This document shows, in pieces, positions 1-64,000 of a stretch of DNA of 64,000 nucleotides. The notes below the pieces were generated by a model, which worked only from the letters and a program-made list of their open reading frames with translations, did not search any database and was not told the origin of the DNA. The stretch covers positions 2,627 to 66,626 of the forward strand of contig CAMDJM010000016.1 in NCBI GenBank assembly GCA_945900785.1, in the 5' to 3' direction. The DNA is from Akkermansia muciniphila. Its GTDB lineage: Bacteria > Verrucomicrobiota > Verrucomicrobiia > Verrucomicrobiales > V1-33. A program made the position numbers and the translations under genes. Numbering within the stretch: position 1 is the stretch's first letter; each line of letters starts with the position of its first letter.

Positions 1-388
1 CAGCTCCACCGGCCGCTCCGGCTCCACCGCCTTTTTTCATGAGCATGCCGATGATGATCGGGGCCAGCATGGGGATCAGCTTGCTGGCTGAGGCCCCGGA
101 AATGCCCAACTGATTCGCCATCAGGGCGGAGGCTTCCTTGCCTTTGCCGCCGAGCAGGCCGCCGACTTCCTCGTCGTCCGGGACGCCGTTGTTATTCAAA
201 TCGGTAATTTGGGATTCCACATGCCCGGGGCCATGCTGGTCCATCTGACGCTTCAATCCTGCAAGGATGATGGGTGCCACGGTAGGCAGAGCCAGGGCGG
301 CTTTGTCTGCGGGGATGCCGAGTTCAGCCGTGACGCGTTCCTGCACATCAGCGCCGTGTTCCTTGTAGAGATCATCAAGAAAGCCCAT
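1..388 (-). CDS. DUF937-like protein (3' end runs off the window)
   Basis: Reverse-complement reading from ATG (cat at 386-388) gives MGFLDDLYKEHGADVQERVTAELGIPADKAALALPTVAPIILAGLKRQM...GISGASASKLIPMLAPIIIGMLMKKGG. This resembles YidB/DUF937-type proteins. It is open to the window edge and is not in the ORF track because there is no stop. Confidence 0.45.
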   Translation of the reverse strand, partial: MGFLDDLYKEHGADVQERVTAELGIPADKAALALPTVAPIILAGLKRQMDQHGPGHVESQITDLNNNGVPDDEEVGGLLGGKGKEASALMANQLGISGASASKLIPMLAPIIIGMLMKKGGGAGAAGGA

Positions 389-553
389 AGTAGTATATTG
401 TGGTGGGGATGGAGTTGGGTAGGATGCGCCGGCAGGGAAGCCTCCGGCACCTCTGGCAGCATAGCGCTGGTCCGGAACTGCGCCAGATTTTTTCTTCCTG
501 GGAAGCGGAACACTTCCCGTTGGCATCGCCCCGGGGCCGTTTACCATAGCCGC

Positions 554-1174
554 ATGATCACCTTTCTCCGCGGTATCCTTACTGAAAGTTTGCCTGACCG
601 CCTCACGGTCGATGTGCAGGGCATTGGCTATGAAGTCTTTGTGCCCGTGAGCACCTATGACCGCATGCCGGCCGAGGGGCAGGAGGTAAAAGTCCTCACG
701 CATTTTCTCGTCCGTGAGGATGCCCAGATGCTCTACGGCTTTGCCACGGATGAAGAGCGGGATCTCTTCCGCCTGCTCATCACCCGCGTCACCGGCGTCG
801 GCCCAAAGATGGGTCTGGCTATCCTCACCGGCATGGTCGTCCGCGATTTCAAACGCCACGTGGTGAACAGCGACGTCACGGCTCTGTCCAAAATCAGCGG
901 CGTCGGCAAAAAGACCGCTGAGCGCATTATCTTTGAATTGAAGGACAAAGTCGGCGTTACCGATGCCTGGAAGGATTCCGGCGACAGCCCCGCCGCCAAA
1001 GCCGCTCAATCCCCCGAGCAGGCCGCCCTCAACGACGCGGTGCTGGCCCTCATCAACCTGGGCTATAAACAGGTCGAGGCCCAAAAAGCAGTTAAAAAAC
1101 TGCTGGAGGAAGGCGCCGCCGCCGACACCAGCGGTCTCGTGCGCGGGGCTCTGCGGCTGCTGAGCCAGTCGTGA
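554..1174 (+). CDS. ruvA: Holliday junction branch migration complex subunit RuvA
   Basis: ORF 209..1174 trimmed to ATG 554. MITFLRGIL...VDVQGIGYEVFV...HFLVREDAQMLYGF...ERDLFRLLI.V.GVGPKMGLAIL...ISGVGKKTAERII.ELKDK plus a C-terminal domain III (ALINLGYKQVEAQKAV). Confidence 0.95.
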   Translation: MITFLRGILTESLPDRLTVDVQGIGYEVFVPVSTYDRMPAEGQEVKVLTHFLVREDAQMLYGFATDEERDLFRLLITRVTGVGPKMGLAILTGMVVRDFKRHVVNSDVTALSKISGVGKKTAERIIFELKDKVGVTDAWKDSGDSPAAKAAQSPEQAALNDAVLALINLGYKQVEAQKAVKKLLEEGAAADTSGLVRGALRLLSQS

Positions 1175-1182
1175 TTTGCGCC

Positions 1183-2445
1183 TCACTTGGCCGCGGGTGC
1201 CGCGGGGGTCGTCAGTTTCAGTTGGGTTTCCATGATCCGGATGAACGCTGCGGTATCCTGCGCCAGGCCGTGCATGACGCCAGAGGTGGGCAGGAGCAGC
1301 TTGGGCATGACGATGCTTTGGGTGGTCAGGCGGCGGTAGGCGGTGACGTTTTCTGACAACAACTGGGTCACGGAGGGATCGCTCAGGGCGGCCACCACCG
1401 CCGCCTCTCCCGCCACGGCGGCGGCTTGGCGGCGGGCCCCGGCGAGACGCTCTGGGGTCGCTGGCAGGGGCAGGGCGATCAGATAGTCGTGATATTCCGG
1501 AAAGGCGGCCGGCTTGGCCTTCCAAACGGCGAGGGCGAGCTTTGCCAGTTCACAGGCACCTGTGTGGTCCTGGATCTGCGGCTTCAGGTCAGGATTGCAG
1601 GCCCGGTTCAACGGGGAGGGCAGGGCGATGATGCCGAAGGTGCCGGGCCACTTTTTCTGCAATTCCTTCAAATCCCCCGCGAGCGTCCGGCAGGAGTTGC
1701 AGGTGTAGTCGAAAAATTCCAACAGAATAATCCGCGCCTCTGGCGAACCAGTCATCGGCACCCGGTTCGTGTGATAGACCAGTTGCCCATCCAGAAACCG
1801 GACCTCCCGCGGCATGGCGCTTGCCGCCGCTGCAGGCTCAGGCACGACGGCACTGCCGCCGGTGAGCAGCCAGGTTTGTGGCCGGGGACCCCAGATTTGG
1901 CCAGCTCCCAGCAGGACCAGGGCTCCCGCCCCAATCAGTCCGGGCCGCCACAGTGCCGCCTTGCCCAAGGTTCCCACTGTCTCCGCCAGCAGCAGACCCG
2001 CCACCGCAAGCCCTGTGAAATGCAAGCCCAGACACCACGGACAATGCCGCCGCTCCACCGCATAAAGCACCGTGAGAAAATACAGCGCCGCACCCGCCAG
2101 CACCACGCCTGCCAAAGTCAGCGCCGCATCCCGCCCGCCCCAGCGCCGCAGTGGCCCCAGGGTCAAAATGAGGAGCCCCGCATAACACAAAGCCGCCAGC
2201 AAAGTCACGGGCAGATGAAACCACTCCGACCACCGGCCGCCCATCACCTGGGAGCATCCGCCCTCCCCGCCGCAGCCGGCCAGGCTGGTGATTTCCCCGG
2301 ACCACTTCCGGCTCAACAACCACAAACAAACCACGAGGGCAGCTCCGCCGAGGATGCGGACGCTCCAGCAGGTCCGTGGCTTTGATAGCAGTCGGAAATT
2401 CATCCCGCCATGCTTAACTTCTCCCGCGCTTCTGTCCAGCCTCAT
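1183..2445 (-). CDS. Vitamin K epoxide reductase (VKOR) domain fused to a DsbA-like thioredoxin domain
   Basis: N-terminal multi-TM region with CGGEGGC and CPWC cysteine pairs typical of VKOR. The C-terminal part has LLEFFDYTCNSC (CxxC thioredoxin fold). The start is alternatively MNFRLL at 2403. Confidence 0.75.
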   Translation of the reverse strand: MRLDRSAGEVKHGGMNFRLLSKPRTCWSVRILGGAALVVCLWLLSRKWSGEITSLAGCGGEGGCSQVMGGRWSEWFHLPVTLLAALCYAGLLILTLGPLRRWGGRDAALTLAGVVLAGAALYFLTVLYAVERRHCPWCLGLHFTGLAVAGLLLAETVGTLGKAALWRPGLIGAGALVLLGAGQIWGPRPQTWLLTGGSAVVPEPAAAASAMPREVRFLDGQLVYHTNRVPMTGSPEARIILLEFFDYTCNSCRTLAGDLKELQKKWPGTFGIIALPSPLNRACNPDLKPQIQDHTGACELAKLALAVWKAKPAAFPEYHDYLIALPLPATPERLAGARRQAAAVAGEAAVVAALSDPSVTQLLSENVTAYRRLTTQSIVMPKLLLPTSGVMHGLAQDTAAFIRIMETQLKLTTPAAPAAK

Positions 2446-2678
2446 CTGCGGCCGGAGTTCAGCGCGAGCGCAGCGTCCTCAGCGTCTGAATGGAGCCCGT
2501 GGCCGCCCACGGCCGGTGCCCGCCGGGAAGCAACGCTGCTGCTGAAGTTCAATTGAATCGTGCCACGGGGAACGGGTTGGGGCGGGCGGGGCTGGGCGGC
2601 TGGCGGAATTTGTCCCTTGGCGTCGGGAGCCTGGCGTGGCATGGGTCGTGCAATCGTTTCCCCGACTTTGCCAACCCT

Positions 2679-3332
2679 ATGAACTTCCACCGCCGGTTTC
2701 TTCTTTGTCAGATTTTTCCTGCCATCGCGTCTGTGCTCATGGGGTCAGCCTTGCAGGGTGCTGAACCAGCGGGGAAGACGATGCTGTTTTTCGGTGACAG
2801 CCTGACAGCGGGGTATGGCTTGGAGGATCCGGCAGCGGAGGCCTGGCCTTCCCTGATTGGCGCAAAATTAAAAGAAACCGCCCCGGAGTGGAAGGTGGTC
2901 AATGCCGGTCTGAGCGGGGAGACGACTTCGGCGGGACTGCGGCGGGTGGATTGGGTGTTGCGGCGGCCGGCCGACGTTTTTGTGCTGGCGCTGGGGGGCA
3001 ATGATGGGCTGCGCGGGATCGGGGCGGCCCTGACCAAGTCGAATTTGGAGGCGATCATGGCAAAAGTGCGGGTGAAATGCCCACAGGCAGTGATTGTGTT
3101 GGCAGGGATGAAGATGCCGGTGAGTATGGGGGACTATGCCAGGGATTTTGAAGCCGTTTTTGCCCAAATCGCAGCGGCGGATCTCAAGTTGGTTTCCATC
3201 CCCTTTCTTTTGGAAGGCGTGGGCGGGGTGGCGGCGCTGAATCAGCCAGATGCCATCCATCCAAACATGGAGGGGCACCGCAAGGTGGCGGAACATGTAT
3301 GGAAAACGCTGGGGCCGCTCATCAGGAAGTGA
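2679..3332 (+). CDS. SGNH/GDSL hydrolase (TesA-like arylesterase / lysophospholipase L1)
   Basis: ORF 2490..3332 trimmed to ATG 2679. Signal peptide, then blocks FFGDSLTAGYG, NAGLSGETT, LGGNDGLRG and DAIHPN (the SGNH catalytic blocks). Confidence 0.85.
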   Translation: MNFHRRFLLCQIFPAIASVLMGSALQGAEPAGKTMLFFGDSLTAGYGLEDPAAEAWPSLIGAKLKETAPEWKVVNAGLSGETTSAGLRRVDWVLRRPADVFVLALGGNDGLRGIGAALTKSNLEAIMAKVRVKCPQAVIVLAGMKMPVSMGDYARDFEAVFAQIAAADLKLVSIPFLLEGVGGVAALNQPDAIHPNMEGHRKVAEHVWKTLGPLIRK

Positions 3333-3351
3333 GGAGAGGCCGCCGGGAACT

Positions 3352-4365
3352 TCAGGCATGGATGGGCTTGGCCCGGGTCAGGAGGCGTGCCATCCAGCCG
3401 GGTTTCCCCTGATTATTTTTCCGTTTCCACGGGAAAATCACCGTGCCCAGCCAGGAGAGGAAGAGATCCGAGGTGAAACCGATGATGCCGATCATGCCGA
3501 TGGCGGCATAAACGTTGTCGAAGTTCCGGTAACGGGCCTGCTGGTTGATGAAAAAGGTGATCCCTGACATGGTGCCGATGACTTCCGCCACAATGAGATA
3601 GGTCCAGGCCCAGCCGAGGAGGATGCGCATGTCATTATAGATGTCCGGCAGCGCCGCCGGGATGATGACTTTGGTGATAATTTTCCGCTGCGGGGCACCC
3701 AGGGTTTGGGCGGCTTCCACCAGAGAGGGATCGACTTTCCGCACCGTATTCGAGATGACCAGCACCTGCTGGAAGAAGGTGCCGATCACGATGATGGCGA
3801 TCTTCGGGGCGTCATTGATGCCGAGCACCGCCACCCAAAGGGCACCAAAGGCGGGGGCTGGCAGGTAGCGGAAGAACTCGATAAAGGGCTCAAAAAGCCG
3901 TGAGAAAAAACGATAGGCCCCGCAGAGGATGCCCAGCGGAAGCCCGATGAGGGAAGAGAGGACAAAGCCCCAAAAGATGGTCTGAATGGAACGCCACAGG
4001 CTTTCGTGCAGCCAGGGCTCATTCGGCAGGCGCGGGGGAGTGGTGAAGCCGGTGTAAAAGGCCCGGGCGACTTCGTGCGGGGCAGGGAGGTAGACGGGAT
4101 TGACCCGGTGTCCGGCCCCTGGGGCGATGCCATCCTTCATGGCCTGCGCATTGGCCTCCTCGAAATCCTGCACCGGCAGTTCCATGCCTTCCGAAAAAGA
4201 CTCCACTTCCCCGGCATCGGTGATATGAATCTGCGGATGCCAGAGCCATGGAACATAAGCGACCATGGCCCACAACGCCAGTGGCAGCAGAAACGAGAGC
4301 ACAGTCAACACCAGCCGCTTCCGGGTTGGGAGTTCGTGTTTGAGGCCCAGGCTATCCTTGCGCAT
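3352..4365 (-). CDS. ABC transporter permease (nitrate/sulfonate/taurine NitT/TauT-type)
   Basis: Six-TM profile with the EAA-like loop VDPSLVEAAQTLGAPQRKIITKVIIPAALPDIYNDMRILLGWAWTYLIVAEVIG. No ATPase or binding-protein gene is adjacent. Confidence 0.8.
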   Translation of the reverse strand: MRKDSLGLKHELPTRKRLVLTVLSFLLPLALWAMVAYVPWLWHPQIHITDAGEVESFSEGMELPVQDFEEANAQAMKDGIAPGAGHRVNPVYLPAPHEVARAFYTGFTTPPRLPNEPWLHESLWRSIQTIFWGFVLSSLIGLPLGILCGAYRFFSRLFEPFIEFFRYLPAPAFGALWVAVLGINDAPKIAIIVIGTFFQQVLVISNTVRKVDPSLVEAAQTLGAPQRKIITKVIIPAALPDIYNDMRILLGWAWTYLIVAEVIGTMSGITFFINQQARYRNFDNVYAAIGMIGIIGFTSDLFLSWLGTVIFPWKRKNNQGKPGWMARLLTRAKPIHA

Positions 4366-4543
4366 ATTGAAAATAGGGGACCTCAGTCCGTGGTTGAATT
4401 ATGAGCATCCCTCATGCCATATGCCTTGGCGGACTGAGGGGGATGGAAATGGTCATACCTGCCTGAGGGTGCCCGCGGGAATGTGGCTTAAAAAATCTGC
4501 TGAAGATTTGAATACACCCGGGGCGCGATCCGTCTACAGGCTC

Positions 4544-4855
4544 ATGAACGCTACATTCTGCCGTATTGTTTTGGCCGGGCTGGTTTCCTGTTCCGGAGTG
4601 AGTTGCACGACTGCCTATGATGCCTACGGACGTCCCCAGCAGGTGGTGGATCCTGCGGCTGCGGTGCTGGGAGCGGTTGCCGTAGGGGCCTTGGCCTATG
4701 GTCTGGCGAACAGTGATGACCATGATCACCGCCACTACCGGAGCCGGTATGACCGCAGCTATGACCACGGGTATTACCGCCCCAGCCGCTACTATGATCC
4801 AGGCTGCCGTCCCAACTACCGCTCCTACGGGTATTCGCGGCACGGGTATTATTGA
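4544..4855 (+). CDS. Small lipoprotein with a Tyr/Arg/His-rich low-complexity tail
   Basis: ORF 4265..4855 trimmed to ATG 4544. MNATFCRIVLAGLVSCSG is a lipobox-like signal. The C-terminus is DDHDHRHYRSRYDRSYDHGYYRPSRYYDPGCRPNYRSYGYSRHGYY. Confidence 0.4.
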   Translation: MNATFCRIVLAGLVSCSGVSCTTAYDAYGRPQQVVDPAAAVLGAVAVGALAYGLANSDDHDHRHYRSRYDRSYDHGYYRPSRYYDPGCRPNYRSYGYSRHGYY

Positions 4856-4888
4856 TGAGGCCATCCTGCCCTCACGTGGTGGGGATAA

Positions 4889-5173
4889 ATGGCGGTTTCC
4901 TTCTACGGGCAGTCCAGCGTAAATGGGAATATGACGAATGGCTCTCCAGACGCAGGGGAAAAGCACGACCGCCCGGATTGCCCGTCCTGTGGCGGCGCGT
5001 TTCTTTGCATGGCCAACCGGGCAGGGCACTGCCCCTGCACGCAAGTGTCCCTGACGAGGGATGAGATGCAGTCCCTGACGTGGCTGTGGGGCGAAAGTTG
5101 CCTCTGCCCGGAATGTCTGCTGCAGGAACGGGATCGGTTGCGGGATGTGGCTGTGGCTGTGGCTCCGGAGTAG
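4889..5173 (+). CDS. Cysteine-rich CWC-family-like small protein
   Basis: CPSCGGAFLC...GHCPC...ESCLCPECL cysteine pattern resembles the Cys_rich_CWC family. The start is possibly MTNGS at 4931. Confidence 0.45.
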   Translation: MAVSFYGQSSVNGNMTNGSPDAGEKHDRPDCPSCGGAFLCMANRAGHCPCTQVSLTRDEMQSLTWLWGESCLCPECLLQERDRLRDVAVAVAPE

Positions 5174-5216
5174 GCTGGGCGGAATGCGGTGGAGCAGGAT
5201 GGTGGGGAGTGGTGAA

Positions 5217-5320
5217 GATTAGTTCTACTTTGTTAAGTTCCCCGTGGCGCAGGCTTCCAGCCTGTGCGGCCAGCGGGCTTCCAGCCCGCTGATTCCCCAA
5301 CTTAACAAAGTAAAATTAGT
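5217..5320 (+). repeat. MITE-like double-hairpin repeat, copy 1 of 4
   Basis: TACTTTGTTAAGTT...AACTTAACAAAGTA termini enclose two 8-bp hairpins (GCGCAGGC-TTCCA-GCCTGTGC and CAGCGGGC-TTCCA-GCCCGCTG). Near-identical copies lie at 38908, 42376 and 59867. Confidence 0.9.
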
Positions 5321-5575
5321 CAGGGATCCCAAGATTTTTCCCAAAGAGGAAGTTGGGAGTTGGAGGTTGAGAGTTAATGGATTCATTATCAGTAGGTTGC
5401 GTGATTTCTGCCACTCATCCTCAGGAGGTGTGCTTGGTGACACAAGGCCTTGAGATACTTGCCCTCAACCCTCATCCAGCAACTCTAAACTTGCTTACAG
5501 GGTTTATTGACCATTGCCCCCCTGACACCTCACTGCCCTCGCTTGAGATCCCAGCATGCGGGAAGCAGCAGCTGG

Positions 5576-6286
5576 CTATGGGTTTTGTCCGCGCAGCTCA
5601 CTGATTTTGCGGTTCAATCCGGCGATTTTGGTCCGCTCTGCGCCCAGCTTGGCGGTGACGGTCTCGCGCAGGGAGGCGACCCCGGATTCAGTCAGGATTT
5701 CCGGGATTTGGAATGGCTCATCCCCGGCAGTGCGGTAGCGGGCAATGGCGGTTTCCAGGTCGATGATGATGGTTTCATCCCGTTGCAGGGCGGCTTCCAG
5801 GCGTCCGGCGATATCCTTCCCGGTGGCAGCGGCTTGGGTCCGGGTGATCCTGGCCTGGCGGGCTTCCAGAAGTTGCACCAGCACTTCCCGCTCGATGCGG
5901 AAGTAACCCCGTTCCAGAAAATGCTGCAGGTAGCAGAGCTGGGCGGGAGCGAGGTTGGCTGGATCCATGTTCAGGAAATCATCAAAATGGTTCTCCACGT
6001 GGATCTGTTGCAGGCCAGCCAGCTCTTTCCTCAGGCTGGACAGTTGTTCGCGCACGGAAGTGGAAGCCTCCAGCCAACGGTGCACCTCCGGGGCAGGTGT
6101 GGGATTCCGGCGCGCCTCCACCGGTGGGGCCACATAGTTCACCCCGCCGCTGGGTCCGGCTTTCTCTTCCACCGGCCCGCAGCCCGCCAGCGCTATTGTC
6201 AAACTGGCGATGCCGCCCCAGCACCAGGCCCTGGTGCCGGATATCAGGCTTTTGCTGGAGCGGCAAGACTTGATGGAAGCGGGCAT
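5576..6286 (-). CDS. Hypothetical lipoprotein (coiled-coil rich)
   Basis: ORF 5576..6328. The MPASIK start at 6286 avoids overlap with the upstream gene. LTIALAGCG lipobox. No recognisable domain. Confidence 0.5.
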   Translation of the reverse strand: MPASIKSCRSSKSLISGTRAWCWGGIASLTIALAGCGPVEEKAGPSGGVNYVAPPVEARRNPTPAPEVHRWLEASTSVREQLSSLRKELAGLQQIHVENHFDDFLNMDPANLAPAQLCYLQHFLERGYFRIEREVLVQLLEARQARITRTQAAATGKDIAGRLEAALQRDETIIIDLETAIARYRTAGDEPFQIPEILTESGVASLRETVTAKLGAERTKIAGLNRKISELRGQNP

Positions 6287-6305
6287 GGAGGGGTTCAGGC
6301 AGGGA

Positions 6306-7730
6306 TCATGGGGAAGCCCGCAGATCATAGCAGATCAGACGGGGAGCCTTGTCCGTGACTTTGTCAGGCTCATTTTGCATCACATAGAGCAGGCCGTGGC
6401 TGAGGGCCGGGAGCGTCCAGGAATGCTCGGCGGTGAATAATTGCGCTGTGCTCAGGCGCTTCGCCCCGGCGGGGGAAAGGTCCAGCCAGCAGAGGCTGCC
6501 CCACTCACCGAGGCACAGGAACTGGGATCCTACCTTCAGGAGGCTGCCGCGGTAGAGACTCATGGGCAGGGTGGCTCCGTTTTTCCCCGGTGCCTCCCAT
6601 TCCATCTTTTCATGCCAGAGCCGGCGGCCGGTGGTGGCGTCCTGACAGATCAGTTCACAGGAGCGCTCCTTTTCGCCGGAGAAGGCGTAGAGGTGTCCTT
6701 CATGGTATACGGGCGTCATCCAGTGGCAGCCGAAGGCGGGGTCGTTCCAGAGCGCGGATAATTTCCCCTCCGCATCCGTCTGCAGCATCACGCTGCCATT
6801 TTGATCATGACCGCGGTCCACATAGGCATGGGAAATGAACACCCGGTTTTCCCCGCAAAGCACGGGAGAGGCGGCGTTGACGCTGGGATAGCGCTGGGCC
6901 CGCCAGGGGAAGCTGCTTTCCATTTTTCCCGTGGCAGGATCCACCACGACGAGGCCACCGGTGGAAGGCTGGCTTTTCCCGCCGGTGAAAAATAGCACCC
7001 GGTCCGTGCCATGCCATTTTGCCGGCACCGGGGAGGAATAACTTTGCCCCCAGGGATGCTGCACGATCCATTTTTCGGCTCCGGTATTTTTATCAAAGCC
7101 AATCACACACTGACCATTCCCGCCGCCCACATTCACCAGCACTACCTCCCCCTGCACCAGAGGGCTGGAGCCGGAACCGAAGAAATACTTCTGCACCTCA
7201 TATTTCGTCTGGCAATCCACCTCCCAGATCAGTTTGCCGCTGGCCAGATCCACGCATTTCAGCCAGCTGGTGATCCCGAAGCTGTAGACCTTTCCCCCGC
7301 TGATCACTGGACCGGCCCGCGGGCCTTCCCCATAGCCGAAGTCATCGGTATATTCCGCCGGGTAGGCATAACGCCAGAAGCGCTTCCCCGTCCCCGCTTC
7401 CAGGCAATCCAGGGTTTCCAGGCCCTTCACCCGGTGAAACAGCACCAGCCGGTCCCCTGTGATCGCGGGGCAGGCATAGCCCTCACCTTTTTCCGCTTCC
7501 CAGACCACCGGTGGTCCGGACTCCGGGAAATCCTGCCGGATCCCGGTTTCGCCGGAAACCGGTGCCTCATGCACCCCGTGGAACCGGGGCCAATCTTCAG
7601 ACTTCAAATCCGCCGCGCGCGCCCGGGGTGCGGCGTGAAAGGTCAACCCATCCCACGCCGCTGCTTCGTCTGCCGCAGCGCGTTCCACCATCGATCCAAC
7701 CAAAAGACCCATCAGGAGAAAATGTCGCAT
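6306..7730 (-). CDS. PQQ-like beta-propeller repeat protein (BamB-like fold)
   Basis: Signal peptide and repeated motifs of the type G.V..G...G.L.CLD..TGK..W (LDCLEAGTGKRFW, LKCVDLASGKLIWE, GFDKNTGAEKW, VVVDPATGK, LICQDATTGRRLW). Confidence 0.8.
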   Translation of the reverse strand: MRHFLLMGLLVGSMVERAAADEAAAWDGLTFHAAPRARAADLKSEDWPRFHGVHEAPVSGETGIRQDFPESGPPVVWEAEKGEGYACPAITGDRLVLFHRVKGLETLDCLEAGTGKRFWRYAYPAEYTDDFGYGEGPRAGPVISGGKVYSFGITSWLKCVDLASGKLIWEVDCQTKYEVQKYFFGSGSSPLVQGEVVLVNVGGGNGQCVIGFDKNTGAEKWIVQHPWGQSYSSPVPAKWHGTDRVLFFTGGKSQPSTGGLVVVDPATGKMESSFPWRAQRYPSVNAASPVLCGENRVFISHAYVDRGHDQNGSVMLQTDAEGKLSALWNDPAFGCHWMTPVYHEGHLYAFSGEKERSCELICQDATTGRRLWHEKMEWEAPGKNGATLPMSLYRGSLLKVGSQFLCLGEWGSLCWLDLSPAGAKRLSTAQLFTAEHSWTLPALSHGLLYVMQNEPDKVTDKAPRLICYDLRASP

Positions 7731-7937
7731 GATCCGCCTCTACCACAGCCCGCTGCCGGGCGGAAAGCCGGAAAATCAAAGAATCGCTACCCGGTCCGCT
7801 TGGATCGCCTGGATCAAGCCTTCCGCCGGGAAAATAATGCAGCTGATCCTTTAAAAAATCCCTTGCCGTCGCCGAAGGAGCCGTTTATAGCAGTTGCCCG
7901 CCCGTTCCCTGGAATTACCAGCAGCAGGGCAGGTTTA

Positions 7938-8010
7938 GGCCCGATAGCTCAGTTGGTAGAGCAGTGGATTGAAGATCCTCGTGTCGGCGGTTCAAATCCG
8001 TCTCGGGCCA
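7938..8010 (+). tRNA. tRNA-Phe (anticodon GAA)
   Basis: GGCCCGATAGCTCAGTTGGTAGAGCAGTGGATTGAAGATCCTCGTGTCGGCGGTTCAAATCCGTCTCGGGCCA. Cloverleaf with 7-bp acceptor stem, D-arm GCTC/GAGC, anticodon loop TTGAAGA and T-arm GGCGG/CCGTC with a TTCAAAT loop. Close to E. coli tRNA-Phe. CCA is not encoded. Confidence 0.9.
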
Positions 8011-8088
8011 CCTCCTTGATTTTCAGTAAGTTACAATGGGAAATTAGAGGTTTATGCTAAAATGGCAACACTTATTGGCAACACTATT

Positions 8089-9024
8089 TCAAACTTTTCC
8101 TGCCAAGTAGGCCAGCAGGCTCTCCAACAAAACAAGCCGCACCCCCTTCTGGGCACCGGCCTTGCGGAGGCTCTTGCTGGCCACCGGCGGATTGAAATGG
8201 TTGCGTTCGTTTGGGAGAATCAGCTCGTTCAGCTTGGCCCGGCTCAGGCCCGTGATGGGGCATTTCTCTCCGGGCTTGGGTAGCCGGACATAGACCGGGC
8301 CACTCCCTGAATCGCCCAATGAGGGTTGGTTTGTCGGAGAGTTGGTTTGTTGGGGTTGGGTGGCGTCTTTAGAGGAGGAATCCGATAAAAGGTAGGCGAC
8401 CTCGACCTCGCCGTCCCCGAGGGTGATCTGTTCGACGAAGGTGGTCAGAATCTGCCGCTGCCGTTTTGTTGGCCACGCCGACCACTGCTTTTTCCACTCG
8501 GCGAGGGTCAGGGCATCGTTACCACTGCTGTTGCCACTTCCCTTTTTCCGGAGGGCCAGCACCTTGGCTTCCACCTGGCGCACTTCCTTTTCCACGGGAG
8601 GGTGCAGTTCCTCAAACCGCTTCCGGTTGATGGATCCCCTTGCCAGCATTCCCTCCACCCCATCCCGGCGGCTGCGGGCTTCCTGCAGGGCGATCTGCAG
8701 CCCGGCCAGTTCCGCTTGGGATTCCCGGTGCTCGGACGACGCACTCATGGCCGGAGCAAGGTTGGGATGGATGGCGATCAGATCGAAAAAGTCCTCCACT
8801 AAAATCGATTCAAGATCCCCCGCCGGGATTTTCGCGTGGCACCCGGGGCAATCCAGTTTGGCCCCTTCCGGGAGCACTTTCATTTTTTGCCCGCAGTGGC
8901 ACCACACCATCCCCGTGAACAGATGAACGCTTTTCTCCTTTTCCGGGGCTTTGGATTTTTCCAAAAGGATCGCTTGGGCTTTTTCCCGGACCGCCATCGA
9001 TGGGAGACCGAATTTAACAACCAA
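8089..9024 (-). pseudogene. Large serine recombinase, 5'-truncated (zinc-ribbon + coiled-coil only) with an HTH-like C-terminal tail
   Basis: HLFTGMVWCHCGQKMKV...LDCPGCHAKIP is the recombinase zinc beta-ribbon, followed by a coiled coil. There is no resolvase catalytic domain, and TGA TGA lies directly upstream of the TTG start. The tail VYVRLPKPGEKCPITGLSRAKLNELI...VRLVLLESLLAYL looks like an excisionase/AlpA-type HTH. Confidence 0.55.
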
Positions 9025-9041
9025 TCATCAAACCCTCAATT

Positions 9042-9843
9042 ATGAAAACCATCACCGTTATCAACGCCAAAGGAGGCTGTGGCAAAAGCACCATCGCCAT
9101 GAGCCTTGCCGCCGGTCTTTCGATTCAGGGGAAGCGCGTGCTCCTGATGGATCTCGATCCCCAGGCGCAAATCACCCAATGGCTCACCGCAGGCGACGGC
9201 ATCCAGGCCGAGGGCACGCTCGTCTCCGCCCTGACCGGTCACCAAAGCCTGACGGACATTATCCAATCCACCGGCTACGCGAATATTTCATTCGTCGCCA
9301 GTGCCGCCGGTCTGGAAGACCTTGGGCCGGGAGATCAGCCACAGCGAAGGTTATCCCACCATGCTCACCGAACTGCTGGCCCGGGAAAACATCACCGGGC
9401 GCTTCGATTTCCTCATCATCGACTCCCCGAACCAGATCAGCCCGATCATGGAAAATCCCATCTTCCCGGCGGATGCCTTCGGCATTCCATTCGAGTCCAC
9501 CAAGGCCGTCAAAAGTTATGCCAGCATCTACCAGCTTCTCCTCAATCTCCGGCCCGGAGCGGACTTCCGCCTCATCCACGTTCTCATCAATCTGACGAGA
9601 CTTCCCGGACTCCGCCGCCGTGTCCAAGCCCTGATGCAGGAAGACAATATCGTCCCAGCCAAATCCGAAATCCGATCCTGCGGCTGGCTGGCGCAGGTGG
9701 ATGAATACGGGGGCAGCATCTTCCATTTCCGTCCCCACTCCAATGGGGCGCAGGACATGAAGGCCCTCGTGCAGGAGATCATCACATTATTCGATAACGG
9801 GCCGCAAGTGGCCCACCCGGAGACGCCCCGCGTCGCCGCCTAA
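9042..9843 (+). pseudogene. parA: ParA-family partition ATPase, disrupted by a +1 frameshift near 9324-9330
   Basis: Frame a (9042-) reads MKTITVINAKGGCGKSTIAMSLAAGLSIQGKRVLLMDLDPQAQ...ASAAGLEDLG and then becomes nonsense. Frame b (9301..9843) continues GREISHSEGYPTMLTELL...FDFLIIDSPNQISPIMENPIFPADAFGIPFEST.... Together they make one normal ParA. Confidence 0.8.
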
Positions 9844-9849
9844 CCCATT

Positions 9850-10689
9850 ATGAAATTACCTGAAGGCAAAAGCCGCCTCGATCTCGTCAAAGCCGGCATC
9901 AATTCCCTCAACATCCTGCCCAAACGGGGCCGCTTCATCGTTTCCATTCAAAAACTGCTCGAAGATCCCGACAACGAGCGCCGCACGTTCCGGGGCATGG
10001 AAGGCCTCATCGCCTCTATCCGGGCGCACGGCATCGTGGAACCCATCACCGTGACCCCGGAGGGAGACCATTTCCGGATCCTCACCGGTCACCGGCGGTA
10101 TCGCGCAGCCAAAGCCATCGACCTTACGGAAATCGAAGTCATCTCCCGCGATCCCGAAGATGCCCTCACCCGTCGAAGGAAGAGTATCATTTCCAATATG
10201 CAGCGTGAGGACATTGGAGCCATCGAGATGGCCGAAGCCCTGCAAACCCTGCTTGATGAGGATAAAAGCATTGCGACCCAGCGGCAGCTTGCCGGACTGA
10301 TAGGGAAGAGCGAAGGATGGGTGAGCGAGATGCTCCGTATCCTGACGCTTTCCGCCAAGCACCAGGAACAACTTCGGACGTCCCAAGTTTCCGTATCATA
10401 CGATAGCGCCATGCGCATCGCGCGGTGCGAGCCTGCGCTCCAAGCCGACCTCATCGCCGCCACCCTGAGAGGGGAGAGCACCCGCGAAATCCGCAGCCGC
10501 ATCACCGCCAGCAAAGGCCCATCAAAAGGGAAGCAGGGCAGGGGAGCAAACCCCAATCACCCCGCCACCCCGGTGGTCACGTTTTCTGAAATCTACGAAG
10601 GCTGCACCGCCATCGTGCGCGGCCCGGAAGGGGAAAGCACCCGGGAACACATGCGCACCGCCGTGCAAAAGCTCCTCAAGCAGTTGTAA
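9850..10689 (+). CDS. parB: ParB/Spo0J-like partition protein (ParB N-terminal domain + HTH)
   Basis: IVEPITV....HFRILTGHRRYRAAK is the ParB box. QRQLAGLIGKSEGWVSEMLRIL is the HTH. It lies immediately downstream of parA. Confidence 0.85.
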   Translation: MKLPEGKSRLDLVKAGINSLNILPKRGRFIVSIQKLLEDPDNERRTFRGMEGLIASIRAHGIVEPITVTPEGDHFRILTGHRRYRAAKAIDLTEIEVISRDPEDALTRRRKSIISNMQREDIGAIEMAEALQTLLDEDKSIATQRQLAGLIGKSEGWVSEMLRILTLSAKHQEQLRTSQVSVSYDSAMRIARCEPALQADLIAATLRGESTREIRSRITASKGPSKGKQGRGANPNHPATPVVTFSEIYEGCTAIVRGPEGESTREHMRTAVQKLLKQL

Positions 10690-10806
10690 ACAATGCCACG
10701 CCAGACCACACCAAACGAAATGAGTCAAGCCCCCCTATTTACAGGCTGTTTTTCAAGTTCGCCCAAAGGGCTCGACAACTGCTCCGATGCCTGCTAAAAT
10801 TGTTCC

Positions 10807-11079
10807 ATGAACGCCACCTTGGAACGTATTTTGCATGACGTGGAACAACTGCCTCAACAGGAACAGTGTGAACTCACAGCCTACCTCAATCAACGCCTCG
10901 AATCACAATTTGAAGCTGACGATGCTGAAGTCGCAGCGGCTTGGGAATCTGAAATAAATGAGCGGGTCGCCAGCATCATCACGGGCAAGGCTGAGCTTAT
11001 CCCCGGAGACGAGTTCGAGGCCCAGATGGCCAGTTTCATGTCTGACCTTAAAGCGGGAAAGACTCCGGCAGCCCTATGA
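10807..11079 (+). CDS. Putative addiction-module antitoxin (TIGR02574-like)
   Basis: ILHDVEQLPQQEQCELTAYLNQRLES...DAEVAAAWESEINERVASIITGKAELIPGDEF matches the 'putative addiction module component' pattern. Its stop overlaps the downstream toxin start (ATGA at 11076-11079). Confidence 0.7.
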   Translation: MNATLERILHDVEQLPQQEQCELTAYLNQRLESQFEADDAEVAAAWESEINERVASIITGKAELIPGDEFEAQMASFMSDLKAGKTPAAL

Positions 11080-11399
11080 TGCCATGGGAAATTCTCTCAT
11101 CTGCCCGCTCCGAAATTTCCGAAGTTTAACGGAATTTCGGAATCTTTGATCCCCGACTTGCCGACGATTTTTGGATCCTTTTTGTTGCCAAAATTGCGCA
11201 AGCTCGCCGGACTCCCAAACTGTATCGTGTCCGAAGAAATCACATCCGCCGCATCAACCTCGGCCCGCAATTTAAAGAGTGGTTCATCGCCTATATGCTC
11301 TGGAATGGAAAGCTCATCGTTTTGGCACTTGCCCATGCCAAACGCCGGCCATTTTACTTTATCGGCAGAGTCACCACCGCAAAGCGCCGCCACTCATAA
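11076..11399 (+). pseudogene. ParE/RelE-family toxin with an in-frame TAA at codon 18 (11127-11129)
   Basis: One frame reads MMPWEILSSARSEISEV*RNFGIFDPRLADDFWILFVAKIAQARRTPKLYRVRRNHIRRINLGPQFKEWFIAYMLWNGKLIVLALAHAKRRPFYFIGR.... The C-terminal part has the typical ...I.Y......I.VLA..H.KRRP signature. Confidence 0.6.
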
Positions 11400-11533
11400 G
11401 TAATGCTGATTCCCCCGCTTTCCTGTCGCAAACAGATATTGTGCGACACTGCAAATCCCTCTCAACCAGGCCGCCATTTCCCAATCCGCAGATTTCCTCC
11501 AAAGGCCTCATCCGTCCTTTTTGCCCCATCAGT

Positions 11534-11786
11534 CCTATCGGCCACACCCGCCGCGATCATCATCGCGGTTTTTTCATGTTCGGCGGAATCGTCCTATCGG
11601 ACATCCCATGCAGGAGGCCTATCGGCCCGACCGCCCAATTCCAGGAATGGGCCTGCCGACGACCCCAACATACATGGTATGTCGGGGCTATCGCCCCATG
11701 AAATGCCACGGCACGGCTTAACCAAGCCGTCACAGCTCCCCCACGCGTTCGGGCTCAACGCCCGACTTCGGGCTTTTTCCTATCGG
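11534..11786. repeat. Four exact CCTATCGG iteron-like motifs (plus one GCTATCGC variant)
   Basis: CCTATCGG occurs at 11534, 11593, 11618 and 11779, and GGCTATCGCC at about 11687. All lie within about 250 bp of non-coding DNA downstream of the par/TA genes. Confidence 0.6.
11551..11574 (+). terminator. Rho-independent terminator candidate
   Basis: CCGCGAT-CATC-ATCGCGG stem-loop followed by TTTTTT, about 150 nt after the toxin pseudogene. Confidence 0.55.
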
Positions 11787-12369
11787 CTACCGGGTGCTGC
11801 CGGTTCCTAACCGTCACTGACAATCACCAAAAAGCCCGAAGTCGGCCGCTTCCGGCTAGCGCCGTCGCCCGACGCGTGGGGGCACTACGGGTTCTAAAGG
11901 ACACCACTAACTTCACGGGTTCACTTCGCGCACCCCTTCCCTGACGGGCGACGACCTCCTGCGGACGACTTCGGCTTTCCCGGAATCACCACCGGTTCGC
12001 TGTAGGAGCAAAAGCTCCCGGCGCGCCCCCCGGCCCCACTGGGCCGGACGACAGCGGAACTTCGGACGCCCGAAGTTCGACCCTTCGCGCCGCCGCTCCC
12101 TTGTTTTAACTTTTACGCTTCGGCTCTCCTGCCGAAGGCGGATGCCGACCTCCGGTGCCTGACGGGATGATTTCCGGATCCCATACGGGAGCCGGTCACG
12201 TGATGCCCTGCGAGGATCATTGATCATTGGGATGCACTTACCCGCTTACCCGGTCAAAAGGAAGAAAGGGTTGCTATCCAGTGGTGAACCCTGCAAAGGA
12301 GTGCTGAATAGCAGCATGCCGCACCTGAAAAATTTACAATCTGGTCCACCCGAAGCCCGGCGGTTCGGG

Positions 12370-12951
12370 ATGATCACGCAATGGTTTGATGAGAAGGGAT
12401 ATGGTTGGGTGGAGTCCGGTGGGAAGCGTTACTTTGCCCACATCAAGGAATTCGAACCGGGTCAGCGCAGACCAAAGAGCGGCGAGGAGGTGCGCTTCAT
12501 ACCGGGCTTTGATCTGGGATGGCGGCCTTATGCCAAAGGCTTGACCTTGGTGAAGGCCGGCAAGGTCCAATCGGGCACGGGTGCCCTGATTCTGTTTTGT
12601 CTCTTGTTGGTGTTGCCGCTGCTGGCCCTATTGTGGCTGCCGCCGCCGTGGTGGATGGGGGCAGGAGGGATGCTGATCGTTTCTGCCATCACCTACGCCA
12701 TGTATGCCCATGACAAAAAGCAGGCGGTTTCCCAGGGATGGCGGATATCGGAAAGTTCTTTGCACCTGGGCGAGTTGCTTGGTGGCTGGCCTGGAGCGTT
12801 TATTGCCCAATGGAGGCTGCGCCACAAATGTTCGAAACCCGGCTATCAGTTCGTTTTCCGCGCGATTGTCCTACTCTACCAGATTGCTGCGCTGGATGTG
12901 ATTCTGCACCAGCGCCTGAGCAAGGCGGTGATGGCTTTTTTGAACCGGTAA
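12370..12951 (+). CDS. Cold-shock domain + DUF1294 membrane protein
   Basis: ORF 12220..12951 trimmed to ATG 12370. MITQWFDEKGYGWVES..KRYFAHI.EF is CSD-like. It is followed by a TM region and LGELLGGWPGAFIAQWRLRHKCSKPGYQ, the DUF1294 signature. Confidence 0.8.
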   Translation: MITQWFDEKGYGWVESGGKRYFAHIKEFEPGQRRPKSGEEVRFIPGFDLGWRPYAKGLTLVKAGKVQSGTGALILFCLLLVLPLLALLWLPPPWWMGAGGMLIVSAITYAMYAHDKKQAVSQGWRISESSLHLGELLGGWPGAFIAQWRLRHKCSKPGYQFVFRAIVLLYQIAALDVILHQRLSKAVMAFLNR

Positions 12952-13432
12952 CACGGTGGTTTTGAGCATGTATGGCCCCGCTCCATGCGCTCGATTCCCC
13001 TCTTCCCCTCATCGTGGTGGCGGCACATCGAACGGTAAATGATAGTAGCCCATGATCGCCTTTGATCGCTCGTAAATGGCCCGCTCGGAAAATCCGGCGC
13101 GTTCACACATCTCATTCATCGGAGCCCAGCCCTTCATGATGAATTGCAGCAGCTCCCGTCGGTCGATCTGCACCTGCGACGAGGCCTCGCCCCCCTTCGT
13201 CTGGCCCTCCAGATGGTCCCCGGGAGGTGGCAAGGGACGGGAATTTATGACAACCGGCAGACTTGCATACCCTGCAGGGCGGTGAAAGGGTGTTCACACA
13301 TCAAGAGCCTCTGCCGCAAGGCGGAGACAGCAACCTAGCCGAGACGCCAAGGTGCCTTCCGCAGACTTATCATCTGCGGGATGAGTCGAGTGGGACCAGA
13401 CAGACCCACCGAAAAACAGTCTCCCGTAATGA

Positions 13433-13474
13433 AAACGCCCGGTTTGATGTCCTCAGGCCGGGCGTTTCGTTTTT
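13433..13474 (+). terminator. Rho-independent terminator candidate
   Basis: AAACGCCCGG ... CCGGGCGTTT, a 10-bp stem, followed by a TCGTTTTT tract. Confidence 0.45.
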
Positions 13475-13513
13475 CGGACTCCTGATGTGGACCAATCCTA
13501 ACTCCATATCAAA

Positions 13514-13744
13514 ATGACCGCCTGCCAGCCCATCCTTTCCCGCCGCCAGCGCCCGGCGGGGGAAAATCATCACCTCTGGAACAACCATGGAACCTGGTGG
13601 TTCCACGGCACCGTTCACCAGCCGGATGGCACCTCGGTGCGGGTCCGCTGCAGCTTGAAGACGACCGACCCGTCCGTCGCCCGGCGTCGCCGGGACCGCA
13701 TCCTGACGGCAGCGGCGGCCGCCAACCAACCTGTCAAAGCGTGA
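13514..13744 (+). CDS. Small protein resembling the N-terminal arm-type DNA-binding domain of tyrosine integrases
   Basis: 76 aa. NHGTWWFHGTVHQPDGTSVRVRCSLKTTDPSVARRRRDRIL resembles the '...WWF.....DG...R.SL.T.D...A...RD.IL' integrase N-termini. No core-binding or catalytic domain follows. It ends 18 nt before the AAA+ gene. Confidence 0.4.
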   Translation: MTACQPILSRRQRPAGENHHLWNNHGTWWFHGTVHQPDGTSVRVRCSLKTTDPSVARRRRDRILTAAAAANQPVKA

Positions 13745-13761
13745 AAACGAAACATCCTGAC

Positions 13762-15237
13762 ATGTCCCATTCCTCACCGGCATCACCTCCCGCCGTCCTT
13801 TTCTGTCCCGGTCTGTCCGGTGACGGACGCCTGCTTGCTCCCGGCTGGCTGCGCCACCTTGGGGTCTACGGCTACGATGCCGTGGAGGACATCATCCTCG
13901 CGGCCCTCATTTCCGGCGACCCGCTGCTGCTCATCGGCAAGGCCGGCACGGGGAAAACTTTCCTCCTCAACAGCCTGAGCGAAGCCCTCGGCCTGACGCA
14001 CCGCCACTACAACGCCAGCCTGATTGCTTTCGATGACCTTGTCGGGTTTCCCTTTCCCGACAAGGATGGCACGGCGATCCGTTATATCCAAACCCCGGCC
14101 ACGATCTGGCAGGCGGAAGCCGTGCTCATTGACGAGCTGAGCCGCTGCAAACCGGAACACCAGAACCGACTGTTTTCCCTCGTCCATGAGCGCCGCATCC
14201 AAGGGCTCGACTTGCCGGAACTTCGCTACCGGTGGGCGGCCATGAACCCGTGCGGACCGGCGGACGGCGAGGATTTTTATGAGGGTTCGGAGTCGCTCGA
14301 CCAAGCGCTGGCGGACCGCTTTGCCTTCATCATTGAAGTGCCCGACTGGGATGGCCTCGTGGACGCGGACCGTCGGCTGGTGGCCGACGCCCGGGGCATC
14401 AACCGCCCTTCGTTCGATGCGGTCGGGCTGAGCCGGGCCGTGGAGGAAGGACGGCGGCGATTCGAGTCCGCCCCCGACGAACTGCATGAGGCGGCCCTGA
14501 CTTATGCGTCGGTGGTGGCCACGCAGTTGCTCCAGCCGGGCATCCGGCTTTCGCCCCGTCGGGTGCGCCAGTTCTCACGGAACCTCATCGCTCTCACGCT
14601 GGTGAGCGGCGGGCAGCCCCTGAGCGGATTGTTCCGCAGCGGGCTGACGAATTCCCTGCCGCAACTCGCATGGGGTGTCCGGGTCGCCGACGCGGTGCTG
14701 CGCGGGGCTCATGCGGCGGCGTGGGATTTCCTGACCCGGAACGAGGAAAGCCGCTGGCTGTCCCGCGTGCTCCACGAGAAGGATCCCGCGAAGCGGTGCC
14801 GCCTGCTGCTGGGCGGTGCCCCGTCACGGGACACCGTGACCATGGCAGTCCGCCAGTCGCTCATCCAGTTGCCTGCTCCGGAGGCTGCGGTGCTGGCCTT
14901 GGCGCTGCTTCCGGTGGCGCAACAGAGGCCGACCATTCTGGGTGAGGAAGCGCTGGCGGCCATCGTGGAAGTGGCGGCCCCCATTCTGGAAGTCCAGGGC
15001 GAGGTGAAATGGCGGCTCCGGGAGGGCCTTCAGCCTGACACCAATCCGCACCCGGCCCTCAGTGAATGCAGCGCGTTGTTGCCATCACTGCGGGGAGCCC
15101 GGCAGGCCCGCGCCCGGCAGCTGTTTTACCACTGCATCGTGCATGAATACCCCATCCCGGACGCCGCGCAGCTGGAGCACTGCCTCGACCGTGCCATGCG
15201 CGCCGTGAAGCCCTTTCTCACCCAAACGAAACCATGA
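13762..15237 (+). CDS. RavA/MoxR-like AAA+ ATPase with a long helical C-terminal extension
   Basis: ORF 13597..15237 trimmed to ATG 13762. Walker A LLLIGKAGTGKTF, Walker B AVLIDELSR, sensor-1 region RWAAMNP, LADRFAFII. Spacing and motif order resemble RavA/MoxR. Confidence 0.85.
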   Translation: MSHSSPASPPAVLFCPGLSGDGRLLAPGWLRHLGVYGYDAVEDIILAALISGDPLLLIGKAGTGKTFLLNSLSEALGLTHRHYNASLIAFDDLVGFPFPDKDGTAIRYIQTPATIWQAEAVLIDELSRCKPEHQNRLFSLVHERRIQGLDLPELRYRWAAMNPCGPADGEDFYEGSESLDQALADRFAFIIEVPDWDGLVDADRRLVADARGINRPSFDAVGLSRAVEEGRRRFESAPDELHEAALTYASVVATQLLQPGIRLSPRRVRQFSRNLIALTLVSGGQPLSGLFRSGLTNSLPQLAWGVRVADAVLRGAHAAAWDFLTRNEESRWLSRVLHEKDPAKRCRLLLGGAPSRDTVTMAVRQSLIQLPAPEAAVLALALLPVAQQRPTILGEEALAAIVEVAAPILEVQGEVKWRLREGLQPDTNPHPALSECSALLPSLRGARQARARQLFYHCIVHEYPIPDAAQLEHCLDRAMRAVKPFLTQTKP

Positions 15238-15821
15238 CCATCCTGACCCTTATTGCCCGGTTCCTTGCTGCGGTGATCCAAGGCTGGTTTCCCGAGCCGG
15301 CCGGTGCCGTGACCGGGACGGGCGGCTGCCGGAATCCCGGGAATGGCGGCAGGCGGAACGGCGATCCCCTGCGGCACGCCAACACGGGCGGTCCGCGCTC
15401 CCGGGTGGTGTCCACCGCCGTCGTGAGCCGGATGCTGAGTGACGGCTCGGGAATCCTCGGACTGAAGTCGCTGGGAACGTATCGTCTGCCCCGGCAGCCG
15501 GTGGCCAATTCACTCCGCGAGTTCGCTATGACCCTGCTGAGCCGCGCCGGATTTCTCACTCCGGAGGAGGCGTGGGAGGCCCATGCGTCGCAACTTCCCG
15601 CCGGGGTCGCCCTCGTGGTGGACTCCCCTCCCGGCCCGGAGGTCGATGACGCCGGGGAGGATCCAGTCCCGCTCCTGCGCAGAGCCTTGGTGCTGGGCAA
15701 GTGCAGCGGCAGCCTTTTCAGCCCTGACCGCCCGTTGATCTGGTCCGAGCGGAGACTTGCGCGCTCGGTGCGTCTGGTCCTCTGCGACACCGCAACCTTC
15801 GCCCGCAATGACGATGACTGA
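15234..15821 (+). CDS. Hypothetical protein (operon member, no recognisable domain)
   Basis: The ATG overlaps the AAA+ stop (ATGA 15234-15237). The codon third position is GC-rich like its neighbours. The end overlaps the next gene by 14 nt. Confidence 0.5.
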   Translation: MTILTLIARFLAAVIQGWFPEPAGAVTGTGGCRNPGNGGRRNGDPLRHANTGGPRSRVVSTAVVSRMLSDGSGILGLKSLGTYRLPRQPVANSLREFAMTLLSRAGFLTPEEAWEAHASQLPAGVALVVDSPPGPEVDDAGEDPVPLLRRALVLGKCSGSLFSPDRPLIWSERRLARSVRLVLCDTATFARNDDD

Positions 15822-17220
15822 GACCCCGTTCGACCGCCGCCATATCGAAGTCGTGCTCGCGGAGTTCGTGGAGGACAATCCGCTGGCTTGCGCGGGGATT
15901 CTCTCGGTCGCCCGCCTTGAGTTCACGACGGAAATTCCGACGCTGGCAGTGACCCTCGGCGATGATCTGCCGCGCCTTCTCATCAATCCGGAATTCGTCG
16001 CCGCGCACATCCGGACCGAGGATGACCTGCGGGCCGTGCTGCTCCATGAATTCCTCCACGTGCTGCTGGGCCACACGAAGCTTTTCAAAAAGATGGACGA
16101 GGCGACCAACCTCGCCCTCGATGCGGTGATCAACCACATCGTGCAGCGTGAACTGGGGGTAGCCTCCGGCGAATTCTTCCGGCGGTATTACACGCCCACG
16201 GGTGACGGCTGCCCGCTTTGGCTCCTGCGTCCGGACGCCCCGGGCGACATTCGGCCTCGAAACCCCGAGGCTGCGGCACAGCGGTCGCGAAAGCTGTCCG
16301 GCCCAAGGGAATTGGCTAACTTCGCTCTCCAATTTGACCACCGTTCGAGGATTCACCTGCTCCGCAGCGGGCTGGCCAACGGAACGGTGCTGGCCGATGA
16401 TGTGCTTGACGCTTTCGATGCGCTTAAACTTGCTATTCCGGGCAGGATCATCCTGATTGGCAATCACCGGGAGGAGGGCCCCATGCACCCCGCCAACCGC
16501 GAGCGGCTCGACCGGCTTTTCCAGCAACTCGACGGGAGCGGCATTTTCCGCAACCCGGGGGAGCATGGTGCCGGACCGGAACCCTATCAGGCGGCATGGA
16601 GCGCGGCTGATCCCTCGCGGAAATGGTGCGCGGAAACGGCGCGGATGCTGCAAAAACTCCTCGTCCCCCATCCGCGAAGCCGTCCGGTGCTGGACGGACA
16701 GGTTTCCTTCCATCTCCCGGTGGCCAACCCGAGTGACCGCCGCGCCGCCCTGCGCTCGCTGTGGAACCCGCTGGTGCCCGACTTCCACTGGCAGGCCGAC
16801 AGCCACCGCCCGCGCGGGCTGGCCAGCATCTATCTTGATGTCAGCGGCTCCATGAATCCGGAACTTGAGTTGCTGACCGGTCTGCTCTGGCGGCTGCGCC
16901 GGTGGATCCAGTCGCCCTTCCATGCCTTTTCCAACGAAGTGGCCCCCGCCAATCTCGTCGGCGGAAAACTGGTCACCAACACCACCGGCGGCACCTGCTT
17001 CAATGTTGTCCTCGAGCACATCCTGAAGCACCGGCCGCAAAAGTCGCTCATCGTCACGGACGGCTATATCGAAAAGCCGTGCATCCGCCTGCTCCGTCAA
17101 CTCAAGGCCAGCGGCGAAGCCATTCATGTCCTCGTTTCGGCTCACGGGACGTCAGCGCCCTTCGACCTCCACGGCATCCCCCGGACCATCCTCCCCAACA
17201 TCAACCCCAAGTCATCATGA
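15808..17220 (+). CDS. Putative metallopeptidase (HExxH) + VWA domain protein (DUF2201_N / DUF2201-like)
   Basis: ORF 15757..17220 trimmed to ATG 15808. AVLLHEFLHVLLGHT...NLALDAVINHIV is the HExxH peptidase-like N-domain. The C-terminal part has IYLDVSGSMNPE (MIDAS DxSxS) ...TNTTGGT...LIVTDGY, a VWA fold. Confidence 0.8.
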   Translation: MTMTETPFDRRHIEVVLAEFVEDNPLACAGILSVARLEFTTEIPTLAVTLGDDLPRLLINPEFVAAHIRTEDDLRAVLLHEFLHVLLGHTKLFKKMDEATNLALDAVINHIVQRELGVASGEFFRRYYTPTGDGCPLWLLRPDAPGDIRPRNPEAAAQRSRKLSGPRELANFALQFDHRSRIHLLRSGLANGTVLADDVLDAFDALKLAIPGRIILIGNHREEGPMHPANRERLDRLFQQLDGSGIFRNPGEHGAGPEPYQAAWSAADPSRKWCAETARMLQKLLVPHPRSRPVLDGQVSFHLPVANPSDRRAALRSLWNPLVPDFHWQADSHRPRGLASIYLDVSGSMNPELELLTGLLWRLRRWIQSPFHAFSNEVAPANLVGGKLVTNTTGGTCFNVVLEHILKHRPQKSLIVTDGYIEKPCIRLLRQLKASGEAIHVLVSAHGTSAPFDLHGIPRTILPNINPKSS

Positions 17221-18329
17221 TCCGCACCAGCGAAGCCGTTCTGCGCGGCCACCCTGACAAATTCTGCGACCAGGTCGCCGACCGCATTCTCTATCATGCC
17301 TGCGGGCTGGACCCGGAGGCCTATGGTCAAATCGAGGTCGCCGCATGGTCGGACCAGGTCTTCCTCACCGGGGCCACCGTGACCCGGGAACCCTTGGAAA
17401 CCGTCTTCGCCGATGTCGTCCGCACGGTTGGTCAGGAAATCGGCTATACGCCGGGCAACTCCATCGATGCGAACCGCTATCAGGTGCACGATCACGTCTG
17501 CCGCCAGGTCCGTGATCCCCGGGAATGGACCCGGCACATCAATGATCAGGCGGTGGTCACGGGATGGGCCGGCTACGACCGGGCCACCTGCTATCTGAGC
17601 CCGGAACACTTCCTTGCCCACACCCTGCGCGAGGCTCTCGATGCCGCCTGTGCCTTTGGCGGGCCCCTTGAAGGCCACGGGCCGGACGGCAAGCTCATCG
17701 TCCATCTTGCGGAAACGCCGGCGGTTCGCGGGACCGCCGCGCGGTGGCAGGTCCAAACGATCCTCGTGACCCTCCAGCAGAAGCGCGGACCCTCCTTCCT
17801 CGACTTCCAGGGCGAGGTCGCGGCTGTAGTCCTCGAGACCCTGCGCACCGTTGCGGAAGCCGATGCCCGCTGGGCTTTCGACCGCCCATCCGCCCGCCTG
17901 CTCGTGAATCCCAACGGGCCCTTCTTCGATGGCGGCTCCAACAGTGACAACGGTCAAACCGGCCGGAAACTGGTGGCCGATTATTATGGCCCCCGCGTTC
18001 CCATCGGCGGTGGAGCCCTCAGCGGCAAGGACCTGACGCACATCGACCGCGCGGCTGCCTGCGCCGCCCGCCAGGCCTGCGTCGAGGCCGTGCATCACGG
18101 CGCGAAGGATGCCCATGTCCGCCTCACCTACGCGCCGGGCCTTGCGGAGCCGCTCGATGTCGCATGGTCGTTTTCGGACGGAGGGCGACCGCCCCAAGGA
18201 GTCCAGTTTGATTTTTCAAGCATTACCGAAGTCACCCGGGGCGCATGGCGCAGCCTGCGCGAATCCGGTCGGGGCGATCACTTCTTTGACCTCCATCACC
18301 GGTGGAACAATCCGATCTATTGCCCGTAA
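17217..18329 (+). CDS. Divergent S-adenosylmethionine synthetase (MetK / methionine adenosyltransferase) paralog
   Basis: ORF 16902..18329 trimmed to ATG 17217, which overlaps the previous stop (ATGA). SEAVLRGHPDKFCDQVADRIL, GPDGKLIV, NPNGPFFDGGSNSDNGQTGRKLVADYYGP and GGGALSGKDLTHIDRAAACAARQ align with the MetK signature blocks. Confidence 0.8.
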   Translation: MIRTSEAVLRGHPDKFCDQVADRILYHACGLDPEAYGQIEVAAWSDQVFLTGATVTREPLETVFADVVRTVGQEIGYTPGNSIDANRYQVHDHVCRQVRDPREWTRHINDQAVVTGWAGYDRATCYLSPEHFLAHTLREALDAACAFGGPLEGHGPDGKLIVHLAETPAVRGTAARWQVQTILVTLQQKRGPSFLDFQGEVAAVVLETLRTVAEADARWAFDRPSARLLVNPNGPFFDGGSNSDNGQTGRKLVADYYGPRVPIGGGALSGKDLTHIDRAAACAARQACVEAVHHGAKDAHVRLTYAPGLAEPLDVAWSFSDGGRPPQGVQFDFSSITEVTRGAWRSLRESGRGDHFFDLHHRWNNPIYCP

Positions 18330-18377
18330 TGCAGCCAAAGCCGCGCTTCTCGCGGAGGGGTGCTGGACGGTCGGGAC

Positions 18378-20240
18378 CACATTTAGCCCGACTTCGCCGA
18401 CTCGACATGTTATAAAACTTTTTTCATGTTATTTCAGCGTGCAATTCGTTGATATTCAATGCAGCGATTTCCAAAATGGCTTGTAGTGCAGACCTTGGGT
18501 GTTGCGGGATTAAAAATCTGGCTACCTTCTGGAGCCATCATGTTCCTGCGTTGATCCAAACGTCGGAAAAATGGCAAAGAACACCTCTACTGGAGTGTGG
18601 TCGAGAATCGGCGCCTGCACGACGGCAGGGTGCTCCAGCGGCATGTGCTTTACCTCGGGGAACTCAATGGCCGACAGGAAGCGTCCTGGCGCAAGACCGT
18701 TGATCATTTCGGCCAGGACGATGCCGCACCGCAGCAGGTGGCGCTCTTTCCTGACGATCTGGCCCCGGCAGCCAGCCCGGACGACACCCTGCCCATTGTC
18801 AGCCTCCGGCTCGGAGCCATGTCCCTGCGCCGCCCCCGTCAGTGGGGGGCCTGCTGGCTGGGGTGCGAACTCTGGCAACAACCCGGCTTGGACGCCTTCT
18901 GGCGCGAACATCTGCCGCCCGGCCGCGAGGGGACCCGCTGGGATCTGGTGCTGCAGACCTTGGCGCTCTATCGGCTCATCGACCCCGGCTCCGAGTGGCG
19001 GCTGCACCGGCATTGGTTTGACCACAGCGCCATCGCCGAACTGTTGGGCAGCGACTTCACCCTGGCCGATCCCCACCGCCTCTACGCCTGCCACGATAAA
19101 CTACTGACCCATAAACGCGCCCTCTTCGACCACCTCACCGGACGCTGGCGCGACCTCTTCAAGGCAAAATACGAAGTCCTGCTTTACGATCTGACCAGCA
19201 CCTATTTTGAAACACACTGGAAAACGATCTCCTTGATCGCGAATGGAAACACGCCCGGCCCAACGTCCGCGTAAAACTCCTGCCAAAAGAAGGCGAAACC
19301 TACGTCCTGGCGGAGAGCGGAGACCGCATCCTCAAAGAGCGCTTCATGCGCCGGCGGCGGCGGCGCAAATACCCCGCCGCGCTCGACGCCATCACCCAGC
19401 GCATGCGTCCTCTCAAATGCGACGCCGTCCACCAGGCCATCGGAGCCGCGAAAAAAGAAGCCGGGCGGGACGCCCGGTTTGTCACCATCAGCGTCCAGCA
19501 CCACGTCAGGGGCAAAGACAAAGGCAACGGGAAGGACAAAAGTGAAACCGCCACCCTGACCTACAAACTGGACCGCCAAAAACTCCGCGAAGCCCGCCGG
19601 CGCGAAGGACGTTACCTGCTCCGGACCAACCTGACAGAAGAAGATCCTGCCAAACTTTGGGAATACTACCTTCAGCTCACCGAAGTCGAGCAAGCCTTCA
19701 AAGAACTCAAAGGCGACCTCGCCCTGCGGCCCATCCATCACCAGCTGGACCATCGCATCGAAGCCCACATGATGATTCAGTCGCCGCCTCACGGCTCCTT
19801 CACCCCTGCGGGGCTGCTCCTTCGTCGCAGTCTGTCCCGGCCCATCCCGGGGGGCCTCGGCTCATCTCCTTCCTTGCCTGCGCCCTGCAAATCACCCTCA
19901 AGGCCCGGCTGAAGCAAAGCGCCACCGGCCTCACCCCCCGGGCCGTCCTTGAGAAATTTGCTGCGGTGCAAATGCTCGACGTCCACCTCCCCACCACTGA
20001 TGGGCGCGAAGTCGTCCTAACCCATTACACCCAGCCAGAAAAAGAACTCCAGCTCCTGCCCGACCAGCTCAAACTAACCCTCCCCGCCCAGCCGCCCCCG
20101 AAGATTACCGCCCCGGCAAAACCCACCTGAATGGTCCCCGCGTGTAGTGCAGACCTTTCTATTTCCAGAAAATCGTTTTGTTGATAATCAACGATATCTG
20201 CACCAACCCTTTTCCCAGTCCGCGAAGTCGGGCTAATGCC
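18378..20240 (+). mobile_element. IS1634-family (IS4-like) element remnant nested between ~100-bp inverted arms
   Basis: Inverted arms end in TTAGCCCGACTTCGC (18383-18397) and its complement (20222-20236). A 15-bp direct repeat TGTAGTGCAGACCTT at 18482-18496 and 20143-20157 flanks the transposase remnant. Confidence 0.6.
18540..20130 (+). pseudogene. IS1634-family transposase pseudogene (nonsense, internal deletion, frame-breaking insertion)
   Basis: MFLR*SKRRKNGKEHLYWSVVENRRL...LYLGELN...LLYDLTSTYFE, with TGA at 18552. The frame jumps near 19210 and the central DDE segment is missing. It resumes with ...GRYLLRTNL...LWEYYLQLTEVEQAFKELKGDLALRPIHHQ..RIEAH. About 90 extra nt follow (19770-19860), then ISFLACALQITLKARL... 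in a third frame. Confidence 0.75.
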
Positions 20241-20329
20241 CCAACGAGGCAGCCAACCGGAGGGCGATTTTACGGGGGAATCAGATTACTTAAAAATAAT
20301 TCGTATTGTGCAATCTACGTCTGCGTTTG

Positions 20330-20535
20330 TCGGCGATCACTCAAAGTGCACCACCTGATAATCACTTTCAGGGCTTCAAAGTGCACCACTTCCGGAGGTA
20401 AAACCGCTCCTGAGATGGCACGGCCTGTGTGCTTGGCTGGGGGGCATGTCCAACATCCTCGAAGTGTCCCAACAACAAGCCACTCACGCCTTGATTGCCA
20501 AAGGCTGGTCCATCCGCCGTATCGCCCGAACTCTC
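20330..20535 (+). mobile_element. IS21-family left-end remnant (terminal repeats + first ~30 codons of istA)
   Basis: Direct repeats TCAAAGTGCACCAC at 20341 and 20376. Then MSNILEVSQQQATHALIAKGWSIRRIARTL (20446-), an IstA-type N-terminal HTH, which dissolves into a CTCAAC oligo-repeat. Confidence 0.4.
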
Positions 20536-20587
20536 AACCCTCAACTCGCAACCCTCAACTCTCAACTCTCAACTTCCAGCGAAGCTC

Positions 20588-21655
20588 TCAGGGGACCGGC
20601 ACATTCGCCAGCACATTCTCCACGGTGCTGATGGGGTCTCCGGTTTGGCCGTTCCGTTGGTCCTTGAGCAGCAGGCGGTGGGCCAGCACGGCAGAGGCGA
20701 TTTTTTTCACGTGATCCGGGTAGACGGCCTTGGCCTCTTCCAGCCAGGCCGCCGCCTGGGCGGCACGCATCACCGCGATGGCGGCCCGGGCGGACAGGGA
20801 GCCCCGTCCGGCATCCGCGCGGCGCAGGCTTTCGCAAACCAGCGTGATGTAGCGGCAGACCCGGTCGTTCACCGGCACCGCAGCCGCTTCCGCCTGGGCG
20901 CGCCGGATGTCATCGGCGTGGAGCAGCGGCGTCGTTTCCACAAACTGCGGGCCCCGCTGGGCGTGTAGCTGGAGCAGCCTGGCCTGGGATTCCAAATCCG
21001 GCAGCGTCATATGGATGCTGAGGAGAAAGCGGTCCAACTGCGGCTCCGGCAGCGGGAAGGTTCCGGTGGAAAAGGTATTGTTCTGGGTCGCGATTACCAT
21101 GAAGGGCGAGGTCAGACGGCGGGTGACCCCGTCCACCGTGACCTGCTGCTCGCTCATGCACTCGAAGAGCGCACTTTGAATCCGCGGGCTGGTGCGGTTG
21201 ATTTCATCGGCCAGAACGATGTTGGAGAACACCGGCCCGGGAATGAATTGAAATTCCCCGCTCGCCTGGTTGAAAATGGAGTAGCCCGTAATGTCCGCCG
21301 GCAGCAGATCCGGCGTGAATTGGATCCGGCTGAAGGCGGCGTCGATGCTGCGGGCAAGCGTGGAGGCGAGACTGGTTTTTCCGATGCCGGGTGCCCCCTG
21401 GATCAGGACGTGACCATTCGCCAGCAGCGCCGTGATCAGCAGAAAAGCGGGCGTTTCAGCACCCAGGACGGTGCCGGTCAGTCTTTGGTGGAGGGCTTGC
21501 AGTTGTTGTCTCACGGAAGGGCAGGAAGTTGAAGGGAAAATAGGCCAACAGGAAAGGCCTGCGGTATCGGACAGGATCCTCCAGCTTTCCACCTTGGAAA
21601 CCTCAAACTTCATTCCGTTCACTGCGTCCGGAACGGGGGAATTACGCGAATTCAT
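20588..21655 (-). CDS. MoxR-family AAA+ ATPase (AAA_3 type)
   Basis: GHVLIQGAPGIGKTSLA (Walker A), NIVLADEINRTSPRIQSALFECMSEQQVTVDG (Walker B and sensor), VIATQN, LDRF.L, and a C-terminal lid ...AVLAHRLLL. The true start is probably internal (for example GTG at 21514), because the first ~45 aa look non-native. Confidence 0.85.
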   Translation of the reverse strand: MNSRNSPVPDAVNGMKFEVSKVESWRILSDTAGLSCWPIFPSTSCPSVRQQLQALHQRLTGTVLGAETPAFLLITALLANGHVLIQGAPGIGKTSLASTLARSIDAAFSRIQFTPDLLPADITGYSIFNQASGEFQFIPGPVFSNIVLADEINRTSPRIQSALFECMSEQQVTVDGVTRRLTSPFMVIATQNNTFSTGTFPLPEPQLDRFLLSIHMTLPDLESQARLLQLHAQRGPQFVETTPLLHADDIRRAQAEAAAVPVNDRVCRYITLVCESLRRADAGRGSLSARAAIAVMRAAQAAAWLEEAKAVYPDHVKKIASAVLAHRLLLKDQRNGQTGDPISTVENVLANVPVP

Positions 21656-21971
21656 AGCAGGATTGACGATTTTTCTCTTGTTTTCCCAGGGGATGAGTTA
21701 TAGAACGGGTCACGCCTGCCGGTATGTGATAAATGATTCTAACGAGTTAGGGGTTTCTCGTGAGGAAAGTCCACATCCGGCAGGCGCCTTTGCTGCTTCC
21801 TGCCGGATTCAGGGTGGTCCCGGCATAAGGTGCTGGAAATCAACAGAAATCCGGTCACAGAGCCCGGCCTCTGCACTGCGGGCCTGCTGCCGCCGGGCGG
21901 AGGTGTTTCCGGCCAGCCGGATCCCGCCGGCCGCCAGGGAAAGGATCGCCATTCCCGTGCATCCGGGGGGG

Positions 21972-23279
21972 CTAGTGCCAATCGGCGGGCAGCTTGATGG
22001 GGGTTTCCCTCAGGATCATCAGGATGGTTTCCCGTTCCTCCCGGCTGAGGTAGCGGTAGGGCGGCGGGGCTTCCTCCCAGGTGAGAATCTGATGCAACCG
22101 CCCGTAAATCAGGTCCAGCAGGGGACGGGGCAGGGCAGACCATTGCCGACTGTAGATGAGGTAGCTGCAGCGGTGGCGGAAGAGGCGGTTGCCGAGGTGG
22201 AAGTCGGTGAGGGACTTCCCGTTTTTGGCGGCAGGATGATTCTGGCGGAACTCCTGCTGAAACGCGGCATTCCCTGAGATGCCGCCCTCCGGCAGCTCCG
22301 CCTCGTCCCGGAACAACAGGGCGTCCAGGATTCTGCCCACGTGGCTCTCCGCGATGATCCGGGCGGTGCCGGTGAGTTCATCCGTCGGAGGGTCGCCCGA
22401 TTCAGCACGCAAGGCCTTTTGCCGGACGATGGCCGCGCGCACATCGTAAGAGGCCTCCGTGAGGCGGCTGGACATCATGATCTGATGTTCCAGCACCATC
22501 AGAGTGACAATATCGCTGGTGCCGCGCGGGTAGTGTTTCACCGGGAAAAAACGCTCCAGACTGGCGAGGTTGGAGGTTTGCGCGGTGTCCAGAGTCACGC
22601 TGCGGCTGCCGTGTTCTGCCGCAATCGCATTGCCCCGGTGGACGGTGGTGCCATGTGTGCCAGTGACGAACCAGCCTCCCCAGCGGGTGGTGAGCGGGCT
22701 GGTGTGATCAATCAGGGAAGTGCCCGCCTGAAAGAGCACACTGCCATCCTGCCCGGGGAACACCGAGCGGATCATCAGTCCAGGCACCCGGTTTGTCATG
22801 TTATTCCCGTGGCAGTCGAGACAAGCCTGGGGCCGGTCCAGCCGGGGGTGGGGCCGGTCCGGCCGGTGGAAGTCGAGCAGGTAAAAAATCGGCCCCAGGA
22901 TGGGATCGATCATCGCAAATTCCATCAGCCCCCCGGGCACCCACCCGGCATAACTCTCGTCATTGAAATACAGCGCCCGGGGATTCCAAGGAAAGATGTG
23001 CTCCTTTTGCACACTGGTTTTGGAAAAAACCAGCGTCTGGGTGGATTCCGCAATCTTCAATTGTGCCAGCACCGCCCGCATCGCCTCCAGATCAGAGCCG
23101 GTCGGCAGGGAGAAGGTTCCAGATTGCAGTTCCGCATCCAGCACGCTGCCTGAATCGCTCCGCCCCGCCCCCCAATAATCGTGGGGGGGCTCCTCGTAGG
23201 CAAGGGTCTGGGCAGGCGCAAATCCAGCGCTGCCAGCCAGGAAAAGACAGCAGCAGAGCAGGCGGAAACGGAGCAGCAT
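21972..23279 (-). CDS. Secreted conserved hypothetical protein with a single CxxCH haem-binding motif
   Basis: ORF 21972..23321. The MLLRFRLLCCCLFLAGSAGFAPAQ signal starts at 23279. ACLDCHGNN is the CxxCH motif. Confidence 0.6.
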   Translation of the reverse strand: MLLRFRLLCCCLFLAGSAGFAPAQTLAYEEPPHDYWGAGRSDSGSVLDAELQSGTFSLPTGSDLEAMRAVLAQLKIAESTQTLVFSKTSVQKEHIFPWNPRALYFNDESYAGWVPGGLMEFAMIDPILGPIFYLLDFHRPDRPHPRLDRPQACLDCHGNNMTNRVPGLMIRSVFPGQDGSVLFQAGTSLIDHTSPLTTRWGGWFVTGTHGTTVHRGNAIAAEHGSRSVTLDTAQTSNLASLERFFPVKHYPRGTSDIVTLMVLEHQIMMSSRLTEASYDVRAAIVRQKALRAESGDPPTDELTGTARIIAESHVGRILDALLFRDEAELPEGGISGNAAFQQEFRQNHPAAKNGKSLTDFHLGNRLFRHRCSYLIYSRQWSALPRPLLDLIYGRLHQILTWEEAPPPYRYLSREERETILMILRETPIKLPADWH

Positions 23280-23738
23280 GGGGTTCACTCTACTACGGCC
23301 CGGGGTCGGGCGATCCTTCATTCGGGTGTTGGAAGCCGCTGCGTTACAAAAAAAGACGGAATGTGCAGTCCTGCGGATCCCGGCAGAGCCGCTTGCCTTG
23401 CCGCCTGCCCCTGACTTTAATCATGAATATCAACAATCTGACTTCCCGCCTGCGCTTGGCAAAATCAGCCTTTGCCGGCCACCGTGAGGAGGAGCGCCGA
23501 CGCATCAAGGCCGCCACCCGCGCCCTGCGCACCCATGCCGAAAAAATCGCCTGGCACCTCGCCGAAATCGCCCGGGACCGGGCTGCTTCCCCCGGGATCG
23601 ATCTCCGTCCGGCCCGCTGAAATGATCGCCCGGCCGCAAGCCCGGGCCGGTGATTCCTCCCACCGAAACGGCCACCCTCCAGGAAACCCGGATTTTTCCC
23701 CTGTCCCGGGACCGCTGGCCGTGGCAGCATGCGTGGCC

Positions 23739-24206
23739 ATGAATACCCCCGATCCCGTCCCAGCTCCCCCCGGGGCCGCCCCACCCGCCCCCGCCCGGCG
23801 TCACATTGTTCTTTATGACGATGAGTGCCCCCTGTGCACCTTTCAAATGCGGGTCCTGACCTGGTTGGACTGGTGTGGCGCGCTGAGCCTCATCCCGCTG
23901 TCCCATGAATCCGCCGCACGGCTCGCCCCTCAGCTTTCCCGCGGGGATTTGCAGGAAGCGATTCACTGCATCGCCAAGGACGGCCGCATCCACCGGGGAG
24001 CCCGCTGCATCCGCTTCGTCGGCCTGCGCCTGCCCCTGCTGGTGCCCGTGGCTTTGTTTCTCTGGATCCCCGGAATCATCCAGATTGCGGAGGTCATCTA
24101 TCAATGGATCAGCCGCCACCGCCTCCTCCTCAGCCGCCTCTTCGGATGCAAAGGAGCCTGCGCCATCCTCCCCGCCCGTCCCCGCGCCCAGGATGACCTG
24201 CGTTAG
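23739..24206 (+). CDS. DCC-family thiol-disulfide oxidoreductase (DUF393)
   Basis: ORF 23472..24206 trimmed to ATG 23739. VLYDDECPLCTFQMRVLTWLD is the YDG.C.LC-type DCC motif. Confidence 0.75.
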   Translation: MNTPDPVPAPPGAAPPAPARRHIVLYDDECPLCTFQMRVLTWLDWCGALSLIPLSHESAARLAPQLSRGDLQEAIHCIAKDGRIHRGARCIRFVGLRLPLLVPVALFLWIPGIIQIAEVIYQWISRHRLLLSRLFGCKGACAILPARPRAQDDLR

Positions 24207-24752
24207 GGGCATCATGCCATGCAGATTTTCCCCAATCATGAACCGCAAACAGCTCACCACTTTGGCCGGAGCAGATGAAAACCTGATCAGCCTCAGCAAA
24301 GGCTGTTTGGGCGCTTCCATGAGGAAAACTAAATGGTTTTACCCTGCTACGTCGGAAAGGAACGAGGTGCAGTCAAGCACGCCCAAAGCCATCCAATACC
24401 GCACCCTCGACCGGACCCTTCCCACCTGACAGATGGGTGGCGCACTTCGGCATGTTTGGTGCGGATTCCCCGCAATTTAACACTTTGATTCACAGGCCTA
24501 CGCCGTTGTTCGCTGCTATATAATTCCTAACATTCGATGCGGATTACAGCTGATGAACAGGGTTTGATGAGCGATGATGCGGAGCGGGTAATCCGTGCAG
24601 CATGGATATTGAAGATGGATGAAGACCAACGGCGCGGCGGTGAAGGAAATCCCCGGGTGAAACCGTAAGCGAATTCACCAACCATCCTGCCACCACCTGC
24701 CGCGCGAAAAATCGTGGGTCGCGCACAAGGGCTGCGCCTGCTTTGATAGTGA

Positions 24753-25802
24753 TCCAAATCCCATGATCCGTTTCGATTTCCGTCCACCGGCCATTCGTCG
24801 CGGCTTTCGTATTTTCTGTGGAGTTCGATGCCGGATAACGCCCTTTTTGCCGCGGCCAAAGCCGGCACGCTGAACGGCGGCGGACTGAAAAAAGAGGTGG
24901 AACGGATGCTGGCCGACAGCCGCATCAACCGCTTCATCGACGACTTCTCACGGCAGTGGCTGCAACTGCACCGCGTGGGCATGTTCCCGCCGGACAAGAA
25001 GCTCTACCCTGGCTACGACCGGTGGCTTGAGATGAGCCTGCGGGCCGAGCCGGTGGAGTTTTTCCGAGAGATGCTTGTGAAGAACCTGCCCATGGATGGC
25101 TTCATTGATTCCGACTGGACCATGGCCAATTCCCGGCTTTGCGATTTCTATGGACTGCCGGAGCCGGCGACGAGCGGCTTCCAGCGCGTCGCGCTCCAGC
25201 CCGGGGATCATCGCGGCGGACTGCTCACCATGGGCGCGTCGCTGGGGCTGACTTCGGACGGAACGCGCCATCGCCCGGTGCACCGCGGCGTGTGGCTCAG
25301 CGAAGTGATTCTGGGCAAAACGCCGCCGCCGCCGCCGGCCAACGTGCCCGCCATCGAACCCAATCCCCCCACAAGTGCCAAGGCTAGTCTTCGAGATAAA
25401 TTGGAAGCGCACCGCAGCGACGCAAACTGCGCCGCCTGCCACGCGAGGATCGACCCCTTGGGCCTCGCGTGGGAAAACTACGATGCCATCGGGCAGTGGC
25501 GCACCCGCGAAAATGTCGCCGCGGGAACCGGTGAAAACCCTTTGGTCAATCCTGCCGGGCTGATGCCCGACGGTCGTGCCTTCAAGGATGCCAACGAATT
25601 CAAACGCCTGCTGATCGGGGACCGCGACAAGTTCGTGCAAGCCTTCATCGAACACCTCTGCACCTACGGTCTCAGGCGCGTGCTCACCGTTGATGACCAG
25701 GAAGACCTCAAGGCCATCGAAGCCGAAGCGAAGCAAAACAACTATGGGGTCAGGAACATCGTCCAGGCCGTGGCCCTTTCCAACCTCATGCGCAAACGAT
25801 AG
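24753..25802 (+). pseudogene. DUF1592/DUF1588/DUF1585 (PSD-type) protein, N-terminal half missing
   Basis: The frame is open from 24753: ...[17 protein letters not shown] (mid-DUF1592 motif), then [37 protein letters not shown] (DUF1588) and a DUF1585-like tail. Family members I know are much longer and carry N-terminal cytochrome, DUF1587 and DUF1595 parts. The ATG at 24828 could still allow expression of a short form. Confidence 0.65.
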
Positions 25803-25901
25803 CGAAAATGTTCCTGTTCTTTGTTCTTAGTTCTTCGATGCGACACCGATAACCGAGAGCCAAACCAAGAACGAGGAACCAAGAACCAAGAACCAAGAAC
25901 C

Positions 25902-27281
25902 ATGAACTACCTATCCCAATCCTGGCTAATCGACCGCCGCCATGCTTTCAAAGCGTTGGGCACTTTCATCGCCCTGCCCATGCTGGAATGCATGATCCCG
26001 CTCCGGGCGGGAGCTGAAGAGACCGCCACCGCCGCCCCGCGTCGCAGCGCATTCATCTATCTGGCGAACGGCGTGCATTCGCTGAACTACCAGATCACCA
26101 CGACGGGGAAGAACTACCAGTTCTCCCGGTCGCTCAAGCCACTGGAGAAGCACCGCAGTGTCATCACGCCGATCAGCGGTCTGCATCATCCGGGAAGCCT
26201 CAGTCATCACCACAACTGCATCAATGTCTGGCTGACCGGCGGAAAGCTCGGCCCCTCGGATAAGAACACGATTTCCGTGGACCAGAAGATGGCGGAAATC
26301 ACCGCGCAGCACACCCGCTTCCCGTCTCTGGAAGTCGCTATCACCCAGGATTCCCTCGCCTGGACCGCAGACGGGGTCCGGCTGCCGGCGATGCGCCGTT
26401 GCAGCAAGATCTTCGCGCCCATGTTTGCCGGACCGAAAGGCGGCATCGCGGCCCAGCGGCGGGCCTTGCGCCGCAAAGGCAGCGTGCTCGATGACAACCT
26501 TGCCGAAGTGCGCCGGCTCGGGAAACAAATGGGTTCCGGGGACAAAGGACGCATGGAACAATACCTCACCTCCGTCCGAGAGGCGGAGATCCGCACCCGG
26601 CGGGCCGATGCGTGGCTCGATACGCCGCTGCCTGCCGTTTCCGAAACCGACCGCAAACGCGTCGACCGCGACATCGCCGACACCATGGCGGGCGATTATT
26701 TCCGGACCGTCTATGACCTCATGGTGCTCGCGTTTCAGACGGACGTGACCCGCGTGGCCACCTTCAGTCTGGGGGGCGAGGGCCAGGCCATTGCCATTCC
26801 CGAAATTGGCATCACGGAATCGCGCCATCAGCTCAGCCACCACGGCGGCGACATGGGCTACATGGAAAAGCTAACCAACTACGACAAATTCGCCATTGAG
26901 CAGTTCAGCTACTTCCTGACCCGGCTTTCGGAAACCAGGGACCTCGGTGGCAAACCGCTCCTGGGCTCGACGATGGCGCTTTTCGGCAGCGGCATGTCCT
27001 ACGGCCACAGCCATGGCAACGCCAACCTTCCGCTGGTCCTCGCCGGCGGCTCGGACCTCGGTCTGAAGCACGGCCAGCATCTGGATTTCAACCGGCAGGC
27101 CAAAGATTTCCAAGGCTACGCGCTCGACGCGGACGGAGCGCTCACCACCGCGCATTACCAGCTCTGCAGCCGCCCTGCGAACCCGGACGCCTACCTGAGC
27201 AACCTGCTGCTCCTCATGGCCCAGCGCATGGGCGTGGAGACCGACACGTTTGGCGACAGCAACAAGGTCGTTGCGCTCTGA
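25902..27281 (+). CDS. DUF1552 domain protein
   Basis: ORF 25821..27281 trimmed to ATG 25902. [20 protein letters not shown] is the Tat-like leader typical of DUF1552. ...[18 protein letters not shown]...[15 protein letters not shown]. It is the usual partner of DUF1588/1592 genes. Confidence 0.85.
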
Positions 27282-27468
27282 CGAGGAGGAATGGAGTGGT
27301 GGAGTAACCCATCTCGTCCCCACTTCACCGTTCGACGCAGCAACCATCTGACTCGATGCACCGACCCGCCCAACCGTTCCACCAGCCATCGAAATCGTCG
27401 CACCAACCGGAAAAAACGTATGGCGATGAGTATAATGCTTTGTTTCATTGTGGCGGTGCCACGAAGCT

Positions 27469-28875
27469 TCAATGGCTCACAGAATTCGCTGGGATGAGTT
27501 CAATGGATTTCACGGTGACATGGCCATCGGCACCCTGCTGGTCCGCCGGCCAAAGGGTCAGTTGTGTGATGAGCCCATCGTATCCAGGGCCGGAGGCCAG
27601 ATCGACTTCGACACCTGTTTCCTTGCCGGATTCGGGAATGGGGAAGGTGATCGAGTTTGGTTTGGGCGAGGGATCGCCGCCCTGCTTTTTCCAACTGATG
27701 TGCCCGGTGCCTGCCAATCCAGTCCAGGTGCCGGTCACGCGAAGTTTCGGGGCGGACGCTGCGGGATACGGTTGGACAGGGCCTTCGATGGAGGCTTTTT
27801 TGTCCTTGGAGATGGCAAGTTTTAAACCGTCTTGAACTGGCCAGCCTGCATCAGTGCAGCCTTTTGGCACCCAGTGCTGGCGGTCCTTGGTGAACCTCCA
27901 CGCGGGCGGGGTCCGTTTGGCCATGATACCGCAAAAATAATCACGCAGATTGGCGAGCTTCCCCACGCGCATCATGAGGTCGAAATCGAAAACGATGTTG
28001 TGATCAAGGACATCCGTCGAAACCGGACTGATATACATGGTGGGATCATCGCCTGAATCCCAGGTCTTCCTGGGGGTGTTTGTGCCGCCAAGGTAATGGT
28101 AAACGGTGGGGTTGCAGACGCCGATGCCCCAGTCATCATCCCCAACGGCAGCCACCCAGCCTTCCGTGGCAAGAAAACGTGCCCAGGGAAAGGCTTGTTG
28201 AGGTGGCTTGATGATGCGGGTGAGCTGGCCACCGGTGAAGGGTTGATCGCCTGTGTAAGCCATCAGGCGGTCCAATGCGCTGACCGTATACACCGCTGGC
28301 AGTTCCTGATTATGCCCGCCATACCACGTGTGATCGGTGCGCTGGTTGATCAGCCGATAATGAACGCGCAGCATGGGACCCTCCAGTTTTAGATCTGCCT
28401 CAAAACGACAGTCGCCAAGCACATTCTCCAACGCCCACTGCATTGGCACGCTCACCAGATGAATGGAGGTGCCGGTATTGGTGAGTTCCACCACTTTGGC
28501 GCGATGACGAAAAACGTCGCCTGACTGGATCGGATTCCATGCCCAGTTTTTCCAGTGCTCGTGGGTCTTTTTGCCATCCGGCTCAAAAGGCTGGGGGCCG
28601 GAATAGAATGACAGTTGCACCTGGCGCCCCCAGTCTTTGTTGTTGATCAGATTGCCGTGCTCAGGGGTGGAAAGCCAGGTGATCGCGCCGCCAAGGTCGA
28701 GATTGACTCCGACCTTGATCTCACCGTTTTCGATGAAGCTTATCTGATCGGATTGGACATTGAATTTCGTGTCTGGTTTTGGATCGGCTGCCACAACAAC
28801 AGCAACGCCGGGCATCGTGATCAGCACTAAACTCAAAGGCATTCGATGCCGTGGGCGCGTGCGGTGGAAAGTCAT
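27469..28875 (-). CDS. Secreted hypothetical protein
   Basis: 468-aa ORF with an N-terminal signal-like segment and consistent coding periodicity. No domain recognised by eye. Confidence 0.55.
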   Translation of the reverse strand: MTFHRTRPRHRMPLSLVLITMPGVAVVVAADPKPDTKFNVQSDQISFIENGEIKVGVNLDLGGAITWLSTPEHGNLINNKDWGRQVQLSFYSGPQPFEPDGKKTHEHWKNWAWNPIQSGDVFRHRAKVVELTNTGTSIHLVSVPMQWALENVLGDCRFEADLKLEGPMLRVHYRLINQRTDHTWYGGHNQELPAVYTVSALDRLMAYTGDQPFTGGQLTRIIKPPQQAFPWARFLATEGWVAAVGDDDWGIGVCNPTVYHYLGGTNTPRKTWDSGDDPTMYISPVSTDVLDHNIVFDFDLMMRVGKLANLRDYFCGIMAKRTPPAWRFTKDRQHWVPKGCTDAGWPVQDGLKLAISKDKKASIEGPVQPYPAASAPKLRVTGTWTGLAGTGHISWKKQGGDPSPKPNSITFPIPESGKETGVEVDLASGPGYDGLITQLTLWPADQQGADGHVTVKSIELIPANSVSH

Positions 28876-28983
28876 AAGGATGGTGGGCGAGAATGCGCTC
28901 TAAAAACCCCAGCGTTTCTTTTCCTCGGCACATTGCGACTCGATCCCGAAGAGTTTCATGTGGGCAGCAGGTATTCGGTGGCA

Positions 28984-31900
28984 TCACGGCTTCAGCAACG
29001 GCACCTGCGCGGTGGTGCGGAGGTAGGCGATGAGGTCGCGGACTTCATCGTCTTTGAGGGTTTTGAGCAGGCCTTCAGGCATCATGGAGATGGGGGATTT
29101 CTCGCGGGAGAGGATCTCGGATTTGGTGACGATGCTGTCCTGCCCTACAAGGCGGAGCGTGAGCTGCTGGTTGTCTTCTGCGGCGACCGTGCCGGAGAGG
29201 GTGCGGCCATCGCGGGTGGTGACGATGACGAGTTGATAGCTCTCCTGCATGACCTCGCTGGGGTTGAGGATCTGCGAGAGGATGTAGTCAAGGTTGGCGC
29301 GATTGGAGCCGGTGAGATCGGGGCCGACAATGCCGCCCGCGCCATAGAGCATGTGACAGGCGATGCAGGTGCGCTCGAAGATGGCGCGGCCATGACCGGT
29401 GTTGGCTTTGGCAATCACGGGATCGGTAAGCATGCCTTTATACTTCGCCATCTCAGCCTGCTTATCGCTGGCGAGCTGGGTGATGGGACCCCAGAACTCG
29501 ACAAACGATGGCCCGATCACGCGGTAGAGTTGGCGGGCGTCAAAGGCGGTGACATCGGTCTTCGGTATGGAGTTCTTCTTCAGCTCAACGACTAAGGCCT
29601 GCGCGGTGCTGCGGCGTGCGGAGAGCGTTGATACGACCTCGGCTTTCTCGGCGGCGGAAAGCTTGGCGTAGCGGTTGATCAGGGTGGCGGCCACCTGAGG
29701 ATCATCGAAGGAAGCCAGCGAGCGGATGGCATCGCGGCGCACGGCGGGCTCATCGAGCAGCGACAGCACCACGGGCAGCGCGGCAGCATACGCATCGCGG
29801 GCAAAGGCGGTCAGGATTTGCCGGCGACGCTCGATGGGCGCGGCTGTGTCCTTCAGCACGGCAAGCTGCGCTTCGGCGGCTTTGGCATCGCCGAAGAGTT
29901 GGCCGATCTGCGCGGTGAAGTCGTTTAGCTTCGCATCCTTCGCAGCATCAATCGCGGCAAAGGCTTCGTCCCAGTTTTTCGGCTTCGTGATCGCATTGCG
30001 GCCCAGCGATTTGAGTCCATCGCGCACGCCTTCCAGAAGCTGGAGACGCAAGGCGAGATCGGTGTTGCCCAGCAGTGTGGCAGCCACGGGTTCGAGCTGT
30101 TTGGCAGCGATGGCGCGACGGGCGATGTATTGCGCCAGCAGCGGGATCTTGCTGTGCGTGGCGAGCGCCATCGCTCGCGAGGCATCGGCTTTGACCATCG
30201 GCTCGATGCCAAACCAGATCATCTTCGGCAAGTTGTGATCCGCAGCGTCTTCGGCATGAGCGACGAGGTTCTGCGCGATGGACCAGCGCTCCGCCAATGG
30301 CATACGCTGAAGTGCCGCAGCGAGGTAAAGCCGCACGATGGGCGAGCTGTCCTTCTCCGCCATCGCCACCAACTTTGCCAAGGCCGCCGAACTGTAAGCG
30401 CGATCTTCGCCCAGCAACTGAATCGCCCAGCCGCGAAGATACGGCTCGGCATGATCGAGTATCGGCAGCAAACGATCCGCTGGGAGATTCTGCGTGATGT
30501 GCAAAGCCCACAGCGCACGGAGTTGATGCGCGGAGGTCTTGGATTGCGCGAAGAGTTCCCACAGCTTCGCGGGCACGGCGGCATCGAGTTGACCCGCCGC
30601 AGCACGTTGCTGAAGCAGCACGCGGGCACGACGGCTATACCAGTCATTGCGATGCGTCAGCAGGCCGACGAGTTCGGGATCGGTCTGCGCGGCGAGATTG
30701 ATCCCCAGCTTCCCTGGCAGGCCCTTCGGCGCGAGGCGGTAGATGCGGCCGGTGTCTTTGTCGTGTATGGCATCGCCGCAAATATCGCTGTCATGCCAGT
30801 CGAGCACGTAGGCCGCACCATCAGGTCCTATCTCCATGCTGAAGCCCACCCACGCGTTGTCGTGGGCGGAGAGTGGTTCGTCGCCGTGGTGACCGATAAA
30901 GCCTGATCCGCCCGGTTCCAGGATGTCCGTGATCACATTGTGCTCATGGAGGTTAGCCATGATGATGCGGTCGCGGTATTCCTTGGGAAACTCATCGGCC
31001 AGGTAGATGCGGGCACCGCCGTGGGCGGAGCGATGGCGGTGGTTGGCAATGGTCTTGATGTCGTCGAAGACGTAAGGGTTGATGTGGCTGCCGCCCTGGC
31101 GATGATAGATGCCGCCGGGGATCACATGCCAGAGATGCGGTATGACGCAGGCGGTAATGAACATCTGGCCGTGGTCGTCAAAATCGAGTCCCCAAGGATT
31201 GCTAAAGCCGTGAGCCACGACCTCAAAGCGATCCTTCGTCGGATGATAACGCCAAACGCCGCCGTCGAGGTATTGACCATCCTTCACCGGCATCTCGACG
31301 GGAAATGGATCGCCCTTGCGGAGAATTTTGCCGCCATCGGCAGGCTTGCCCACGGTCGAGCGTGTCGCGAAACCCTGGCAGCCGTAGAGCCAGCCATCGG
31401 GTCCCCAACTAAAGCTGTTAAACACCTCATGCCGATCCTGAATGCCCCAGCCAGTGAGCCGCACTTCGAGCGGGCCGTCGGCTTTGTCGTCGTGATTTTT
31501 GTCGGGCACGAAGAGCAGATTGGGCGGCGCGCCGAGCCAGAGGCCATCAAAGCCGACCGCGATGGCGGAGGGAAACGGGATACCGTCGAGAAAGACTTTG
31601 CGGGTGTCGAACTTCCCATCGCCGTTGGTGTCTTCGAGGATGAGAATGCGGCTGCTGCCATCGGCAGAGAAGCCTTTGCCGCGCGTTTCATAGTCGCGAT
31701 TTTCCGCGACCCAGAGCCGTCCGCGATCATCCCAACAGAACGCCATGGGTTGCGTGATCATCGGCTCGACAGCGGCGAGTTTTGCCTCGAAGCCGGCCGG
31801 CACGGTCATCTTCGCGACTGCCTGTTCGCCAGTGAGAAAGACGCGGTCCTTTTTGCCTTCCCAGGCAAGTCGCCCGGATTCACGGTAAGCAGATGTCTGG

Positions 31901-32817
31901 CTGAAATTTTCCCAGGCCTGATCCATCGTCTGGTTGAAGTTGCCAGTATAGACAAGGAACTGATGCCGCATCCTCTCGGTTTTGCCCTTGGCAATTGTCC
32001 AATCGCCCGCAATCGCCCGACAAGGCCCCACGCCCAGCTGCCCATCCACACGCCAGGACTGCGGGTAACCTGCGTTCTTCGGATGATCAAAAATCGCGAT
32101 GTGTGCCTGATTGGTGCGACCTTCGAGCTTTAGGCCAACATCCAACCAGATAGCGCGCTGTGCGTTGGCAAACTCGTTGCGCTGACGGCTGCTGTTCACC
32201 ACGCCGCCTTCCATTCCAGGCTTCCATGGCATGCGCAGAAAGAGTCCGCCGTATGGCTGCTTGGCCATGGTCAAATCCACCAGCCCTTCGCCCTTCCATT
32301 CCAGATCCAGGAAGTAGCGGCCATCGTTATCGCGCATCGTCCACACCTGTGTCTCGTTCATCACCGGCTTGCCCCCGGCATCCAGCAGTTGATAAACCGT
32401 CGTCCACTTCACTGACTCGCCTTGCGGCACGAGCACCGCGCTCGACACCTTGCGCCAGAAGCCCGAGCCTGGATTGTGAAAATAGTCGCGCCCATTCACC
32501 TGCTTCAGCCCCCAGTAGAGTCCTGTCTGATGCTTGTGATGCCCTGGGCTATCCTCCGTCAGCACGCCCTTGCCATCCGGTGCCACAATCGGATGAAGGT
32601 AAGGCCGGAAATCCGGCCGCGCATTCTGCGTGAGAATCGCCTCCTTGCCGTTCCCGCGATAAACCGAGATCGTGTTCGTCGCATCATCCTGACGCAGCGT
32701 GAGCACCGTATTGTGGGCCGAGGCCCCCGTGCAGGCGAAAAGGCAAAGAGTGACGAAGGAGAAGAGACAGCAGTATTTCATGACTGCTGTAAAACGCCTT
32801 TCCATTCGGAAATTCAT
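28984..32817 (-). CDS. PVC-type multidomain protein: PmoA-like (DUF6807) + 'membrane-bound dehydrogenase' domain + HEAT repeats + C-terminal cytochrome c
   Basis: N-terminal FRPYLHPI..P.G..LT...P.HHKHQTGLYW (PmoA family). CWDDRGRLWVAENRDYE...LEDTNGDGKFD (Pirellula/Verrucomicrobium dehydrogenase domain). Long HEAT-like repeats. C-terminal GRAIFERTCIACHMLYG..GIVGPDLTG...MPEGLL (CxxCH). Confidence 0.85.
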   Translation of the reverse strand: MNFRMERRFTAVMKYCCLFSFVTLCLFACTGASAHNTVLTLRQDDATNTISVYRGNGKEAILTQNARPDFRPYLHPIVAPDGKGVLTEDSPGHHKHQTGLYWGLKQVNGRDYFHNPGSGFWRKVSSAVLVPQGESVKWTTVYQLLDAGGKPVMNETQVWTMRDNDGRYFLDLEWKGEGLVDLTMAKQPYGGLFLRMPWKPGMEGGVVNSSRQRNEFANAQRAIWLDVGLKLEGRTNQAHIAIFDHPKNAGYPQSWRVDGQLGVGPCRAIAGDWTIAKGKTERMRHQFLVYTGNFNQTMDQAWENFSQTSAYRESGRLAWEGKKDRVFLTGEQAVAKMTVPAGFEAKLAAVEPMITQPMAFCWDDRGRLWVAENRDYETRGKGFSADGSSRILILEDTNGDGKFDTRKVFLDGIPFPSAIAVGFDGLWLGAPPNLLFVPDKNHDDKADGPLEVRLTGWGIQDRHEVFNSFSWGPDGWLYGCQGFATRSTVGKPADGGKILRKGDPFPVEMPVKDGQYLDGGVWRYHPTKDRFEVVAHGFSNPWGLDFDDHGQMFITACVIPHLWHVIPGGIYHRQGGSHINPYVFDDIKTIANHRHRSAHGGARIYLADEFPKEYRDRIIMANLHEHNVITDILEPGGSGFIGHHGDEPLSAHDNAWVGFSMEIGPDGAAYVLDWHDSDICGDAIHDKDTGRIYRLAPKGLPGKLGINLAAQTDPELVGLLTHRNDWYSRRARVLLQQRAAAGQLDAAVPAKLWELFAQSKTSAHQLRALWALHITQNLPADRLLPILDHAEPYLRGWAIQLLGEDRAYSSAALAKLVAMAEKDSSPIVRLYLAAALQRMPLAERWSIAQNLVAHAEDAADHNLPKMIWFGIEPMVKADASRAMALATHSKIPLLAQYIARRAIAAKQLEPVAATLLGNTDLALRLQLLEGVRDGLKSLGRNAITKPKNWDEAFAAIDAAKDAKLNDFTAQIGQLFGDAKAAEAQLAVLKDTAAPIERRRQILTAFARDAYAAALPVVLSLLDEPAVRRDAIRSLASFDDPQVAATLINRYAKLSAAEKAEVVSTLSARRSTAQALVVELKKNSIPKTDVTAFDARQLYRVIGPSFVEFWGPITQLASDKQAEMAKYKGMLTDPVIAKANTGHGRAIFERTCIACHMLYGAGGIVGPDLTGSNRANLDYILSQILNPSEVMQESYQLVIVTTRDGRTLSGTVAAEDNQQLTLRLVGQDSIVTKSEILSREKSPISMMPEGLLKTLKDDEVRDLIAYLRTTAQVPLLKP

Positions 32818-32824
32818 CGCCTAA

Positions 32825-32995
32825 ATCTGCCAAAAGTTGTTGCGATCCTGCCGTGTCTCCCAAATCCATCCAACCGGCAAAGTCATCGACATCGCCCACG
32901 CCCACGCCTTCTGCGACCAAAGCGCCTTCACCCAGCATTTCCGCAAACGCATTGGCCTGACGCCGAAGCAGTTTCGGATGCGGCACCAGGGGTGA
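32825..32995 (+). pseudogene. AraC-family regulator, C-terminal HTH fragment only
   Basis: The 56-codon open frame after TAA reads ...KVIDIAHAHAFCDQSAFTQHFRKRIGLTPKQFRMRHQG*, which is the second HTH of AraC/XylS. There is no upstream part. Confidence 0.5.
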
Positions 32996-33099
32996 GACGC
33001 GCGGAACACCTCAACGACGGAGCCTCCAGCATCGACGGGCGCTTCCCAACCCCGGCCATCTTTCCGAAATACTGATCCTACCCTTCTCCCGCTCACGCT

Positions 33100-34362
33100 A
33101 TGACACGCTTCCTGTTCGTTCTTGGTTCATCGTTCTTGGTTCTTTATTTGTGCGCTGCTCACGCCGTGGAGGAAGTCTTCCGCCCCCAAGCGGGAAAGTT
33201 TCCCCCTCCCGAAAAGGCGCTCTCCTATCGGGGCGAACTGGTGTTCGTGGATCATCCCAACCGCCGCGGCAGTATCCGCGTGCAAGCCTCGGGGATGTTT
33301 TTCCGGAATGACCCGCACCCCTTCGCCATGCTGCCTTACGGCATCGTGCGGTATCACGGCGCACCTGCAGATCTGAGGGACATCCCGCTCGGCACCGTGC
33401 TGCACGTCCGGGCCTTCCTCCCGCCGGACCCGAAGATCTCCGCCGTGCCGGTGCTGCCGGTCAACAACAAGGAGAAAGACGCGGACCACAATCGTGGTGC
33501 CGGGATTGCCCCCGCCGAGAACCACGTCCTGCTCCTTGAGGACGAACCCAGTCACTACCAGCGCGAAGGACTGGTCTGGAAGCTCAAAGAAGTCGACCTC
33601 AAGAACAACGAGGGGATGATCGCCGCCAGCTGCGAAGCGAAGGCCGGCGGAGACGGCAAGGCCACAGAGGAAAAGCTGACCTTCGATGCCGCCACCTGCA
33701 TTTGGCGCGGTCGGGAACGCCTCGGGATCGCCGACTTGATCGCCGAGGGGACCTGGCCCGCCAGCGGCAGGAAATCGCTCGACGGCCAAGCCGTGCTCCT
33801 CGGGATCACCGGGAGACCCACGCCCGACGGGATCTTCACGCGCTTCCACATCTCGGACATCTGGCTTGATGAGATGGCCACGCAACGCGCCGCGCAAATT
33901 CAGACCGAACTTCACAAGACCTTTATCCGCAGCCGCTGGATGCCCGCCTGGGTGGATGCCGTTGAGTATGGTAAGTTCGGCCGCGCCACCGTCACCGCGA
34001 CCCTGTTCGGCGGCATGGACGCCGCCCTTTACGCCGATTTCCAGAAAAACGGCCAGGTGCTGGTGAATGCCTCCGAGAATACGTTGAAACATGCCGGCGG
34101 CCAATACGGCCCCGCGCACATGGCTTCCAAAGGTCCCATCCTCGACGTCATAAAAGCGCCCGGAGATATCCCTCTGGGCAGCAGCGGCATCCAAATCCGG
34201 TTTGAGACGGACCTCGTCATTGAAGGCATCCGCCCCACCAGAGTCGTCCGCATCCGTCCTGAAGGCTGGCCAGAGGTGCAAGTGCCCCGGGAGGAATACC
34301 TGGGCGATGGCTCCAACGCCGAAGACCGCTTCCCGACCCCGGCCATCTTTCCCAAATACTGA
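33100..34362 (+). CDS. Secreted hypothetical protein
   Basis: 420 aa with signal peptide [22 protein letters not shown]. No known domain recognised. The last 12 codons are duplicated upstream at 33040-33075. Confidence 0.6.
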   Translation: MTRFLFVLGSSFLVLYLCAAHAVEEVFRPQAGKFPPPEKALSYRGELVFVDHPNRRGSIRVQASGMFFRNDPHPFAMLPYGIVRYHGAPADLRDIPLGTVLHVRAFLPPDPKISAVPVLPVNNKEKDADHNRGAGIAPAENHVLLLEDEPSHYQREGLVWKLKEVDLKNNEGMIAASCEAKAGGDGKATEEKLTFDAATCIWRGRERLGIADLIAEGTWPASGRKSLDGQAVLLGITGRPTPDGIFTRFHISDIWLDEMATQRAAQIQTELHKTFIRSRWMPAWVDAVEYGKFGRATVTATLFGGMDAALYADFQKNGQVLVNASENTLKHAGGQYGPAHMASKGPILDVIKAPGDIPLGSSGIQIRFETDLVIEGIRPTRVVRIRPEGWPEVQVPREEYLGDGSNAEDRFPTPAIFPKY

Positions 34363-34429
34363 GGCCGACCCGTTCCTGGCTGGTAGTTCATTGTTCTCTG
34401 GTCCTTGAATAAGCGGCAGCCTCCGGGCG

Positions 34430-35278
34430 TCAGGGATCGGGAAGGCGGAGGAAGAGATCGTGGAGGGCGGTGGTGAGTTGGGCGGTGCGGGGGCAGGGGG
34501 CGTCGAGGGGGCGCTGATCGCATTGGCCGACGGGGAGGATGCCGTGCAGGGAATTGGTGAGGAAAATGCCACCGGCGCTGGCGAGATCGGCCGGGGTGAG
34601 GGCTTTTTCCTGACAGGGAATGCCGAGCTGCGCGCATAGCTCGATAACGAGGCGGCGGGTGATGCCAGGGAGGCAGCCGGCGTTGAGCGATGGAGTGAAA
34701 ATCTGGTGGTGGCGGACGAGGAAGAGATTGCTGAGGGCTCCTTCGCAGAGGTCTCCGGCGGTATTGAGGAAGAGGGCCTCGGTGGCGCGGCGCTCCTGCG
34801 CCCAGGCGAGGGCGATGGGGTTTTCGGCGTAGCTGGTGGATTTGATGCCGGAGAGGGCGCTGAATTCGTTGCGCCGCCAGGGGACAGTGAGGAGGATGGC
34901 GGGATCGCCGGAGGGGGCAGGGGCGACGGGTTGGCGCCGGATGAGGAGGTGGCCGGGTTCCGGGGTGAGGGTCAAGCCAGGGGTTTCCGCGCCGGTGAGG
35001 GTAAGACGCAGGCGGTGCAGCTCCGGCGGGCAACCGGTCAGGACGGAGGCGATGGCCTCGCGCAGGGTGTCATCGTCAGGGGGTTCGAGGCAAAGCCGGG
35101 CGGCCCCGGCGCGGAGGCGGTCGAGGTGCCGGCTGAGGGCGAGGGCTTGCCCCTGACGGACGGCGATGGTTTCAAACAGTCCACGCCCCCAGAGCCAGCC
35201 CTGGTTGTTGATGGAAAGCTGGGCGGCGGATTCGGCGATGAGTTGGCCGTCCCACCAAACGGGAGGAGTCATGGACAT
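34430..35278 (-). CDS. Aminotransferase class IV (aminodeoxychorismate lyase / branched-chain aminotransferase-like)
   Basis: ...RGLFETIAV..G....L..HLDRL...A..L...; SGIKSTSY.ENPIA...A...GA.EALFLN..G.L.EGA.SNLF.V......TP....G.LPGITRR.V... is the fold-type IV PLP pattern. Confidence 0.8.
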   Translation of the reverse strand: MSMTPPVWWDGQLIAESAAQLSINNQGWLWGRGLFETIAVRQGQALALSRHLDRLRAGAARLCLEPPDDDTLREAIASVLTGCPPELHRLRLTLTGAETPGLTLTPEPGHLLIRRQPVAPAPSGDPAILLTVPWRRNEFSALSGIKSTSYAENPIALAWAQERRATEALFLNTAGDLCEGALSNLFLVRHHQIFTPSLNAGCLPGITRRLVIELCAQLGIPCQEKALTPADLASAGGIFLTNSLHGILPVGQCDQRPLDAPCPRTAQLTTALHDLFLRLPDP

Positions 35279-35511
35279 GGGTGGAGAGGGATGGGAAGCA
35301 GGGAGGGACAGATCATGAGAGGGTGGCCCGTGCCCCGGGATTTACGGGGGGTGGGGTTTAGCGGCAAGGCGGCTTTAAGGGCGACCAGGCACTGCCGGAG
35401 TAGACCAAGGGGCCAGGGTTCCGGTTCAAGTCGCGGTTTTTTTGCGCAGGAATGGCGGGGACGCGAAGGAATCCACGTGCATTTCCCGCTGAAGCAGGGC
35501 AGGATAGGTTC

Positions 35512-36543
35512 ATGACAAACTGGAAAAAGGGGATCAATCGCGTGAAAGCTCTGACAGGTGGTGGCGTGGTGGTATTGCTGCATGGGTGGGCGCTGTTGGC
35601 CCTGCATTTTTGGTTTACGGGCCATGCGGTGCTGGCGTGGGGCGTGGTGCTGGGATACCTGGCTTTGCTGGGGGGGATTTTCAAGGCGGCCCAGACCCGG
35701 GCACACGCGGTCTGGGCCAGCCTGATGTTATTCGCCGCCACGGTGGTGTGGTGGTCCGGCCGGAAAGCGGAGACCGGGCTGGCTTATCCCAGGGAAACGG
35801 AGCAGGCGGCGAAGACGGAGCTGGATGGCAATTTCATCACGGTCTCGGGGCTGCGGAATTTCAGCTATAAAAGCGAAGCGGATGTTTCGGTGCGTTGGGC
35901 CAGCCGCTCCTATGATTTAAATCTGTTGGAGCATGTGGATCTTTTCTTCAATTACTGGGGCGTGCCGCAGGTGGCCCATGTGATCACCAGCTTTACCTTC
36001 AGGGATCAGCCGCCGCTGGCGGTGAGTATCGAACTGCGGGCGGAGGAAGGCGAGCCGAACACGATGCTGCGGGGCTTTTTCAAGCAGTATGAACTGATCT
36101 ACCTCTGGGCGGATGAGCGGGATGTGATCCAGCTCCGGACCAATTTCCGCAGGGAACAGGTCTATCTCTACCGGACTTCAATGACACCGGATCAGGGCCG
36201 CCGGCTGTTTATTGATATGGCGATGCGGACCAATGAGCTGGAAGAGACCCCGGAATTTTATAACACCCTGACGGATAATTGCACCAATGTGATCGCGCAG
36301 CACGTGGACCGCATGCGGGGGAAGTCGGTGCCGTGGTATCAGCGACCGCTCCTGACGGGAAAGTATGAGCGGCTGGGCTATGATGCGGGCTGGCTGCAGC
36401 ATAGCCTGCCCTGGGAGGAACACCGGGCGGCGGCCTGCATCAACGGGCGCGCCGAGCAGGCCAATGGCGCGGAGGATTTCTCCACCCGCATCCGCACCCA
36501 TCTGAAGACGGCGGCTCCGGTGGAACAGTATCCCAGCCAGTGA
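35512..36543 (+). CDS. DUF4105 (Lnb N-terminal periplasmic domain) membrane protein
   Basis: ORF 35452..36543 trimmed to ATG 35512. TM segments, then ITVSGLRNFSY...WASRSYDLNLLEHVDLFFNYWG...AHVITSF.F....LAVSIE.R.E.GE....LRGFFKQYELIYLWADERD...R. Confidence 0.65.
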   Translation: MTNWKKGINRVKALTGGGVVVLLHGWALLALHFWFTGHAVLAWGVVLGYLALLGGIFKAAQTRAHAVWASLMLFAATVVWWSGRKAETGLAYPRETEQAAKTELDGNFITVSGLRNFSYKSEADVSVRWASRSYDLNLLEHVDLFFNYWGVPQVAHVITSFTFRDQPPLAVSIELRAEEGEPNTMLRGFFKQYELIYLWADERDVIQLRTNFRREQVYLYRTSMTPDQGRRLFIDMAMRTNELEETPEFYNTLTDNCTNVIAQHVDRMRGKSVPWYQRPLLTGKYERLGYDAGWLQHSLPWEEHRAAACINGRAEQANGAEDFSTRIRTHLKTAAPVEQYPSQ

Positions 36544-36649
36544 GGGGCAGCGATGGTTCCGGTTGAGGTGATAGCCAGCACGCTTGGCAAGGCCCGTCCC
36601 GTCCCGGGCTTTTGCCAGGAATCAAGTGGACGGCAGTCCCGGATAAGCG

Positions 36650-37357
36650 TCAGGGGCTGAGGCGTCCGGGTTGCCAGGCTCCGTCATTCTGACGGGTATA
36701 GCAAATGCGGTCGTGGAGGCGGCTGGGGCGGCCCTGCCAGAATTCCATGGCCTCCGGGATGAGGCGGTAGCCGCCCCAGCACGCGGGCAGGGGGATGAGG
36801 GTGCCGGCGGGATATTGCGCTTCGAGGGCGGCGAATTGGGCTTCCAGCCAGAGGCGGCCAGGGATGAGAGTGCTTTGCAGGGAGGCATGGGCCCCGAGCT
36901 GGCTGGCCCGGGGCCGGCTGTGGAAGTAGGCCTCGCTTTCAGCGCGCGTGACCTGTTCCACCCAGCCGCGCACGTTGACCTGGCGTTCCAATTCCCTCCA
37001 GAAAAACCCGAGCGCGGCCCGGGGCTGAGCGGCGAGTTCGCGGCCTTTTTGGCTTTCGTAGTTGCTGAAAAAGGTGAATCCGCGCTCATCAAGGCCTTTC
37101 AGGAGCACGATGCGGGAGGAGGGCTGACCGCTCGCCGGGTCCACCGTGGAGAGGGTCATGGCGTTGGGCTCCACGATGCCGCTTTGCTGTGCCTCGTCGA
37201 ACCAGAGGCGGAACTGAGCGAAGGGGTCCGCGCTGACTTCGTCACGGCGCAGGCTGTGGCGGCGGTATTCCATCCGCAGATCGGCGAGGGAGGGGACTGG
37301 TTCTTTTTCGTTGCTGGATGGGGGATTCTCTATTCTCATCGTGGAGCTACGTATCAT
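36650..37357 (-). CDS. pdxH: Pyridoxamine 5'-phosphate oxidase
   Basis: DPF.QF..WF.EA......EPNAMTLSTV......PSSRIVLLKG.DERGF.FF.NY.S.KG.EL..P.AAL.F.W..L.RQV...G.......ES..YF.SRPR.SQLGA.AS.QS...PWGGYR..P...EFWQGRPSRLHDR. is the classic PdxH pattern. The start may be 37339. Confidence 0.9.
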   Translation of the reverse strand: MIRSSTMRIENPPSSNEKEPVPSLADLRMEYRRHSLRRDEVSADPFAQFRLWFDEAQQSGIVEPNAMTLSTVDPASGQPSSRIVLLKGLDERGFTFFSNYESQKGRELAAQPRAALGFFWRELERQVNVRGWVEQVTRAESEAYFHSRPRASQLGAHASLQSTLIPGRLWLEAQFAALEAQYPAGTLIPLPACWGGYRLIPEAMEFWQGRPSRLHDRICYTRQNDGAWQPGRLSP

Positions 37358-37374
37358 ACGCCGCCCCAGTTTGC

Positions 37375-37923
37375 ATGCACAACGATATCGACCACGTTCT
37401 TCTACACGAATCCACCATCATGAGCCGGCTCGACGCCATGGCGCGCGACATCACGCGCGACTATCAGGGGGAAATGCCCACCATCGTCTGCATCCTGCAG
37501 GGCGGCATTATCCTGATGGCGGATCTGCTGCGCCGCATCCAACTGCCGCTTTTGATCGAGACCATTTCCGTGGCATCCTATCATGGGGGCACCCTGAGCA
37601 GTGGCGTGGTCAGCTTCAAGCAGAACGCCCTGCCGGATTTGAAGGGCAAGCATGTTATTCTGCTGGACGATATCCTGGATACCGGCCGCACCCTGGAGGC
37701 GATCCGGGACCGGTTTGTGAACGAGGCCGGAGCCGCCAGTGTGAAGCTCTGCGTCCTGCTCAGCAAGAAGAAGGACCGGCCCTGCGAGGTGGTGGCGGAG
37801 TATGTCGGCTTTGAAATCGGCGATGAGTTCGTGGTGGGCTATGGTCTGGATTATCAAGGCCAATACCGCAATCTGCCCTACATCGGTGTGCTCAAGCCGG
37901 AAGCCATCCAACGCCTCGCCTGA
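37375..37923 (+). CDS. hpt: Hypoxanthine phosphoribosyltransferase
   Basis: ORF 37318..37923 trimmed to ATG 37375. ...GKHVILLDDILDTGRTL (PRPP-binding motif), VGFEIGDEFVVGYGLDY...YRNLPYIGVL. Confidence 0.9.
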   Translation: MHNDIDHVLLHESTIMSRLDAMARDITRDYQGEMPTIVCILQGGIILMADLLRRIQLPLLIETISVASYHGGTLSSGVVSFKQNALPDLKGKHVILLDDILDTGRTLEAIRDRFVNEAGAASVKLCVLLSKKKDRPCEVVAEYVGFEIGDEFVVGYGLDYQGQYRNLPYIGVLKPEAIQRLA

Positions 37924-37944
37924 GCGTTCGTTCCCCTGAAATTT

Positions 37945-38910
37945 ATGCTTCCCCGCACTCTCTTCCTGGGCACTGGTGATATTGCGCTCCCGGTGTGGCA
38001 TCATCTGATGGATTGCCCGGATATTGATCTGACCGGCCTGGTTTGTCAGCCGGACAAGCCGGTGGGGCGGAAGCAGGTCCTGACTCCTCCGGCGGTGAAG
38101 GTGCTGGCGGTCTCCCGGGGCATCCCGGTATTTCAGCCGGAGCGGCTGCGGCAGCAGGTGGAATTGATCGCCGGTCTGAAGCCTGACCTGATCCTGGTGA
38201 TGGCCTACGGTCAGATCATCCCGCAGGCTATTTTGGATTTGCCCCGGCTGGGCTGCTGGAATCTGCATGCCTCACTCCTCCCCCGGCACCGGGGGGCGGC
38301 ACCGGTGCAGGCGGCTATTTTGTCAGGGGATGCGGAATCCGGCATCACAGTGATGGCGGTGGAAGCGGGTCTGGACAGTGGAGCGGTGCTGCTGGAGGAA
38401 CGGATCCCCCTGCATCCTGACGAAACGGGGGAGTCCCTGCACGACCGGCTGGCGGAGCTGGCTCTGGTGGCGCTGCAGCGGGCCCTGCCTGGGATTTTGT
38501 CAGGACATCCGGTGGTGCGGGCGCAGGATCCTGCGGCGGTGACGCACGTGGGAAAGCTGGAGCGCAGTCACGGCGTCCTGGACTGGAAGGACACGGCGGA
38601 GGCTTTGGCCCGCCGGATCCGGGCCTTTCATCCCTGGCCGGGCACCAGCACGCTGCTGCCGGATGGCACGGTGGTGAAGGTTTTTCCACCCGTGGTGGCG
38701 CAGGCAGACGGCACGGGCTGTGCGCTGGCGGGCACCCTGCTGTCGGTGGGGCCGGATCAATTGCTGTTTGCCACAGGGCAGGGCACCCTGGCACTTGGCT
38801 CAATCCAAGTGCCCGGAGCCCGCCGCATGAGCGTGCGGGATTATCTGGCGGGGCATTCGCGGAAGGTGGGGGAACGCTGGGGCCAGCCCGGGGCTGAACC
38901 CCGGGCTTAG
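37945..38910 (+). CDS. fmt: Methionyl-tRNA formyltransferase
   Basis: FLGTG.IALP....L........GLV.QPDKP.GR......PPVK..A...GIPV.QPE.L.; NLHASLLPRHRGAAPVQAAIL.GD.ESGIT.M....GLDSG. Confidence 0.92.
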   Translation: MLPRTLFLGTGDIALPVWHHLMDCPDIDLTGLVCQPDKPVGRKQVLTPPAVKVLAVSRGIPVFQPERLRQQVELIAGLKPDLILVMAYGQIIPQAILDLPRLGCWNLHASLLPRHRGAAPVQAAILSGDAESGITVMAVEAGLDSGAVLLEERIPLHPDETGESLHDRLAELALVALQRALPGILSGHPVVRAQDPAAVTHVGKLERSHGVLDWKDTAEALARRIRAFHPWPGTSTLLPDGTVVKVFPPVVAQADGTGCALAGTLLSVGPDQLLFATGQGTLALGSIQVPGARRMSVRDYLAGHSRKVGERWGQPGAEPRA

Positions 38911-39007
38911 TGCTACTTTGTTAAGTTGGGGAATCAGCGGGCTATAAGCCCGCTGGCCGCACAGGCTGGAAGCCTGCGCCACGGGGAGATTAACAAAGTA
39001 GAATTAG
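38908..39007 (-). repeat. MITE-like double-hairpin repeat, copy 2 (inverted orientation)
   Basis: TGCTACTTTGTTAAGTTGGGGAATCAGCGGGCTATAAGCCCGCTGGCCGCACAGGCTGGAAGCCTGCGCCACGGGGAGATTAACAAAGTAGAATTAG is the reverse complement of copy 1 with a few substitutions. One loop is changed and the stem is kept. Confidence 0.9.
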
Positions 39008-39132
39008 AAACGCAGACCTGCTGGAGCGTCTGGAATTTGCAGATGACCCGGCCGGTTTTATGCGCTAAGGGAGGAGAAAGCAGGCGTGGAGCCGCCGGAT
39101 GGTCCTGATGGTCTGCCTGCAAAAAATTTGCT

Positions 39133-39603
39133 ATGAAAACTGATCTGATTCTTCAAGGCGCGGCCCGAAGCGTCCTGCTCGCGGCAGCGGTGCTTTTGAG
39201 CGCCTGCGCCGCGCCCACGCCCTCCAGTCGGGTGGCGGCAGCCCCCCAGTTGTATGCGCCCCTGCCGGAGGGCCAAAAGAAAGCTGTGATGGAAGGCCGC
39301 GTGGAGGAAGGCATGTCGCCGGATGCCGTCTACCTGGCCTGTGGCCAGCCGGACCGGGTGGTGCGTGGCAGTGAAAACGGGAAGCCCTATGAATTGTGGC
39401 GTTATACCCAGCTGATTCCGGTCTATCATGCCGGGGTTTCGATGGGTTTTGGCATCGGCCGGCCTTACGGCTTCGGACGCCGCCATGGATTTTACGATCC
39501 GGCGTGGATTGGTTATGACGCCGGCCCGGACTATGTGCCGGTGACGGCGGTGGTGGTGCGTTTCAGCCGGAACCGGGTTACGGGCTGGGAGCGCTTGCGC
39601 TAG
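39133..39603 (+). CDS. Hypothetical lipoprotein (BamE/SmpA_OmlA-like segment)
   Basis: LLSAC lipobox. ...GMSPDAVYLACGQPDRV......YELWRY resembles the SmpA/OmlA motif. Confidence 0.5.
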   Translation: MKTDLILQGAARSVLLAAAVLLSACAAPTPSSRVAAAPQLYAPLPEGQKKAVMEGRVEEGMSPDAVYLACGQPDRVVRGSENGKPYELWRYTQLIPVYHAGVSMGFGIGRPYGFGRRHGFYDPAWIGYDAGPDYVPVTAVVVRFSRNRVTGWERLR

Positions 39604-41125
39604 CCACACGCTGGGAACTGCTGGAAGGCACCGCCGTTTCGGCGGCGGTTCCTCCGCCATGCGGAGCCCCCAGGCGCTCCGGCACATATACTTCCGGGAA
39701 GAGGAACACTGTTTTGCTGTGGCGTTCGGATTTTTCCTGCCATCGCTGGAAGCAATAGAGCAGGCCGGCGCACAAAACCGCAACCAGCAGCATCAGTGGA
39801 ACAATGCGGCGGGCGGTGCTGGGCAGCAGATGGTCCGCTTCACGGAGAATCGGGAGACCCTCACGGATGTAGGAATCAGACAGGGATGCCACGGCGCCTT
39901 CCAGCCGCTCCCGGGGAGCGGAGCCGGCCTTCAGTCCGGCAGCGAGTGCGTCGTCGTGGATGGATTTGAGCTGAACGGCAGAGAGCCAGCGCTGCGGGTG
40001 GGGCGTGCCCCCGAAGCTCAGGGTGTCCGGCCGGCTGCGGTCAAAGACAATCACGCCTCCCTCACGGTCCGTTAGCCATTCGAGGGCCAGTTTTTCGGCA
40101 AGGCTCACATTGAGGCCGCTGGGGGGATAGGTGACCGTCACCACATACAGGCTGAGGCCATGTTGTTTCTTCAGGTTGTCCAGGCGCCCGCGCAGGGCGG
40201 TGGCGGCGGCACTGGAAAAAACCCCGGCATCATCAAGGAGGAAGCTGTCAGGGCGTTTCCACGTGGGGGACAAGGTGGCGGCAGAGGCCGGGTCCCTGGA
40301 GGAGGGCGGGGGGGCTTTGACCACTTCCGGCGGCGGGGTGGGGAGCCGGCCGTTTTTTTGCCAGGATTCCAGACTGTCCGCCAAGGTGGTGAGGGTAGCA
40401 GTAATCCGCTCGATGCTGGTCGCTTCCGGCGGCAGTTGCCGCGCGGCAGAGTCCGCCAGCCGGTAAAGCGCCACCAGATCGTCTGCCGCAGGGAGCCGCT
40501 TGTCATCCGATCCGGCAAAGCTGAGCCGGCCGGTGCTGCGGTCATGGACAACGACGATGCCGACGCCTTGCCCTTCCACCCATGCCAGATGGGTGCGGCT
40601 GGCGCGCTGGTCGGTGTTTTCCTCCAGAAGATAAGTGTGGATGGCCAGGAAAAGACCGATGCCGGTGCGGGTTTGGGAGGCCCGCAGCCGGGCGGACAGG
40701 GCTTTATGGGTTGTTTCCGGGAACATGCCTGATTCATCCAGAATGTGAGAAGGGGGGCGCAGGGGGATGGGCGGCAGGGTCGGGTCGCCGGCCTTTTCCG
40801 GTGCGGATTCTGCATTGGGGTTCCCGGCAGGGGCGGCTGCGGGTGGGGGAAGCAACGCGGGGGCTGGCGTCTGCGCGGGAGCAGCCGTGGGAGCTTGAGC
40901 AGGAAGCCGGGTTGTTGGAGCAATCGCAGGTTTGGCTCCAGCCGGAGCCTTTGGAAGGGTGCCAGGGGGGGTGAGATTGGTGGCAGGCTTGGCCGGCTGC
41001 GGGGCGGCCCCTGGCGCTTTGGCTCTGGGGGCTGGAGTCTGGGCCAGGCTGGAGGATCCCAGCGCAGCGAGAACCCACACCAGGGTGTGGATCAAGCGAA
41101 GGCGGGCAAGGAACGTCGGCAGCAT
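39578..41125 (-). CDS. Protein with two TPM (TLP18.3/Psb32/MOLO-1) domains, Pro/Ala-rich linker and C-terminal TM anchor
   Basis: Two repeats of the type ILDESGMF.......L...L.......G..L...... and LLDDAGVFSSAAATALRGRLDNLKKQHGLSLYVVTV. Signal peptide and a C-terminal hydrophobic helix. Confidence 0.65.
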   Translation of the reverse strand: MLPTFLARLRLIHTLVWVLAALGSSSLAQTPAPRAKAPGAAPQPAKPATNLTPPGTLPKAPAGAKPAIAPTTRLPAQAPTAAPAQTPAPALLPPPAAAPAGNPNAESAPEKAGDPTLPPIPLRPPSHILDESGMFPETTHKALSARLRASQTRTGIGLFLAIHTYLLEENTDQRASRTHLAWVEGQGVGIVVVHDRSTGRLSFAGSDDKRLPAADDLVALYRLADSAARQLPPEATSIERITATLTTLADSLESWQKNGRLPTPPPEVVKAPPPSSRDPASAATLSPTWKRPDSFLLDDAGVFSSAAATALRGRLDNLKKQHGLSLYVVTVTYPPSGLNVSLAEKLALEWLTDREGGVIVFDRSRPDTLSFGGTPHPQRWLSAVQLKSIHDDALAAGLKAGSAPRERLEGAVASLSDSYIREGLPILREADHLLPSTARRIVPLMLLVAVLCAGLLYCFQRWQEKSERHSKTVFLFPEVYVPERLGAPHGGGTAAETAVPSSSSQRVASASAPSP

Positions 41126-41356
41126 AGACGAAGCTTTACTGGCGCAAAATCCGGAAGGATGCGAGTCCTAATCTTGCCCTCAAAGCCATAATCGCGGCGT
41201 CCTTGCCTGCGCCGCCCCGCATGGCACGCTGGAGCGCCGGAAGAAAATGCCCGGGGGATTTCCGGAAACGATATAAACCGCGCGAAAGTCGAGCTTCCGG
41301 GAATCAGGGGCGGGTTGCCGCCGGGTCCCTTTTTTGGCGACCCAGGATAATTGATG

Positions 41357-42241
41357 TCAGGGCAGTTTCAGGCCGTGGCGTTGCCAGAAGTTGGCGAGGG
41401 CGGCGGGGGAGCCCCGGAAGATGTTGCGTTCGATGGGGCGGTCGAGATTTCCGAAGTAGGTGCTGAAGCGGTAGGGGCCGTGGGCATAGACCCGGGGGCG
41501 GGAGCGGCCGCCGGCCCAATCGACACCGCCATATTGCCAGAGGGTCCAGTCGGACCAGACGCGGTATTGATCAAGCAGGCCCTGGGGAGTGCCGGGGGCG
41601 GGGAAGAGGGGGCCGGCACCGCTTTCGTGGGAATAGAGGGCGAGCCAATAGGGGGCGCGGCGGAGCCTGGCTTTGGCGGCGGGGTCGGCGTTGCCCAGGG
41701 CGATTTTCAGGGTGGGGCTGTTTTCCAGATAGGCGACGGGGATGACGCCGGTGCGCTGCTCGACGCGGTCCATGAAGCGGAGGATATCGGAGGGACGGAG
41801 GTCGGAATCGTAGTCGCCGCACAGGAGCAGGGCAGGGGCATGCCATGGGCGGCTGCGGGCCAGGGTCTGGGCGCGGCCGATAAATTGGTCCGCTTGGACG
41901 ACCGCGTCCACATGCCTTTGCACGCGGTAATAGACTCCTGGCAGGAGGCCCGCCCGGTCGGCGGAGGTGAGGAAGGTGGCGCATTTTTCGTCGAGGTTGC
42001 CGCCTTTGCCGGCGCGGGCGATCAAGCCGCTGGCTCCATTGGCGCGGAGGGCCGAGAGGTCATGGGGGGAGTAGCTGCGCCCTTCGCGCTGTCGTTCCTT
42101 GGGGTCGTAGGCGGAGACATTGATGATGGTTTGCATGCCCCGGGCTGCTGGGGCGGCCTGGGCGCTGGCGACGGGGCTGGAGCCGACGGTGCTGCAGTGG
42201 GCGAGAAGCAGGATGAAAGGCAGGAGAATGAGGCGTTTCAT
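41357..42241 (-). CDS. GH25-like muramidase (lysozyme) lipoprotein
   Basis: ORF 41357..42298. Start MKRLILLPFILLLAHCS (lipobox) at 42241. ...SGLIARAGKGGNLDEKCATFL..A..AGLLPGVYY... and ...LLLCGDYDSD...YWLALY... resemble the GH25 layout. Confidence 0.55.
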   Translation of the reverse strand: MKRLILLPFILLLAHCSTVGSSPVASAQAAPAARGMQTIINVSAYDPKERQREGRSYSPHDLSALRANGASGLIARAGKGGNLDEKCATFLTSADRAGLLPGVYYRVQRHVDAVVQADQFIGRAQTLARSRPWHAPALLLCGDYDSDLRPSDILRFMDRVEQRTGVIPVAYLENSPTLKIALGNADPAAKARLRRAPYWLALYSHESGAGPLFPAPGTPQGLLDQYRVWSDWTLWQYGGVDWAGGRSRPRVYAHGPYRFSTYFGNLDRPIERNIFRGSPAALANFWQRHGLKLP

Positions 42242-42375
42242 GAGGGAGGAAGGAAGCGGACTGACTCTGGAATGGATAGCGGGCGGCGGATTCTGCAAGC
42301 TGCAAAATGAGGGGTGGGAGAGATGGGAGTTGTTGAGAGTTGAGGGTTGATAGGGTTAAGGGATGAAAGCGCGGG

Positions 42376-42476
42376 ATTAGTTCTACTTTGTTAAGTTGGG
42401 GAATCAGCGGGCTGGAAGCCCGCTGGCCGCACAGGCTGGAAGCCTTAGCCACGGGGAACTTAACTAAGTAGAAATA
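42376..42476 (-). repeat. MITE-like double-hairpin repeat, copy 3 (inverted orientation)
   Basis: GATTAGTTCTACTTTGTTAAGTTGGGGAATCAGCGGGCTGGAAGCCCGCTGGCCGCACAGGCTGGAAGCCTTAGCCACGGGGAACTTAACTAAGTAGAAAT. Confidence 0.9.
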
Positions 42477-42482
42477 ATAGGC

Positions 42483-43595
42483 TTATATGGCTTCGAGGCC
42501 TCCGGCGAGGCTGAGGGTGTGGGGGTGGCCGTTTTGGCGGAGGAGGAGGGCGGCTTCGTGGCTGCGGAGGCCGACGCGGCAAAGGGTCAGGATGGGACGG
42601 GCGGTGGGCAGGGTGGGAAGTTGTGAGGGGAGATCCTGCCAGGGGATCCAGTGATCGGCGGGGAAGGGGAGGAGGGCGTGCTCCCAGGGCTCGCGGACGT
42701 CGAGGAGGAAATGGGTGGCGCGGGCGGCTTCGAGTTGTGAGGGAGGGAGTTCGAGCTGGGTTCCGGGCGGGGTAAGGCCGCAGAAATGCTGGTAGTCGAT
42801 GGGGGCGGTGATGGCCGGGTTTTCCCCACAGACCGGGCAGGCGGGGTCGCGGCGGAGCTTGAACTCACGGAAGCGGGTGCCGAGGGTATCGGCATGGAGA
42901 AGGCGGCCGAGGAGGGGTTCGCCGTGTTGCGTCAGAAGTTTGATAGCTTCAGCGGCCTGGAGGGTGCCGATGAGGCCGGCGAGGACGCCGAGGACCCCGG
43001 CGGTGTTGCAGTCCGGCACCGTGCCGGGGGCCGGGGGCACGGGAAACATACAGCGGTAGCAGGGGGCTCCGAGGTGGGGGGCGAAGACGCTGACTTGGCC
43101 TTCGAATTGATGGAGGGAGCCGTAGATGACGGGTTTTTTCAGCCACACGCCGGTATCGCTGGAGAGGTAGCGGGTGGGAAAGTTGTCGCTGCCGTCAAGG
43201 ATAAGATCGTAGGACTCCGCGAATTGCAGCGCATTGGCGGCGGTGAAGGCTTCGGCGTGGAGATCGAGCTGGAGTTCCGGATAGAGGGCGCGCAGGCGGC
43301 AGGCTGCAGCGTGGACTTTTGACTGGCCGAGGTCTTCCGGAGTGAAGAGGATCTGGCGCTGGAGATTGGATATTGAAACGGTGTCGGGGTCCGCGATGCC
43401 GAGGCGGCCGACGCCGGCGGCGGCGAGGTAGAGGAGGGCAGGGCAGCCGAGTCCGCCGGCTCCCAGGACGAGGACAGAGCCACGCTTGAGGCGGAGTTGG
43501 CCCTCGTAGCCGATGCCGGGAAGGCTGAGGTGCCTGGCAAAACGGCGGAGCTCGGGTTGACCAAGCTCCGCCGTGGATGGGGAAGACGTTTTCAG
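42483..43595 (-). CDS. ThiF/MoeB-family adenylyltransferase with C-terminal rhodanese domain (start codon unresolved)
   Basis: The track ORF 42483..43148 is only the C-terminal half (CYRC...CPVC zinc site plus rhodanese LLDVREPWE...LCRVGLRS). The same frame upstream reads ELRRFARHLSLPGIGYEGQLRLKRGSVLVLGAGGLGCPALLYLAAAGVGRLGIADPDTVSISNLQRQILF.... There is no ATG, GTG or TTG back to the TGA at 43599-43601. The only candidate is CTG at 43595. Confidence 0.8.
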   Translation of the reverse strand: MKTSSPSTAELGQPELRRFARHLSLPGIGYEGQLRLKRGSVLVLGAGGLGCPALLYLAAAGVGRLGIADPDTVSISNLQRQILFTPEDLGQSKVHAAACRLRALYPELQLDLHAEAFTAANALQFAESYDLILDGSDNFPTRYLSSDTGVWLKKPVIYGSLHQFEGQVSVFAPHLGAPCYRCMFPVPPAPGTVPDCNTAGVLGVLAGLIGTLQAAEAIKLLTQHGEPLLGRLLHADTLGTRFREFKLRRDPACPVCGENPAITAPIDYQHFCGLTPPGTQLELPPSQLEAARATHFLLDVREPWEHALLPFPADHWIPWQDLPSQLPTLPTARPILTLCRVGLRSHEAALLLRQNGHPHTLSLAGGLEAI

Positions 43596-43653
43596 GGTTC
43601 AGTTTTCAGGGTTCAGCAGGCCGGAAGGTGCCAGGGCTGAAAGGCCGGCGGGT

Positions 43654-44769
43654 TCAGGCGGCTTTCTTTTTGGGAGCTGGTTTGACAGGAGCGGTCTTGG
43701 GTTCGGCGGGGGCTTCGTCCTCAGCGATCCCGGGGAGGGTGACCGCGTCGGCTGGCTGGGAGGCTTCGTTGAGGAGTTTCTTCAGCTCAGCGGATTGGCC
43801 GGCTTTGGCTTTGGCCACTTCGGCGGCGTAGTCAAAAGAGGCGGCTCCGGGCTTGATGACGAGCTTGGGGGAGGCGGCTCCTCCGTAGACGTCTGCGAAG
43901 AGTGGGGTGATGAATTCCTTCAGGGCGGGAATGACCTTGTCGCTCTTGGGGCCCTCGTTCAAGGCACTGGTCAGTTTGGCGACTTTTTTGGGCAGGGCGG
44001 GGTCGTTCACGATGCCGTCGACCATATCGATGAGCTGTTCGCCGGAGAAGGTCCAGGAGACTTTATTGGGGCCGATTTTTTTGAAGACGGTGGATTCCAT
44101 GATTTCGCCGGAGACTTCCAATTCACTGGTGATGGACATGTCCTTGAGGAACATGGCGGCCATGGGTTTGTATTGGGCATACATGGGCTTGAATTCCGTG
44201 ATCTTGTCAGTGATTTCCTCTTCCGTGACGGTCATCTGGCCGGGGGTAAAGGAGTCTTCCTTGGCGGCTTCGTCCTTGAGCGCGGTGAAGATGCTCATGA
44301 TTTCGTCGACACCGGCCATACTGATGACCCAGTTGCCGGAGGCGTCCTTGGTGGAGTTGACCATTTTGAAGTCAGGAAGTTTGGCCGCCCTTTCAGCCAT
44401 ATCGGGGGCGGAGGCGAGGGCTTTTTTGAGGTCGCCGGTGGCAGTAAAGTCCTTGGTTAGTCCGGCGAGGGTGATTTTGGTGGCCCCGGCTTTGGTGGTT
44501 TCAACCTTGGCTTCGGTCCAGGCGTCAACGCCCGGATTCATGGAACGGATCATCTGGACAAGGATTTTGCGGTTGTCGCCCAGAGGGTTGGCTCCCGGGG
44601 CTCCGCCCATCATGCCCATGATCGGAGCGAGATTGAGTTCCATCACGGTAGAGAATTTACCGCTGCCGTCGGCGTTGACGGACGATTTGGATTCGTTTTT
44701 AAAACAGCCTGAGGTCGATAAGGCGATGCAGGCGGACGCGAGGGCGGCGGTCGTGGTGAGGTGGTTCAT
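43654..44769 (-). CDS. Hypothetical lipoprotein
   Basis: MNHLTTTAALASACIALSTSGC is a lipobox. 371 aa with a Lys/Ala/Pro-rich C-terminus. No recognised domain. Confidence 0.55.
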   Translation of the reverse strand: MNHLTTTAALASACIALSTSGCFKNESKSSVNADGSGKFSTVMELNLAPIMGMMGGAPGANPLGDNRKILVQMIRSMNPGVDAWTEAKVETTKAGATKITLAGLTKDFTATGDLKKALASAPDMAERAAKLPDFKMVNSTKDASGNWVISMAGVDEIMSIFTALKDEAAKEDSFTPGQMTVTEEEITDKITEFKPMYAQYKPMAAMFLKDMSITSELEVSGEIMESTVFKKIGPNKVSWTFSGEQLIDMVDGIVNDPALPKKVAKLTSALNEGPKSDKVIPALKEFITPLFADVYGGAASPKLVIKPGAASFDYAAEVAKAKAGQSAELKKLLNEASQPADAVTLPGIAEDEAPAEPKTAPVKPAPKKKAA

Positions 44770-45092
44770 TCGCGGATGTGGTGATGGGTTGGGGTGAGGG
44801 TGCTGCAGGGTTTTGGCAGGCTGCGACTGGGCATCAGTGCGGCCTCCTGGGGTGGCAGGGGCTGAAAGCTAGATCATTTTTTCCAAGATACCAGGAAATA
44901 AATGCAAAGGATGCAGGGGACTTTTTCCACCTTGTGTCCCAGGGAAATCCCCGAGGGGACTTCCAAAAGTATCGAGTGCGGCGGGCATTTATTATTTGCA
45001 AAGCGGGCACGATTCCTATAAGCGCACACTCTCCGTTGCGGTGGTGCATTCCCGGACTTCCTTGACCACTGCCCAGACTCCCCCTTCATTTC

Positions 45093-48000
45093 GTGAAATC
45101 GCCTTTTTCTGCCCCTCTCCTCCTGCGCATCCCGGCAATTTTGGCCCTGCTAGGCAGTCCGGCGCTGCTGGATGCGCAGGACCCTCCGGCAGCCCCTCCT
45201 GCACCCGCCGGGGCTCCGAAGGCTGTTGAACCGGCTGATCTTTCGGACCCGGAAAAAATGAGCCGGCTGGGCGCGGAAGCTTTTGCGGCGGGCGATTGGG
45301 CGACGGCAGCGGCCAACTACGAGGGACTGATGCTGGTCGGCAAAAAAGTCGGGGCCAAGCCGGAACAGATGGAGCCGCTTTATTTCATCCTGGGGGCCTC
45401 GTATTTCAACCTCCCGGATCAGGCCAAGGCCGAGACAATTTTTAACGAATACGTCACGACCTATCCGAAGGGCCAGAATATCTATCAGGCCAATCTCGCC
45501 CTCGCGCGGATTCTCCGGGCCCAGAAAAAGTGGCCGGATGCGATCAAAAAATACGAGCCGCTGAAGGGTGGGAATGCCGACTTTAAGGATGATGTGAATA
45601 TTGAGCTGGCGGAATGTTATACGGAAAACCAGCAGCGGGACAAGGCCATGGTGTTGCTGGAAACCGCCTTGGCCCCCGGCATCCGGACCTCCGGCGAGGT
45701 GCGGCAGGCGTTGAAATTGACGGCGCTTTACAAGGAGGACCGCCCGGAAAAAGGGGTGGCCCTGCTGGAGCGGGTGAAGCGGGCGAACGGAGCCCATCCT
45801 CTGGTGAATGAGATCAACTTCGCCGCGCTGCAGCTGGCGGATGAATTGATGAGCGGCAAGAAGGAGGAACTGGCCCTGCAATGTTATCAAAATCTCCGGA
45901 AAAAGGATGAGGTGCTGGCCACCCTGCAGGAGGTCTCGGCTGTGTATGAGCGCACCGTGGCACGGCTGGCCGCCCAGGTGGCGGCGAAGACCGGCGACTC
46001 GGTGACGGCTTCAGCGCGGATGGATCAGGCCCGGCTCTTTGCGGCGCAGACCAAGGCGCAGATCGAGCAGCTTTCCAAGGAGCAGAACTATGATGCCATC
46101 GTCTTCTTCCGCATCAGCCGGTGTTTTGCCCAGTTGGGCCGGTTCTGGGAATCCCGCCTCGGATTCCAGTGGCTCTACGATAACTTCAAGGACTTTGAGG
46201 ACCGCCCGGTGGTGCTCTATTTGTTGATTTATTCAAATGCCATGCTGGCTCCCGCCAAGCCGGAACAGGATGGCATGAAAATCATCGCCCGCACCGAGGA
46301 ACTGTGCCGCGACTATCTCAAAACCTACCCCACCGGGGCCCAGGTCAGCGAGGTGGCGGAACTGCTGATCACCCAAGTGCAGAAATCCGGCATTCCTGAA
46401 AAAATCAACGGGGTCTACGATGAGGTGATGAAATACCTCGATAATTCACCGAACAAAGCCAACTTCCTCGCCACCCAGGTCCAGAACTACCTCCAGCAAT
46501 ACGATTTTAAAAAAGCCCGCGAGGCCGCCGAAAAATTCCGGACCGCCGCACCGGATTCGGAACTGACAGAGGACATCGATTACCTCTATGCGATGACGTT
46601 CTTCTTTGAGATCTCCCCGGACGGCAGGAGCAACTACGAAGGAGCCCTCAGGGAACTGGCGGCTTACCGCGACAAATATCCCAACGGAAAATACATGCCG
46701 GACGCCCGTTACCGGCTGGCGGTGATCTTCAAGGGTGAGGAAATGGCACACAAGCTCAAGAGGGCCGATTCCAACTTCATGGGAGTCGTTGAGGAATGTG
46801 AGGACATCATCAAACGTTTCCCGGGCACTTCCACGGTGGCCGATTGTTATGCCCTGATCGCCGACTGTTACCGGGAGATGACCGCCAAGGAACTGGATAA
46901 AGCGGATTTGAAGCTGGAGGACATCGACAAGTGGATGGCCGATGCCTTCATCGAAGCCGTGAAACGCGGCAAAGGCGATGTCGTGGAATACAGCCTCGGC
47001 CAGGCCCGCCCCCTCCTGCAATCCCAGGGACGCTGGAAGGATATTGAGGACCTTTACCGCGGGTTCCTCGCGGCCAATCCGGATCACCGCACCGCTTTGG
47101 AGTCGATCAGTTGGATCGCGAAATCCATCGTCCGCCAAGGCACCACCCCGGAGGAAAAGACCGCCAACCAGGGCCGTGCCCGGAAATTCCTCGCGGATAC
47201 CATCCTGGAAAATATCAACAATCCTTCCAGGGAAGGCGTTGAGGATTTACTCCAGCAGTTGGCGCTTTCCTCCGTGCCCAAGCGCAAAAAAGCACCCGTC
47301 GAAGCCGCCGATCCGAAAGCACCCGCCCCGGCGGTCAAGCCCGCTCCGGTGCCGCCCCCCCCGGTCGCGGAGACTTTCGCGGAAACGGAAAAGGAACTGA
47401 ATCAACTGCTGAAGCTCGATGAGGGCAAGCTCTCGGAAATTGGTCAGGCCCGCCTCCTCTACGTCAAGGTGGAACTCTACCGCGAGCTGGAGCGCCGGGC
47501 ACCGCGCACGAGGGGACCGGATGGCAAGCTGGTCCTGGAGACCGGCCCGAAAGCATCCGAAGCCCTGATGGAAAAGCTGGCCACGGAATTCAAAACCGAT
47601 GATTTCAGCCCCCGGCTGCTGGCGGTGATCGGCGAGTATTTTGTGAAACGCGACTTAGAGGAGCGGGCTTCTGCCAATTTTAACCGTCTCATCCAGTTCT
47701 TCCCGCAGTCCCCCTACCTCGACTGGGCCTACACCGGGCTCGGGCAGATGGCTTATCAATCGAAGGATTATGAAGCCGCTTTGAAAAACTTTACCAAGGC
47801 CACCGAAGAGTTTCCCGGAGCCAAGTATGGAGAAGCCCAGATCGGTCTGGCCCGGGTGCACTTTGAAACGGAAAAGCTGGAGGATGCGGAAAAGATTCTG
47901 AAAAGCATGTTCGGTGACAAGTCTGTGGCCAAGGAGGTCAAAGCCGAAGTCAATTGGCTTCTCGGCGAAATCCGCTTCAAACAGAAAAACCTGCCGGACG

Positions 48001-48215
48001 CCTTCAATTACTTCCAGCGGCTCTATCTGAGTTTTGGAGCCTACCCCAGCTGGGCGGCCAAAGGTTACCTGCGCGCCGGGGAAATGAAGGAAGCGCTGGG
48101 CAAGGGCACTGATGCCATCAACATCTACAAGGACGCCATCCTCAAAGCCGATAAATTTAAAGCCGAACCTGACTTCCAAAAAGCCAAAGACCGCCTGCGC
48201 AACCTTGGGGGCTAG
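45093..48215 (+). CDS. Large tetratricopeptide-repeat (TPR) protein
   Basis: 1040 aa with a GTG start, signal peptide and many TPR-like A..Y...L/W..A...Y helices throughout. It heads the ExbB/ExbD cluster. Confidence 0.75.
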   Translation: MKSPFSAPLLLRIPAILALLGSPALLDAQDPPAAPPAPAGAPKAVEPADLSDPEKMSRLGAEAFAAGDWATAAANYEGLMLVGKKVGAKPEQMEPLYFILGASYFNLPDQAKAETIFNEYVTTYPKGQNIYQANLALARILRAQKKWPDAIKKYEPLKGGNADFKDDVNIELAECYTENQQRDKAMVLLETALAPGIRTSGEVRQALKLTALYKEDRPEKGVALLERVKRANGAHPLVNEINFAALQLADELMSGKKEELALQCYQNLRKKDEVLATLQEVSAVYERTVARLAAQVAAKTGDSVTASARMDQARLFAAQTKAQIEQLSKEQNYDAIVFFRISRCFAQLGRFWESRLGFQWLYDNFKDFEDRPVVLYLLIYSNAMLAPAKPEQDGMKIIARTEELCRDYLKTYPTGAQVSEVAELLITQVQKSGIPEKINGVYDEVMKYLDNSPNKANFLATQVQNYLQQYDFKKAREAAEKFRTAAPDSELTEDIDYLYAMTFFFEISPDGRSNYEGALRELAAYRDKYPNGKYMPDARYRLAVIFKGEEMAHKLKRADSNFMGVVEECEDIIKRFPGTSTVADCYALIADCYREMTAKELDKADLKLEDIDKWMADAFIEAVKRGKGDVVEYSLGQARPLLQSQGRWKDIEDLYRGFLAANPDHRTALESISWIAKSIVRQGTTPEEKTANQGRARKFLADTILENINNPSREGVEDLLQQLALSSVPKRKKAPVEAADPKAPAPAVKPAPVPPPPVAETFAETEKELNQLLKLDEGKLSEIGQARLLYVKVELYRELERRAPRTRGPDGKLVLETGPKASEALMEKLATEFKTDDFSPRLLAVIGEYFVKRDLEERASANFNRLIQFFPQSPYLDWAYTGLGQMAYQSKDYEAALKNFTKATEEFPGAKYGEAQIGLARVHFETEKLEDAEKILKSMFGDKSVAKEVKAEVNWLLGEIRFKQKNLPDAFNYFQRLYLSFGAYPSWAAKGYLRAGEMKEALGKGTDAINIYKDAILKADKFKAEPDFQKAKDRLRNLGG

Positions 48216-48244
48216 TGAGCCCCCGGATTTCCCCCTTCCCGTTC

Positions 48245-49084
48245 ATGAAACTTTTTTCCCTCCTCACCGGCAGCCTCCTTTTCGCTGCCATGTCACCCCT
48301 GACTGCGCAGGTCCTCGTCTTTCAGGCGGGCTCCGTCGATTTGGCAGATGTCACCATCTCCGGCACCAATGTGCAGCGGAAGGTCAAACGGCCGGATGGC
48401 TCCGAGGCCACCCAAAGCATCCCCGCCGCCAATGTCGTCCGGGTGGATTTCCCCCGCCCCGAGGAACTGGCCGCCGCTGACGACCTGATGCTTAAAGGCA
48501 AATATGATGAAGCCTTCCAAAAGGCCAAAATCGTCCAGGACCTGCATCGGCTTTGGAAGGACAAACCTGGCTCTTGGTTTGCCGAAGCCGCCCTGCTCAC
48601 TGCCGAAAGCCTGCTGCGGCAGAATAAATACGACGAATCCGCCCGGCTCATGTCGGAACTGCGGAATATGACGCTGGCCAGCCGTCTCCAAATCCGCGTC
48701 ACCATGCTGGACGCCCTGGAGCAGTTCCAAAAAGGCATCACCGGCCCCGCGCTGGCCAAGGTCAAGCCTCTCCTCAAAGGCGGGCAGGACGCCGACACCC
48801 TTTCCCGGCTCAATCTTCTGGTCGGTGACATTCAATTCAAGCGCGAAGCCTTCGCCGAAGCCCTGGACGCCTATTTGCAAATTCCCGTCTTTTACGGCGC
48901 GGAAGCCGCTTTCCTTCCTGCGGCTGATTTGGGCGCGGCGAGATGCCTCGCCCGTCTCGGCCGCCTCCAGGACGCCAGCGACAGCCTCTCCCGCATCATC
49001 CAACGCTACGCTGGCTCCCCGGAGGCCGACGCCGCCAAAATCGAAAAATCAAACGTTGCCAAACTGACCGGAGCCGCCCCTTGA
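48245..49084 (+). CDS. TPR-like secreted protein
   Basis: ORF 48215..49084 trimmed to ATG 48245 (MKLFSLLTGSLLFAAMSPLTAQ). ...GKYDEAFQKA..., FAEALDAYLQIPVFY, GRLQDASDSLSRIIQRY. Confidence 0.55.
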   Translation: MKLFSLLTGSLLFAAMSPLTAQVLVFQAGSVDLADVTISGTNVQRKVKRPDGSEATQSIPAANVVRVDFPRPEELAAADDLMLKGKYDEAFQKAKIVQDLHRLWKDKPGSWFAEAALLTAESLLRQNKYDESARLMSELRNMTLASRLQIRVTMLDALEQFQKGITGPALAKVKPLLKGGQDADTLSRLNLLVGDIQFKREAFAEALDAYLQIPVFYGAEAAFLPAADLGAARCLARLGRLQDASDSLSRIIQRYAGSPEADAAKIEKSNVAKLTGAAP

Positions 49085-49192
49085 TCCAAGCCCAGCTTCT
49101 TTCCCAGGAGCCTCTTTTCCCTACGATTCCCCTCAGATACACCTTGATCTTTTTCCGCCATCCTTCTTACTCAATTTAATTACTCCACCTCC

Positions 49193-50020
49193 ATGAAATC
49201 CCGCACGCCCGCCCGTTTCACCCCTCTCCTGATCACCTCCTTCACCCTTCTTGCCGCAGGAGCTGCCACCGCTCAGGAAGTCGCCACCAAGGCCCCGGAA
49301 GTCGTAAAACGCAGCCTGTTCCAGGTCCTCCAGGATGGAGGATTGATCATGTTTCCCCTGGCGGGCTTTTCCATCGCCATGGTCTGGCTCATCATCGACT
49401 GCGCCCAGCGCACCGGCCTCGGACGCCTCATGCCAGCAGCGGATCTCGAGCGCCTGCGCGATAACTTCCGCGCCGGGGACTACGTCGGAGCCTACCAGGG
49501 CACCCTCGAAAACAATTCGGTGCTGAACAACATCTCCCGCGTCGGACTGGTCACGGTGGGCGATGGCAAATCCGCCACGGAGCACTCCATCGCCGAATCC
49601 ATCGCGCAGGAGCAGAGCAAAATCTCCAACCGCATTTCCTATCTCTCCGTCATCGGGGTTTGCACGCCGATGGTTGGTTTGCTCGGCACCGTGTTCGGCA
49701 TGATCGACGCCTTTGAATCCCTCGGCGGCGGCGGTGCCACCCAAAACACGGGCGCTCTTGCTTCCGCCATCGGGCACGTGCTCGTCGCCACCGCTTCCGG
49801 TCTCTTCGTCGCTATTCCGGCCTTCATGGCCTTTTATTTTCTGCGGAACCGCCTCATGGGCGGCATGAACGAAGTCGAAACTGAAGTCGGCAACCTGTTC
49901 CGGAAATTCCCCTACCACCTCGCGGAAGGCGTGCACATCGGCGATCAGGAACTCTACGCCAACGCCCCCAACTGGGCTGAAGGCGGCAGCACCGCCCTCG
50001 CCGGAGCCCCCGCCCACTGA
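49193..50020 (+). CDS. MotA/TolQ/ExbB proton-channel family protein
   Basis: ...ISYLSVIGVCTPMVGLLGTVFGMIDAFESLG........LASAIGHVLVATASGLFVAIPAFMAFYFLRNR is the canonical ExbB/TolQ C-terminal block. Confidence 0.88.
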   Translation: MKSRTPARFTPLLITSFTLLAAGAATAQEVATKAPEVVKRSLFQVLQDGGLIMFPLAGFSIAMVWLIIDCAQRTGLGRLMPAADLERLRDNFRAGDYVGAYQGTLENNSVLNNISRVGLVTVGDGKSATEHSIAESIAQEQSKISNRISYLSVIGVCTPMVGLLGTVFGMIDAFESLGGGGATQNTGALASAIGHVLVATASGLFVAIPAFMAFYFLRNRLMGGMNEVETEVGNLFRKFPYHLAEGVHIGDQELYANAPNWAEGGSTALAGAPAH

Positions 50021-50054
50021 GCCCGGCTGGATAACCTTTTTTGAACATCCTTCT

Positions 50055-50498
50055 ATGTCCGGTGGTGGTGGCAGTATTGAAAGTGGCGAGCCCGATTTCC
50101 AAATCGCGCCGATGATCGACGTGCTTCTCGTTATGCTGGTCTTCTTCGTGGCGATCTCCACCACGCAGATCGACCAGGTGGATACCCGCGTGAAGGTGCC
50201 TGTGGCTCCGGACTCCTCCGAGCGCAAACCGGACCCCAATCAGGTCCTCCTCAACGTCATCTGGAAGCCCAGCGAGCAAAAAGCCATCCTCAATTACGCC
50301 GGGATCGATTACGAAAACGGCCAGTATGAAGGCTTGGCGGAAATCCTCAAAGCCCGCGCCGGGGATGGGTCGAATCCCAAGTTTGAAATCATCATCCGGG
50401 CGGACAAGGACACTCCAGCGAAGGAAGTCCAGGCCGCCATCAGCGTCGCTTCCCAGGCCACCGCCAAGCTCTCCTTCGCCACCGTCAACCGCAGCTAA
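50055..50498 (+). CDS. ExbD/TolR biopolymer transport protein
   Basis: EPDFQIAPMIDVLLVMLVFFV is the ExbD N-terminal TM motif. The C-terminal part has IIIRADKDTPAKEVQAAISVA. Confidence 0.85.
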   Translation: MSGGGGSIESGEPDFQIAPMIDVLLVMLVFFVAISTTQIDQVDTRVKVPVAPDSSERKPDPNQVLLNVIWKPSEQKAILNYAGIDYENGQYEGLAEILKARAGDGSNPKFEIIIRADKDTPAKEVQAAISVASQATAKLSFATVNRS

Positions 50499-50516
50499 CG
50501 CTTACCATCCCCCAAC

Positions 50517-50963
50517 ATGTCCGGTAATAGCCGCTACCAATCCGATGGCGATCTCGGTTTCCAGATCGCTCCCATGCTTGACGTCATCTTCGTCATCATG
50601 CTCTTTTTCATGACCTTGGCCGGGGACAAGAAGGTCGAGACCCAGCTCAAGATGACCCTCCCCTCCTCCGAGCCCAGCCAGGAGTCCACCCAGGACACTC
50701 CCATGGAGGAATCCATCGCCATTGATGAAAGCGGCGCCATCACCCATAACGAAGATCCGGTCACCGGCGATGATTTAAAGAAAACCTTCGCCAGCCTCAA
50801 AGCCCAAAGCGTGGCCGAAGGAGGCACCCAGACGCCCACCCCCATCATCGTCACCATAAGCGCCGCCCCCGACACCAAGTGGGAAGCCATCGCCACCGTC
50901 ATGAACGCCATGCAGGCCGCGAAAATCAGCAATGTCTCCTTCACCGTCGCCGACGAGTTCTAG
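50517..50963 (+). CDS. ExbD/TolR biopolymer transport protein (second paralog)
   Basis: DLGFQIAPMLDVIFVIMLFFM...IIVTISAAPDTKWEAIATVMNAMQAAKI. Confidence 0.85.
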   Translation: MSGNSRYQSDGDLGFQIAPMLDVIFVIMLFFMTLAGDKKVETQLKMTLPSSEPSQESTQDTPMEESIAIDESGAITHNEDPVTGDDLKKTFASLKAQSVAEGGTQTPTPIIVTISAAPDTKWEAIATVMNAMQAAKISNVSFTVADEF

Positions 50964-50969
50964 CCTGGC

Positions 50970-51728
50970 CTAACCCCGCACCCGGTTCACTGCTTTGATC
51001 CCGATTTCGCGGATGGTGGACCAGTCGGTGACGGAATAGAAAAGCTTCCGGGTTTTCATGACCCGGGTCCGGTGATGCAAAATGCGCACTTCCGCCAGCC
51101 GGCCGATCCGTTTGATTTCCGGGAGCATCGCGCCGCGCGCATTGCAGATCACATTGTCCAGCTCCAGGAAATCCACGCCGCAGGCCTCCAAGGCACCTTC
51201 CTTGACCAGCTTGTTGAAGTAAAATTGATCGCAATTGTGCCCGGCCCACATGTCGGATTCATTCTGAGCCCTTACCGCCTTTTCCCATTTTTCGAGGAAC
51301 TTCAGCATCGGGACGGATTTCCGGTAGAGCAGGACGCCGGTATTGTAATCGCGCGGCTTTACCATTTTCACAAAGCGCGCAGGTTGCACGGACCAATCCG
51401 CTTCATGGGAATTCGCGGCGGCAAAGTCATGGGAGCCCAGTAAATCAAAAATCGGGCTGAGCGACCCGCGCACCGTGGTATCGGTGTCCAGAAAAAGCGT
51501 CTCCTCGTAGGGGGATTCCTTCAGGGTTAAAACCTTGAGCTTCAGCGGGTGCTCGTGGCTGGTGATGGGCCGGGCATCGCAGTGCGCGAGCCCGCCCGGC
51601 ACAGAAAACCGGGAAAAAACCGTCACTGGAAGGCCCGGCTCGAACCGGCGGAGGCTCTGGAATGAGGTCAACAATTCCCCCAGGTAGCTTCTGCCACCGC
51701 TCGCCAAATAGATGATTCCACGCTTCAT
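50970..51728 (-). CDS. Nucleotide-diphospho-sugar transferase-like protein (GT8-like, DxD motif)
   Basis: ORF 50970..51770, start MKRGIIYLASG at 51728. LFLDTDT is the DxD motif. The layout resembles GT-A fold transferases. This is a weak, by-eye call. Confidence 0.4.
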   Translation of the reverse strand: MKRGIIYLASGGRSYLGELLTSFQSLRRFEPGLPVTVFSRFSVPGGLAHCDARPITSHEHPLKLKVLTLKESPYEETLFLDTDTTVRGSLSPIFDLLGSHDFAAANSHEADWSVQPARFVKMVKPRDYNTGVLLYRKSVPMLKFLEKWEKAVRAQNESDMWAGHNCDQFYFNKLVKEGALEACGVDFLELDNVICNARGAMLPEIKRIGRLAEVRILHHRTRVMKTRKLFYSVTDWSTIREIGIKAVNRVRG

Positions 51729-51880
51729 TCTTGTAAAAGTCAACAATATCGTAATTTCAGGAAAATGCAACTCCCTACTATTTCTTCACGGGAATTCAAT
51801 GTTCTCCCAGGTATTAGAGGAGATTGCCAAAACGCGTTTCGTCTCTTAGACTGGTCCCCTCACCCCGTTTTTCCAAAGTC

Positions 51881-52654
51881 ATGTCACTCAGGACCTTTCC
51901 CATGTTTTTTTCTGGTTTGATTCTGTGTGGTATCGGCCAAAGCCCCGCCCAGGAGAATCCCAAAAGCCTGCCCGCCGACGCGGCTGAGGCGGCATTTTTG
52001 GAAAGTTTGCAGTTTGCAGAGGAACCTCCCGCAGCATCCGGGGGACGACAGGATCCCAAAGAGGCACCACCAATCTCCAAGAGGATTGTTTTGCCCGAAG
52101 ACCAGCTCGTGGAGGGCCAGCCTCCGGAAGATACTTTTGACTACGCACTGCATTTGATGGAAGAGGCTTTTGGCCTATTGGACGCTTCGGGCGGCAAAAT
52201 GCAGGAATCCAGAAAGGACCTGCTGCAGGAGGCGAAGAAACTGTTGGTGGCGTTGCAAAAAAGGTATCCGGATTGGAAAACGGAATTGGTGGCTGAGCAA
52301 ATCCAGCGGGCGGAGCGCCGGTTGGAGGAGCTTCGTCAGGAAGCGATCGCGAAAAAGATGGAAGCGGCTGCTCCGGCGGCAGTGCCGGCTCCTCCAGGTG
52401 GGCTGATGTGGCAGGCTGAGCCCCCCGGCAAAGAACCCCGCCCGGCTGGAGGGCCCATGGCTAACCCCGAAGTGCAGGAGCTTCAAATGAGGCTTCATGA
52501 GGCCAGGCAAGCGCTGCAAGCGTCCCGGGAGCGCGAGTTGGCCCTGCGTGCTGTGCTGCGCGATTTGTTGAACGACAGACAGCCGTCCCCACTCAAATTT
52601 CCGGAGCCTCCGCGTCCGCCCCAGCCCCTTCCTCCCCAACCGCCGCCACGGTAA
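51881..52654 (+). CDS. Secreted coiled-coil protein with a proline-rich C-terminus
   Basis: ORF 51824..52654 trimmed to ATG 51881. Signal MSLRTFPMFFSGLILCGIGQSPAQ. The tail is PLKFPEPPRPPQPLPPQPPPR. Confidence 0.5.
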   Translation: MSLRTFPMFFSGLILCGIGQSPAQENPKSLPADAAEAAFLESLQFAEEPPAASGGRQDPKEAPPISKRIVLPEDQLVEGQPPEDTFDYALHLMEEAFGLLDASGGKMQESRKDLLQEAKKLLVALQKRYPDWKTELVAEQIQRAERRLEELRQEAIAKKMEAAAPAAVPAPPGGLMWQAEPPGKEPRPAGGPMANPEVQELQMRLHEARQALQASRERELALRAVLRDLLNDRQPSPLKFPEPPRPPQPLPPQPPPR

Positions 52655-52674
52655 ATTTTCCAGCCCTTCCTTTC

Positions 52675-54801
52675 ATGAAACCTGTCCTCACTTTCCCATT
52701 GTGCCTTGCCCTGTGGGTGGCTGCACCCGGGCTCCTGCCTGCCCAGCAGCCCAGTCCTCCTGCGCCCCCTACCCCTGCCGCGCCAGTGCCTTCCCCAGCG
52801 CCATCCCCTCCCGGAAAATCAGGATCCTCCGGGGCGAAGCTGCCCGACGCCAACTCCCCATCACAACTTTACCTGCAGGGTCACCTGATCATGAAGGACG
52901 GCACGGAGAAGGAAGCGAAAGGCGATTTTGCCGGGGCCTACTACAAATTCAAGGATGCCCGGGATCTGTTCGATTCCGCAGCCGAGGCGGACCGCACCTG
53001 GCAGCCGGAGATTGTGGAATACCGCCGCAAAAAAATCCGTGAGGACATGGAGCGGGTGCGGCAATTGGAAATCAAGCGCCGCGCTGCTGGCGGAGCGCCC
53101 TCTCCGTCCGGCATCATTGGGAACGCTTCCGCCCAGGACCTGAGCATCCAGCCGGCCCAGCCTGCAGGACCGGTGCGGAACACCAATGTGGTCATGGAGG
53201 AGCGTCTCCGCGGCATGCAGGCTCAGATCGAAGTCCTAACTAAACGTAACGAGGAGGTGGTGCAGAAGCTTGGTGCCCGGGAAGAGGAACTCCGTGCTGC
53301 CCGCGGCCAAATCCTTGATGCCAAATCTGCCGAAAAGGCCCTGCGGCAATCCCTCGCCGATGCCCAGACCAAGCTCGACCTGGCCGCGCCGGACGCGAAA
53401 CGGAAGAATGAAGCCCTGAGCAAGCGGGTGGAGACCCTGGAGTCCCAACTGAACGAAGCCCTTTCCCAACTGACCACGGCCAACGGCAAGACGGATTCCC
53501 TGCTGGCCGATCTGGAAAAGGCTTATGGTGAAATCAAGGAACGCACGAGGGAGCGGGATGAACTGAAGCAGGAACGCGATCAAATGGAGGCGCTGCTTTC
53601 CGGCAATGGCGGCAAGGCCCCGGAAAAAATGAAAATCATCGCCGAAAACCAGCGGCTGAAAAAGGAACTCGAAGCCGCCCAGGCCAACATCGCCAAACTT
53701 ACCGCCGAAAAATCCACCGACCAGACGGAAATCGCTTCCCTGCGCAATCAACTGACCAGTGTGCAGCAGCAGTTGTCCACCTTCCAGCAGGAGAGCGAAA
53801 GCTACCGCAGCCAGATTCTGGCCCTCACGGAACGGCTGGATGCCACCAACAAACGCCTCGCGGAAACCGGGCAGGGGGCCGTCTCTGAAGTGGAAGCCGG
53901 ACTGGAAAACAAGGTGCTGCGCGAGATCATTCTCCAACAAATGAAGCAGCAGGCCAAGCGCGAGGCCGCCCGGCGCAATGTCATGGACGATCTGCTGAAG
54001 GAAGGCGTGCTCGACAGCATGAAGAACCTGGGCGTGGAGACGGAGCGCGTGCTCCGCACCCTGAACGAAATGGCGGCCTCTCCCACCCTGACCAAGGAAC
54101 AGCGCGGCGTCCTCAGCAATTCCCGTCTGGACCAATTTCTCCTGAACAATGGAGCGGGCAACCTGATGATGGTGCAGGACAGCAAGGAACTGCAGAATGG
54201 AGCCCCCGGGGCTGCGCCTTCCGGCGAAACCCGGAACAAGGAGGAACTGACGCCTGAACTTAAAGGCTATGCCAACGCCGCCGAGGAGCTTTTCCGTCAG
54301 GGTTCCTTCACCGAAGCCGAAAACCAATACCGGAAAATCCTTTTGATCGAGCCCATGAACGTCCACGCCCTGAGCAATCTCGGCGTCGTGCAGGTCAATC
54401 AGGGCAATTTCCCGGAAGCGGAAAAATCCATCAAAAAAGCCCTCGCTTATTTTTATGACAATGCCCCCGCGCATTATCTGCTGGGCGTGATCTACAAAGG
54501 TCAAAAACGCAGTTCCGATGCCATTGAGGAAATGCAGGAGTGCCTGAAATTGGATCCCAAAAACGCCAACGCCCATCTCACGCTGGGCCTGATCGCTGCT
54601 GAATCCAAAGACCGCGCCAAGGCCGAGCAGGAGTTCAAGGAAGCCATCATTTGCGACCCCGCCTGCGCTTACGCCTATTTCAATCTGGCCGTGCTTTACG
54701 CCACCGATGAAAAAATTTCCCTGGCCCGGCAATACTACCGCGACGCCATCCGCCACGGTGCCAACCGCGACGCCAGCCTGGACAGGCTGCTCGGCAGCTA
54801 G
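52675..54801 (+). CDS. Secreted coiled-coil + C-terminal TPR protein
   Basis: Signal peptide, about 400 aa of heptad-like E/K/Q/L-rich sequence, then TPR motifs (FTEAENQYRKILLIEPMNVHALSNLGVV..., APAHYLLGVIY, ANAHLTLGLI, AYAYFNLAVLY). Confidence 0.7.
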   Translation: MKPVLTFPLCLALWVAAPGLLPAQQPSPPAPPTPAAPVPSPAPSPPGKSGSSGAKLPDANSPSQLYLQGHLIMKDGTEKEAKGDFAGAYYKFKDARDLFDSAAEADRTWQPEIVEYRRKKIREDMERVRQLEIKRRAAGGAPSPSGIIGNASAQDLSIQPAQPAGPVRNTNVVMEERLRGMQAQIEVLTKRNEEVVQKLGAREEELRAARGQILDAKSAEKALRQSLADAQTKLDLAAPDAKRKNEALSKRVETLESQLNEALSQLTTANGKTDSLLADLEKAYGEIKERTRERDELKQERDQMEALLSGNGGKAPEKMKIIAENQRLKKELEAAQANIAKLTAEKSTDQTEIASLRNQLTSVQQQLSTFQQESESYRSQILALTERLDATNKRLAETGQGAVSEVEAGLENKVLREIILQQMKQQAKREAARRNVMDDLLKEGVLDSMKNLGVETERVLRTLNEMAASPTLTKEQRGVLSNSRLDQFLLNNGAGNLMMVQDSKELQNGAPGAAPSGETRNKEELTPELKGYANAAEELFRQGSFTEAENQYRKILLIEPMNVHALSNLGVVQVNQGNFPEAEKSIKKALAYFYDNAPAHYLLGVIYKGQKRSSDAIEEMQECLKLDPKNANAHLTLGLIAAESKDRAKAEQEFKEAIICDPACAYAYFNLAVLYATDEKISLARQYYRDAIRHGANRDASLDRLLGS

Positions 54802-55027
54802 GAAGGGAGCACGGGGCTCCGGCCCGTGTGTTTCATCCCAGGGTCATCCTCAAACCTCCAACGGCGCATCTTCCGTTCCTGCTGGGTTTGCTGCGGCCGG
54901 TTGGGAAATAAATATGGGACCTGAAGGATTGAATGATTGACCTTCCAGGTGAAGCTCCCATTCTGCGTATATCCGTGATGATCAGTTGTATCCTGCCATC
55001 CGTGGCCAGCCAGCATCCTTTTTAGAG

Positions 55028-55696
55028 TTAGGCAGACCGCATGGCGGCCAGGGCTGCTGCCATATCCGGACTGCCAAAGAGCGAGCTGCCGGCCACGAGG
55101 ACATTGGCCCCGGCCTGGGTGGCACTGACCGCCGTTTCCTGGGTGATGCCACCGTCGACTTCGATGTGATATTTCAAGCCATGGGTTTCGCGCCAGGCCT
55201 TGGCCTGACGCACCGTATCAAGGGTGGCGGGGATCAGAGGCTGACCACCAAACCCTGGCACGACCGTCATGACCAGCAGAAGGTCGATTTGGTCCAGGAA
55301 GGGCACGACTCTGGCAAAGTCCGTTTCCGGCCGCAGGGAAAGCCCGGCCTGACAGCGGGCTTCGCGGATGCGGCGCAGGGTTTCGGCAACATCATGCTGG
55401 GCCTCCACGTGCACCGTGATGCCATCCGCTCCGGCTTTGAAAAAGCGTGGGAGAAAATGGTCCGGACGTTCGATCATGAGGTGGACATCAAGAAAGATGT
55501 CGTTGGTTTTTGACAGGCACTCGATGAACTGGGGGCCGAAGGTGATGTTATCCACAAAGTGCCCGTCCATGACATCGCAGTGCAGCCAGTCCGCGCCCGC
55601 GCGGATGGCGCGGGAGCATTCCTCCGGCAGACGGCTCCAGTCGGCGGCGAGCAGGGAAGGGGCGATGAGGCGGGTGGTGCAGGGATGATGGATCAT
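55028..55696 (-). CDS. rpe: Ribulose-phosphate 3-epimerase
   Basis: IAPSLLAAD...L......I..AGADW.H.DVMDGHFV.NITFGP.......T...FLDVHLMI..P.......F..AGAD.ITVH.E......LLLVMTV.PGFGGQ..I..TL..........IEVDGGI. Confidence 0.92.
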   Translation of the reverse strand: MIHHPCTTRLIAPSLLAADWSRLPEECSRAIRAGADWLHCDVMDGHFVDNITFGPQFIECLSKTNDIFLDVHLMIERPDHFLPRFFKAGADGITVHVEAQHDVAETLRRIREARCQAGLSLRPETDFARVVPFLDQIDLLLVMTVVPGFGGQPLIPATLDTVRQAKAWRETHGLKYHIEVDGGITQETAVSATQAGANVLVAGSSLFGSPDMAAALAAMRSA

Positions 55697-55714
55697 GGGA
55701 ATAGCGCGGGGAGC

Positions 55715-57661
55715 CTAGCGGTTCAGCACCTGCTCCAGCCGGGTGCCGAGGGCGCGTTCCAGAGCCATCACGGCCTTGTAATAATCCGACCAGACTTCGT
55801 AGCGGTCCTGCTCAAATTTGGCGACGAGATCCTCGTTCTGATACCTGGTTTTCAGATTTTTGATAGGATCAATGGCGGTCTGGGCAATACTCCTGGCAGC
55901 GTTCGCCCTGATGCGCTCCAAGTCTGCATCGAAGGCGCTCAATTCCCTGGCTGAGATATGGATGCGGGATAGGGCAGCGCGGATTTCGGTGCCGATGAAG
56001 CGGCGCTGGTCTTCGATCCGCTTGGAAAACACTTCGGTGGCCTTTTCGTGCTCCAGGTGGGCCTTGTTCAGGCCAGTCCAATCAAAGATAGGCAGGGTGA
56101 TGCCGGCCCGGACCGACCACTCGTCGGACCCGCTGGTGCGGCCTTCCGTCTGGGAGGTGGCCCAGCCTGCATCAATGAAACTGAAGTAGGGAATCTTCGC
56201 GGCCTTGGTCCCCATCAGTTCAGCCTTGGCCATGGCGAGACGCGCCTGAAGATCCAACAAATCCGAGCGGTGCAGCATCGCCATGGTGATCAGATAGTCC
56301 ACATCCAGCGATTCCGCCGGGACGACGCGCCGGATGGGATGCTTCAGGGTGCCGATTCGTTCCGGCTGGGGGAGCCCGCAAAAGGCGGCCAGCTCCTGAC
56401 GCTGCCGGGCCAGATCGGTTCGGAATTCCCGTTGATCACGGATGGATTTCATTACCTCAAGGCGCACATCGGCAGCCAGGTCCGCGAGTTCCGGCATGCT
56501 GGCGGTCTCGATCTGCGTGCCCAATTTTTCCTGCTCCGCCCGGCGGGCGAGGGAAGCCCGGGCCACACTTTCACCCATGTTCAGGTCCTCATAGAGGGCA
56601 CGCACGGTGCGGACGATTTTGTCTTCTTCGATCAGATACTCGGACTCCGCGCGGGCCGTGGCGGCGGCGGCCATTTCAATTTTGGCGCGGCGCTCCAAGG
56701 GATTGGGTGGCTTGAAACGGACGAGCAGACTCAATTGGTCGGCGCGTCCAAAGTCGTCAGGGTGATTCACGATTTGCCGGGACCGCTCGACGATGCGCCG
56801 GTCGGTGCTGGCCTTCTCCGATTCGTTTTTTACGCCGGTCGATCCAAAAATGGTATCTGCAGTGCGTTGCTGGCCGGAGGAGACCGAGCTGCGGTTTTCA
56901 TAAACCGTGGTATCAATGACATCACGGAAACGCCCTGGCGTGACGCGCCGCTCGATCGTGCGGGAGCGGCTGGTATTCAGGGACCCGGAGCTGGTTTGGA
57001 GTTGGCTTTCGCCAAAACCGGGAAAAATCTCACCCGCCAGATTCCGTTGGGATTGGGTGGTGGAAAATTGCTCCCTGGCGGTGATCCGTTCGGTTTCCTG
57101 CTCGGTAAACGGCTGGCGGATCCGGTCGTCATGATCCCAGGCATAACCAATCCGCAGTTCCGGATTTTCCCAATCCTTCACGCCCAGAGCCTTGGCCTGT
57201 GAAATCTGCACTGCCGCGCGGAGGCGGGCCAGGTCCGGACTGTTGGCGATGGCCAGCCGGATCAGGGAGTCCTCCCCCAGCAAACCGCTGCCGGGAATTT
57301 CACGCACCAGGGCATCCTCCGCCGGCACGGTGCGTGGTGGTTTTACAGGAATGGCCTGGACTTTGGAGGGGGCTTTGTTTTTGGAAAGACTGGGGCCGCT
57401 GGGAGCCTTCGGCTCCGGAGTGGCGAGGGGTTTGGCCTGGGCCCTGGGTTTTTCCTGCTGCCAGCCGGGACCATACTGATTTCCCGCCAGCAGCGTCATC
57501 GGGCCCAGTGCCAAACCGACAACAGGAATCACGAGGCAGCGCACGGAATGGAGGTGAGGGAGCTGGGAACGGAGCATGGGCGGTCGATGGCGGGAAGGCA
57601 GAAATGACAAAGATAACCCGGGAATGAGCCGGTGGTCCATCGGAAAACTAAGGGAAGGCAC
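55715..57661 (-). CDS. TolC-family outer-membrane efflux protein
   Basis: LIRLAIANSPDLARLRAAVQISQAK...NPELRIGY and later LITMAMLHRSDLLDLQARLAMAKAEL. This is the two-repeat OEP architecture. The N-terminal start is uncertain (alternative MLRSQL at 57577). Confidence 0.7.
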   Translation of the reverse strand: MPSLSFPMDHRLIPGLSLSFLPSRHRPPMLRSQLPHLHSVRCLVIPVVGLALGPMTLLAGNQYGPGWQQEKPRAQAKPLATPEPKAPSGPSLSKNKAPSKVQAIPVKPPRTVPAEDALVREIPGSGLLGEDSLIRLAIANSPDLARLRAAVQISQAKALGVKDWENPELRIGYAWDHDDRIRQPFTEQETERITAREQFSTTQSQRNLAGEIFPGFGESQLQTSSGSLNTSRSRTIERRVTPGRFRDVIDTTVYENRSSVSSGQQRTADTIFGSTGVKNESEKASTDRRIVERSRQIVNHPDDFGRADQLSLLVRFKPPNPLERRAKIEMAAAATARAESEYLIEEDKIVRTVRALYEDLNMGESVARASLARRAEQEKLGTQIETASMPELADLAADVRLEVMKSIRDQREFRTDLARQRQELAAFCGLPQPERIGTLKHPIRRVVPAESLDVDYLITMAMLHRSDLLDLQARLAMAKAELMGTKAAKIPYFSFIDAGWATSQTEGRTSGSDEWSVRAGITLPIFDWTGLNKAHLEHEKATEVFSKRIEDQRRFIGTEIRAALSRIHISARELSAFDADLERIRANAARSIAQTAIDPIKNLKTRYQNEDLVAKFEQDRYEVWSDYYKAVMALERALGTRLEQVLNR

Positions 57662-57785
57662 CTGAATCGTTCATGAAAAATGCAGGATATCGCTCCCTGG
57701 CCGGTCCGGCCAGCCTGCTGGCCCTGATTTGGAAAAGCCGCCTTTCCGCTTATCAATCCCCGCGCAGCGTGCCAAAGATACCAAA

Positions 57786-58970
57786 ATGCCCGATTCCCCT
57801 GCCGATTCCCCCGTCATTCCTGCCCGGCAGCCCTCCATGCCTGCTGGGGCTCCCCCGCCGTCCTGCACTTGTGGAGCACCCCTTTTCCGCGAAAACACCA
57901 CCTGCCTGCGGTGCCGGGCCCTGGTGGGATTCCTGCCGGATCAGGGCTGGCTCCTTTCCTTCACCGCTCTGCCTGACGGCACCTTTACCAACAGCCACCC
58001 CTCGCTTCAAAACCGCGTTTACAAGACCTGTGCCAACCGCACTGCCGCCCCGCAGTGCAATTGGATGATCGCCACCAGCGATGCCGGCCAACCCTGTCTC
58101 TCCTGCTCCCTCACCCGCACCACCCCTAACCCCGCCGTCCCGGAAGCCGCCGCGCGCTGGACGGCTGCGGAGCACGCCAAGCGCCACGTCCTCATCCAAC
58201 TTCTCCGCCATCGCCTCCCCGTCCGCTCCCGCCACACCCACCCGGATGGCGTCTGGTTCGATTTCCTCCAGCCGCTCCCCGGCGGCCCTCCCGTCCTCAC
58301 CGGACACCAGCGCGGCCTGATCACGATCAATCTCAGTGAAGCTGACCCTGCCCAGCGCGCCCTGATCCAGGAAAAAATGGGGGAATCCTACCGCACCCTG
58401 ACCGGTCATATGCGGCATGAGCTGGCGCATTATTACTGGGAGCGTTTTTCCACGGATGCCGCCTGGCTCCAGCAATGCCGCAGCGTCTTCGGCGACGATC
58501 GTCAGGACTACGCCGCCGCCCTGGCCACCCATCACCGTCAGGGGCCGCCGCCGCAGTGGGCCAGCCGTTTCATCAGCGCCTACGCCAGCAGCCATCCCTG
58601 GGAAGATTGGGCCGAAACCTTTGCCCACTATCTGCACATGGATGAGGCGCTCCACACCGCCCAGCGGCTGGGCCTTGATCTCCGCCGCCTCAAACTCCGC
58701 ACTGACTCCTTTGATCACGCCGCCCTTTTCCCCTCCAGTCCGGCGGCGGATCCTGCTTTTCTGGATACCATCGACCGCTGGGTCCTGCTCAGTCTCACGG
58801 CCAACGAAATCAACGCCGCCCTGGGCCATCCCCTTGCTTATCCCTTCATCCTCAACTCCAGCATTGTCACCAAACTGCACGCCATCCACCAATCCTTCCA
58901 GCATTTCGCCGCCCCGCCCATGGCCAGCCCACTGCCCCCCAACGACCCGGCAGCAGGAACCCATCGCTAA
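57786..58970 (+). CDS. Zinc-ribbon + putative zinc-binding metallopeptidase (Peptidase_Mx-like)
   Basis: ORF 57729..58970 trimmed to ATG 57786. CTCGAPLFRENTTCLRCRALVGF is a zinc ribbon. ...GHMRHELAHYYW...SSHPWEDWAETFAHYLHM has an HExxH plus a second metal-ligand block. Confidence 0.7.
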   Translation: MPDSPADSPVIPARQPSMPAGAPPPSCTCGAPLFRENTTCLRCRALVGFLPDQGWLLSFTALPDGTFTNSHPSLQNRVYKTCANRTAAPQCNWMIATSDAGQPCLSCSLTRTTPNPAVPEAAARWTAAEHAKRHVLIQLLRHRLPVRSRHTHPDGVWFDFLQPLPGGPPVLTGHQRGLITINLSEADPAQRALIQEKMGESYRTLTGHMRHELAHYYWERFSTDAAWLQQCRSVFGDDRQDYAAALATHHRQGPPPQWASRFISAYASSHPWEDWAETFAHYLHMDEALHTAQRLGLDLRRLKLRTDSFDHAALFPSSPAADPAFLDTIDRWVLLSLTANEINAALGHPLAYPFILNSSIVTKLHAIHQSFQHFAAPPMASPLPPNDPAAGTHR

Positions 58971-58993
58971 CAATCAGCCATCCCGGCCCGCCC

Positions 58994-59350
58994 ATGACTA
59001 TCCAAAATCTCAACAACCAGACTCCCTTCACCACCAGGGACGGCTCCACCATCCGCAGCATCCTCGACCGCACCAACGCCCCCGTCCAACTCCAATCCCT
59101 TGCTGAAGCCACCCTGCCTCCGGGCGGCAGCACGGAGCGCCATTACCATAAGCTATCCGAGGAACTCTACTTTCTCCTCGAAGGCACCGGCCTCATGGAA
59201 ATCGATGGCACCTCCCGCCCGGTGACGCCGGGCGATGCCATCCTCATACCGCCGGGGGCCTGGCATCAAATCACGGCCACCTCGCCGGATCCCCTCCGCT
59301 TTCTCTGCTGCTGTGCTCCTCCTTACGATCACAGTGACACCTACTTCTGA
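58994..59350 (+). CDS. Cupin domain protein
   Basis: G.STERHYHKLSEELYFLLEGTGLMEIDG....VTPGDAILIPPGAWHQI shows the two cupin motifs. Confidence 0.8.
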   Translation: MTIQNLNNQTPFTTRDGSTIRSILDRTNAPVQLQSLAEATLPPGGSTERHYHKLSEELYFLLEGTGLMEIDGTSRPVTPGDAILIPPGAWHQITATSPDPLRFLCCCAPPYDHSDTYF

Positions 59351-59357
59351 AAAACCG

Positions 59358-59852
59358 ATGAACGACTCCAGCAATCCCCTGCCCACCCTGCCGGAATACG
59401 GCGTTTTTGGCCAGATCAGCGCCGCCGCCCGCCAGCAACTCACCAGTGCCGGCTCTTTTGAATCTTTGTCCCACGGTGCCTACCTGGCCACGATGGGACA
59501 ACCTCACGATTCCTTATCCGTTGTTGTTTCCGGCACCCTCGATGTCTACGTCCATGCCCATGCGGACATCCTGAAGGTCGCCACCGTCCAAGCCGGTGAA
59601 ACCGTCGGCGAGATGAACGTGCTCGACCCCAAGGACCGGGCTTCCGCTGATGTGGTGGTGGCGCAACCTGCAGTCGTTTTCACCATTTCCCGCCAGGCCT
59701 TCCAGGCGCTCGTCCAGCGCGATCCCGGCACTGGTCTGGAACTTGTCACCGCCCTCGGGCGCGAACTCTGCCAGCGCTTGCGCCAGGCCAGCGAATCCAT
59801 GCTCCGTCAAACCGAGGAAACCCGTGCCAACTTCCGGGACATGGATTACTGA
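59358..59852 (+). CDS. Cyclic nucleotide-binding domain protein
   Basis: ORF 59235..59852 trimmed to ATG 59358. ...LSVVVSGTLDVYV........VATVQAGETVGEMNVLD...RSADVVA.....VFTISRQAF..L is the cNMP-binding beta-roll pattern. Confidence 0.7.
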   Translation: MNDSSNPLPTLPEYGVFGQISAAARQQLTSAGSFESLSHGAYLATMGQPHDSLSVVVSGTLDVYVHAHADILKVATVQAGETVGEMNVLDPKDRASADVVVAQPAVVFTISRQAFQALVQRDPGTGLELVTALGRELCQRLRQASESMLRQTEETRANFRDMDY

Positions 59853-59866
59853 TGCGGCCGTCCCTT

Positions 59867-59966
59867 TTAGTTCTACTCTGTTAAGTTCCCCGTGGCGCAG
59901 GCTTCCAGCCTGTGCGGCCAGCGGGCTTCCAGCCCGCTGCTTCCCGAAACTAACAAAGTAGAATCA
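59867..59966 (+). repeat. MITE-like double-hairpin repeat, copy 4
   Basis: TTAGTTCTACTCTGTTAAGTTCCCCGTGGCGCAGGCTTCCAGCCTGTGCGGCCAGCGGGCTTCCAGCCCGCTGCTTCCCGAAACTAACAAAGTAGAATC. Same orientation as copy 1. Confidence 0.9.
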
Positions 59967-60020
59967 GGTGCTGCGGAAAATGACAACCCTATCCTGCCGC
60001 AAACGTATCCTTCCCGCCCC

Positions 60021-61148
60021 ATGAGTTTGACCTTCCGTTTCCTCTTCCTGCTGTCCGGCCTGGCCTGCAGCTCCCTTTCTGCCCTTGCGGCCAATCCCCC
60101 ATGGCCGCTCTGGCGCGGGGATGCTGCCATGACGGGGGTTTCCTCCGAAACCCTGACATTTCCGCTGAAGCCCGCCTGGAAATTCACCGCCGCCAAACCG
60201 ATCAAAGCCACCGCCGTGGCGGATGCCTCTCGCGCCTACTTGGGCGATGGCAAAGGCGTCTTATACGCCCTTAATTTAACAGATGGCACCAAGGCCTGGG
60301 AATTTGCCACCAAGGACTCCATTGAAGGCTCTGCTCTTTTGTCAGGCACTGACGTCATCTTCGGCAGCGCGGATGGCTTTGTCTATTGTCTGGAGGCCGC
60401 TACCGGCAAGCTGCGCTGGAAGTTCGAAACGGAAGCCGAAATCCGTGGCGGAGCCAACCTTTTTGTCAGGGAAGGTCAGGAACCGCTGGTTCTGATCGGC
60501 TCCTATGATAACCGGCTCTACGCCCTGAAAGCCAGCGATGGCACCAAAGTCTGGGTGGTGGAAACCGGCAACTATATCAACGGCACCGCCTCCCTCGTCG
60601 ATGGGATGACCGCCTTTGGGGGCTGTGATGGATTCCTCTATTTCGTCAACGCCGCCGATGGCGTGGAGAAGGGCAAAGTGGAAGTAAATAACCCGATCGC
60701 CAGCACCGTCGCCTCCCGCAACGGCATCGCCGTCGTTGGGCACTACGGCAATGAAATCGTCGCCGTGGAAGCGGCGACCTTGAAGCCAAAGTGGACTTAC
60801 AAGGACCGCGAGTTCCCTTTTTTCTCCTCGCCCGCGATCAGCCTGGATGGCCTTGTCTTCGCGGGCGACCGCGGCAAGCGCATGCACTGCCTCAGCCTCG
60901 CCACCGGTGAGGAAAAATGGGCGTTCCGCGCTTCCGGCAGGATTGATAGCTCGCCCGTTGTTACCGGCTCTCATCTCGTCTTCGGCAGCGACGATGGCAA
61001 GGTCTATGCCGTGAATCTCAGCGATGGCAAGGAAGCCTGGTCCTATGAGATTGGCCAACCGGTGCAGACCAGCCCCTGCATCGCAGCCGGCCGGCTCATC
61101 ATGGGGGCCGATGATGGCATCATCTATGGTTTCGCGGCGGTGCCCTGA
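60021..61148 (+). CDS. PQQ-like beta-propeller repeat protein (BamB-like fold)
   Basis: ORF 59892..61148 trimmed to ATG 60021, since the upstream part is the repeat element. Signal peptide. Repeated G.LYAL...DG...W / G.VYC.....G...W motifs. Confidence 0.8.
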   Translation: MSLTFRFLFLLSGLACSSLSALAANPPWPLWRGDAAMTGVSSETLTFPLKPAWKFTAAKPIKATAVADASRAYLGDGKGVLYALNLTDGTKAWEFATKDSIEGSALLSGTDVIFGSADGFVYCLEAATGKLRWKFETEAEIRGGANLFVREGQEPLVLIGSYDNRLYALKASDGTKVWVVETGNYINGTASLVDGMTAFGGCDGFLYFVNAADGVEKGKVEVNNPIASTVASRNGIAVVGHYGNEIVAVEAATLKPKWTYKDREFPFFSSPAISLDGLVFAGDRGKRMHCLSLATGEEKWAFRASGRIDSSPVVTGSHLVFGSDDGKVYAVNLSDGKEAWSYEIGQPVQTSPCIAAGRLIMGADDGIIYGFAAVP

Positions 61149-61156
61149 ACACCGTC

Positions 61157-62473
61157 CTACCAAACCCGCGCCCACAGCGCTTTAAGGTAGCGGCCTTCCG
61201 GACAATTCGACATCACCGGGTGATCGGCTCCTGGCCCGGTGGCGTCAAGAAATTGCAGCCTGCGCTTGGCCCGGTGCGCGGCTTTGGTGACGATCTGTTC
61301 AAACTCCATGGGGCTGACCAGGCCGGAGCAGGAGCACGTCAGGAACAGTCCACCCGGCAGGATCAGTTCCAGCGCGAGCCGGTTTAAATCCTCGTATTTC
61401 TGACGGCCGTTTTCCTCGATTTCATCGCGGCTGTGGACCAGCTTCGGCGGATCCAGCACCACCACGTCCCACTGGGGCGCTTCGCTGCGGATGAGCGTCC
61501 TGATATAGGAAAAGGCATCGGTGTGCACCCAGTCGATGCCCCGCACCAGGTTCAGATTGGCATTCCGCTGGGCCTGGGCGATAGCTTTTTCATCCAGGTC
61601 CACTGCCGTCACCTCCAAGGCTCCTCCCAGCATTTTGGCGGCGATGGCGAATCCTCCGGTATAACAACAGAGATCCAGCACCCGTTTCCCGCTGACCATG
61701 GTGGAAAGCTTCAGCCGGTTTTCCCGCTGATCACAGAAAAATCCTGTCTTGTGCCCTTCCTCGAAATTGACCTCATATCGCACGCCATGTTCGCGGCACT
61801 TCACGGTGCGCACCGCCCCCTGGGCCACGGGCTCGGGGCGGATGCCCTCGATGCGCGCGATGTCATCGTCCACGCGGATCAGGTGGCGCCTGGTGCCCAG
61901 CAGTTCATGCAGGCGTGGCATCCAGTCCGGCAGCCGCTGCCACACGCCGAGGCTGTGCACATCCGCCAATAACACATCGGAATAGCGGTCGATGATCAGC
62001 CCGCTCAGTCCATCCCCATCCGAGTTCACCACGCGGTAGGCTTCAGCTCTGGCATCCAGTTTCAGAATGTCGCGGCGCAGTTCCACGGCGCGTTCGAGCG
62101 CCTTCAGGAAAAAGGAATCGTCCGCCGCTTCCACCGCGCTGTGGTGAATCATGCGGAGCGGCACCCGGGCCCGGGCATTGTAAAATCCAGCGCCAAAGCG
62201 GTCCCCATTTTTGTCATACACTGTCACGATTTCCCCCGGATTGATCTTCGGAGAGTTCCCGGCCAGCATGCGGGGATAAACGGCGGGTTGATAGGTGAAA
62301 TACTTCAGCTGCACCCACGGCGTGTCCCACTTTTCACTGCCTTCGGGGGGCGTATAAACAGCAGGAGCCTGGGCCGGACGGCGCATCGGTTGGCGATAGG
62401 GATTCATTCCCCATGCTGTCGCGCGGGCCTTTCTCCGCAAACGCGAATCCTGCTGGACCCCACTTTCAGGCAC
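61157..62473 (-). CDS. Class I SAM-dependent rRNA methyltransferase (RlmI/RlmK-like, PUA + MTase)
   Basis: AYRVVNSDGDGLSGLIIDRYSDVLL...; VLDLCCYTGGFAIAA (SAM motif I); VVVLDPPKL (motif IV). The start may be MNPYRQ at 62407. Confidence 0.85.
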   Translation of the reverse strand: MPESGVQQDSRLRRKARATAWGMNPYRQPMRRPAQAPAVYTPPEGSEKWDTPWVQLKYFTYQPAVYPRMLAGNSPKINPGEIVTVYDKNGDRFGAGFYNARARVPLRMIHHSAVEAADDSFFLKALERAVELRRDILKLDARAEAYRVVNSDGDGLSGLIIDRYSDVLLADVHSLGVWQRLPDWMPRLHELLGTRRHLIRVDDDIARIEGIRPEPVAQGAVRTVKCREHGVRYEVNFEEGHKTGFFCDQRENRLKLSTMVSGKRVLDLCCYTGGFAIAAKMLGGALEVTAVDLDEKAIAQAQRNANLNLVRGIDWVHTDAFSYIRTLIRSEAPQWDVVVLDPPKLVHSRDEIEENGRQKYEDLNRLALELILPGGLFLTCSCSGLVSPMEFEQIVTKAAHRAKRRLQFLDATGPGADHPVMSNCPEGRYLKALWARVW

Positions 62474-62556
62474 TCCCGCCAGCCTCCCGCTTGATCTTGC
62501 GGGCTTTTTCCTTTAGGAAGATTGAATATCAGGTAACCTTGTCTTTTCCCATTCCT

Positions 62557-63822
62557 ATGTCCACCCGCCGCTCCTTTCTGCGACTTGCTGGCACCGCTTC
62601 CGGTGCGGCTTTTCTGTCCTCCTGTGCTGTGCCAGGAGGCAACTCCTCCAGTGCTGGCATGACACCCCGGAGCGGTGGTCCTTTTGCCTTGGGGATCGAT
62701 CTTCTAGCCGAGTCCAACTTTGCCAGTCTGCGTGGCAAACGCGTCGGCCTGATCCTGAATCAAACCAGCGCCGCGCGGAATGGCACGCCCTCCCGGGTGC
62801 TGCTGCAGCGCGCCCTCGGGCCGGCATTCACCTCCCTTTACACGCCGGAGCACGGCTTGGATGGCAAGGAAAAAGCTGGGATCCACGTCACTTCCCGGCG
62901 CGATCCTCTCACGGGCCTGCCCGCCTACAGTCTCTACGGCGCTACCCGCAAACCCGCACCGGCGATGCTGGCTAACATCGACTGTCTGCTCTTCGATTTG
63001 CAGGACATTGGCAGCCGCAGCTACACCTACATCAGCACCATGGCCCTCGCCATGGAAGCCTGCGCCGGGCAGGGGAAGGAATTCATCGTGCTTGACCGGC
63101 CGAATCCGTTGGGCGGCCTGCGCGTCTCCGGTCCACCCTTGGAACCCGCCTGGAAGTCCTTCGTGGGTCAGGTTCCGGTGCCCTATGTTCACGGCCTGAC
63201 TGCCGGTGAATTGGCGAAAATGATCAATGCCTTTGGCTGGATCAAAGCCCGCCCGCGACTCACTGTTATCCCCATGCGGGGCTGGCAACGGGCCATGACC
63301 TGGCGGGATACCGGCCTGCGCTGGATCCCCACCAGCCCGAATATTCCTGGTCCGGAAAGCCCGCTTTATTATGCCACCACCGGCATCCTCGGCGGCTTGA
63401 ATGGAGTGGACATCGGCATTGGCACCGCCCGGCCGTTTGAATATGCCGGAGGGCCGGGGATCAATCCTGACGAATTCGCAGCGTCTCTTTCCCGCATGGG
63501 CATTCCTGGAGTCCGTTTCCGTCCCTACCACAGCGAAAGAAAGCCAGGCTTTGCCGGAGTGCAGCTGATAATCGATCCTCACGGTAAAACTGATCTCCTC
63601 GCGCTGGCCGTGCTCCTCGCCAGCGAGGTCTGCCGCCGCACCGGGAACTCCCCCCTGCGGGCCACCACGGGCGATACGCGGAGTCTCTTCCACAAGGTCT
63701 ATGGCAGCGATTCGCTCTTCCGTGACCTGTCGAACGGACGCTCCATTTCTGCAATCATGGCCTCCTGGCAACCCTCCCTGAATGCCTTCCGCAACGCGCG
63801 GCAGCGGTTTCTGATGTATTGA
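62557..63822 (+). CDS. DUF1343 family protein (NamZ-like exo-beta-N-acetylmuramidase)
   Basis: ORF 62413..63822 trimmed to ATG 62557. Tat-like MSTRRSFLRLAG. GKRVGLILNQTS........L.....L.SLYTPEHGL.G.......SLYG....P....L..ID.LLFDLQDIGSRSYTYISTM...MEA.......F.VLDRPNPLGG is the DUF1343 signature. Confidence 0.85.
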   Translation: MSTRRSFLRLAGTASGAAFLSSCAVPGGNSSSAGMTPRSGGPFALGIDLLAESNFASLRGKRVGLILNQTSAARNGTPSRVLLQRALGPAFTSLYTPEHGLDGKEKAGIHVTSRRDPLTGLPAYSLYGATRKPAPAMLANIDCLLFDLQDIGSRSYTYISTMALAMEACAGQGKEFIVLDRPNPLGGLRVSGPPLEPAWKSFVGQVPVPYVHGLTAGELAKMINAFGWIKARPRLTVIPMRGWQRAMTWRDTGLRWIPTSPNIPGPESPLYYATTGILGGLNGVDIGIGTARPFEYAGGPGINPDEFAASLSRMGIPGVRFRPYHSERKPGFAGVQLIIDPHGKTDLLALAVLLASEVCRRTGNSPLRATTGDTRSLFHKVYGSDSLFRDLSNGRSISAIMASWQPSLNAFRNARQRFLMY

Positions 63823-64000
63823 GGAACACAGCCCTCCTGGCGGTGCCGGCGGGCGGTCGTCCCGACTGCTTGTATGCTGTTGCGGTCAGGATGACCGCCC
63901 GCCAGCAGCGGCGGGATGCCCGTGTTCCTGGCATCAACCGAAAGCGATAGGTCTGATCTGCGGGTCTTCTATCCACTATTGGAAGAATTGCCGGGCGGCA

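Follow-up and report, generated by a model that had tools for sequence, protein, structure and literature searches.

The four + strand genes g1–g4, at positions 13762–18329 of the window (the whole 64,000-nucleotide stretch of Akkermansia muciniphila DNA analyzed here), form one translationally coupled operon, as supported by stops and starts that overlap successively by 4, 14 (or 8), and 4 nt. The best explanation for this arrangement is that the four genes are the coding core of a self-contained operon in the SAM regulon. We read it, with a probability of roughly 0.6, as an accessory module induced at low SAM, in which a MoxR–VWA remodeller serves a MetK-fold client. The operon is widely conserved but apparently undescribed: no published account of the module was found in the literature searched. 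The earlier note on this DNA had known of no described system with a coupled MetK-fold enzyme as the fourth gene, and our literature searches likewise found none.

The junctions at the two ends of the coding core are ATGA overlaps, one shared by the stop of g1 and the start of g2 at 15234–15237 and another shared by the stop of g3 and the start of g4 at 17217–17220. The stop codon of g2 occupies 15819–15821, and g3 has two candidate starts, ATG 15808, which overlaps g2 by 14 nt, and ATG 15814, which overlaps it by 8 nt (ATGACTGA) and is the start chosen in the public gene call of an identical contig. The earlier note had described four same-strand ORFs joined by two ATGA overlaps and one of 14 nt. 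We reproduced its coordinates, added the 8-nt alternative, and found all of the motifs that it listed (GKAGTGKT, VLIDELS, AAMNP, HEFLHVLLGH, DAVINH, and DVSGSM). Its genes and their coupling are real, but a riboswitch, a terminator, and a fifth gene were overlooked. The operon begins upstream of 13762 with the riboswitch and terminator (13292–13477, + strand), followed by g0 (13514–13744, + strand), and all three belong to the same unit as g1–g4. The 76-aa ORF g0, with the motif HHLWNNHGTWWFH...RRRD, is kept directly 5' of g1 or of an operonic metK in 15 distinct Verrucomicrobiota loci, and the public gene call of the identical contig includes it; among protein families it matches only DUF6538, and weakly (19 bits; cut-off 27).

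The riboswitch would place the operon under a kind of control typical of metabolism; metK and met genes are classically regulated by upstream SAM-I, SAM-I/IV, and SAM-II riboswitches. The aptamer (13292–13428) is a SAM-I/IV-type variant with inserted hairpins and carries the core motifs CAUCAAGAG, CAACCUAGC, GCCAAGGUG, and GGAUG. It covers the full Rfam model RF01725 but, taken alone, falls short of the gathering score, with 27.6 bits (E 0.019 in a 401-nt search) against 41.1. Directly after it, at 13433–13477, lies an expression platform resembling an intrinsic terminator, with a 15-bp stem (AAACGCCCGG...CCGGGCGTTT) and CGTTTTTCGG immediately 3'; an equivalent hairpin and T-run follow the aptamer in L016 and L019. 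To judge from its sequence, this arrangement is consistent with SAM binding and switch-off.

Related loci extend the assignment. Riboswitches scoring above the Rfam threshold sit immediately 5' of the module or of its metK, comprising SAM-I/IV in L016, L040, L032, L071, L072, and L074 (46.9–62 bits, with 46.9 in L016), SAM-I in L038 (78 bits) and L056, and SAM-II in L005, L006, L051, L055, and L089. Our own covariance model of the SAM-I/IV-like element matched in 25 genome-set loci (24 genome loci and the window), seven of which are its own seeds, and in 7 metagenome loci; every match lay 5' of the module and on the + strand. In the alignment of 25 aptamer sequences, 93.6% of the cells are paired and compensatory changes occur in 26 of 33 pairs; none of 500 shuffles reached the observed pairing, and slid controls gave 36–43%. 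Overall, at least 37 of 66 loci have a SAM riboswitch of one of the three classes upstream of the module; none was detected in the other 29, only part of which were screened at full sensitivity.

The arrangement of the genes is conserved on a similar scale. Nearly all of approximately 80 genomes from more than 15 phyla share the gene order of the cassette, and the junctions are 4-nt overlaps in 53/79, 52/82, and 54/74 cases. The recurrence of the same order with mostly 4-nt overlaps in so many unrelated genomes puts the arrangement far beyond chance. Every one of 66 loci has both g1 and g2, g4 adjoins g3 in 67 of 73, and a reciprocal scan of metagenomes placed g3 upstream of g4 for 50 of 52 MetK-like genes. 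The adjacency survey proposed in the earlier note returned a cassette order strongly conserved across phyla.

The first gene of the core, g1 (13762–15237, + strand, 491 aa), is by Pfam score and motifs a MoxR-class AAA+ ATPase of the AAA_5 family with a C-terminal helical extension. It scores 37 bits against AAA_5 (cut-off 22; 4e-9), and Walker A, Walker B (DE), sensor-1 RWAAMNP, ALADRF, and SPRR.R are kept across 68 orthologues. A phmmer search of the PDB (E ≤ 0.01) returned midasin AAA domains only, with no RavA, NorQ, or CbbQ among the matches. Of the label "RavA/MoxR-like" given to this gene before, the MoxR-class half stands and the RavA half does not; the sequence of g1 is of the AAA_5/midasin type and has no detectable similarity to RavA or NorQ proteins of solved structure.

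The second gene, g2 (15234–15821, + strand), encodes a module-specific protein of 195 aa that had resembled nothing recognized in the earlier note. It has no match in Pfam, NCBIfam, or PADLOC, and Foldseek comparison of its AF2 model (pLDDT 78 overall and >90 for residues 80–190) with the PDB gave a best match of only E = 1.4. Its relatives fall into 340 clusters among 1.84 billion representatives and are nearly all small and of similar size; no relative is much longer, so there is no sign of fusion to another domain. Comparison with MetK showed the two to be unrelated. Conserved in g2 are the motif AN.GGP.SR and a C-terminal ELFDPxGFYA; in Verrucomicrobiota this C-terminus is acidic (DDD/DDE). 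The protein may be an adaptor or a substrate.

The third gene, g3 (15808–17220, or from 15814; + strand), encodes a 470-aa protein with an N-terminal HExxH zincin-like domain and, as its motifs and AF2 model indicate, a C-terminal VWA domain with a complete MIDAS. The motifs HEFLHvlL.HT, DAvIN, YLDVSGSM, ttGGT, and TDGyiE are kept in 83 orthologues, and D105 is invariant alongside the first of them. Against the PDB, Foldseek ranks NorD from the NorQD complex (9qhe_G, E 4e-5) as the closest match to the model and generic VWA/vWF-A domains next (E 4e-5 to 1e-3, including NorD); a weak match to SPRTN (E 0.08), assumed to involve the N-terminal domain, is the one structural indication of a zincin fold. 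The HExxH and VWA/MIDAS motifs had been read previously as the DUF2201_N/DUF2201 architecture. The motifs hold, and g3 shares the domain order of Pfam DUF2201_N/DUF2201 proteins (a putative metallopeptidase domain and a VWA-like one), which are paired with AAA_5 ATPases, but its weak matches lie below both gathering scores (21.2 bits against 23.2 for DUF2201_N, PF13203, and 18.1 against 26.4 for DUF2201, PF09967), so the architecture is suggestive rather than established. A PF09967 match is precomputed for many g3 orthologues. The DUF2201 family is essentially unstudied, with four incidental mentions in the searchable literature, none of which is linked to MetK.

The fourth gene, g4 (17217–18329, + strand, 370 aa), encodes a MetK-fold adenosyltransferase paralogue whose methionine pocket appears remodelled. 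Its description as a divergent MetK homologue in the earlier note is borne out by the Pfam domains S-AdoMet_synt_N and S-AdoMet_synt_C and by a score of 138.4 bits against the NCBIfam metK equivalog TIGR01034, far under the cut-off of 309.4. MetK structures in the PDB match at approximately 1e-28, with an identity of roughly 30% as estimated by eye from the alignment. Like canonical MetK, g4 has every ATP, Mg/K, and triphosphate residue: across the family (n = 126), H14, D16, E42, D118, D163, K165, D238, K245, K265, and D271 are invariant, K17 is K or R, and R244 is kept in 125 of 126 sequences. Unlike canonical MetK, the family has G, A, S, or T in place of E55 and never Glu, always has His in place of K269, and is variable at Q98. 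The GAGDQG loop lacks its GAG, Cys95 is invariant, Cys17 is nearly so, and the C-terminus differs. In MetK, E55 and Q98 are ligands of the methionine main chain, E55 binding the amino group, and K269 is catalytic (human E70, Q113, and K289; PMC6850014). The active site of g4 thus retains all ligands of ATP, triphosphate, and metal but has lost the canonical ligands of the methionine main chain, and with E55 and K269 replaced, the protein may not make SAM at all.

The link between the module and SAM synthesis is not confined to g4. In 14 loci a canonical metK precedes the module on the same strand; the proteins from the seven loci that were scored reach 460–562 bits against TIGR01034. Four of the 14 have the gene close against g1, with a 4-nt overlap in L083 and gaps of approximately 10–24 nt in L059, L069, and L016; in five it lies 94–224 nt upstream, and in five others 1–3.7 kb upstream with intervening genes. 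Canonical MetK replaces g4 in L059, L069, and L083, and g4 and a true MetK share a locus in at least 10 cases. One operon also includes an MtnN-like PNP_UDP_1 gene (phosphorylase).

Taking these features into account, we propose the following mechanism. When SAM is ample, the aptamer would bind it, the terminator would form, and the operon would be off; when SAM falls, the operon would be transcribed. The MIDAS/VWA protein and g2 would then dock the AAA+ hexamer to its dedicated client, the MetK-fold protein, on which it would act by assembly, metal loading, unblocking, or proteolytic maturation, much as CbbQO acts for Rubisco and NorQD for nitric-oxide reductase. The client would be g4 or, in Opitutaceae-type loci, the operonic canonical MetK. 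For its part, g4 would use ATP for adenosyl transfer and tripolyphosphatase chemistry, with its acceptor site altered. It might make SAM with different kinetics or a different sensitivity to inhibitors, or it might adenosylate a sulfur compound related to methionine. Overall, the operon would act as an accessory response to SAM shortage. That the MetK-like protein is a client had been one suggestion of the earlier note, and it is the best-supported one: a MetK-fold gene is coupled in the 67 loci noted above or canonical MetK takes its place in some lineages, g3 is NorD-like, and the ATPase motifs are intact.

The proposal follows the logic of MoxR–VWA systems, which are reported to remodel a dedicated client or insert metal into it (PMC4660213, PMC9976466, and PMC13036017). 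As in CbbQ–CbbO and NorQ–NorD, a MoxR-class ATPase and a complete-MIDAS VWA protein are encoded beside one specific enzyme, and the resemblance to NorQ–NorD extends to the best structural match of g3. Unlike in those systems, the candidate client has a MetK fold, which would be new for the MoxR–VWA class, g3 has an N-terminal HExxH domain, an extra obligatory small protein (g2) is present, and the whole module is predicted to be controlled by a riboswitch. The upstream elements resemble those of SAM-riboswitch-regulated metK operons, and unlike canonical MetK, g4 is coupled to g1–g3. An activase role, however, leaves the conserved HExxH peptidase domain, g2, and g0 without an explanation.

The genomic surroundings would also fit a conflict role. 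The distribution is patchy, and the module appears to have been horizontally transferred. Some loci adjoin McrBC, SNF2 with MmeI/Dcm/Vsr, AIPR, PIN/FitA, or an N6_N4 methyltransferase with an integrase, and several lie among restriction, McrBC, DISARM-like, AIPR, or toxin–antitoxin genes or beside an integrase. In the window, genes near the operon include an antitoxin and a ParB-like gene, and a broken IS is also close by. The module could accordingly be a defence system in which a MetK-like effector, gated by the MoxR/VWA-peptidase pair, depletes ATP and methionine or produces an adenosyl signal, or, as a variant, a counter-measure to phage proteins that degrade SAM or inhibit MetK, armed through the riboswitch when SAM collapses. 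SAM supply is a known target of phages, and the patchy spread over more than 15 phyla with unrelated flanks and the neighbours just listed all favour such a role; even so, we regard it as unlikely. PADLOC-DB 2.0 gave no match for g2, g3, or g4 and only weak generic P-loop ATPase matches for g1 (E ≥ 5e-5). Searches of 72,556 plasmid and 50,697 phage records found no instance of the module, and in IMG/VR the matches were limited to four distant, partial g3 relatives, none demonstrably part of such a module. Among 120 flanking proteins, 115 different Pfam families were found, few of them defence matches. The riboswitches and the co-operonic metK and MtnN-like genes are typical of metabolism. These results weaken the defence/conflict framing of the earlier note, and its decayed mobile island at tRNA-Phe was not demonstrated either: no integrase appears in the ORF scan or gene calls for the interval from the tRNA to the operon, the window showed no repeat of the tRNA's 3' end, and a tRNA lies within 10 kb of the module in 12 of 60 related loci, about the frequency estimated for chance.

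The closest published precedent for a conflict role is the set of MoxR-vWA ternary NTP-dependent conflict systems proposed by Kaur, Burroughs, Iyer, and Aravind in 2020 (PMC7159879), which have in common with the module a MoxR and vWA dyad, a peptidase theme, and a patchy phyletic pattern. In contrast, no locus cassette contains a beta-propeller, VMAP, or effector-associated domain, and g1 scores 19 bits against Pfam bpMoxR, below the cut-off of 27, which led us to reject a MoxR-vWA-beta-propeller ternary system. MetK, SAM synthetase, and DUF2201 are not mentioned in that work, and SAM-riboswitch control and metK linkage point to metabolism, unlike in the conflict systems.

A more specific immune reading, a riboswitch-armed device of counter-counter-defence, seems to us improbable. 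Here phage SAM lyases or MetK inhibitors would collapse the SAM pool, the riboswitch would take this as a sign of infection and de-repress the operon, and the MoxR/VWA-zincin pair and the MetK paralogue would together restore SAM or arrest the cell by consuming ATP. Restored SAM, made by an inhibitor-insensitive enzyme, would feed methylation-dependent restriction, BREX, or DISARM, which would explain the occasional location beside SAM-dependent restriction systems, and the module would be the first antiviral one triggered by a metabolite riboswitch.

It is similarly doubtful that g4 is a regulatory pseudo-subunit, prozyme-like or dominant-negative, which would form hetero-oligomers with canonical MetK while MoxR/VWA exchanges or removes subunits and so tunes SAM synthesis. 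The MetK active site is built from residues of both subunits (PMC6850014), g4 lacks E55 and K269 with the remaining site kept, g4 and canonical metK are often co-operonic, and g1–g3 also occur with canonical MetK alone. However, the invariant ATP, metal, and triphosphate residues and the many family-specific invariant residues of the pocket argue for a working enzyme rather than a dead subunit, and a second metK was not seen nearby in most loci. Finally, an ordinary housekeeping operon with g4 as the organism's own SAM synthetase would suit the fold, the upstream riboswitch, and the lack of a second metK within the 64-kb window, but is very improbable given the TIGR01034 score, the replacement of E55 and K269, the co-occurrence with true MetK, and a g4 family that is patchy even inside Akkermansiaceae.

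The four genes of the operon lie on the plus strand with overlapping ends, as the earlier note had described; the ORF and junction sequences agree with this arrangement, and an independent gene caller found the same genes on an identical 88-kb ENA metagenome contig. They encode an AAA_5/MoxR-class ATPase (g1, 13762–15237, 491 aa), a small protein (g2, 15234–15821, 195 aa), a protein with an HExxH block and a VWA domain carrying a MIDAS motif (g3, 15808–17220, 470 aa), and a MetK-fold paralogue (g4, 17217–18329, 370 aa). The g1/g2 and g3/g4 junctions are ATGA sequences at 15234–15237 and 17217–17220, respectively. The 14-nt overlap previously given for g2 and g3 applies if g3 starts at the ATG at 15808; because a second in-frame ATG is located at 15814 and the TGA stop codon of g2 occupies 15819–15821, the overlap is either 14 or 8 nt. 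Two parts of the operon had been overlooked, namely a S-adenosylmethionine (SAM) riboswitch and a 76-aa ORF, g0 (13514–13744, plus strand), which contains the motif HHLWNNHGTWWFH...RRRD and ends 17 nt before g1. The position of g0 before g1 is kept in 15 distinct Verrucomicrobiota loci, and its sole family match, a weak one, is DUF6538. The operon is a compact five-gene cassette.

Homologues of g4, g3, and g2 number from hundreds to thousands, almost all of them unnamed proteins, and in six annotated neighbourhoods (Akkermansiaceae, Elusimicrobia, Betaproteobacteria, and unbinned contigs) the four genes follow one another in the order seen here, again with overlapping ends. When one genome per species was scanned with a g3 profile, at least 415 candidate relatives were returned, and the best 80, which we examined, are distributed over Verrucomicrobiota, Kiritimatiellia, Omnitrophota, Armatimonadota, Acidobacteriota, Chloroflexota, Cyanobacteria, Actinobacteria, Elusimicrobia, Bacteroidia, Gemmatimonadota, Lentisphaerae, Latescibacterota, and all Proteobacteria classes. 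The closest genome among these 80 is a Verrucomicrobia MAG (locus L010) with a g3 identity of 90%. Using our own HMMs, we found g1 and g2 in all 66 loci with enough upstream DNA, whereas g4 is adjacent to g3 in 67 of 73 loci, displaced by 1–1.7 kb in two, and absent in four. The commonest junction at all three gene boundaries is a 4-nt overlap. In the converse search, a g4 profile run over metagenome contigs gave at least 587 relatives; g3 was found upstream of 50 of the 52 g4 genes with enough upstream DNA, and a more divergent subtype (33–38% identity) retains the g1-x-g3-g4 order. The adjacency of MetK-like, g3, and MoxR genes, raised in the earlier note as a point to check across genomes, is therefore conserved. 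The two g4 genes lacking an upstream g3 are in contigs L134 and L165. The L134 homologue (4414–5784), which is preceded by a 1467-aa ORF, has no HPD motif, its N-terminus including GHPDK being replaced by a segment that by eye resembles ACC-deaminase/PLP enzymes, and is probably a chimera, a truncated gene, or a pseudogene.

The Rfam scan of 11000–19000 resulted in one match only, to the full length of the SAM-I/IV riboswitch model at 13293–13428 (plus strand; the element is placed at 13292–13428) with a sub-threshold score of 27.6 bits (gathering score, 41.1). A GC-rich hairpin of 15 bp and a T-run (13433–13477) come directly after it. SAM-I/IV riboswitches above the Rfam threshold occupy the equivalent position in the related loci L016 (before g0-metK-g1), L040, L032, L071 (two copies), L072, and L074, while SAM-I was found above threshold in L038 (78 bits; it abuts g1, and a promoter-like site lies just before it) and L056, and SAM-II in L005, L006, L051, L055, and L089. 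A covariance model seeded with seven Verrucomicrobiota copies, whose E-values are rough, located the element directly upstream of the module on the plus strand in 25 genome-set loci (24 genome loci and the window) and seven metagenome loci, including members of Armatimonadota, Chloroflexota, and Acidobacteriota, phyla that had contributed no seed. In locus L086, the element is right before the displaced g4. In the alignment of 25 sequences, which was fitted to the model, 93.6% of the cells pair, with compensatory changes in 26 of 33 pairs; no shuffle reaches this value and the slid controls give 36–43%. Taken together, a SAM riboswitch is present in at least 37 of 66 loci, typically 46–415 nt before g1. 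Across different phyla, the cassette is thus preceded by riboswitches of three classes, of which two are structurally unrelated, and this strongly indicates that low SAM is meant to increase its expression. The two SAM-I/IV copies in L071 are in tandem, at 7306–7398 and 7919–8023, of which one precedes a 209-aa gene and the other g1. In L040, a further SAM-I/IV riboswitch, approximately 5 kb downstream of the module and oriented against it (17680–17804, minus strand), presumably controls another gene.

A canonical MetK is encoded upstream of the module on the same strand in 14 loci. The seven such proteins that were scored reach 460–562 bits with the NCBIfam metK equivalog TIGR01034, and E55 and K269 are visible in the inspected sequences. 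In four loci (L016, L059, L069, and L083), metK is flanked by g0 and g1, and in L083 it overlaps g1 by 4 nt. Because L059, L069, and L083 have the canonical metK where g4 is missing, the constant partner of g1–g3 is a MetK-fold protein. Locus L051 (1478–9000) ties the module to methionine salvage through a same-strand array consisting of a SAM-II riboswitch, a 149-aa ORF, canonical metK, an unknown gene, a PNP_UDP_1 (MtnN-like) phosphorylase, two unknown genes, and g1–g4.

The ATPase g1 passes the Pfam AAA_5 cut-off (37 bits versus 22), and its orthologues (n = 68) retain Walker A, Walker B, sensor-1 (RWAAMNP), ALADRF, and SPRR.R. Its sequence matches in the PDB are exclusively midasin AAA domains, with neither RavA nor NorQ among them, so that of the proposed RavA/MoxR-like identity the AAA_5 class with intact motifs stands and the likeness to RavA does not find a match by PDB sequence. 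For g3, the HEFLHvlL.HT/DAvIN block is invariant among orthologues and the MIDAS is complete (YLDVSGSM, ttGGT, and TDGyiE). No match of g3 was obtained in the PDB by sequence, and the best Foldseek match of its AF2 model is NorD of the NorQD complex, followed by generic VWA domains. The DUF2201_N/DUF2201 architecture assigned to g3 earlier is suggested by the HExxH block and the VWA/MIDAS, with both Pfam scores below threshold. The claim that g2 resembles nothing recognisable holds in Pfam, NCBIfam, PADLOC, PDB sequence, and Foldseek searches, the last with an AF2 model that is confident across residues 80–190. Among 1.84 billion representatives, its family accounts for only 340 clusters; almost all of these proteins are similarly small, and none is much longer. 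We also considered g2 as a MetK domain fragment, which was ruled out because hhalign revealed no relation to the g4 family.

Both the N and C domains of MetK are present in g4 (Pfam), which matches solved MetK structures at about 1e-28 and scores 138 bits with the metK equivalog against a cut-off of 309, in agreement with its earlier description as a divergent MetK homologue. We aligned 126 g4-family members with E. coli MetK and found that ten of the twelve checked ATP/triphosphate/metal residues (H14, D16, E42, D118, D163, K165, D238, K245, K265, and D271) are identical in all 126; the other two are K17, which is K or R, and R244, which is R in 125. In the same alignment, the E55 position is G, A, S, or T but never E, K269 is His throughout, Q98 is variable, GAG of the GAGDQG motif is deleted, and Cys95 and Cys17 are invariant and nearly invariant, respectively. 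In human MAT2A, Glu70 and Gln113 (E55 and Q98) bind the main-chain N and O of methionine, and Lys289 (K269) is catalytic, its replacement in MAT1A cutting SAM synthesis while sparing tripolyphosphatase activity (PMC6850014). The retained ATP/metal residues and the changed methionine ligands indicate that g4 is a constrained enzyme, probably active on ATP, with an acceptor site unlike that of MetK. Loss of the methionine amino ligand, the Lys-to-His change at the catalytic position, and the conserved Cys suggest either that g4 is an atypical SAM synthetase or that it catalyses a new adenosyl-transfer reaction, and a new Cys/His metal site is a candidate feature of the pocket.

Judged from sequence, predicted structure, and gene context, the best-supported model casts the operon as an accessory response to SAM shortage. 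The riboswitch would open at low SAM, and the MoxR-class hexamer would act through its NorD-like VWA/zincin partner g3 and g2 on the MetK-fold client, which would then carry out adenosyl-transfer chemistry. This mechanism is proposed because of the constant MetK-fold coupling, the riboswitches, and the precedent of CbbQO and NorQD, known MoxR-VWA client systems, NorD likewise being the best structural match of the g3 model. The peptidase domain, g2, and g0 are not yet explained by the model.

The heaviest of three rivals is a conflict system, possibly reading phage-induced SAM collapse. Some loci are indeed surrounded by defence or mobile genes, such as AIPR with a DNA methylase, NERD/WYL/ARPP-1 with Dcm/Vsr/SNF2/MmeI, McrBC, an N6_N4 methyltransferase with an integrase, or PIN/FitA, while g2–g4 have no matching PADLOC model, the module is absent from phage and plasmid records, and IMG/VR yielded no more than four distant, partial relatives of g3. 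The idea that the module resides in defence islands is weakened: other loci place it among housekeeping genes, the flanks vary from locus to locus (115 Pfam families among 120 proteins), and the pooled Pfam/PADLOC scans of the flanks, whose output gives no proper rate, yielded few defence matches. The decayed island at tRNA-Phe envisaged in the earlier note was not supported. Between tRNA-Phe (7938–8012) and the operon are a ParB_N/HTH_ParB protein, an Unstab_antitox antitoxin-like ORF, and DUF1294 (+CSD-like) at 9850–11079 and 12370–12951 (plus strand), with no integrase among the ORFs scanned or gene-called; no att repeat of the tRNA-Phe 3' end occurs in the window, and tRNA adjacency in 12 of 60 related loci is about the chance level by our own estimate. 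A split DDE_Tnp_1-type transposase (18597–19912, plus strand, ORFs of 225 and 188 aa) immediately after g4 is apparently a decayed IS element. The second rival is that g4 is a regulatory pseudo-subunit of MetK; the canonical metK genes upstream of the module speak for it, and the ATP-site residues kept in g4 speak against it. The third, a plain housekeeping metK, is contradicted by the active-site changes in g4 and its co-occurrence with true MetK.

In PMC and bioRxiv, we found no description of MetK/SAM synthetase in combination with MoxR, vWA, DUF2201, defence, or SAM riboswitches, consistent with the earlier statement that no described system was known in which a MetK-fold enzyme is the coupled fourth gene, and neither MetK nor DUF2201 appears in the main paper on MoxR-vWA conflict systems (PMC7159879). 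MoxR-VWA-client systems and riboswitch-controlled metK operons are each of an already known kind; what appears to be new is their combination, together with the g2 family and the remodelled MetK subfamily. To our knowledge, the majority of MoxR AAA+ systems have no known client, and gene coupling across more than 15 phyla indicates the client class of one of them, the MetK fold. SAM metabolism is among the most studied pathways, and the response to SAM shortage, if true, would bring a chaperone/protease layer and a new enzyme subfamily into it and extend the SAM-riboswitch regulon by a new gene class; an immune function, if true, would bear on phage–host conflict over SAM. The system is experimentally tractable owing to its compact cassette and a cultured carrier, Novosphingobium sp. 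NPDC080210 (L053, contig NZ_JBNNWL010000013.1), by its record title the only clearly cultured isolate among the best 80 genome loci.

Apart from metK, no recurrent neighbour was found among the flanking genes of related loci, only sporadic families. DUF2779 and ARPP-1 proteins recur in a few loci, and an approximately 1000-aa UvrD-helicase + PD-(D/E)XK protein is near the module in three unrelated ones (L001, 1–2157; L002, 1–1269; L176, 20136–21305). DUF3293 directly follows g3 in L069 (11394–11912), is fused to ADH_zinc_N in L006, and has a homologue approximately 1.4 kb downstream on the opposite strand in L083 (6285–6998). In the window, a canonical MoxR ATPase (AAA_3 and AAA_lid_2) and a 449-aa neighbour without a Pfam match (20588–21655 and 21972–23321, both minus strand), approximately 2 kb downstream of the operon, form an independent MoxR system. 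A 218-aa family without a Pfam match, which may be an optional accessory component, is encoded next to the module on the same strand in seven loci: L040 (6710–7381), L066, L005, L009, and L081 (upstream), and L034 and L018 (downstream).

Follow-up and report, generated by a model that had tools for sequence, protein, structure and literature searches.

The stretch of DNA analysed (64,000 nucleotides in full, hereafter the window) was found to carry on its forward strand a run of four adjoining genes ending in a divergent paralog of the MAT enzyme MetK, preceded by a leader with a candidate riboswitch, a terminator and a short ORF. These features are as follows:

13293..13428, + strand: candidate diverged SAM-I/IV-type riboswitch aptamer (RF01725, clade homologues, covariation)
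13433..13476, + strand: intrinsic terminator, a 15-pair stem (8 G-C) followed by CGTTTTTCGG
13514..13744, + strand: 76-aa leader ORF, specific to a Verrucomicrobia clade, with the motif HHLWNNxGTWW...SLKT (tblastn)
13762..15237, + strand: MoxR-class AAA+ ATPase (AAA_5), 491 aa (Pfam AAA_5, 5.3e-9; the public gene call is also 491 aa)
15234..15821, + strand: small orphan protein, 195 aa here and ~150 aa elsewhere, its start overlapping the AAA stop by 4 nt
15814..17220, + strand: zincin-like metallopeptidase domain (HEFLH) and VWA domain with MIDAS (DVSGSM...TTGGT...TDGY), a diverged DUF2201 architecture
17217..18329, + strand: divergent MAT (MetK) paralog, 370 aa (Pfam, TIGR01034 and PDB matches, residue map, AF2 model, tree)

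The ORF of the MAT paralog extends from an ATG at 17217 to a stop codon at 18327-18329 (370 aa), and an identical gene product has been called on three public contigs. Its start shares four nucleotides (ATGA) with the stop of the preceding gene, and the start of the zincin and VWA gene overlaps the stop of the small orphan gene. The order of the four genes (MoxR-class AAA+ ATPase, small orphan protein, zincin and VWA protein, MAT paralog) was kept in 75 of 75 loci, these being the loci with enough upstream DNA, from more than 12 phyla. Among them the MAT paralog was always the fourth and last gene of the cassette and was never found alone, and overlaps of 4 bp were present at most junctions (52, 39 and 49 cases at junctions 1, 2 and 3, respectively). 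Judging by this arrangement, synteny of the four genes is strict and their translation coupled. No publication describing the four-gene cassette was found, and searches of the literature for links of MAT with MoxR/VWA or with defence, for DUF2201, and for riboswitches with MoxR returned nothing relevant; to judge by the literature found, a cassette of this kind ending in a MAT paralog appears to be undescribed.

The AAA+ ATPase was found in 75 of 75 loci, with invariant Walker A (GxxGTGKT) and Walker B (IDE) motifs that include residues G63, G65, K66, T67, D125 and E126. Its closest solved relatives in the PDB are the AAA modules of midasin, and a weak match to bpMoxR was also obtained. The small orphan protein gave no Pfam match, its profile gave no significant match to PDB sequences, and a Foldseek comparison of its AF2 model (pLDDT 74) with the PDB returned none with an E value below 0.7. 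Residues 20-61 of this protein are predicted to be disordered, and the segment bears a conserved motif, N-x-G-G-P-x-S-R. Among 1.84 billion representatives, 213 relatives were identified, all of 73-256 aa, with no fusion to other domains found among them. For the zincin and VWA protein, Pfam comparison of 38 members detected DUF2201_N in 33, the DUF2201 VWA domain in 28, Peptidase_M48 in nine and VWA_CoxE in eight, while the family profile had no significant match to PDB sequences. Residues H78, E79, H82, D342, S344, S346, T394 and D416 are invariant in this protein, and the MIDAS is complete.

Family membership and active site of the MAT paralog

Comparison of the MAT paralog with Pfam identified S-AdoMet_synt_N (1.1e-15) and S-AdoMet_synt_C (1.5e-18); the M domain was not detected by Pfam in the window protein and was detected in many of its relatives. 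MAT sequences from the PDB matched it at ~1e-28, and identity to E. coli MetK is ~27%. The TIGR01034 equivalog model matched at 2.9e-40 with 138.4 bits, below its cut-off of 309.4 bits. These matches indicate a homology to MAT far above chance, and the protein can be categorized on them as a real, strongly diverged member of the MAT superfamily. In a tree, the paralogs formed a monophyletic family apart from canonical MetK, including the canonical MetK proteins encoded next to the cassette, so that the phylogeny proposed as a check in the original prediction returned a clade of their own.

An AF2 model of the paralog (pLDDT 86.3, pTM 0.89) was compared to solved MATs using Foldseek and aligned over its full length (E value 2e-27, TM 0.78-0.84, ~380-395 columns), which predicts a complete three-domain MAT fold. 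The central domain, earlier described as aligning poorly, is indeed divergent in sequence but complete as a modelled fold. The five blocks that had been aligned by eye to MetK were all located, at residues 4-25, 38-44, 155-162, 243-259 and 263-285, as was INDQAVVTGWAGY, which had been quoted with them, at residues 108-120. The description of the last ~40 aa as lacking a MetK counterpart was not borne out, as G353/H355F...W363-N364 aligns with GHFGRE..FPWE of MetK after a deletion of ~20 residues.

A residue map was built by aligning 72 family members, the window protein included, to E. coli MetK, for which the reference sequence was checked and found identical to that of PDB 7LL3/1FUG. Thirteen residues were kept in the 72 members: H14, D16, K17, E42, D118, Q119, D163, K165, D238, R244, K245, K265 and D271 (E. 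coli numbering). K17 is the only one of these that is not invariant, being K in 69 members and R in three. The GHPD motif with the catalytic His is also present in the family. We take D16, K17, E42, D118, D163, K165, D238, R244, K245, K265 and D271 to be the triphosphate, metal and ribose ligands of MetK. The roles of His14, D163 and D238 in MAT have been described (PMC3853416). The claim that the ATP, Mg and K ligands appear intact is thereby upheld across the family, and that of an active adenosyl-transferring enzyme would be consistent with such conservation across 72 members that span more than 12 phyla.

Residues E55, Q98, I102, K269 and I302 of E. coli MetK have methionine-contact roles (PMC3853416, PMC1282579). 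At these positions, E55 was found to be replaced by G, A or S in the family (A in the window protein), I102 by P in 71 of 72 paralogs, K269 by H in 71 of 72 and I302 by P in 72 of 72, while Q98 varies across the family and is retained as Q in the window protein. Leu takes the place of F230 in 50 of 72 members, and the gating loop has seven residues fewer than that of MetK. The residue map therefore shows a family that has conserved the ATP/triphosphate/metal site and rebuilt its methionine pocket. In terms of the alignment suggested earlier, the methionine-binding residues were not all canonical, those of MetK being replaced in the family, and the catalytic Lys and Asp residues were neither misaligned nor absent.

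As the residues by which bacterial and eukaryotic MATs recognize the amino group, carboxylate and side chain of methionine are changed, the synthesis of SAM from free methionine is not assured. Residues H275, N245 and N109 are invariant in the paralog family. In archaeal MATs the methionine carboxylate is held by His/Asn, with no equivalent of Glu55 (PMC3853416). Given that the replacements in the paralog consist of a His, nearby Asn residues and two Pro, a rebuilt methionine site is possible.

Leader elements and distribution of the cassette

The aptamer in the window matched RF01725 over the full length of the model with 27.6 bits, below the gathering threshold of 41.1 (E value 0.05 in a 1.1-kb scan), and its MFE z-score was -5.7. 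Homologous elements precede the cassette in loci L005, L087, L013, L012, L008, L006, L010 and L009, with three of these above gathering (L012, 46.9 bits; L013, 45.1 bits; L087, 46.2 bits), and RNAalifold on the homologues showed compensatory changes in 21 of 51 pairs. The stem and T-tract of the terminator are conserved in the clade alignment, and the terminator is likely to be the expression platform of the riboswitch. The leader ORF was identified by tblastn between riboswitch and AAA gene in L005, L006, L008-L012, L020 and L034, with only a weak Pfam match (DUF6538, 0.0011).

Scanning of 66 loci identified a same-strand SAM riboswitch above the Rfam gathering threshold before the cassette in 35 of them; by model, RF01725 was assigned in 29 loci, RF00162 in 3 and RF00521 in 4. 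No riboswitch at the gathering threshold was identified in 31 of the 66, and the element of the window is also sub-threshold. Aptamers of three classes (SAM-I, SAM-I/IV and SAM-II) occur in the 5' leaders of the cassette, with SAM-I in L033 and L063 and SAM-II in L031. These calls rest on the Rfam models, a MAFFT alignment of the matches being too poor for a covariance model of their own. In 27 loci the end of the aptamer lies 118-326 nt upstream of the Walker-A codon and ~0-150 nt upstream of the AAA start.

In 12 loci a canonical metK was found directly upstream of the cassette on the same strand (median gap 146 bp), and in L012 it lies within the same riboswitch-led operon. All methionine residues are intact in the products of these adjacent genes, and their coexistence with the MAT paralog indicates that the latter is not simply redundant. 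Pairwise identities were ambiguous as to whether the cassette-linked metK genes form a co-transferred clade of their own. The presence of SAM riboswitches before the cassette and of metK adjoining it suggests membership of the cassette in the SAM regulon, with induction at low SAM.

Clustering of flanking ORFs showed canonical metK to be the only broadly recurrent neighbour. Recurrence limited to clades was seen for the 76-aa leader ORF (Verrucomicrobia) and as synteny among the close relatives L028, L030, L032 and L052. The 91 immediate flanking proteins fell into 67 different Pfam families, many of them housekeeping; defence-like proteins among them were WYL/WCX (three), DNA methylase (two), AbiEii and Fic, as raw counts. 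In L004 the defence-like neighbours were HNH/ScoMcrA, SIR2 and RelE; in L085 they were Vsr and NYN, and in L088 WYL/WCX together with a giant helicase.

The MAT paralog family was identified in 245 of 185,579 species genomes, with a sparse and patchy distribution across more than 12 phyla, and its carriers are nearly all MAGs. Carriers of the cassette include lake Verrucomicrobia and Bacteroidota and, as a complete genome, Caulobacteraceae MiH-16 (OZ248461). It was absent from 72,556 plasmids (PLSDB) and 50,697 phages (INPHARED) searched by tblastn, and from 2.9 million viral contigs (IMG/VR) searched by a pattern scan. The matches in plasmid, phage and viral sequences were canonical or short phage MetK-like genes only, at 24-34% identity, and the VWA profile matched only a zincin fragment in IMG/VR. 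PADLOC returned none for the MAT or the VWA protein and only marginal generic ATPase matches for the AAA protein. Patchy distribution and variable neighbourhoods are also expected of a mobile conflict system, an observation that counts against reading the cassette as an auxiliary enzyme module.

Comparison with known systems

MAT is regarded as a single-function, near-universal housekeeping enzyme. The paralog shares with the bacterial and eukaryotic MATs (E. coli MetK, human MAT2A; EC 2.5.1.6) the three-domain fold, the catalytic His, the ligands and the C-terminal HF..PW motif. It differs from them in its low identity and sub-threshold TIGR01034 score, its replaced contact residues and shorter gating loop, and the obligate linkage of its gene to three partner genes. 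Its likeness to archaeal MATs (e.g. that of Thermococcus kodakarensis) is by analogy only and consists of the His and Asn residues available to it (H275, N245, N109), whereas its sequence is of the bacterial/eukaryotic type and the His/Asn positions are non-homologous.

A MoxR-class ATPase and a VWA protein with intact MIDAS encoded together with an enzyme are also found in CbbQ-CbbO with Rubisco, NorQ-NorD with NO reductase, RavA-ViaA and the Mg- and Co-chelatase triads. That such AAA+/VWA remodeller pairs act on a client enzyme is a general principle (PMC9976466, PMC13036017). Unlike these systems, the cassette has a MAT paralog as the putative client, an N-terminal HExxH zincin domain, an extra orphan protein and no obvious insertion of a metal cofactor. 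We know of no precedent for a MAT as client of an AAA+/VWA/peptidase set. With the SAM-riboswitch regulon (metK, methionine biosynthesis and transport), the cassette shares SAM aptamers in its 5' leader (35 of the 66 loci scanned) and, in the window, a terminator, but AAA+, VWA-zincin and orphan proteins and a MAT paralog are not known members of that regulon.

MoxR-vWA ternary conflict systems, which occasionally include a metallopeptidase, have been described with a patchy distribution (Kaur et al. 2020, PMC7159879). The cassette resembles them in its MoxR, vWA and metallopeptidase components and its patchy spread; it differs in lacking effector diversity and a PADLOC match and in its metabolic type of regulation, and PMC7159879 mentions no MAT or SAM synthetase.

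Proposed role and alternative explanations

The above results are best explained by a catalytically competent MAT paralog acting as the terminal enzyme of a SAM/methionine-regulon operon that is expressed when SAM is scarce, an explanation we place just on the probable side of even. Against it stand the changed residues of methionine recognition, the 31 of 66 loci in which no riboswitch reached the gathering threshold, the sub-threshold element of the window and the want of a precedent for a MAT with an AAA+/VWA/peptidase set. As a module, the cassette would most likely provide an auxiliary adenosyltransferase, with an AAA+/VWA remodeller servicing it. In such a scheme, the SAM riboswitch in the leader would keep the operon for low-SAM conditions, and the MAT paralog would bind ATP as MetK does, with a sulfur nucleophile attacking C5' and the triphosphate being released. 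This nucleophile would be either a thioether related to methionine or methionine itself, bound in a new pocket of His/Asn/Pro, and the product SAM or something that feeds the supply of SAM. The AAA+/VWA pair may work in the manner of CbbQO, NorQD or the chelatases, with the VWA MIDAS docking on the MAT paralog or the small orphan protein and the ATPase powering a change in conformation, for instance for activation, for release of the product or for presentation of the substrate.

The family constitutes a distinct and widespread MAT clade of more than 12 phyla, almost only among uncultured bacteria. Its rebuilt acceptor pocket, obligatory AAA+/VWA/peptidase partners and three riboswitch classes suggest that SAM homeostasis has a branch not recognised so far. 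If this is true, the SAM regulon would gain new members and the MoxR/VWA remodellers a new type of client. To our knowledge, displacement of the entire triphosphate from ATP is known only for MAT and the cobalamin adenosyltransferases, and new adenosyl-transfer chemistry, if present here, may be useful for the synthesis of SAM analogues.

A bolder version can be put forward only tentatively, with the balance of probability against it. Here the MAT paralog would make no SAM from free methionine. Working with the AAA+/VWA-zincin and small proteins, it would transfer 5'-deoxyadenosyl from ATP to some new acceptor, either a derivative of methionine or a residue in a peptide or protein that a partner presents, and the new adenosylated or sulfonium product would serve to rescue the cell or to signal at SAM exhaustion. 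In another form of this reading, the cassette as a whole would act in immunity, with depletion of SAM as its trigger.

Taken by itself, an acceptor other than methionine (whether a derivative of methionine, a thioether of another kind, or a residue within a peptide or protein, such as one in the motif of the small protein), with a product that is not SAM, is considered doubtful. The suggestion that the acceptor may not be methionine had been made in the original prediction, and it is strengthened by the replacement of all five methionine-contact positions in the family, the shortened gating loop, the canonical metK coexisting in 12 loci, the conserved N-x-G-G-P-x-S-R in the predicted disordered segment of the small protein and the constant presence of a peptidase domain in the cassette. 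It is weakened by the His, Asn and Pro residues, which may rebuild the site and could still hold methionine as in archaeal MATs (PMC3853416), and by the small protein, in which no Met stands out as conserved and no Cys is strictly so. Control by SAM riboswitches and linkage to metK also point back to SAM/methionine metabolism and argue that the output of the cassette raises SAM.

An anti-phage or conflict system, in which a MoxR-VWA-peptidase sensor or regulator would act with a MAT-like effector, the latter depleting ATP or producing an adenosyl compound that is toxic or serves as a signal, is unlikely. As a variant, the SAM riboswitches might sense SAM depletion by phage SAM lyases. Such a system would fit the patchy distribution across phyla among carriers that are nearly all MAGs, the self-contained cassette in variable neighbourhoods with some defence-like genes (L004, L085, L088; AbiEii, Fic), and the weak bpMoxR match of the AAA protein, MoxR-vWA sets with peptidases being known conflict modules (PMC7159879). 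Against this, the MAT and VWA proteins had no PADLOC match, housekeeping neighbours were as frequent, the family was absent from the plasmid, phage and viral-contig collections (PLSDB, INPHARED, IMG/VR), and no swapping of effectors was seen, the MAT being always the fourth gene. Control by a riboswitch that senses the end product is furthermore, like linkage to metK, a hallmark of metabolic genes, which counts against a conflict system, as does the fact that we know of no precedent for riboswitch-gated defence.

An ordinary second housekeeping copy of metK, suggested by the MAT fold, the catalytic residues and a SAM-riboswitch control shared with many metK genes, is very improbable in view of the TIGR01034 score (138 against 309 bits), the ~27% identity to E. 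coli MetK, a monophyletic clade apart from even the adjacent canonical MetK proteins, the replaced methionine residues and the failure of the gene to occur without its three partners. Equally improbable is a non-catalytic pseudoenzyme, whether it would serve as a subunit with a regulatory role, pair with MetK in a heterodimer or act as a decoy for phage proteins that target MetK. In the MAT dimer, E55*, Q98*, I102* and K269* are supplied by the partner subunit (PMC3853416), and as the changed residues are mostly these, a heteromeric site would fit; the (near-)invariance of 13 catalytic and ligand residues across phyla would, however, be unexpected in a dead enzyme.

Active site and fold of the MAT paralog

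The ORF of the MAT paralog, the divergent MetK-like protein under study (window 17217-18329, +), was found to be intact, with 370 codons and an ATG that overlaps the stop codon of the preceding gene in an ATGA junction. An identical protein is annotated on three public contigs, one of which, an 88-kb ENA metagenome contig, carries four cassette gene calls matching the order and lengths of those in the window. Searches with Pfam identified S-AdoMet_synt_N (1.1e-15) and S-AdoMet_synt_C (1.5e-18), and 45 distinct sequences of solved MATs matched at 1e-21 to 1e-28; judged by sequence, the MAT homology of the protein is unambiguous. An ordinary metK was ruled out by a TIGR01034 score (E 2.9e-40, 138 bits) below the equivalog cut-off of 309, by the failure of Pfam to detect the central MAT domain in the window's protein, and by an identity of ~27% to E. 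coli MetK.

Seventy-two family members, drawn from 80 GTDB species-genome loci, from metagenome loci and from the window, were aligned to E. coli MetK (numbering of the mature protein). A check of the reference against the PDB showed identity to 7LL3 and, once the usual one-residue offset is allowed for, also to 1FUG/1P7L/1RG9. H14, D16, E42, D118, Q119, D163, K165, D238, R244, K245, K265 and D271 were kept in 72/72 members, with K17 being Lys in 69/72 and Arg in 3/72. Every one of the methionine-contact residues of bacterial MAT is replaced in this alignment, as listed below.

Methionine-contact residues of E. coli MetK and their counterparts in the family (asterisk: contributed by the partner subunit of the MAT dimer)
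E55*: Met amino group; G, A or S
Q98*: Met carboxylate; variable
K269*: Met carboxylate; His in 71/72
I102*: Met side chain; Pro in 71/72
I302: Met pocket; Pro in 72/72

I302 is a pocket residue whose mutation is used to broaden substrate range, in agreement with the I122A/I330A entries 6LTV and 6LTW. Contact of E55*, Q98*, K269* and I102* with the methionine moiety has been described (PMC3853416, PMC1282579). The gating loop of the MAT paralog is seven residues shorter than that of MetK, and the adenine-stacking F230 is Leu in 50/72 members and Phe in the window's clade. G353, H355, W363 and N364 were invariant in a 28-sequence family alignment. The AlphaFold2 model (pLDDT 86.3, pTM 0.89) matched solved MATs end to end with TM 0.78-0.84, indicating that the MAT fold is complete.

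All motif blocks quoted in the original prediction were located in the ORF, and its core claim, that ATP and metal ligands are kept while the substrate side has diverged, holds family-wide in the residue map. The divergence that it described for the central domain is borne out at the level of Pfam detection but not at that of the fold. Its statement that the last ~40 aa have no MetK counterpart was incorrect, as the C-terminus aligns to the GHFGRE..FPWE motif of MetK. The MAT paralog thus combines a MAT fold and an intact ATP/triphosphate/metal site with a rebuilt acceptor pocket.

A four-gene cassette and its carriers

Among the candidates scored, the family comprised 1,578 matches at E < 1e-5. 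Members of ~50% identity were found in Verrucomicrobiota, Bacteroidota, Ignavibacteria, Acidobacteriota, Alpha-/Beta-/Gamma-/'Delta'-proteobacteria, Chloroflexota, Actinomycetota, Elusimicrobiota, Armatimonadota, Gemmatimonadota, Cyanobacteria and several candidate phyla. Carriers were nearly all MAGs, with a confirmed match in 245 of 185,579 species genomes. In all loci with enough upstream DNA (75/75), the MAT paralog was the fourth gene of one co-directional cassette; it is obligately coupled to a MoxR-class ATPase, an orphan protein and a MIDAS-containing VWA/zincin protein.

Genes of the cassette
Gene 1: AAA_5 ATPase, ~484 aa
Gene 2: small protein, ~156 aa
Gene 3: zincin+VWA protein, ~448 aa
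Gene 4: MAT paralog, ~363 aa

Start/stop overlaps of 4 nt were found at the three junctions in 52, 39 and 49 cases, and likewise in the window, where the real start of the AAA gene is ATG 13762. Walker A and Walker B of the ATPase are invariant, its closest solved relatives being midasin AAA modules. The third protein possesses an invariant HEFLH zincin motif and a VWA domain with a complete MIDAS (Pfam DUF2201_N in 33/38 members, DUF2201 in 28/38). Sequence, profile and predicted-fold comparisons gave no relative of known function for the small protein, and all its occurrences among 1.84 billion library representatives were free-standing proteins of 73-256 aa. Residues 50-57 of the window's copy (15234-15821) form a conserved N-x-G-G-P-x-S-R motif within N-terminal predicted disorder (pLDDT < 50), suggestive of a peptide that a partner enzyme docks on or uses as substrate. 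A second, classical MoxR ATPase (20588-21655, -; AAA_3 4e-59, AAA_lid_2), unrelated to the AAA_5 protein, lies 2 kb downstream of the cassette.

The family was absent from plasmids (72,556), phage genomes (50,697) and viral contigs (2.9 million), in which MetK-like genes were of canonical or short phage type only (24-34% identity). Short MetK-like genes (~285-330 aa) were observed in many Streptococcus prophages (records H26-H50) and uncultivated viral contigs (IMG/VR loci L089-L168); these are 24-34% identical to the query and belong to a different divergent MAT group.

SAM riboswitches and a linked metK

Riboswitches were sought in 66 cassette loci (numbered with L) using Rfam at curated gathering thresholds. 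In 35/66 loci, the AAA gene or the metK-cassette unit was preceded by at least one SAM riboswitch in the orientation of the cassette: SAM-I/IV (RF01725) in 29, SAM-I (RF00162; 67-79 bits) in L033, L048 and L063, and SAM-II (RF00521) in L027, L031, L039 and L071. These loci are scattered over the whole MAT paralog tree. In 27 loci, 118-326 nt separate the end of the aptamer from the Walker-A codon, which puts the aptamer about 0-150 nt ahead of the start of the AAA gene. Since all three classes were found, one operon has recruited three SAM sensors that are structurally unrelated or distantly related, which is strong evidence that the cassette would be repressed by SAM as a member of the SAM/methionine regulon.

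Two or three tandem aptamers were present in several loci. Tandem SAM-I/IV aptamers precede the cassette in L057 (3472-4774), L066 (265-1139), L046 (612-1329) and L080 (4430-4760), some being separated by short lineage-specific ORFs, including in L057 a 174-aa protein with a Tat-like signal. In L004, a further SAM-I/IV riboswitch (14334-14458, -) precedes an uncharacterized 118-aa gene.

When all flanking ORFs were clustered, the sole broadly recurrent neighbour was another MAT gene, co-directional with the cassette and immediately preceding it (12 loci, several phyla; median gap 146 bp). It is a canonical MetK, possessing E55, Q98, I102, K269, I302 and F230, 51-59% identical to E. coli MetK and grouping with it in an NJ tree in which the MAT paralog family is monophyletic and apart. 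The order is riboswitch, metK, riboswitch, cassette in L081, and riboswitch, small ORF, metK, 25-nt gap, cassette in L012. L051 (4222-4617) has, shortly before the cassette and flanked by two SAM-I/IV riboswitches, a 131-aa 'mini-MetK' that fuses the N-terminal ~70 aa of MetK in frame with its C-terminal ~40 aa, apparently what a deletion has left of a metK linked to the cassette. The operon is thus linked to metK and placed under predicted SAM riboswitches.

Other recurrent neighbours were clade-restricted (a 76-aa leader ORF; synteny among the closely related L028/L030/L032/L052), and the 91 immediate neighbours fell into 67 different Pfam families, housekeeping with a few mobile or defence-like. 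In L079, a PNP_UDP_1 protein (2719-3459), read as MTA/SAH-nucleosidase-like, directly precedes the first cassette-leader riboswitch, and a second PNP_UDP_1 neighbour occurs among the 91 flanking proteins. The L004 island also holds SIR2, HDAC+HTH_11 and an HNH/ScoMcrA-like gene, and the HDAC+HTH_11 pair again adjoins the cassette in L086. In the window, frameshifted IS transposase remnants (18597-20130, +; weak DDE_Tnp_1 match) lie directly downstream of the MAT paralog with no obvious terminator between. Upstream, at 9850-11079 (+) and 7938-8012 (+), a ParB_N+HTH_ParB protein, a putative addiction-module antitoxin (Unstab_antitox) and tRNA-Phe may mark the edge of an integrated element.

The window itself showed no riboswitch at the Rfam gathering score; a focused scan gave the first element below.

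Leader of the window's cassette
13293-13428: full-length SAM-I/IV match, sub-gathering (27.6 bits, E 0.05)
13433-13476: 15-pair stem and T-tract, after the riboswitch-like element
13514-13744 (+): 76-aa ORF (HHLWNNHGTWWFHGTVH...SLKT), between this leader and the AAA gene

At 71-94% identity, the segment matches the leaders that precede the cassette in L005, L087, L013, L012, L008, L006 and L010, with the L009 leader matching just its 41-nt terminator part. Homologous leaders scored above gathering in L012 (46.9 bits), L013 (45.1) and L087 (46.2), compensatory changes were found in 21/51 predicted pairs of the clade alignment, and the predicted fold of the window's RNA was much more stable than those of shuffled controls (z = -5.7). 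The 76-aa ORF is conserved in Verrucomicrobia-clade cassettes (L005, L006, L008-L012, L020, L034) and may act there as a fifth component confined to the clade, or as a regulator; its single, weak Pfam match is to DUF6538, a domain of integrase N-terminal type.

Proposed role of the cassette

These proteins are named by NCBI merely 'methionine adenosyltransferase domain-containing protein', no curated model exists for the family, and full-text literature searches returned no paper linking MAT with MoxR/VWA proteins or the cassette genes with SAM riboswitches. The family forms a distinct MAT clade within a four-gene system that is undescribed and under riboswitch control.

The cassette is, on balance, somewhat probably a SAM-starvation adenosyltransferase module. 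The operon would be transcribed as SAM falls; the MAT paralog would bind ATP as MetK does, and a sulfur nucleophile would attack C5' with release of tripolyphosphate. This nucleophile may be methionine, with the invariant H275, N245, P101 and P307 forming its site; archaeal MATs bind the carboxylate by His/Asn and can dispense with Glu55 (PMC3853416). A thioether related to methionine may take its place. The AAA+/VWA systems CbbQO, NorQD and the chelatases suggest a mechanism by analogy: the VWA MIDAS may dock on the MAT paralog or the small protein, with the ATPase driving activation, substrate presentation or product release (PMC9976466, PMC13036017).

A non-methionine acceptor yielding a new product would agree with the pocket changes, the coexistence of a canonical metK and the peptidase in the cassette, but is weakened by the regulatory logic and considered rather unlikely. 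A defence or conflict system is improbable: patchy distribution and the MoxR-vWA-peptidase architecture, described without mention of MAT (PMC7159879), would suit it, but it is contradicted by riboswitch control and metK linkage, no effector variation was seen, and PADLOC, which has no model for the family, gave no match. A plain second metK and a pseudoenzyme are each highly improbable, fitting poorly with the TIGR01034 score, the constant cassette, the residue map and the separate clade.
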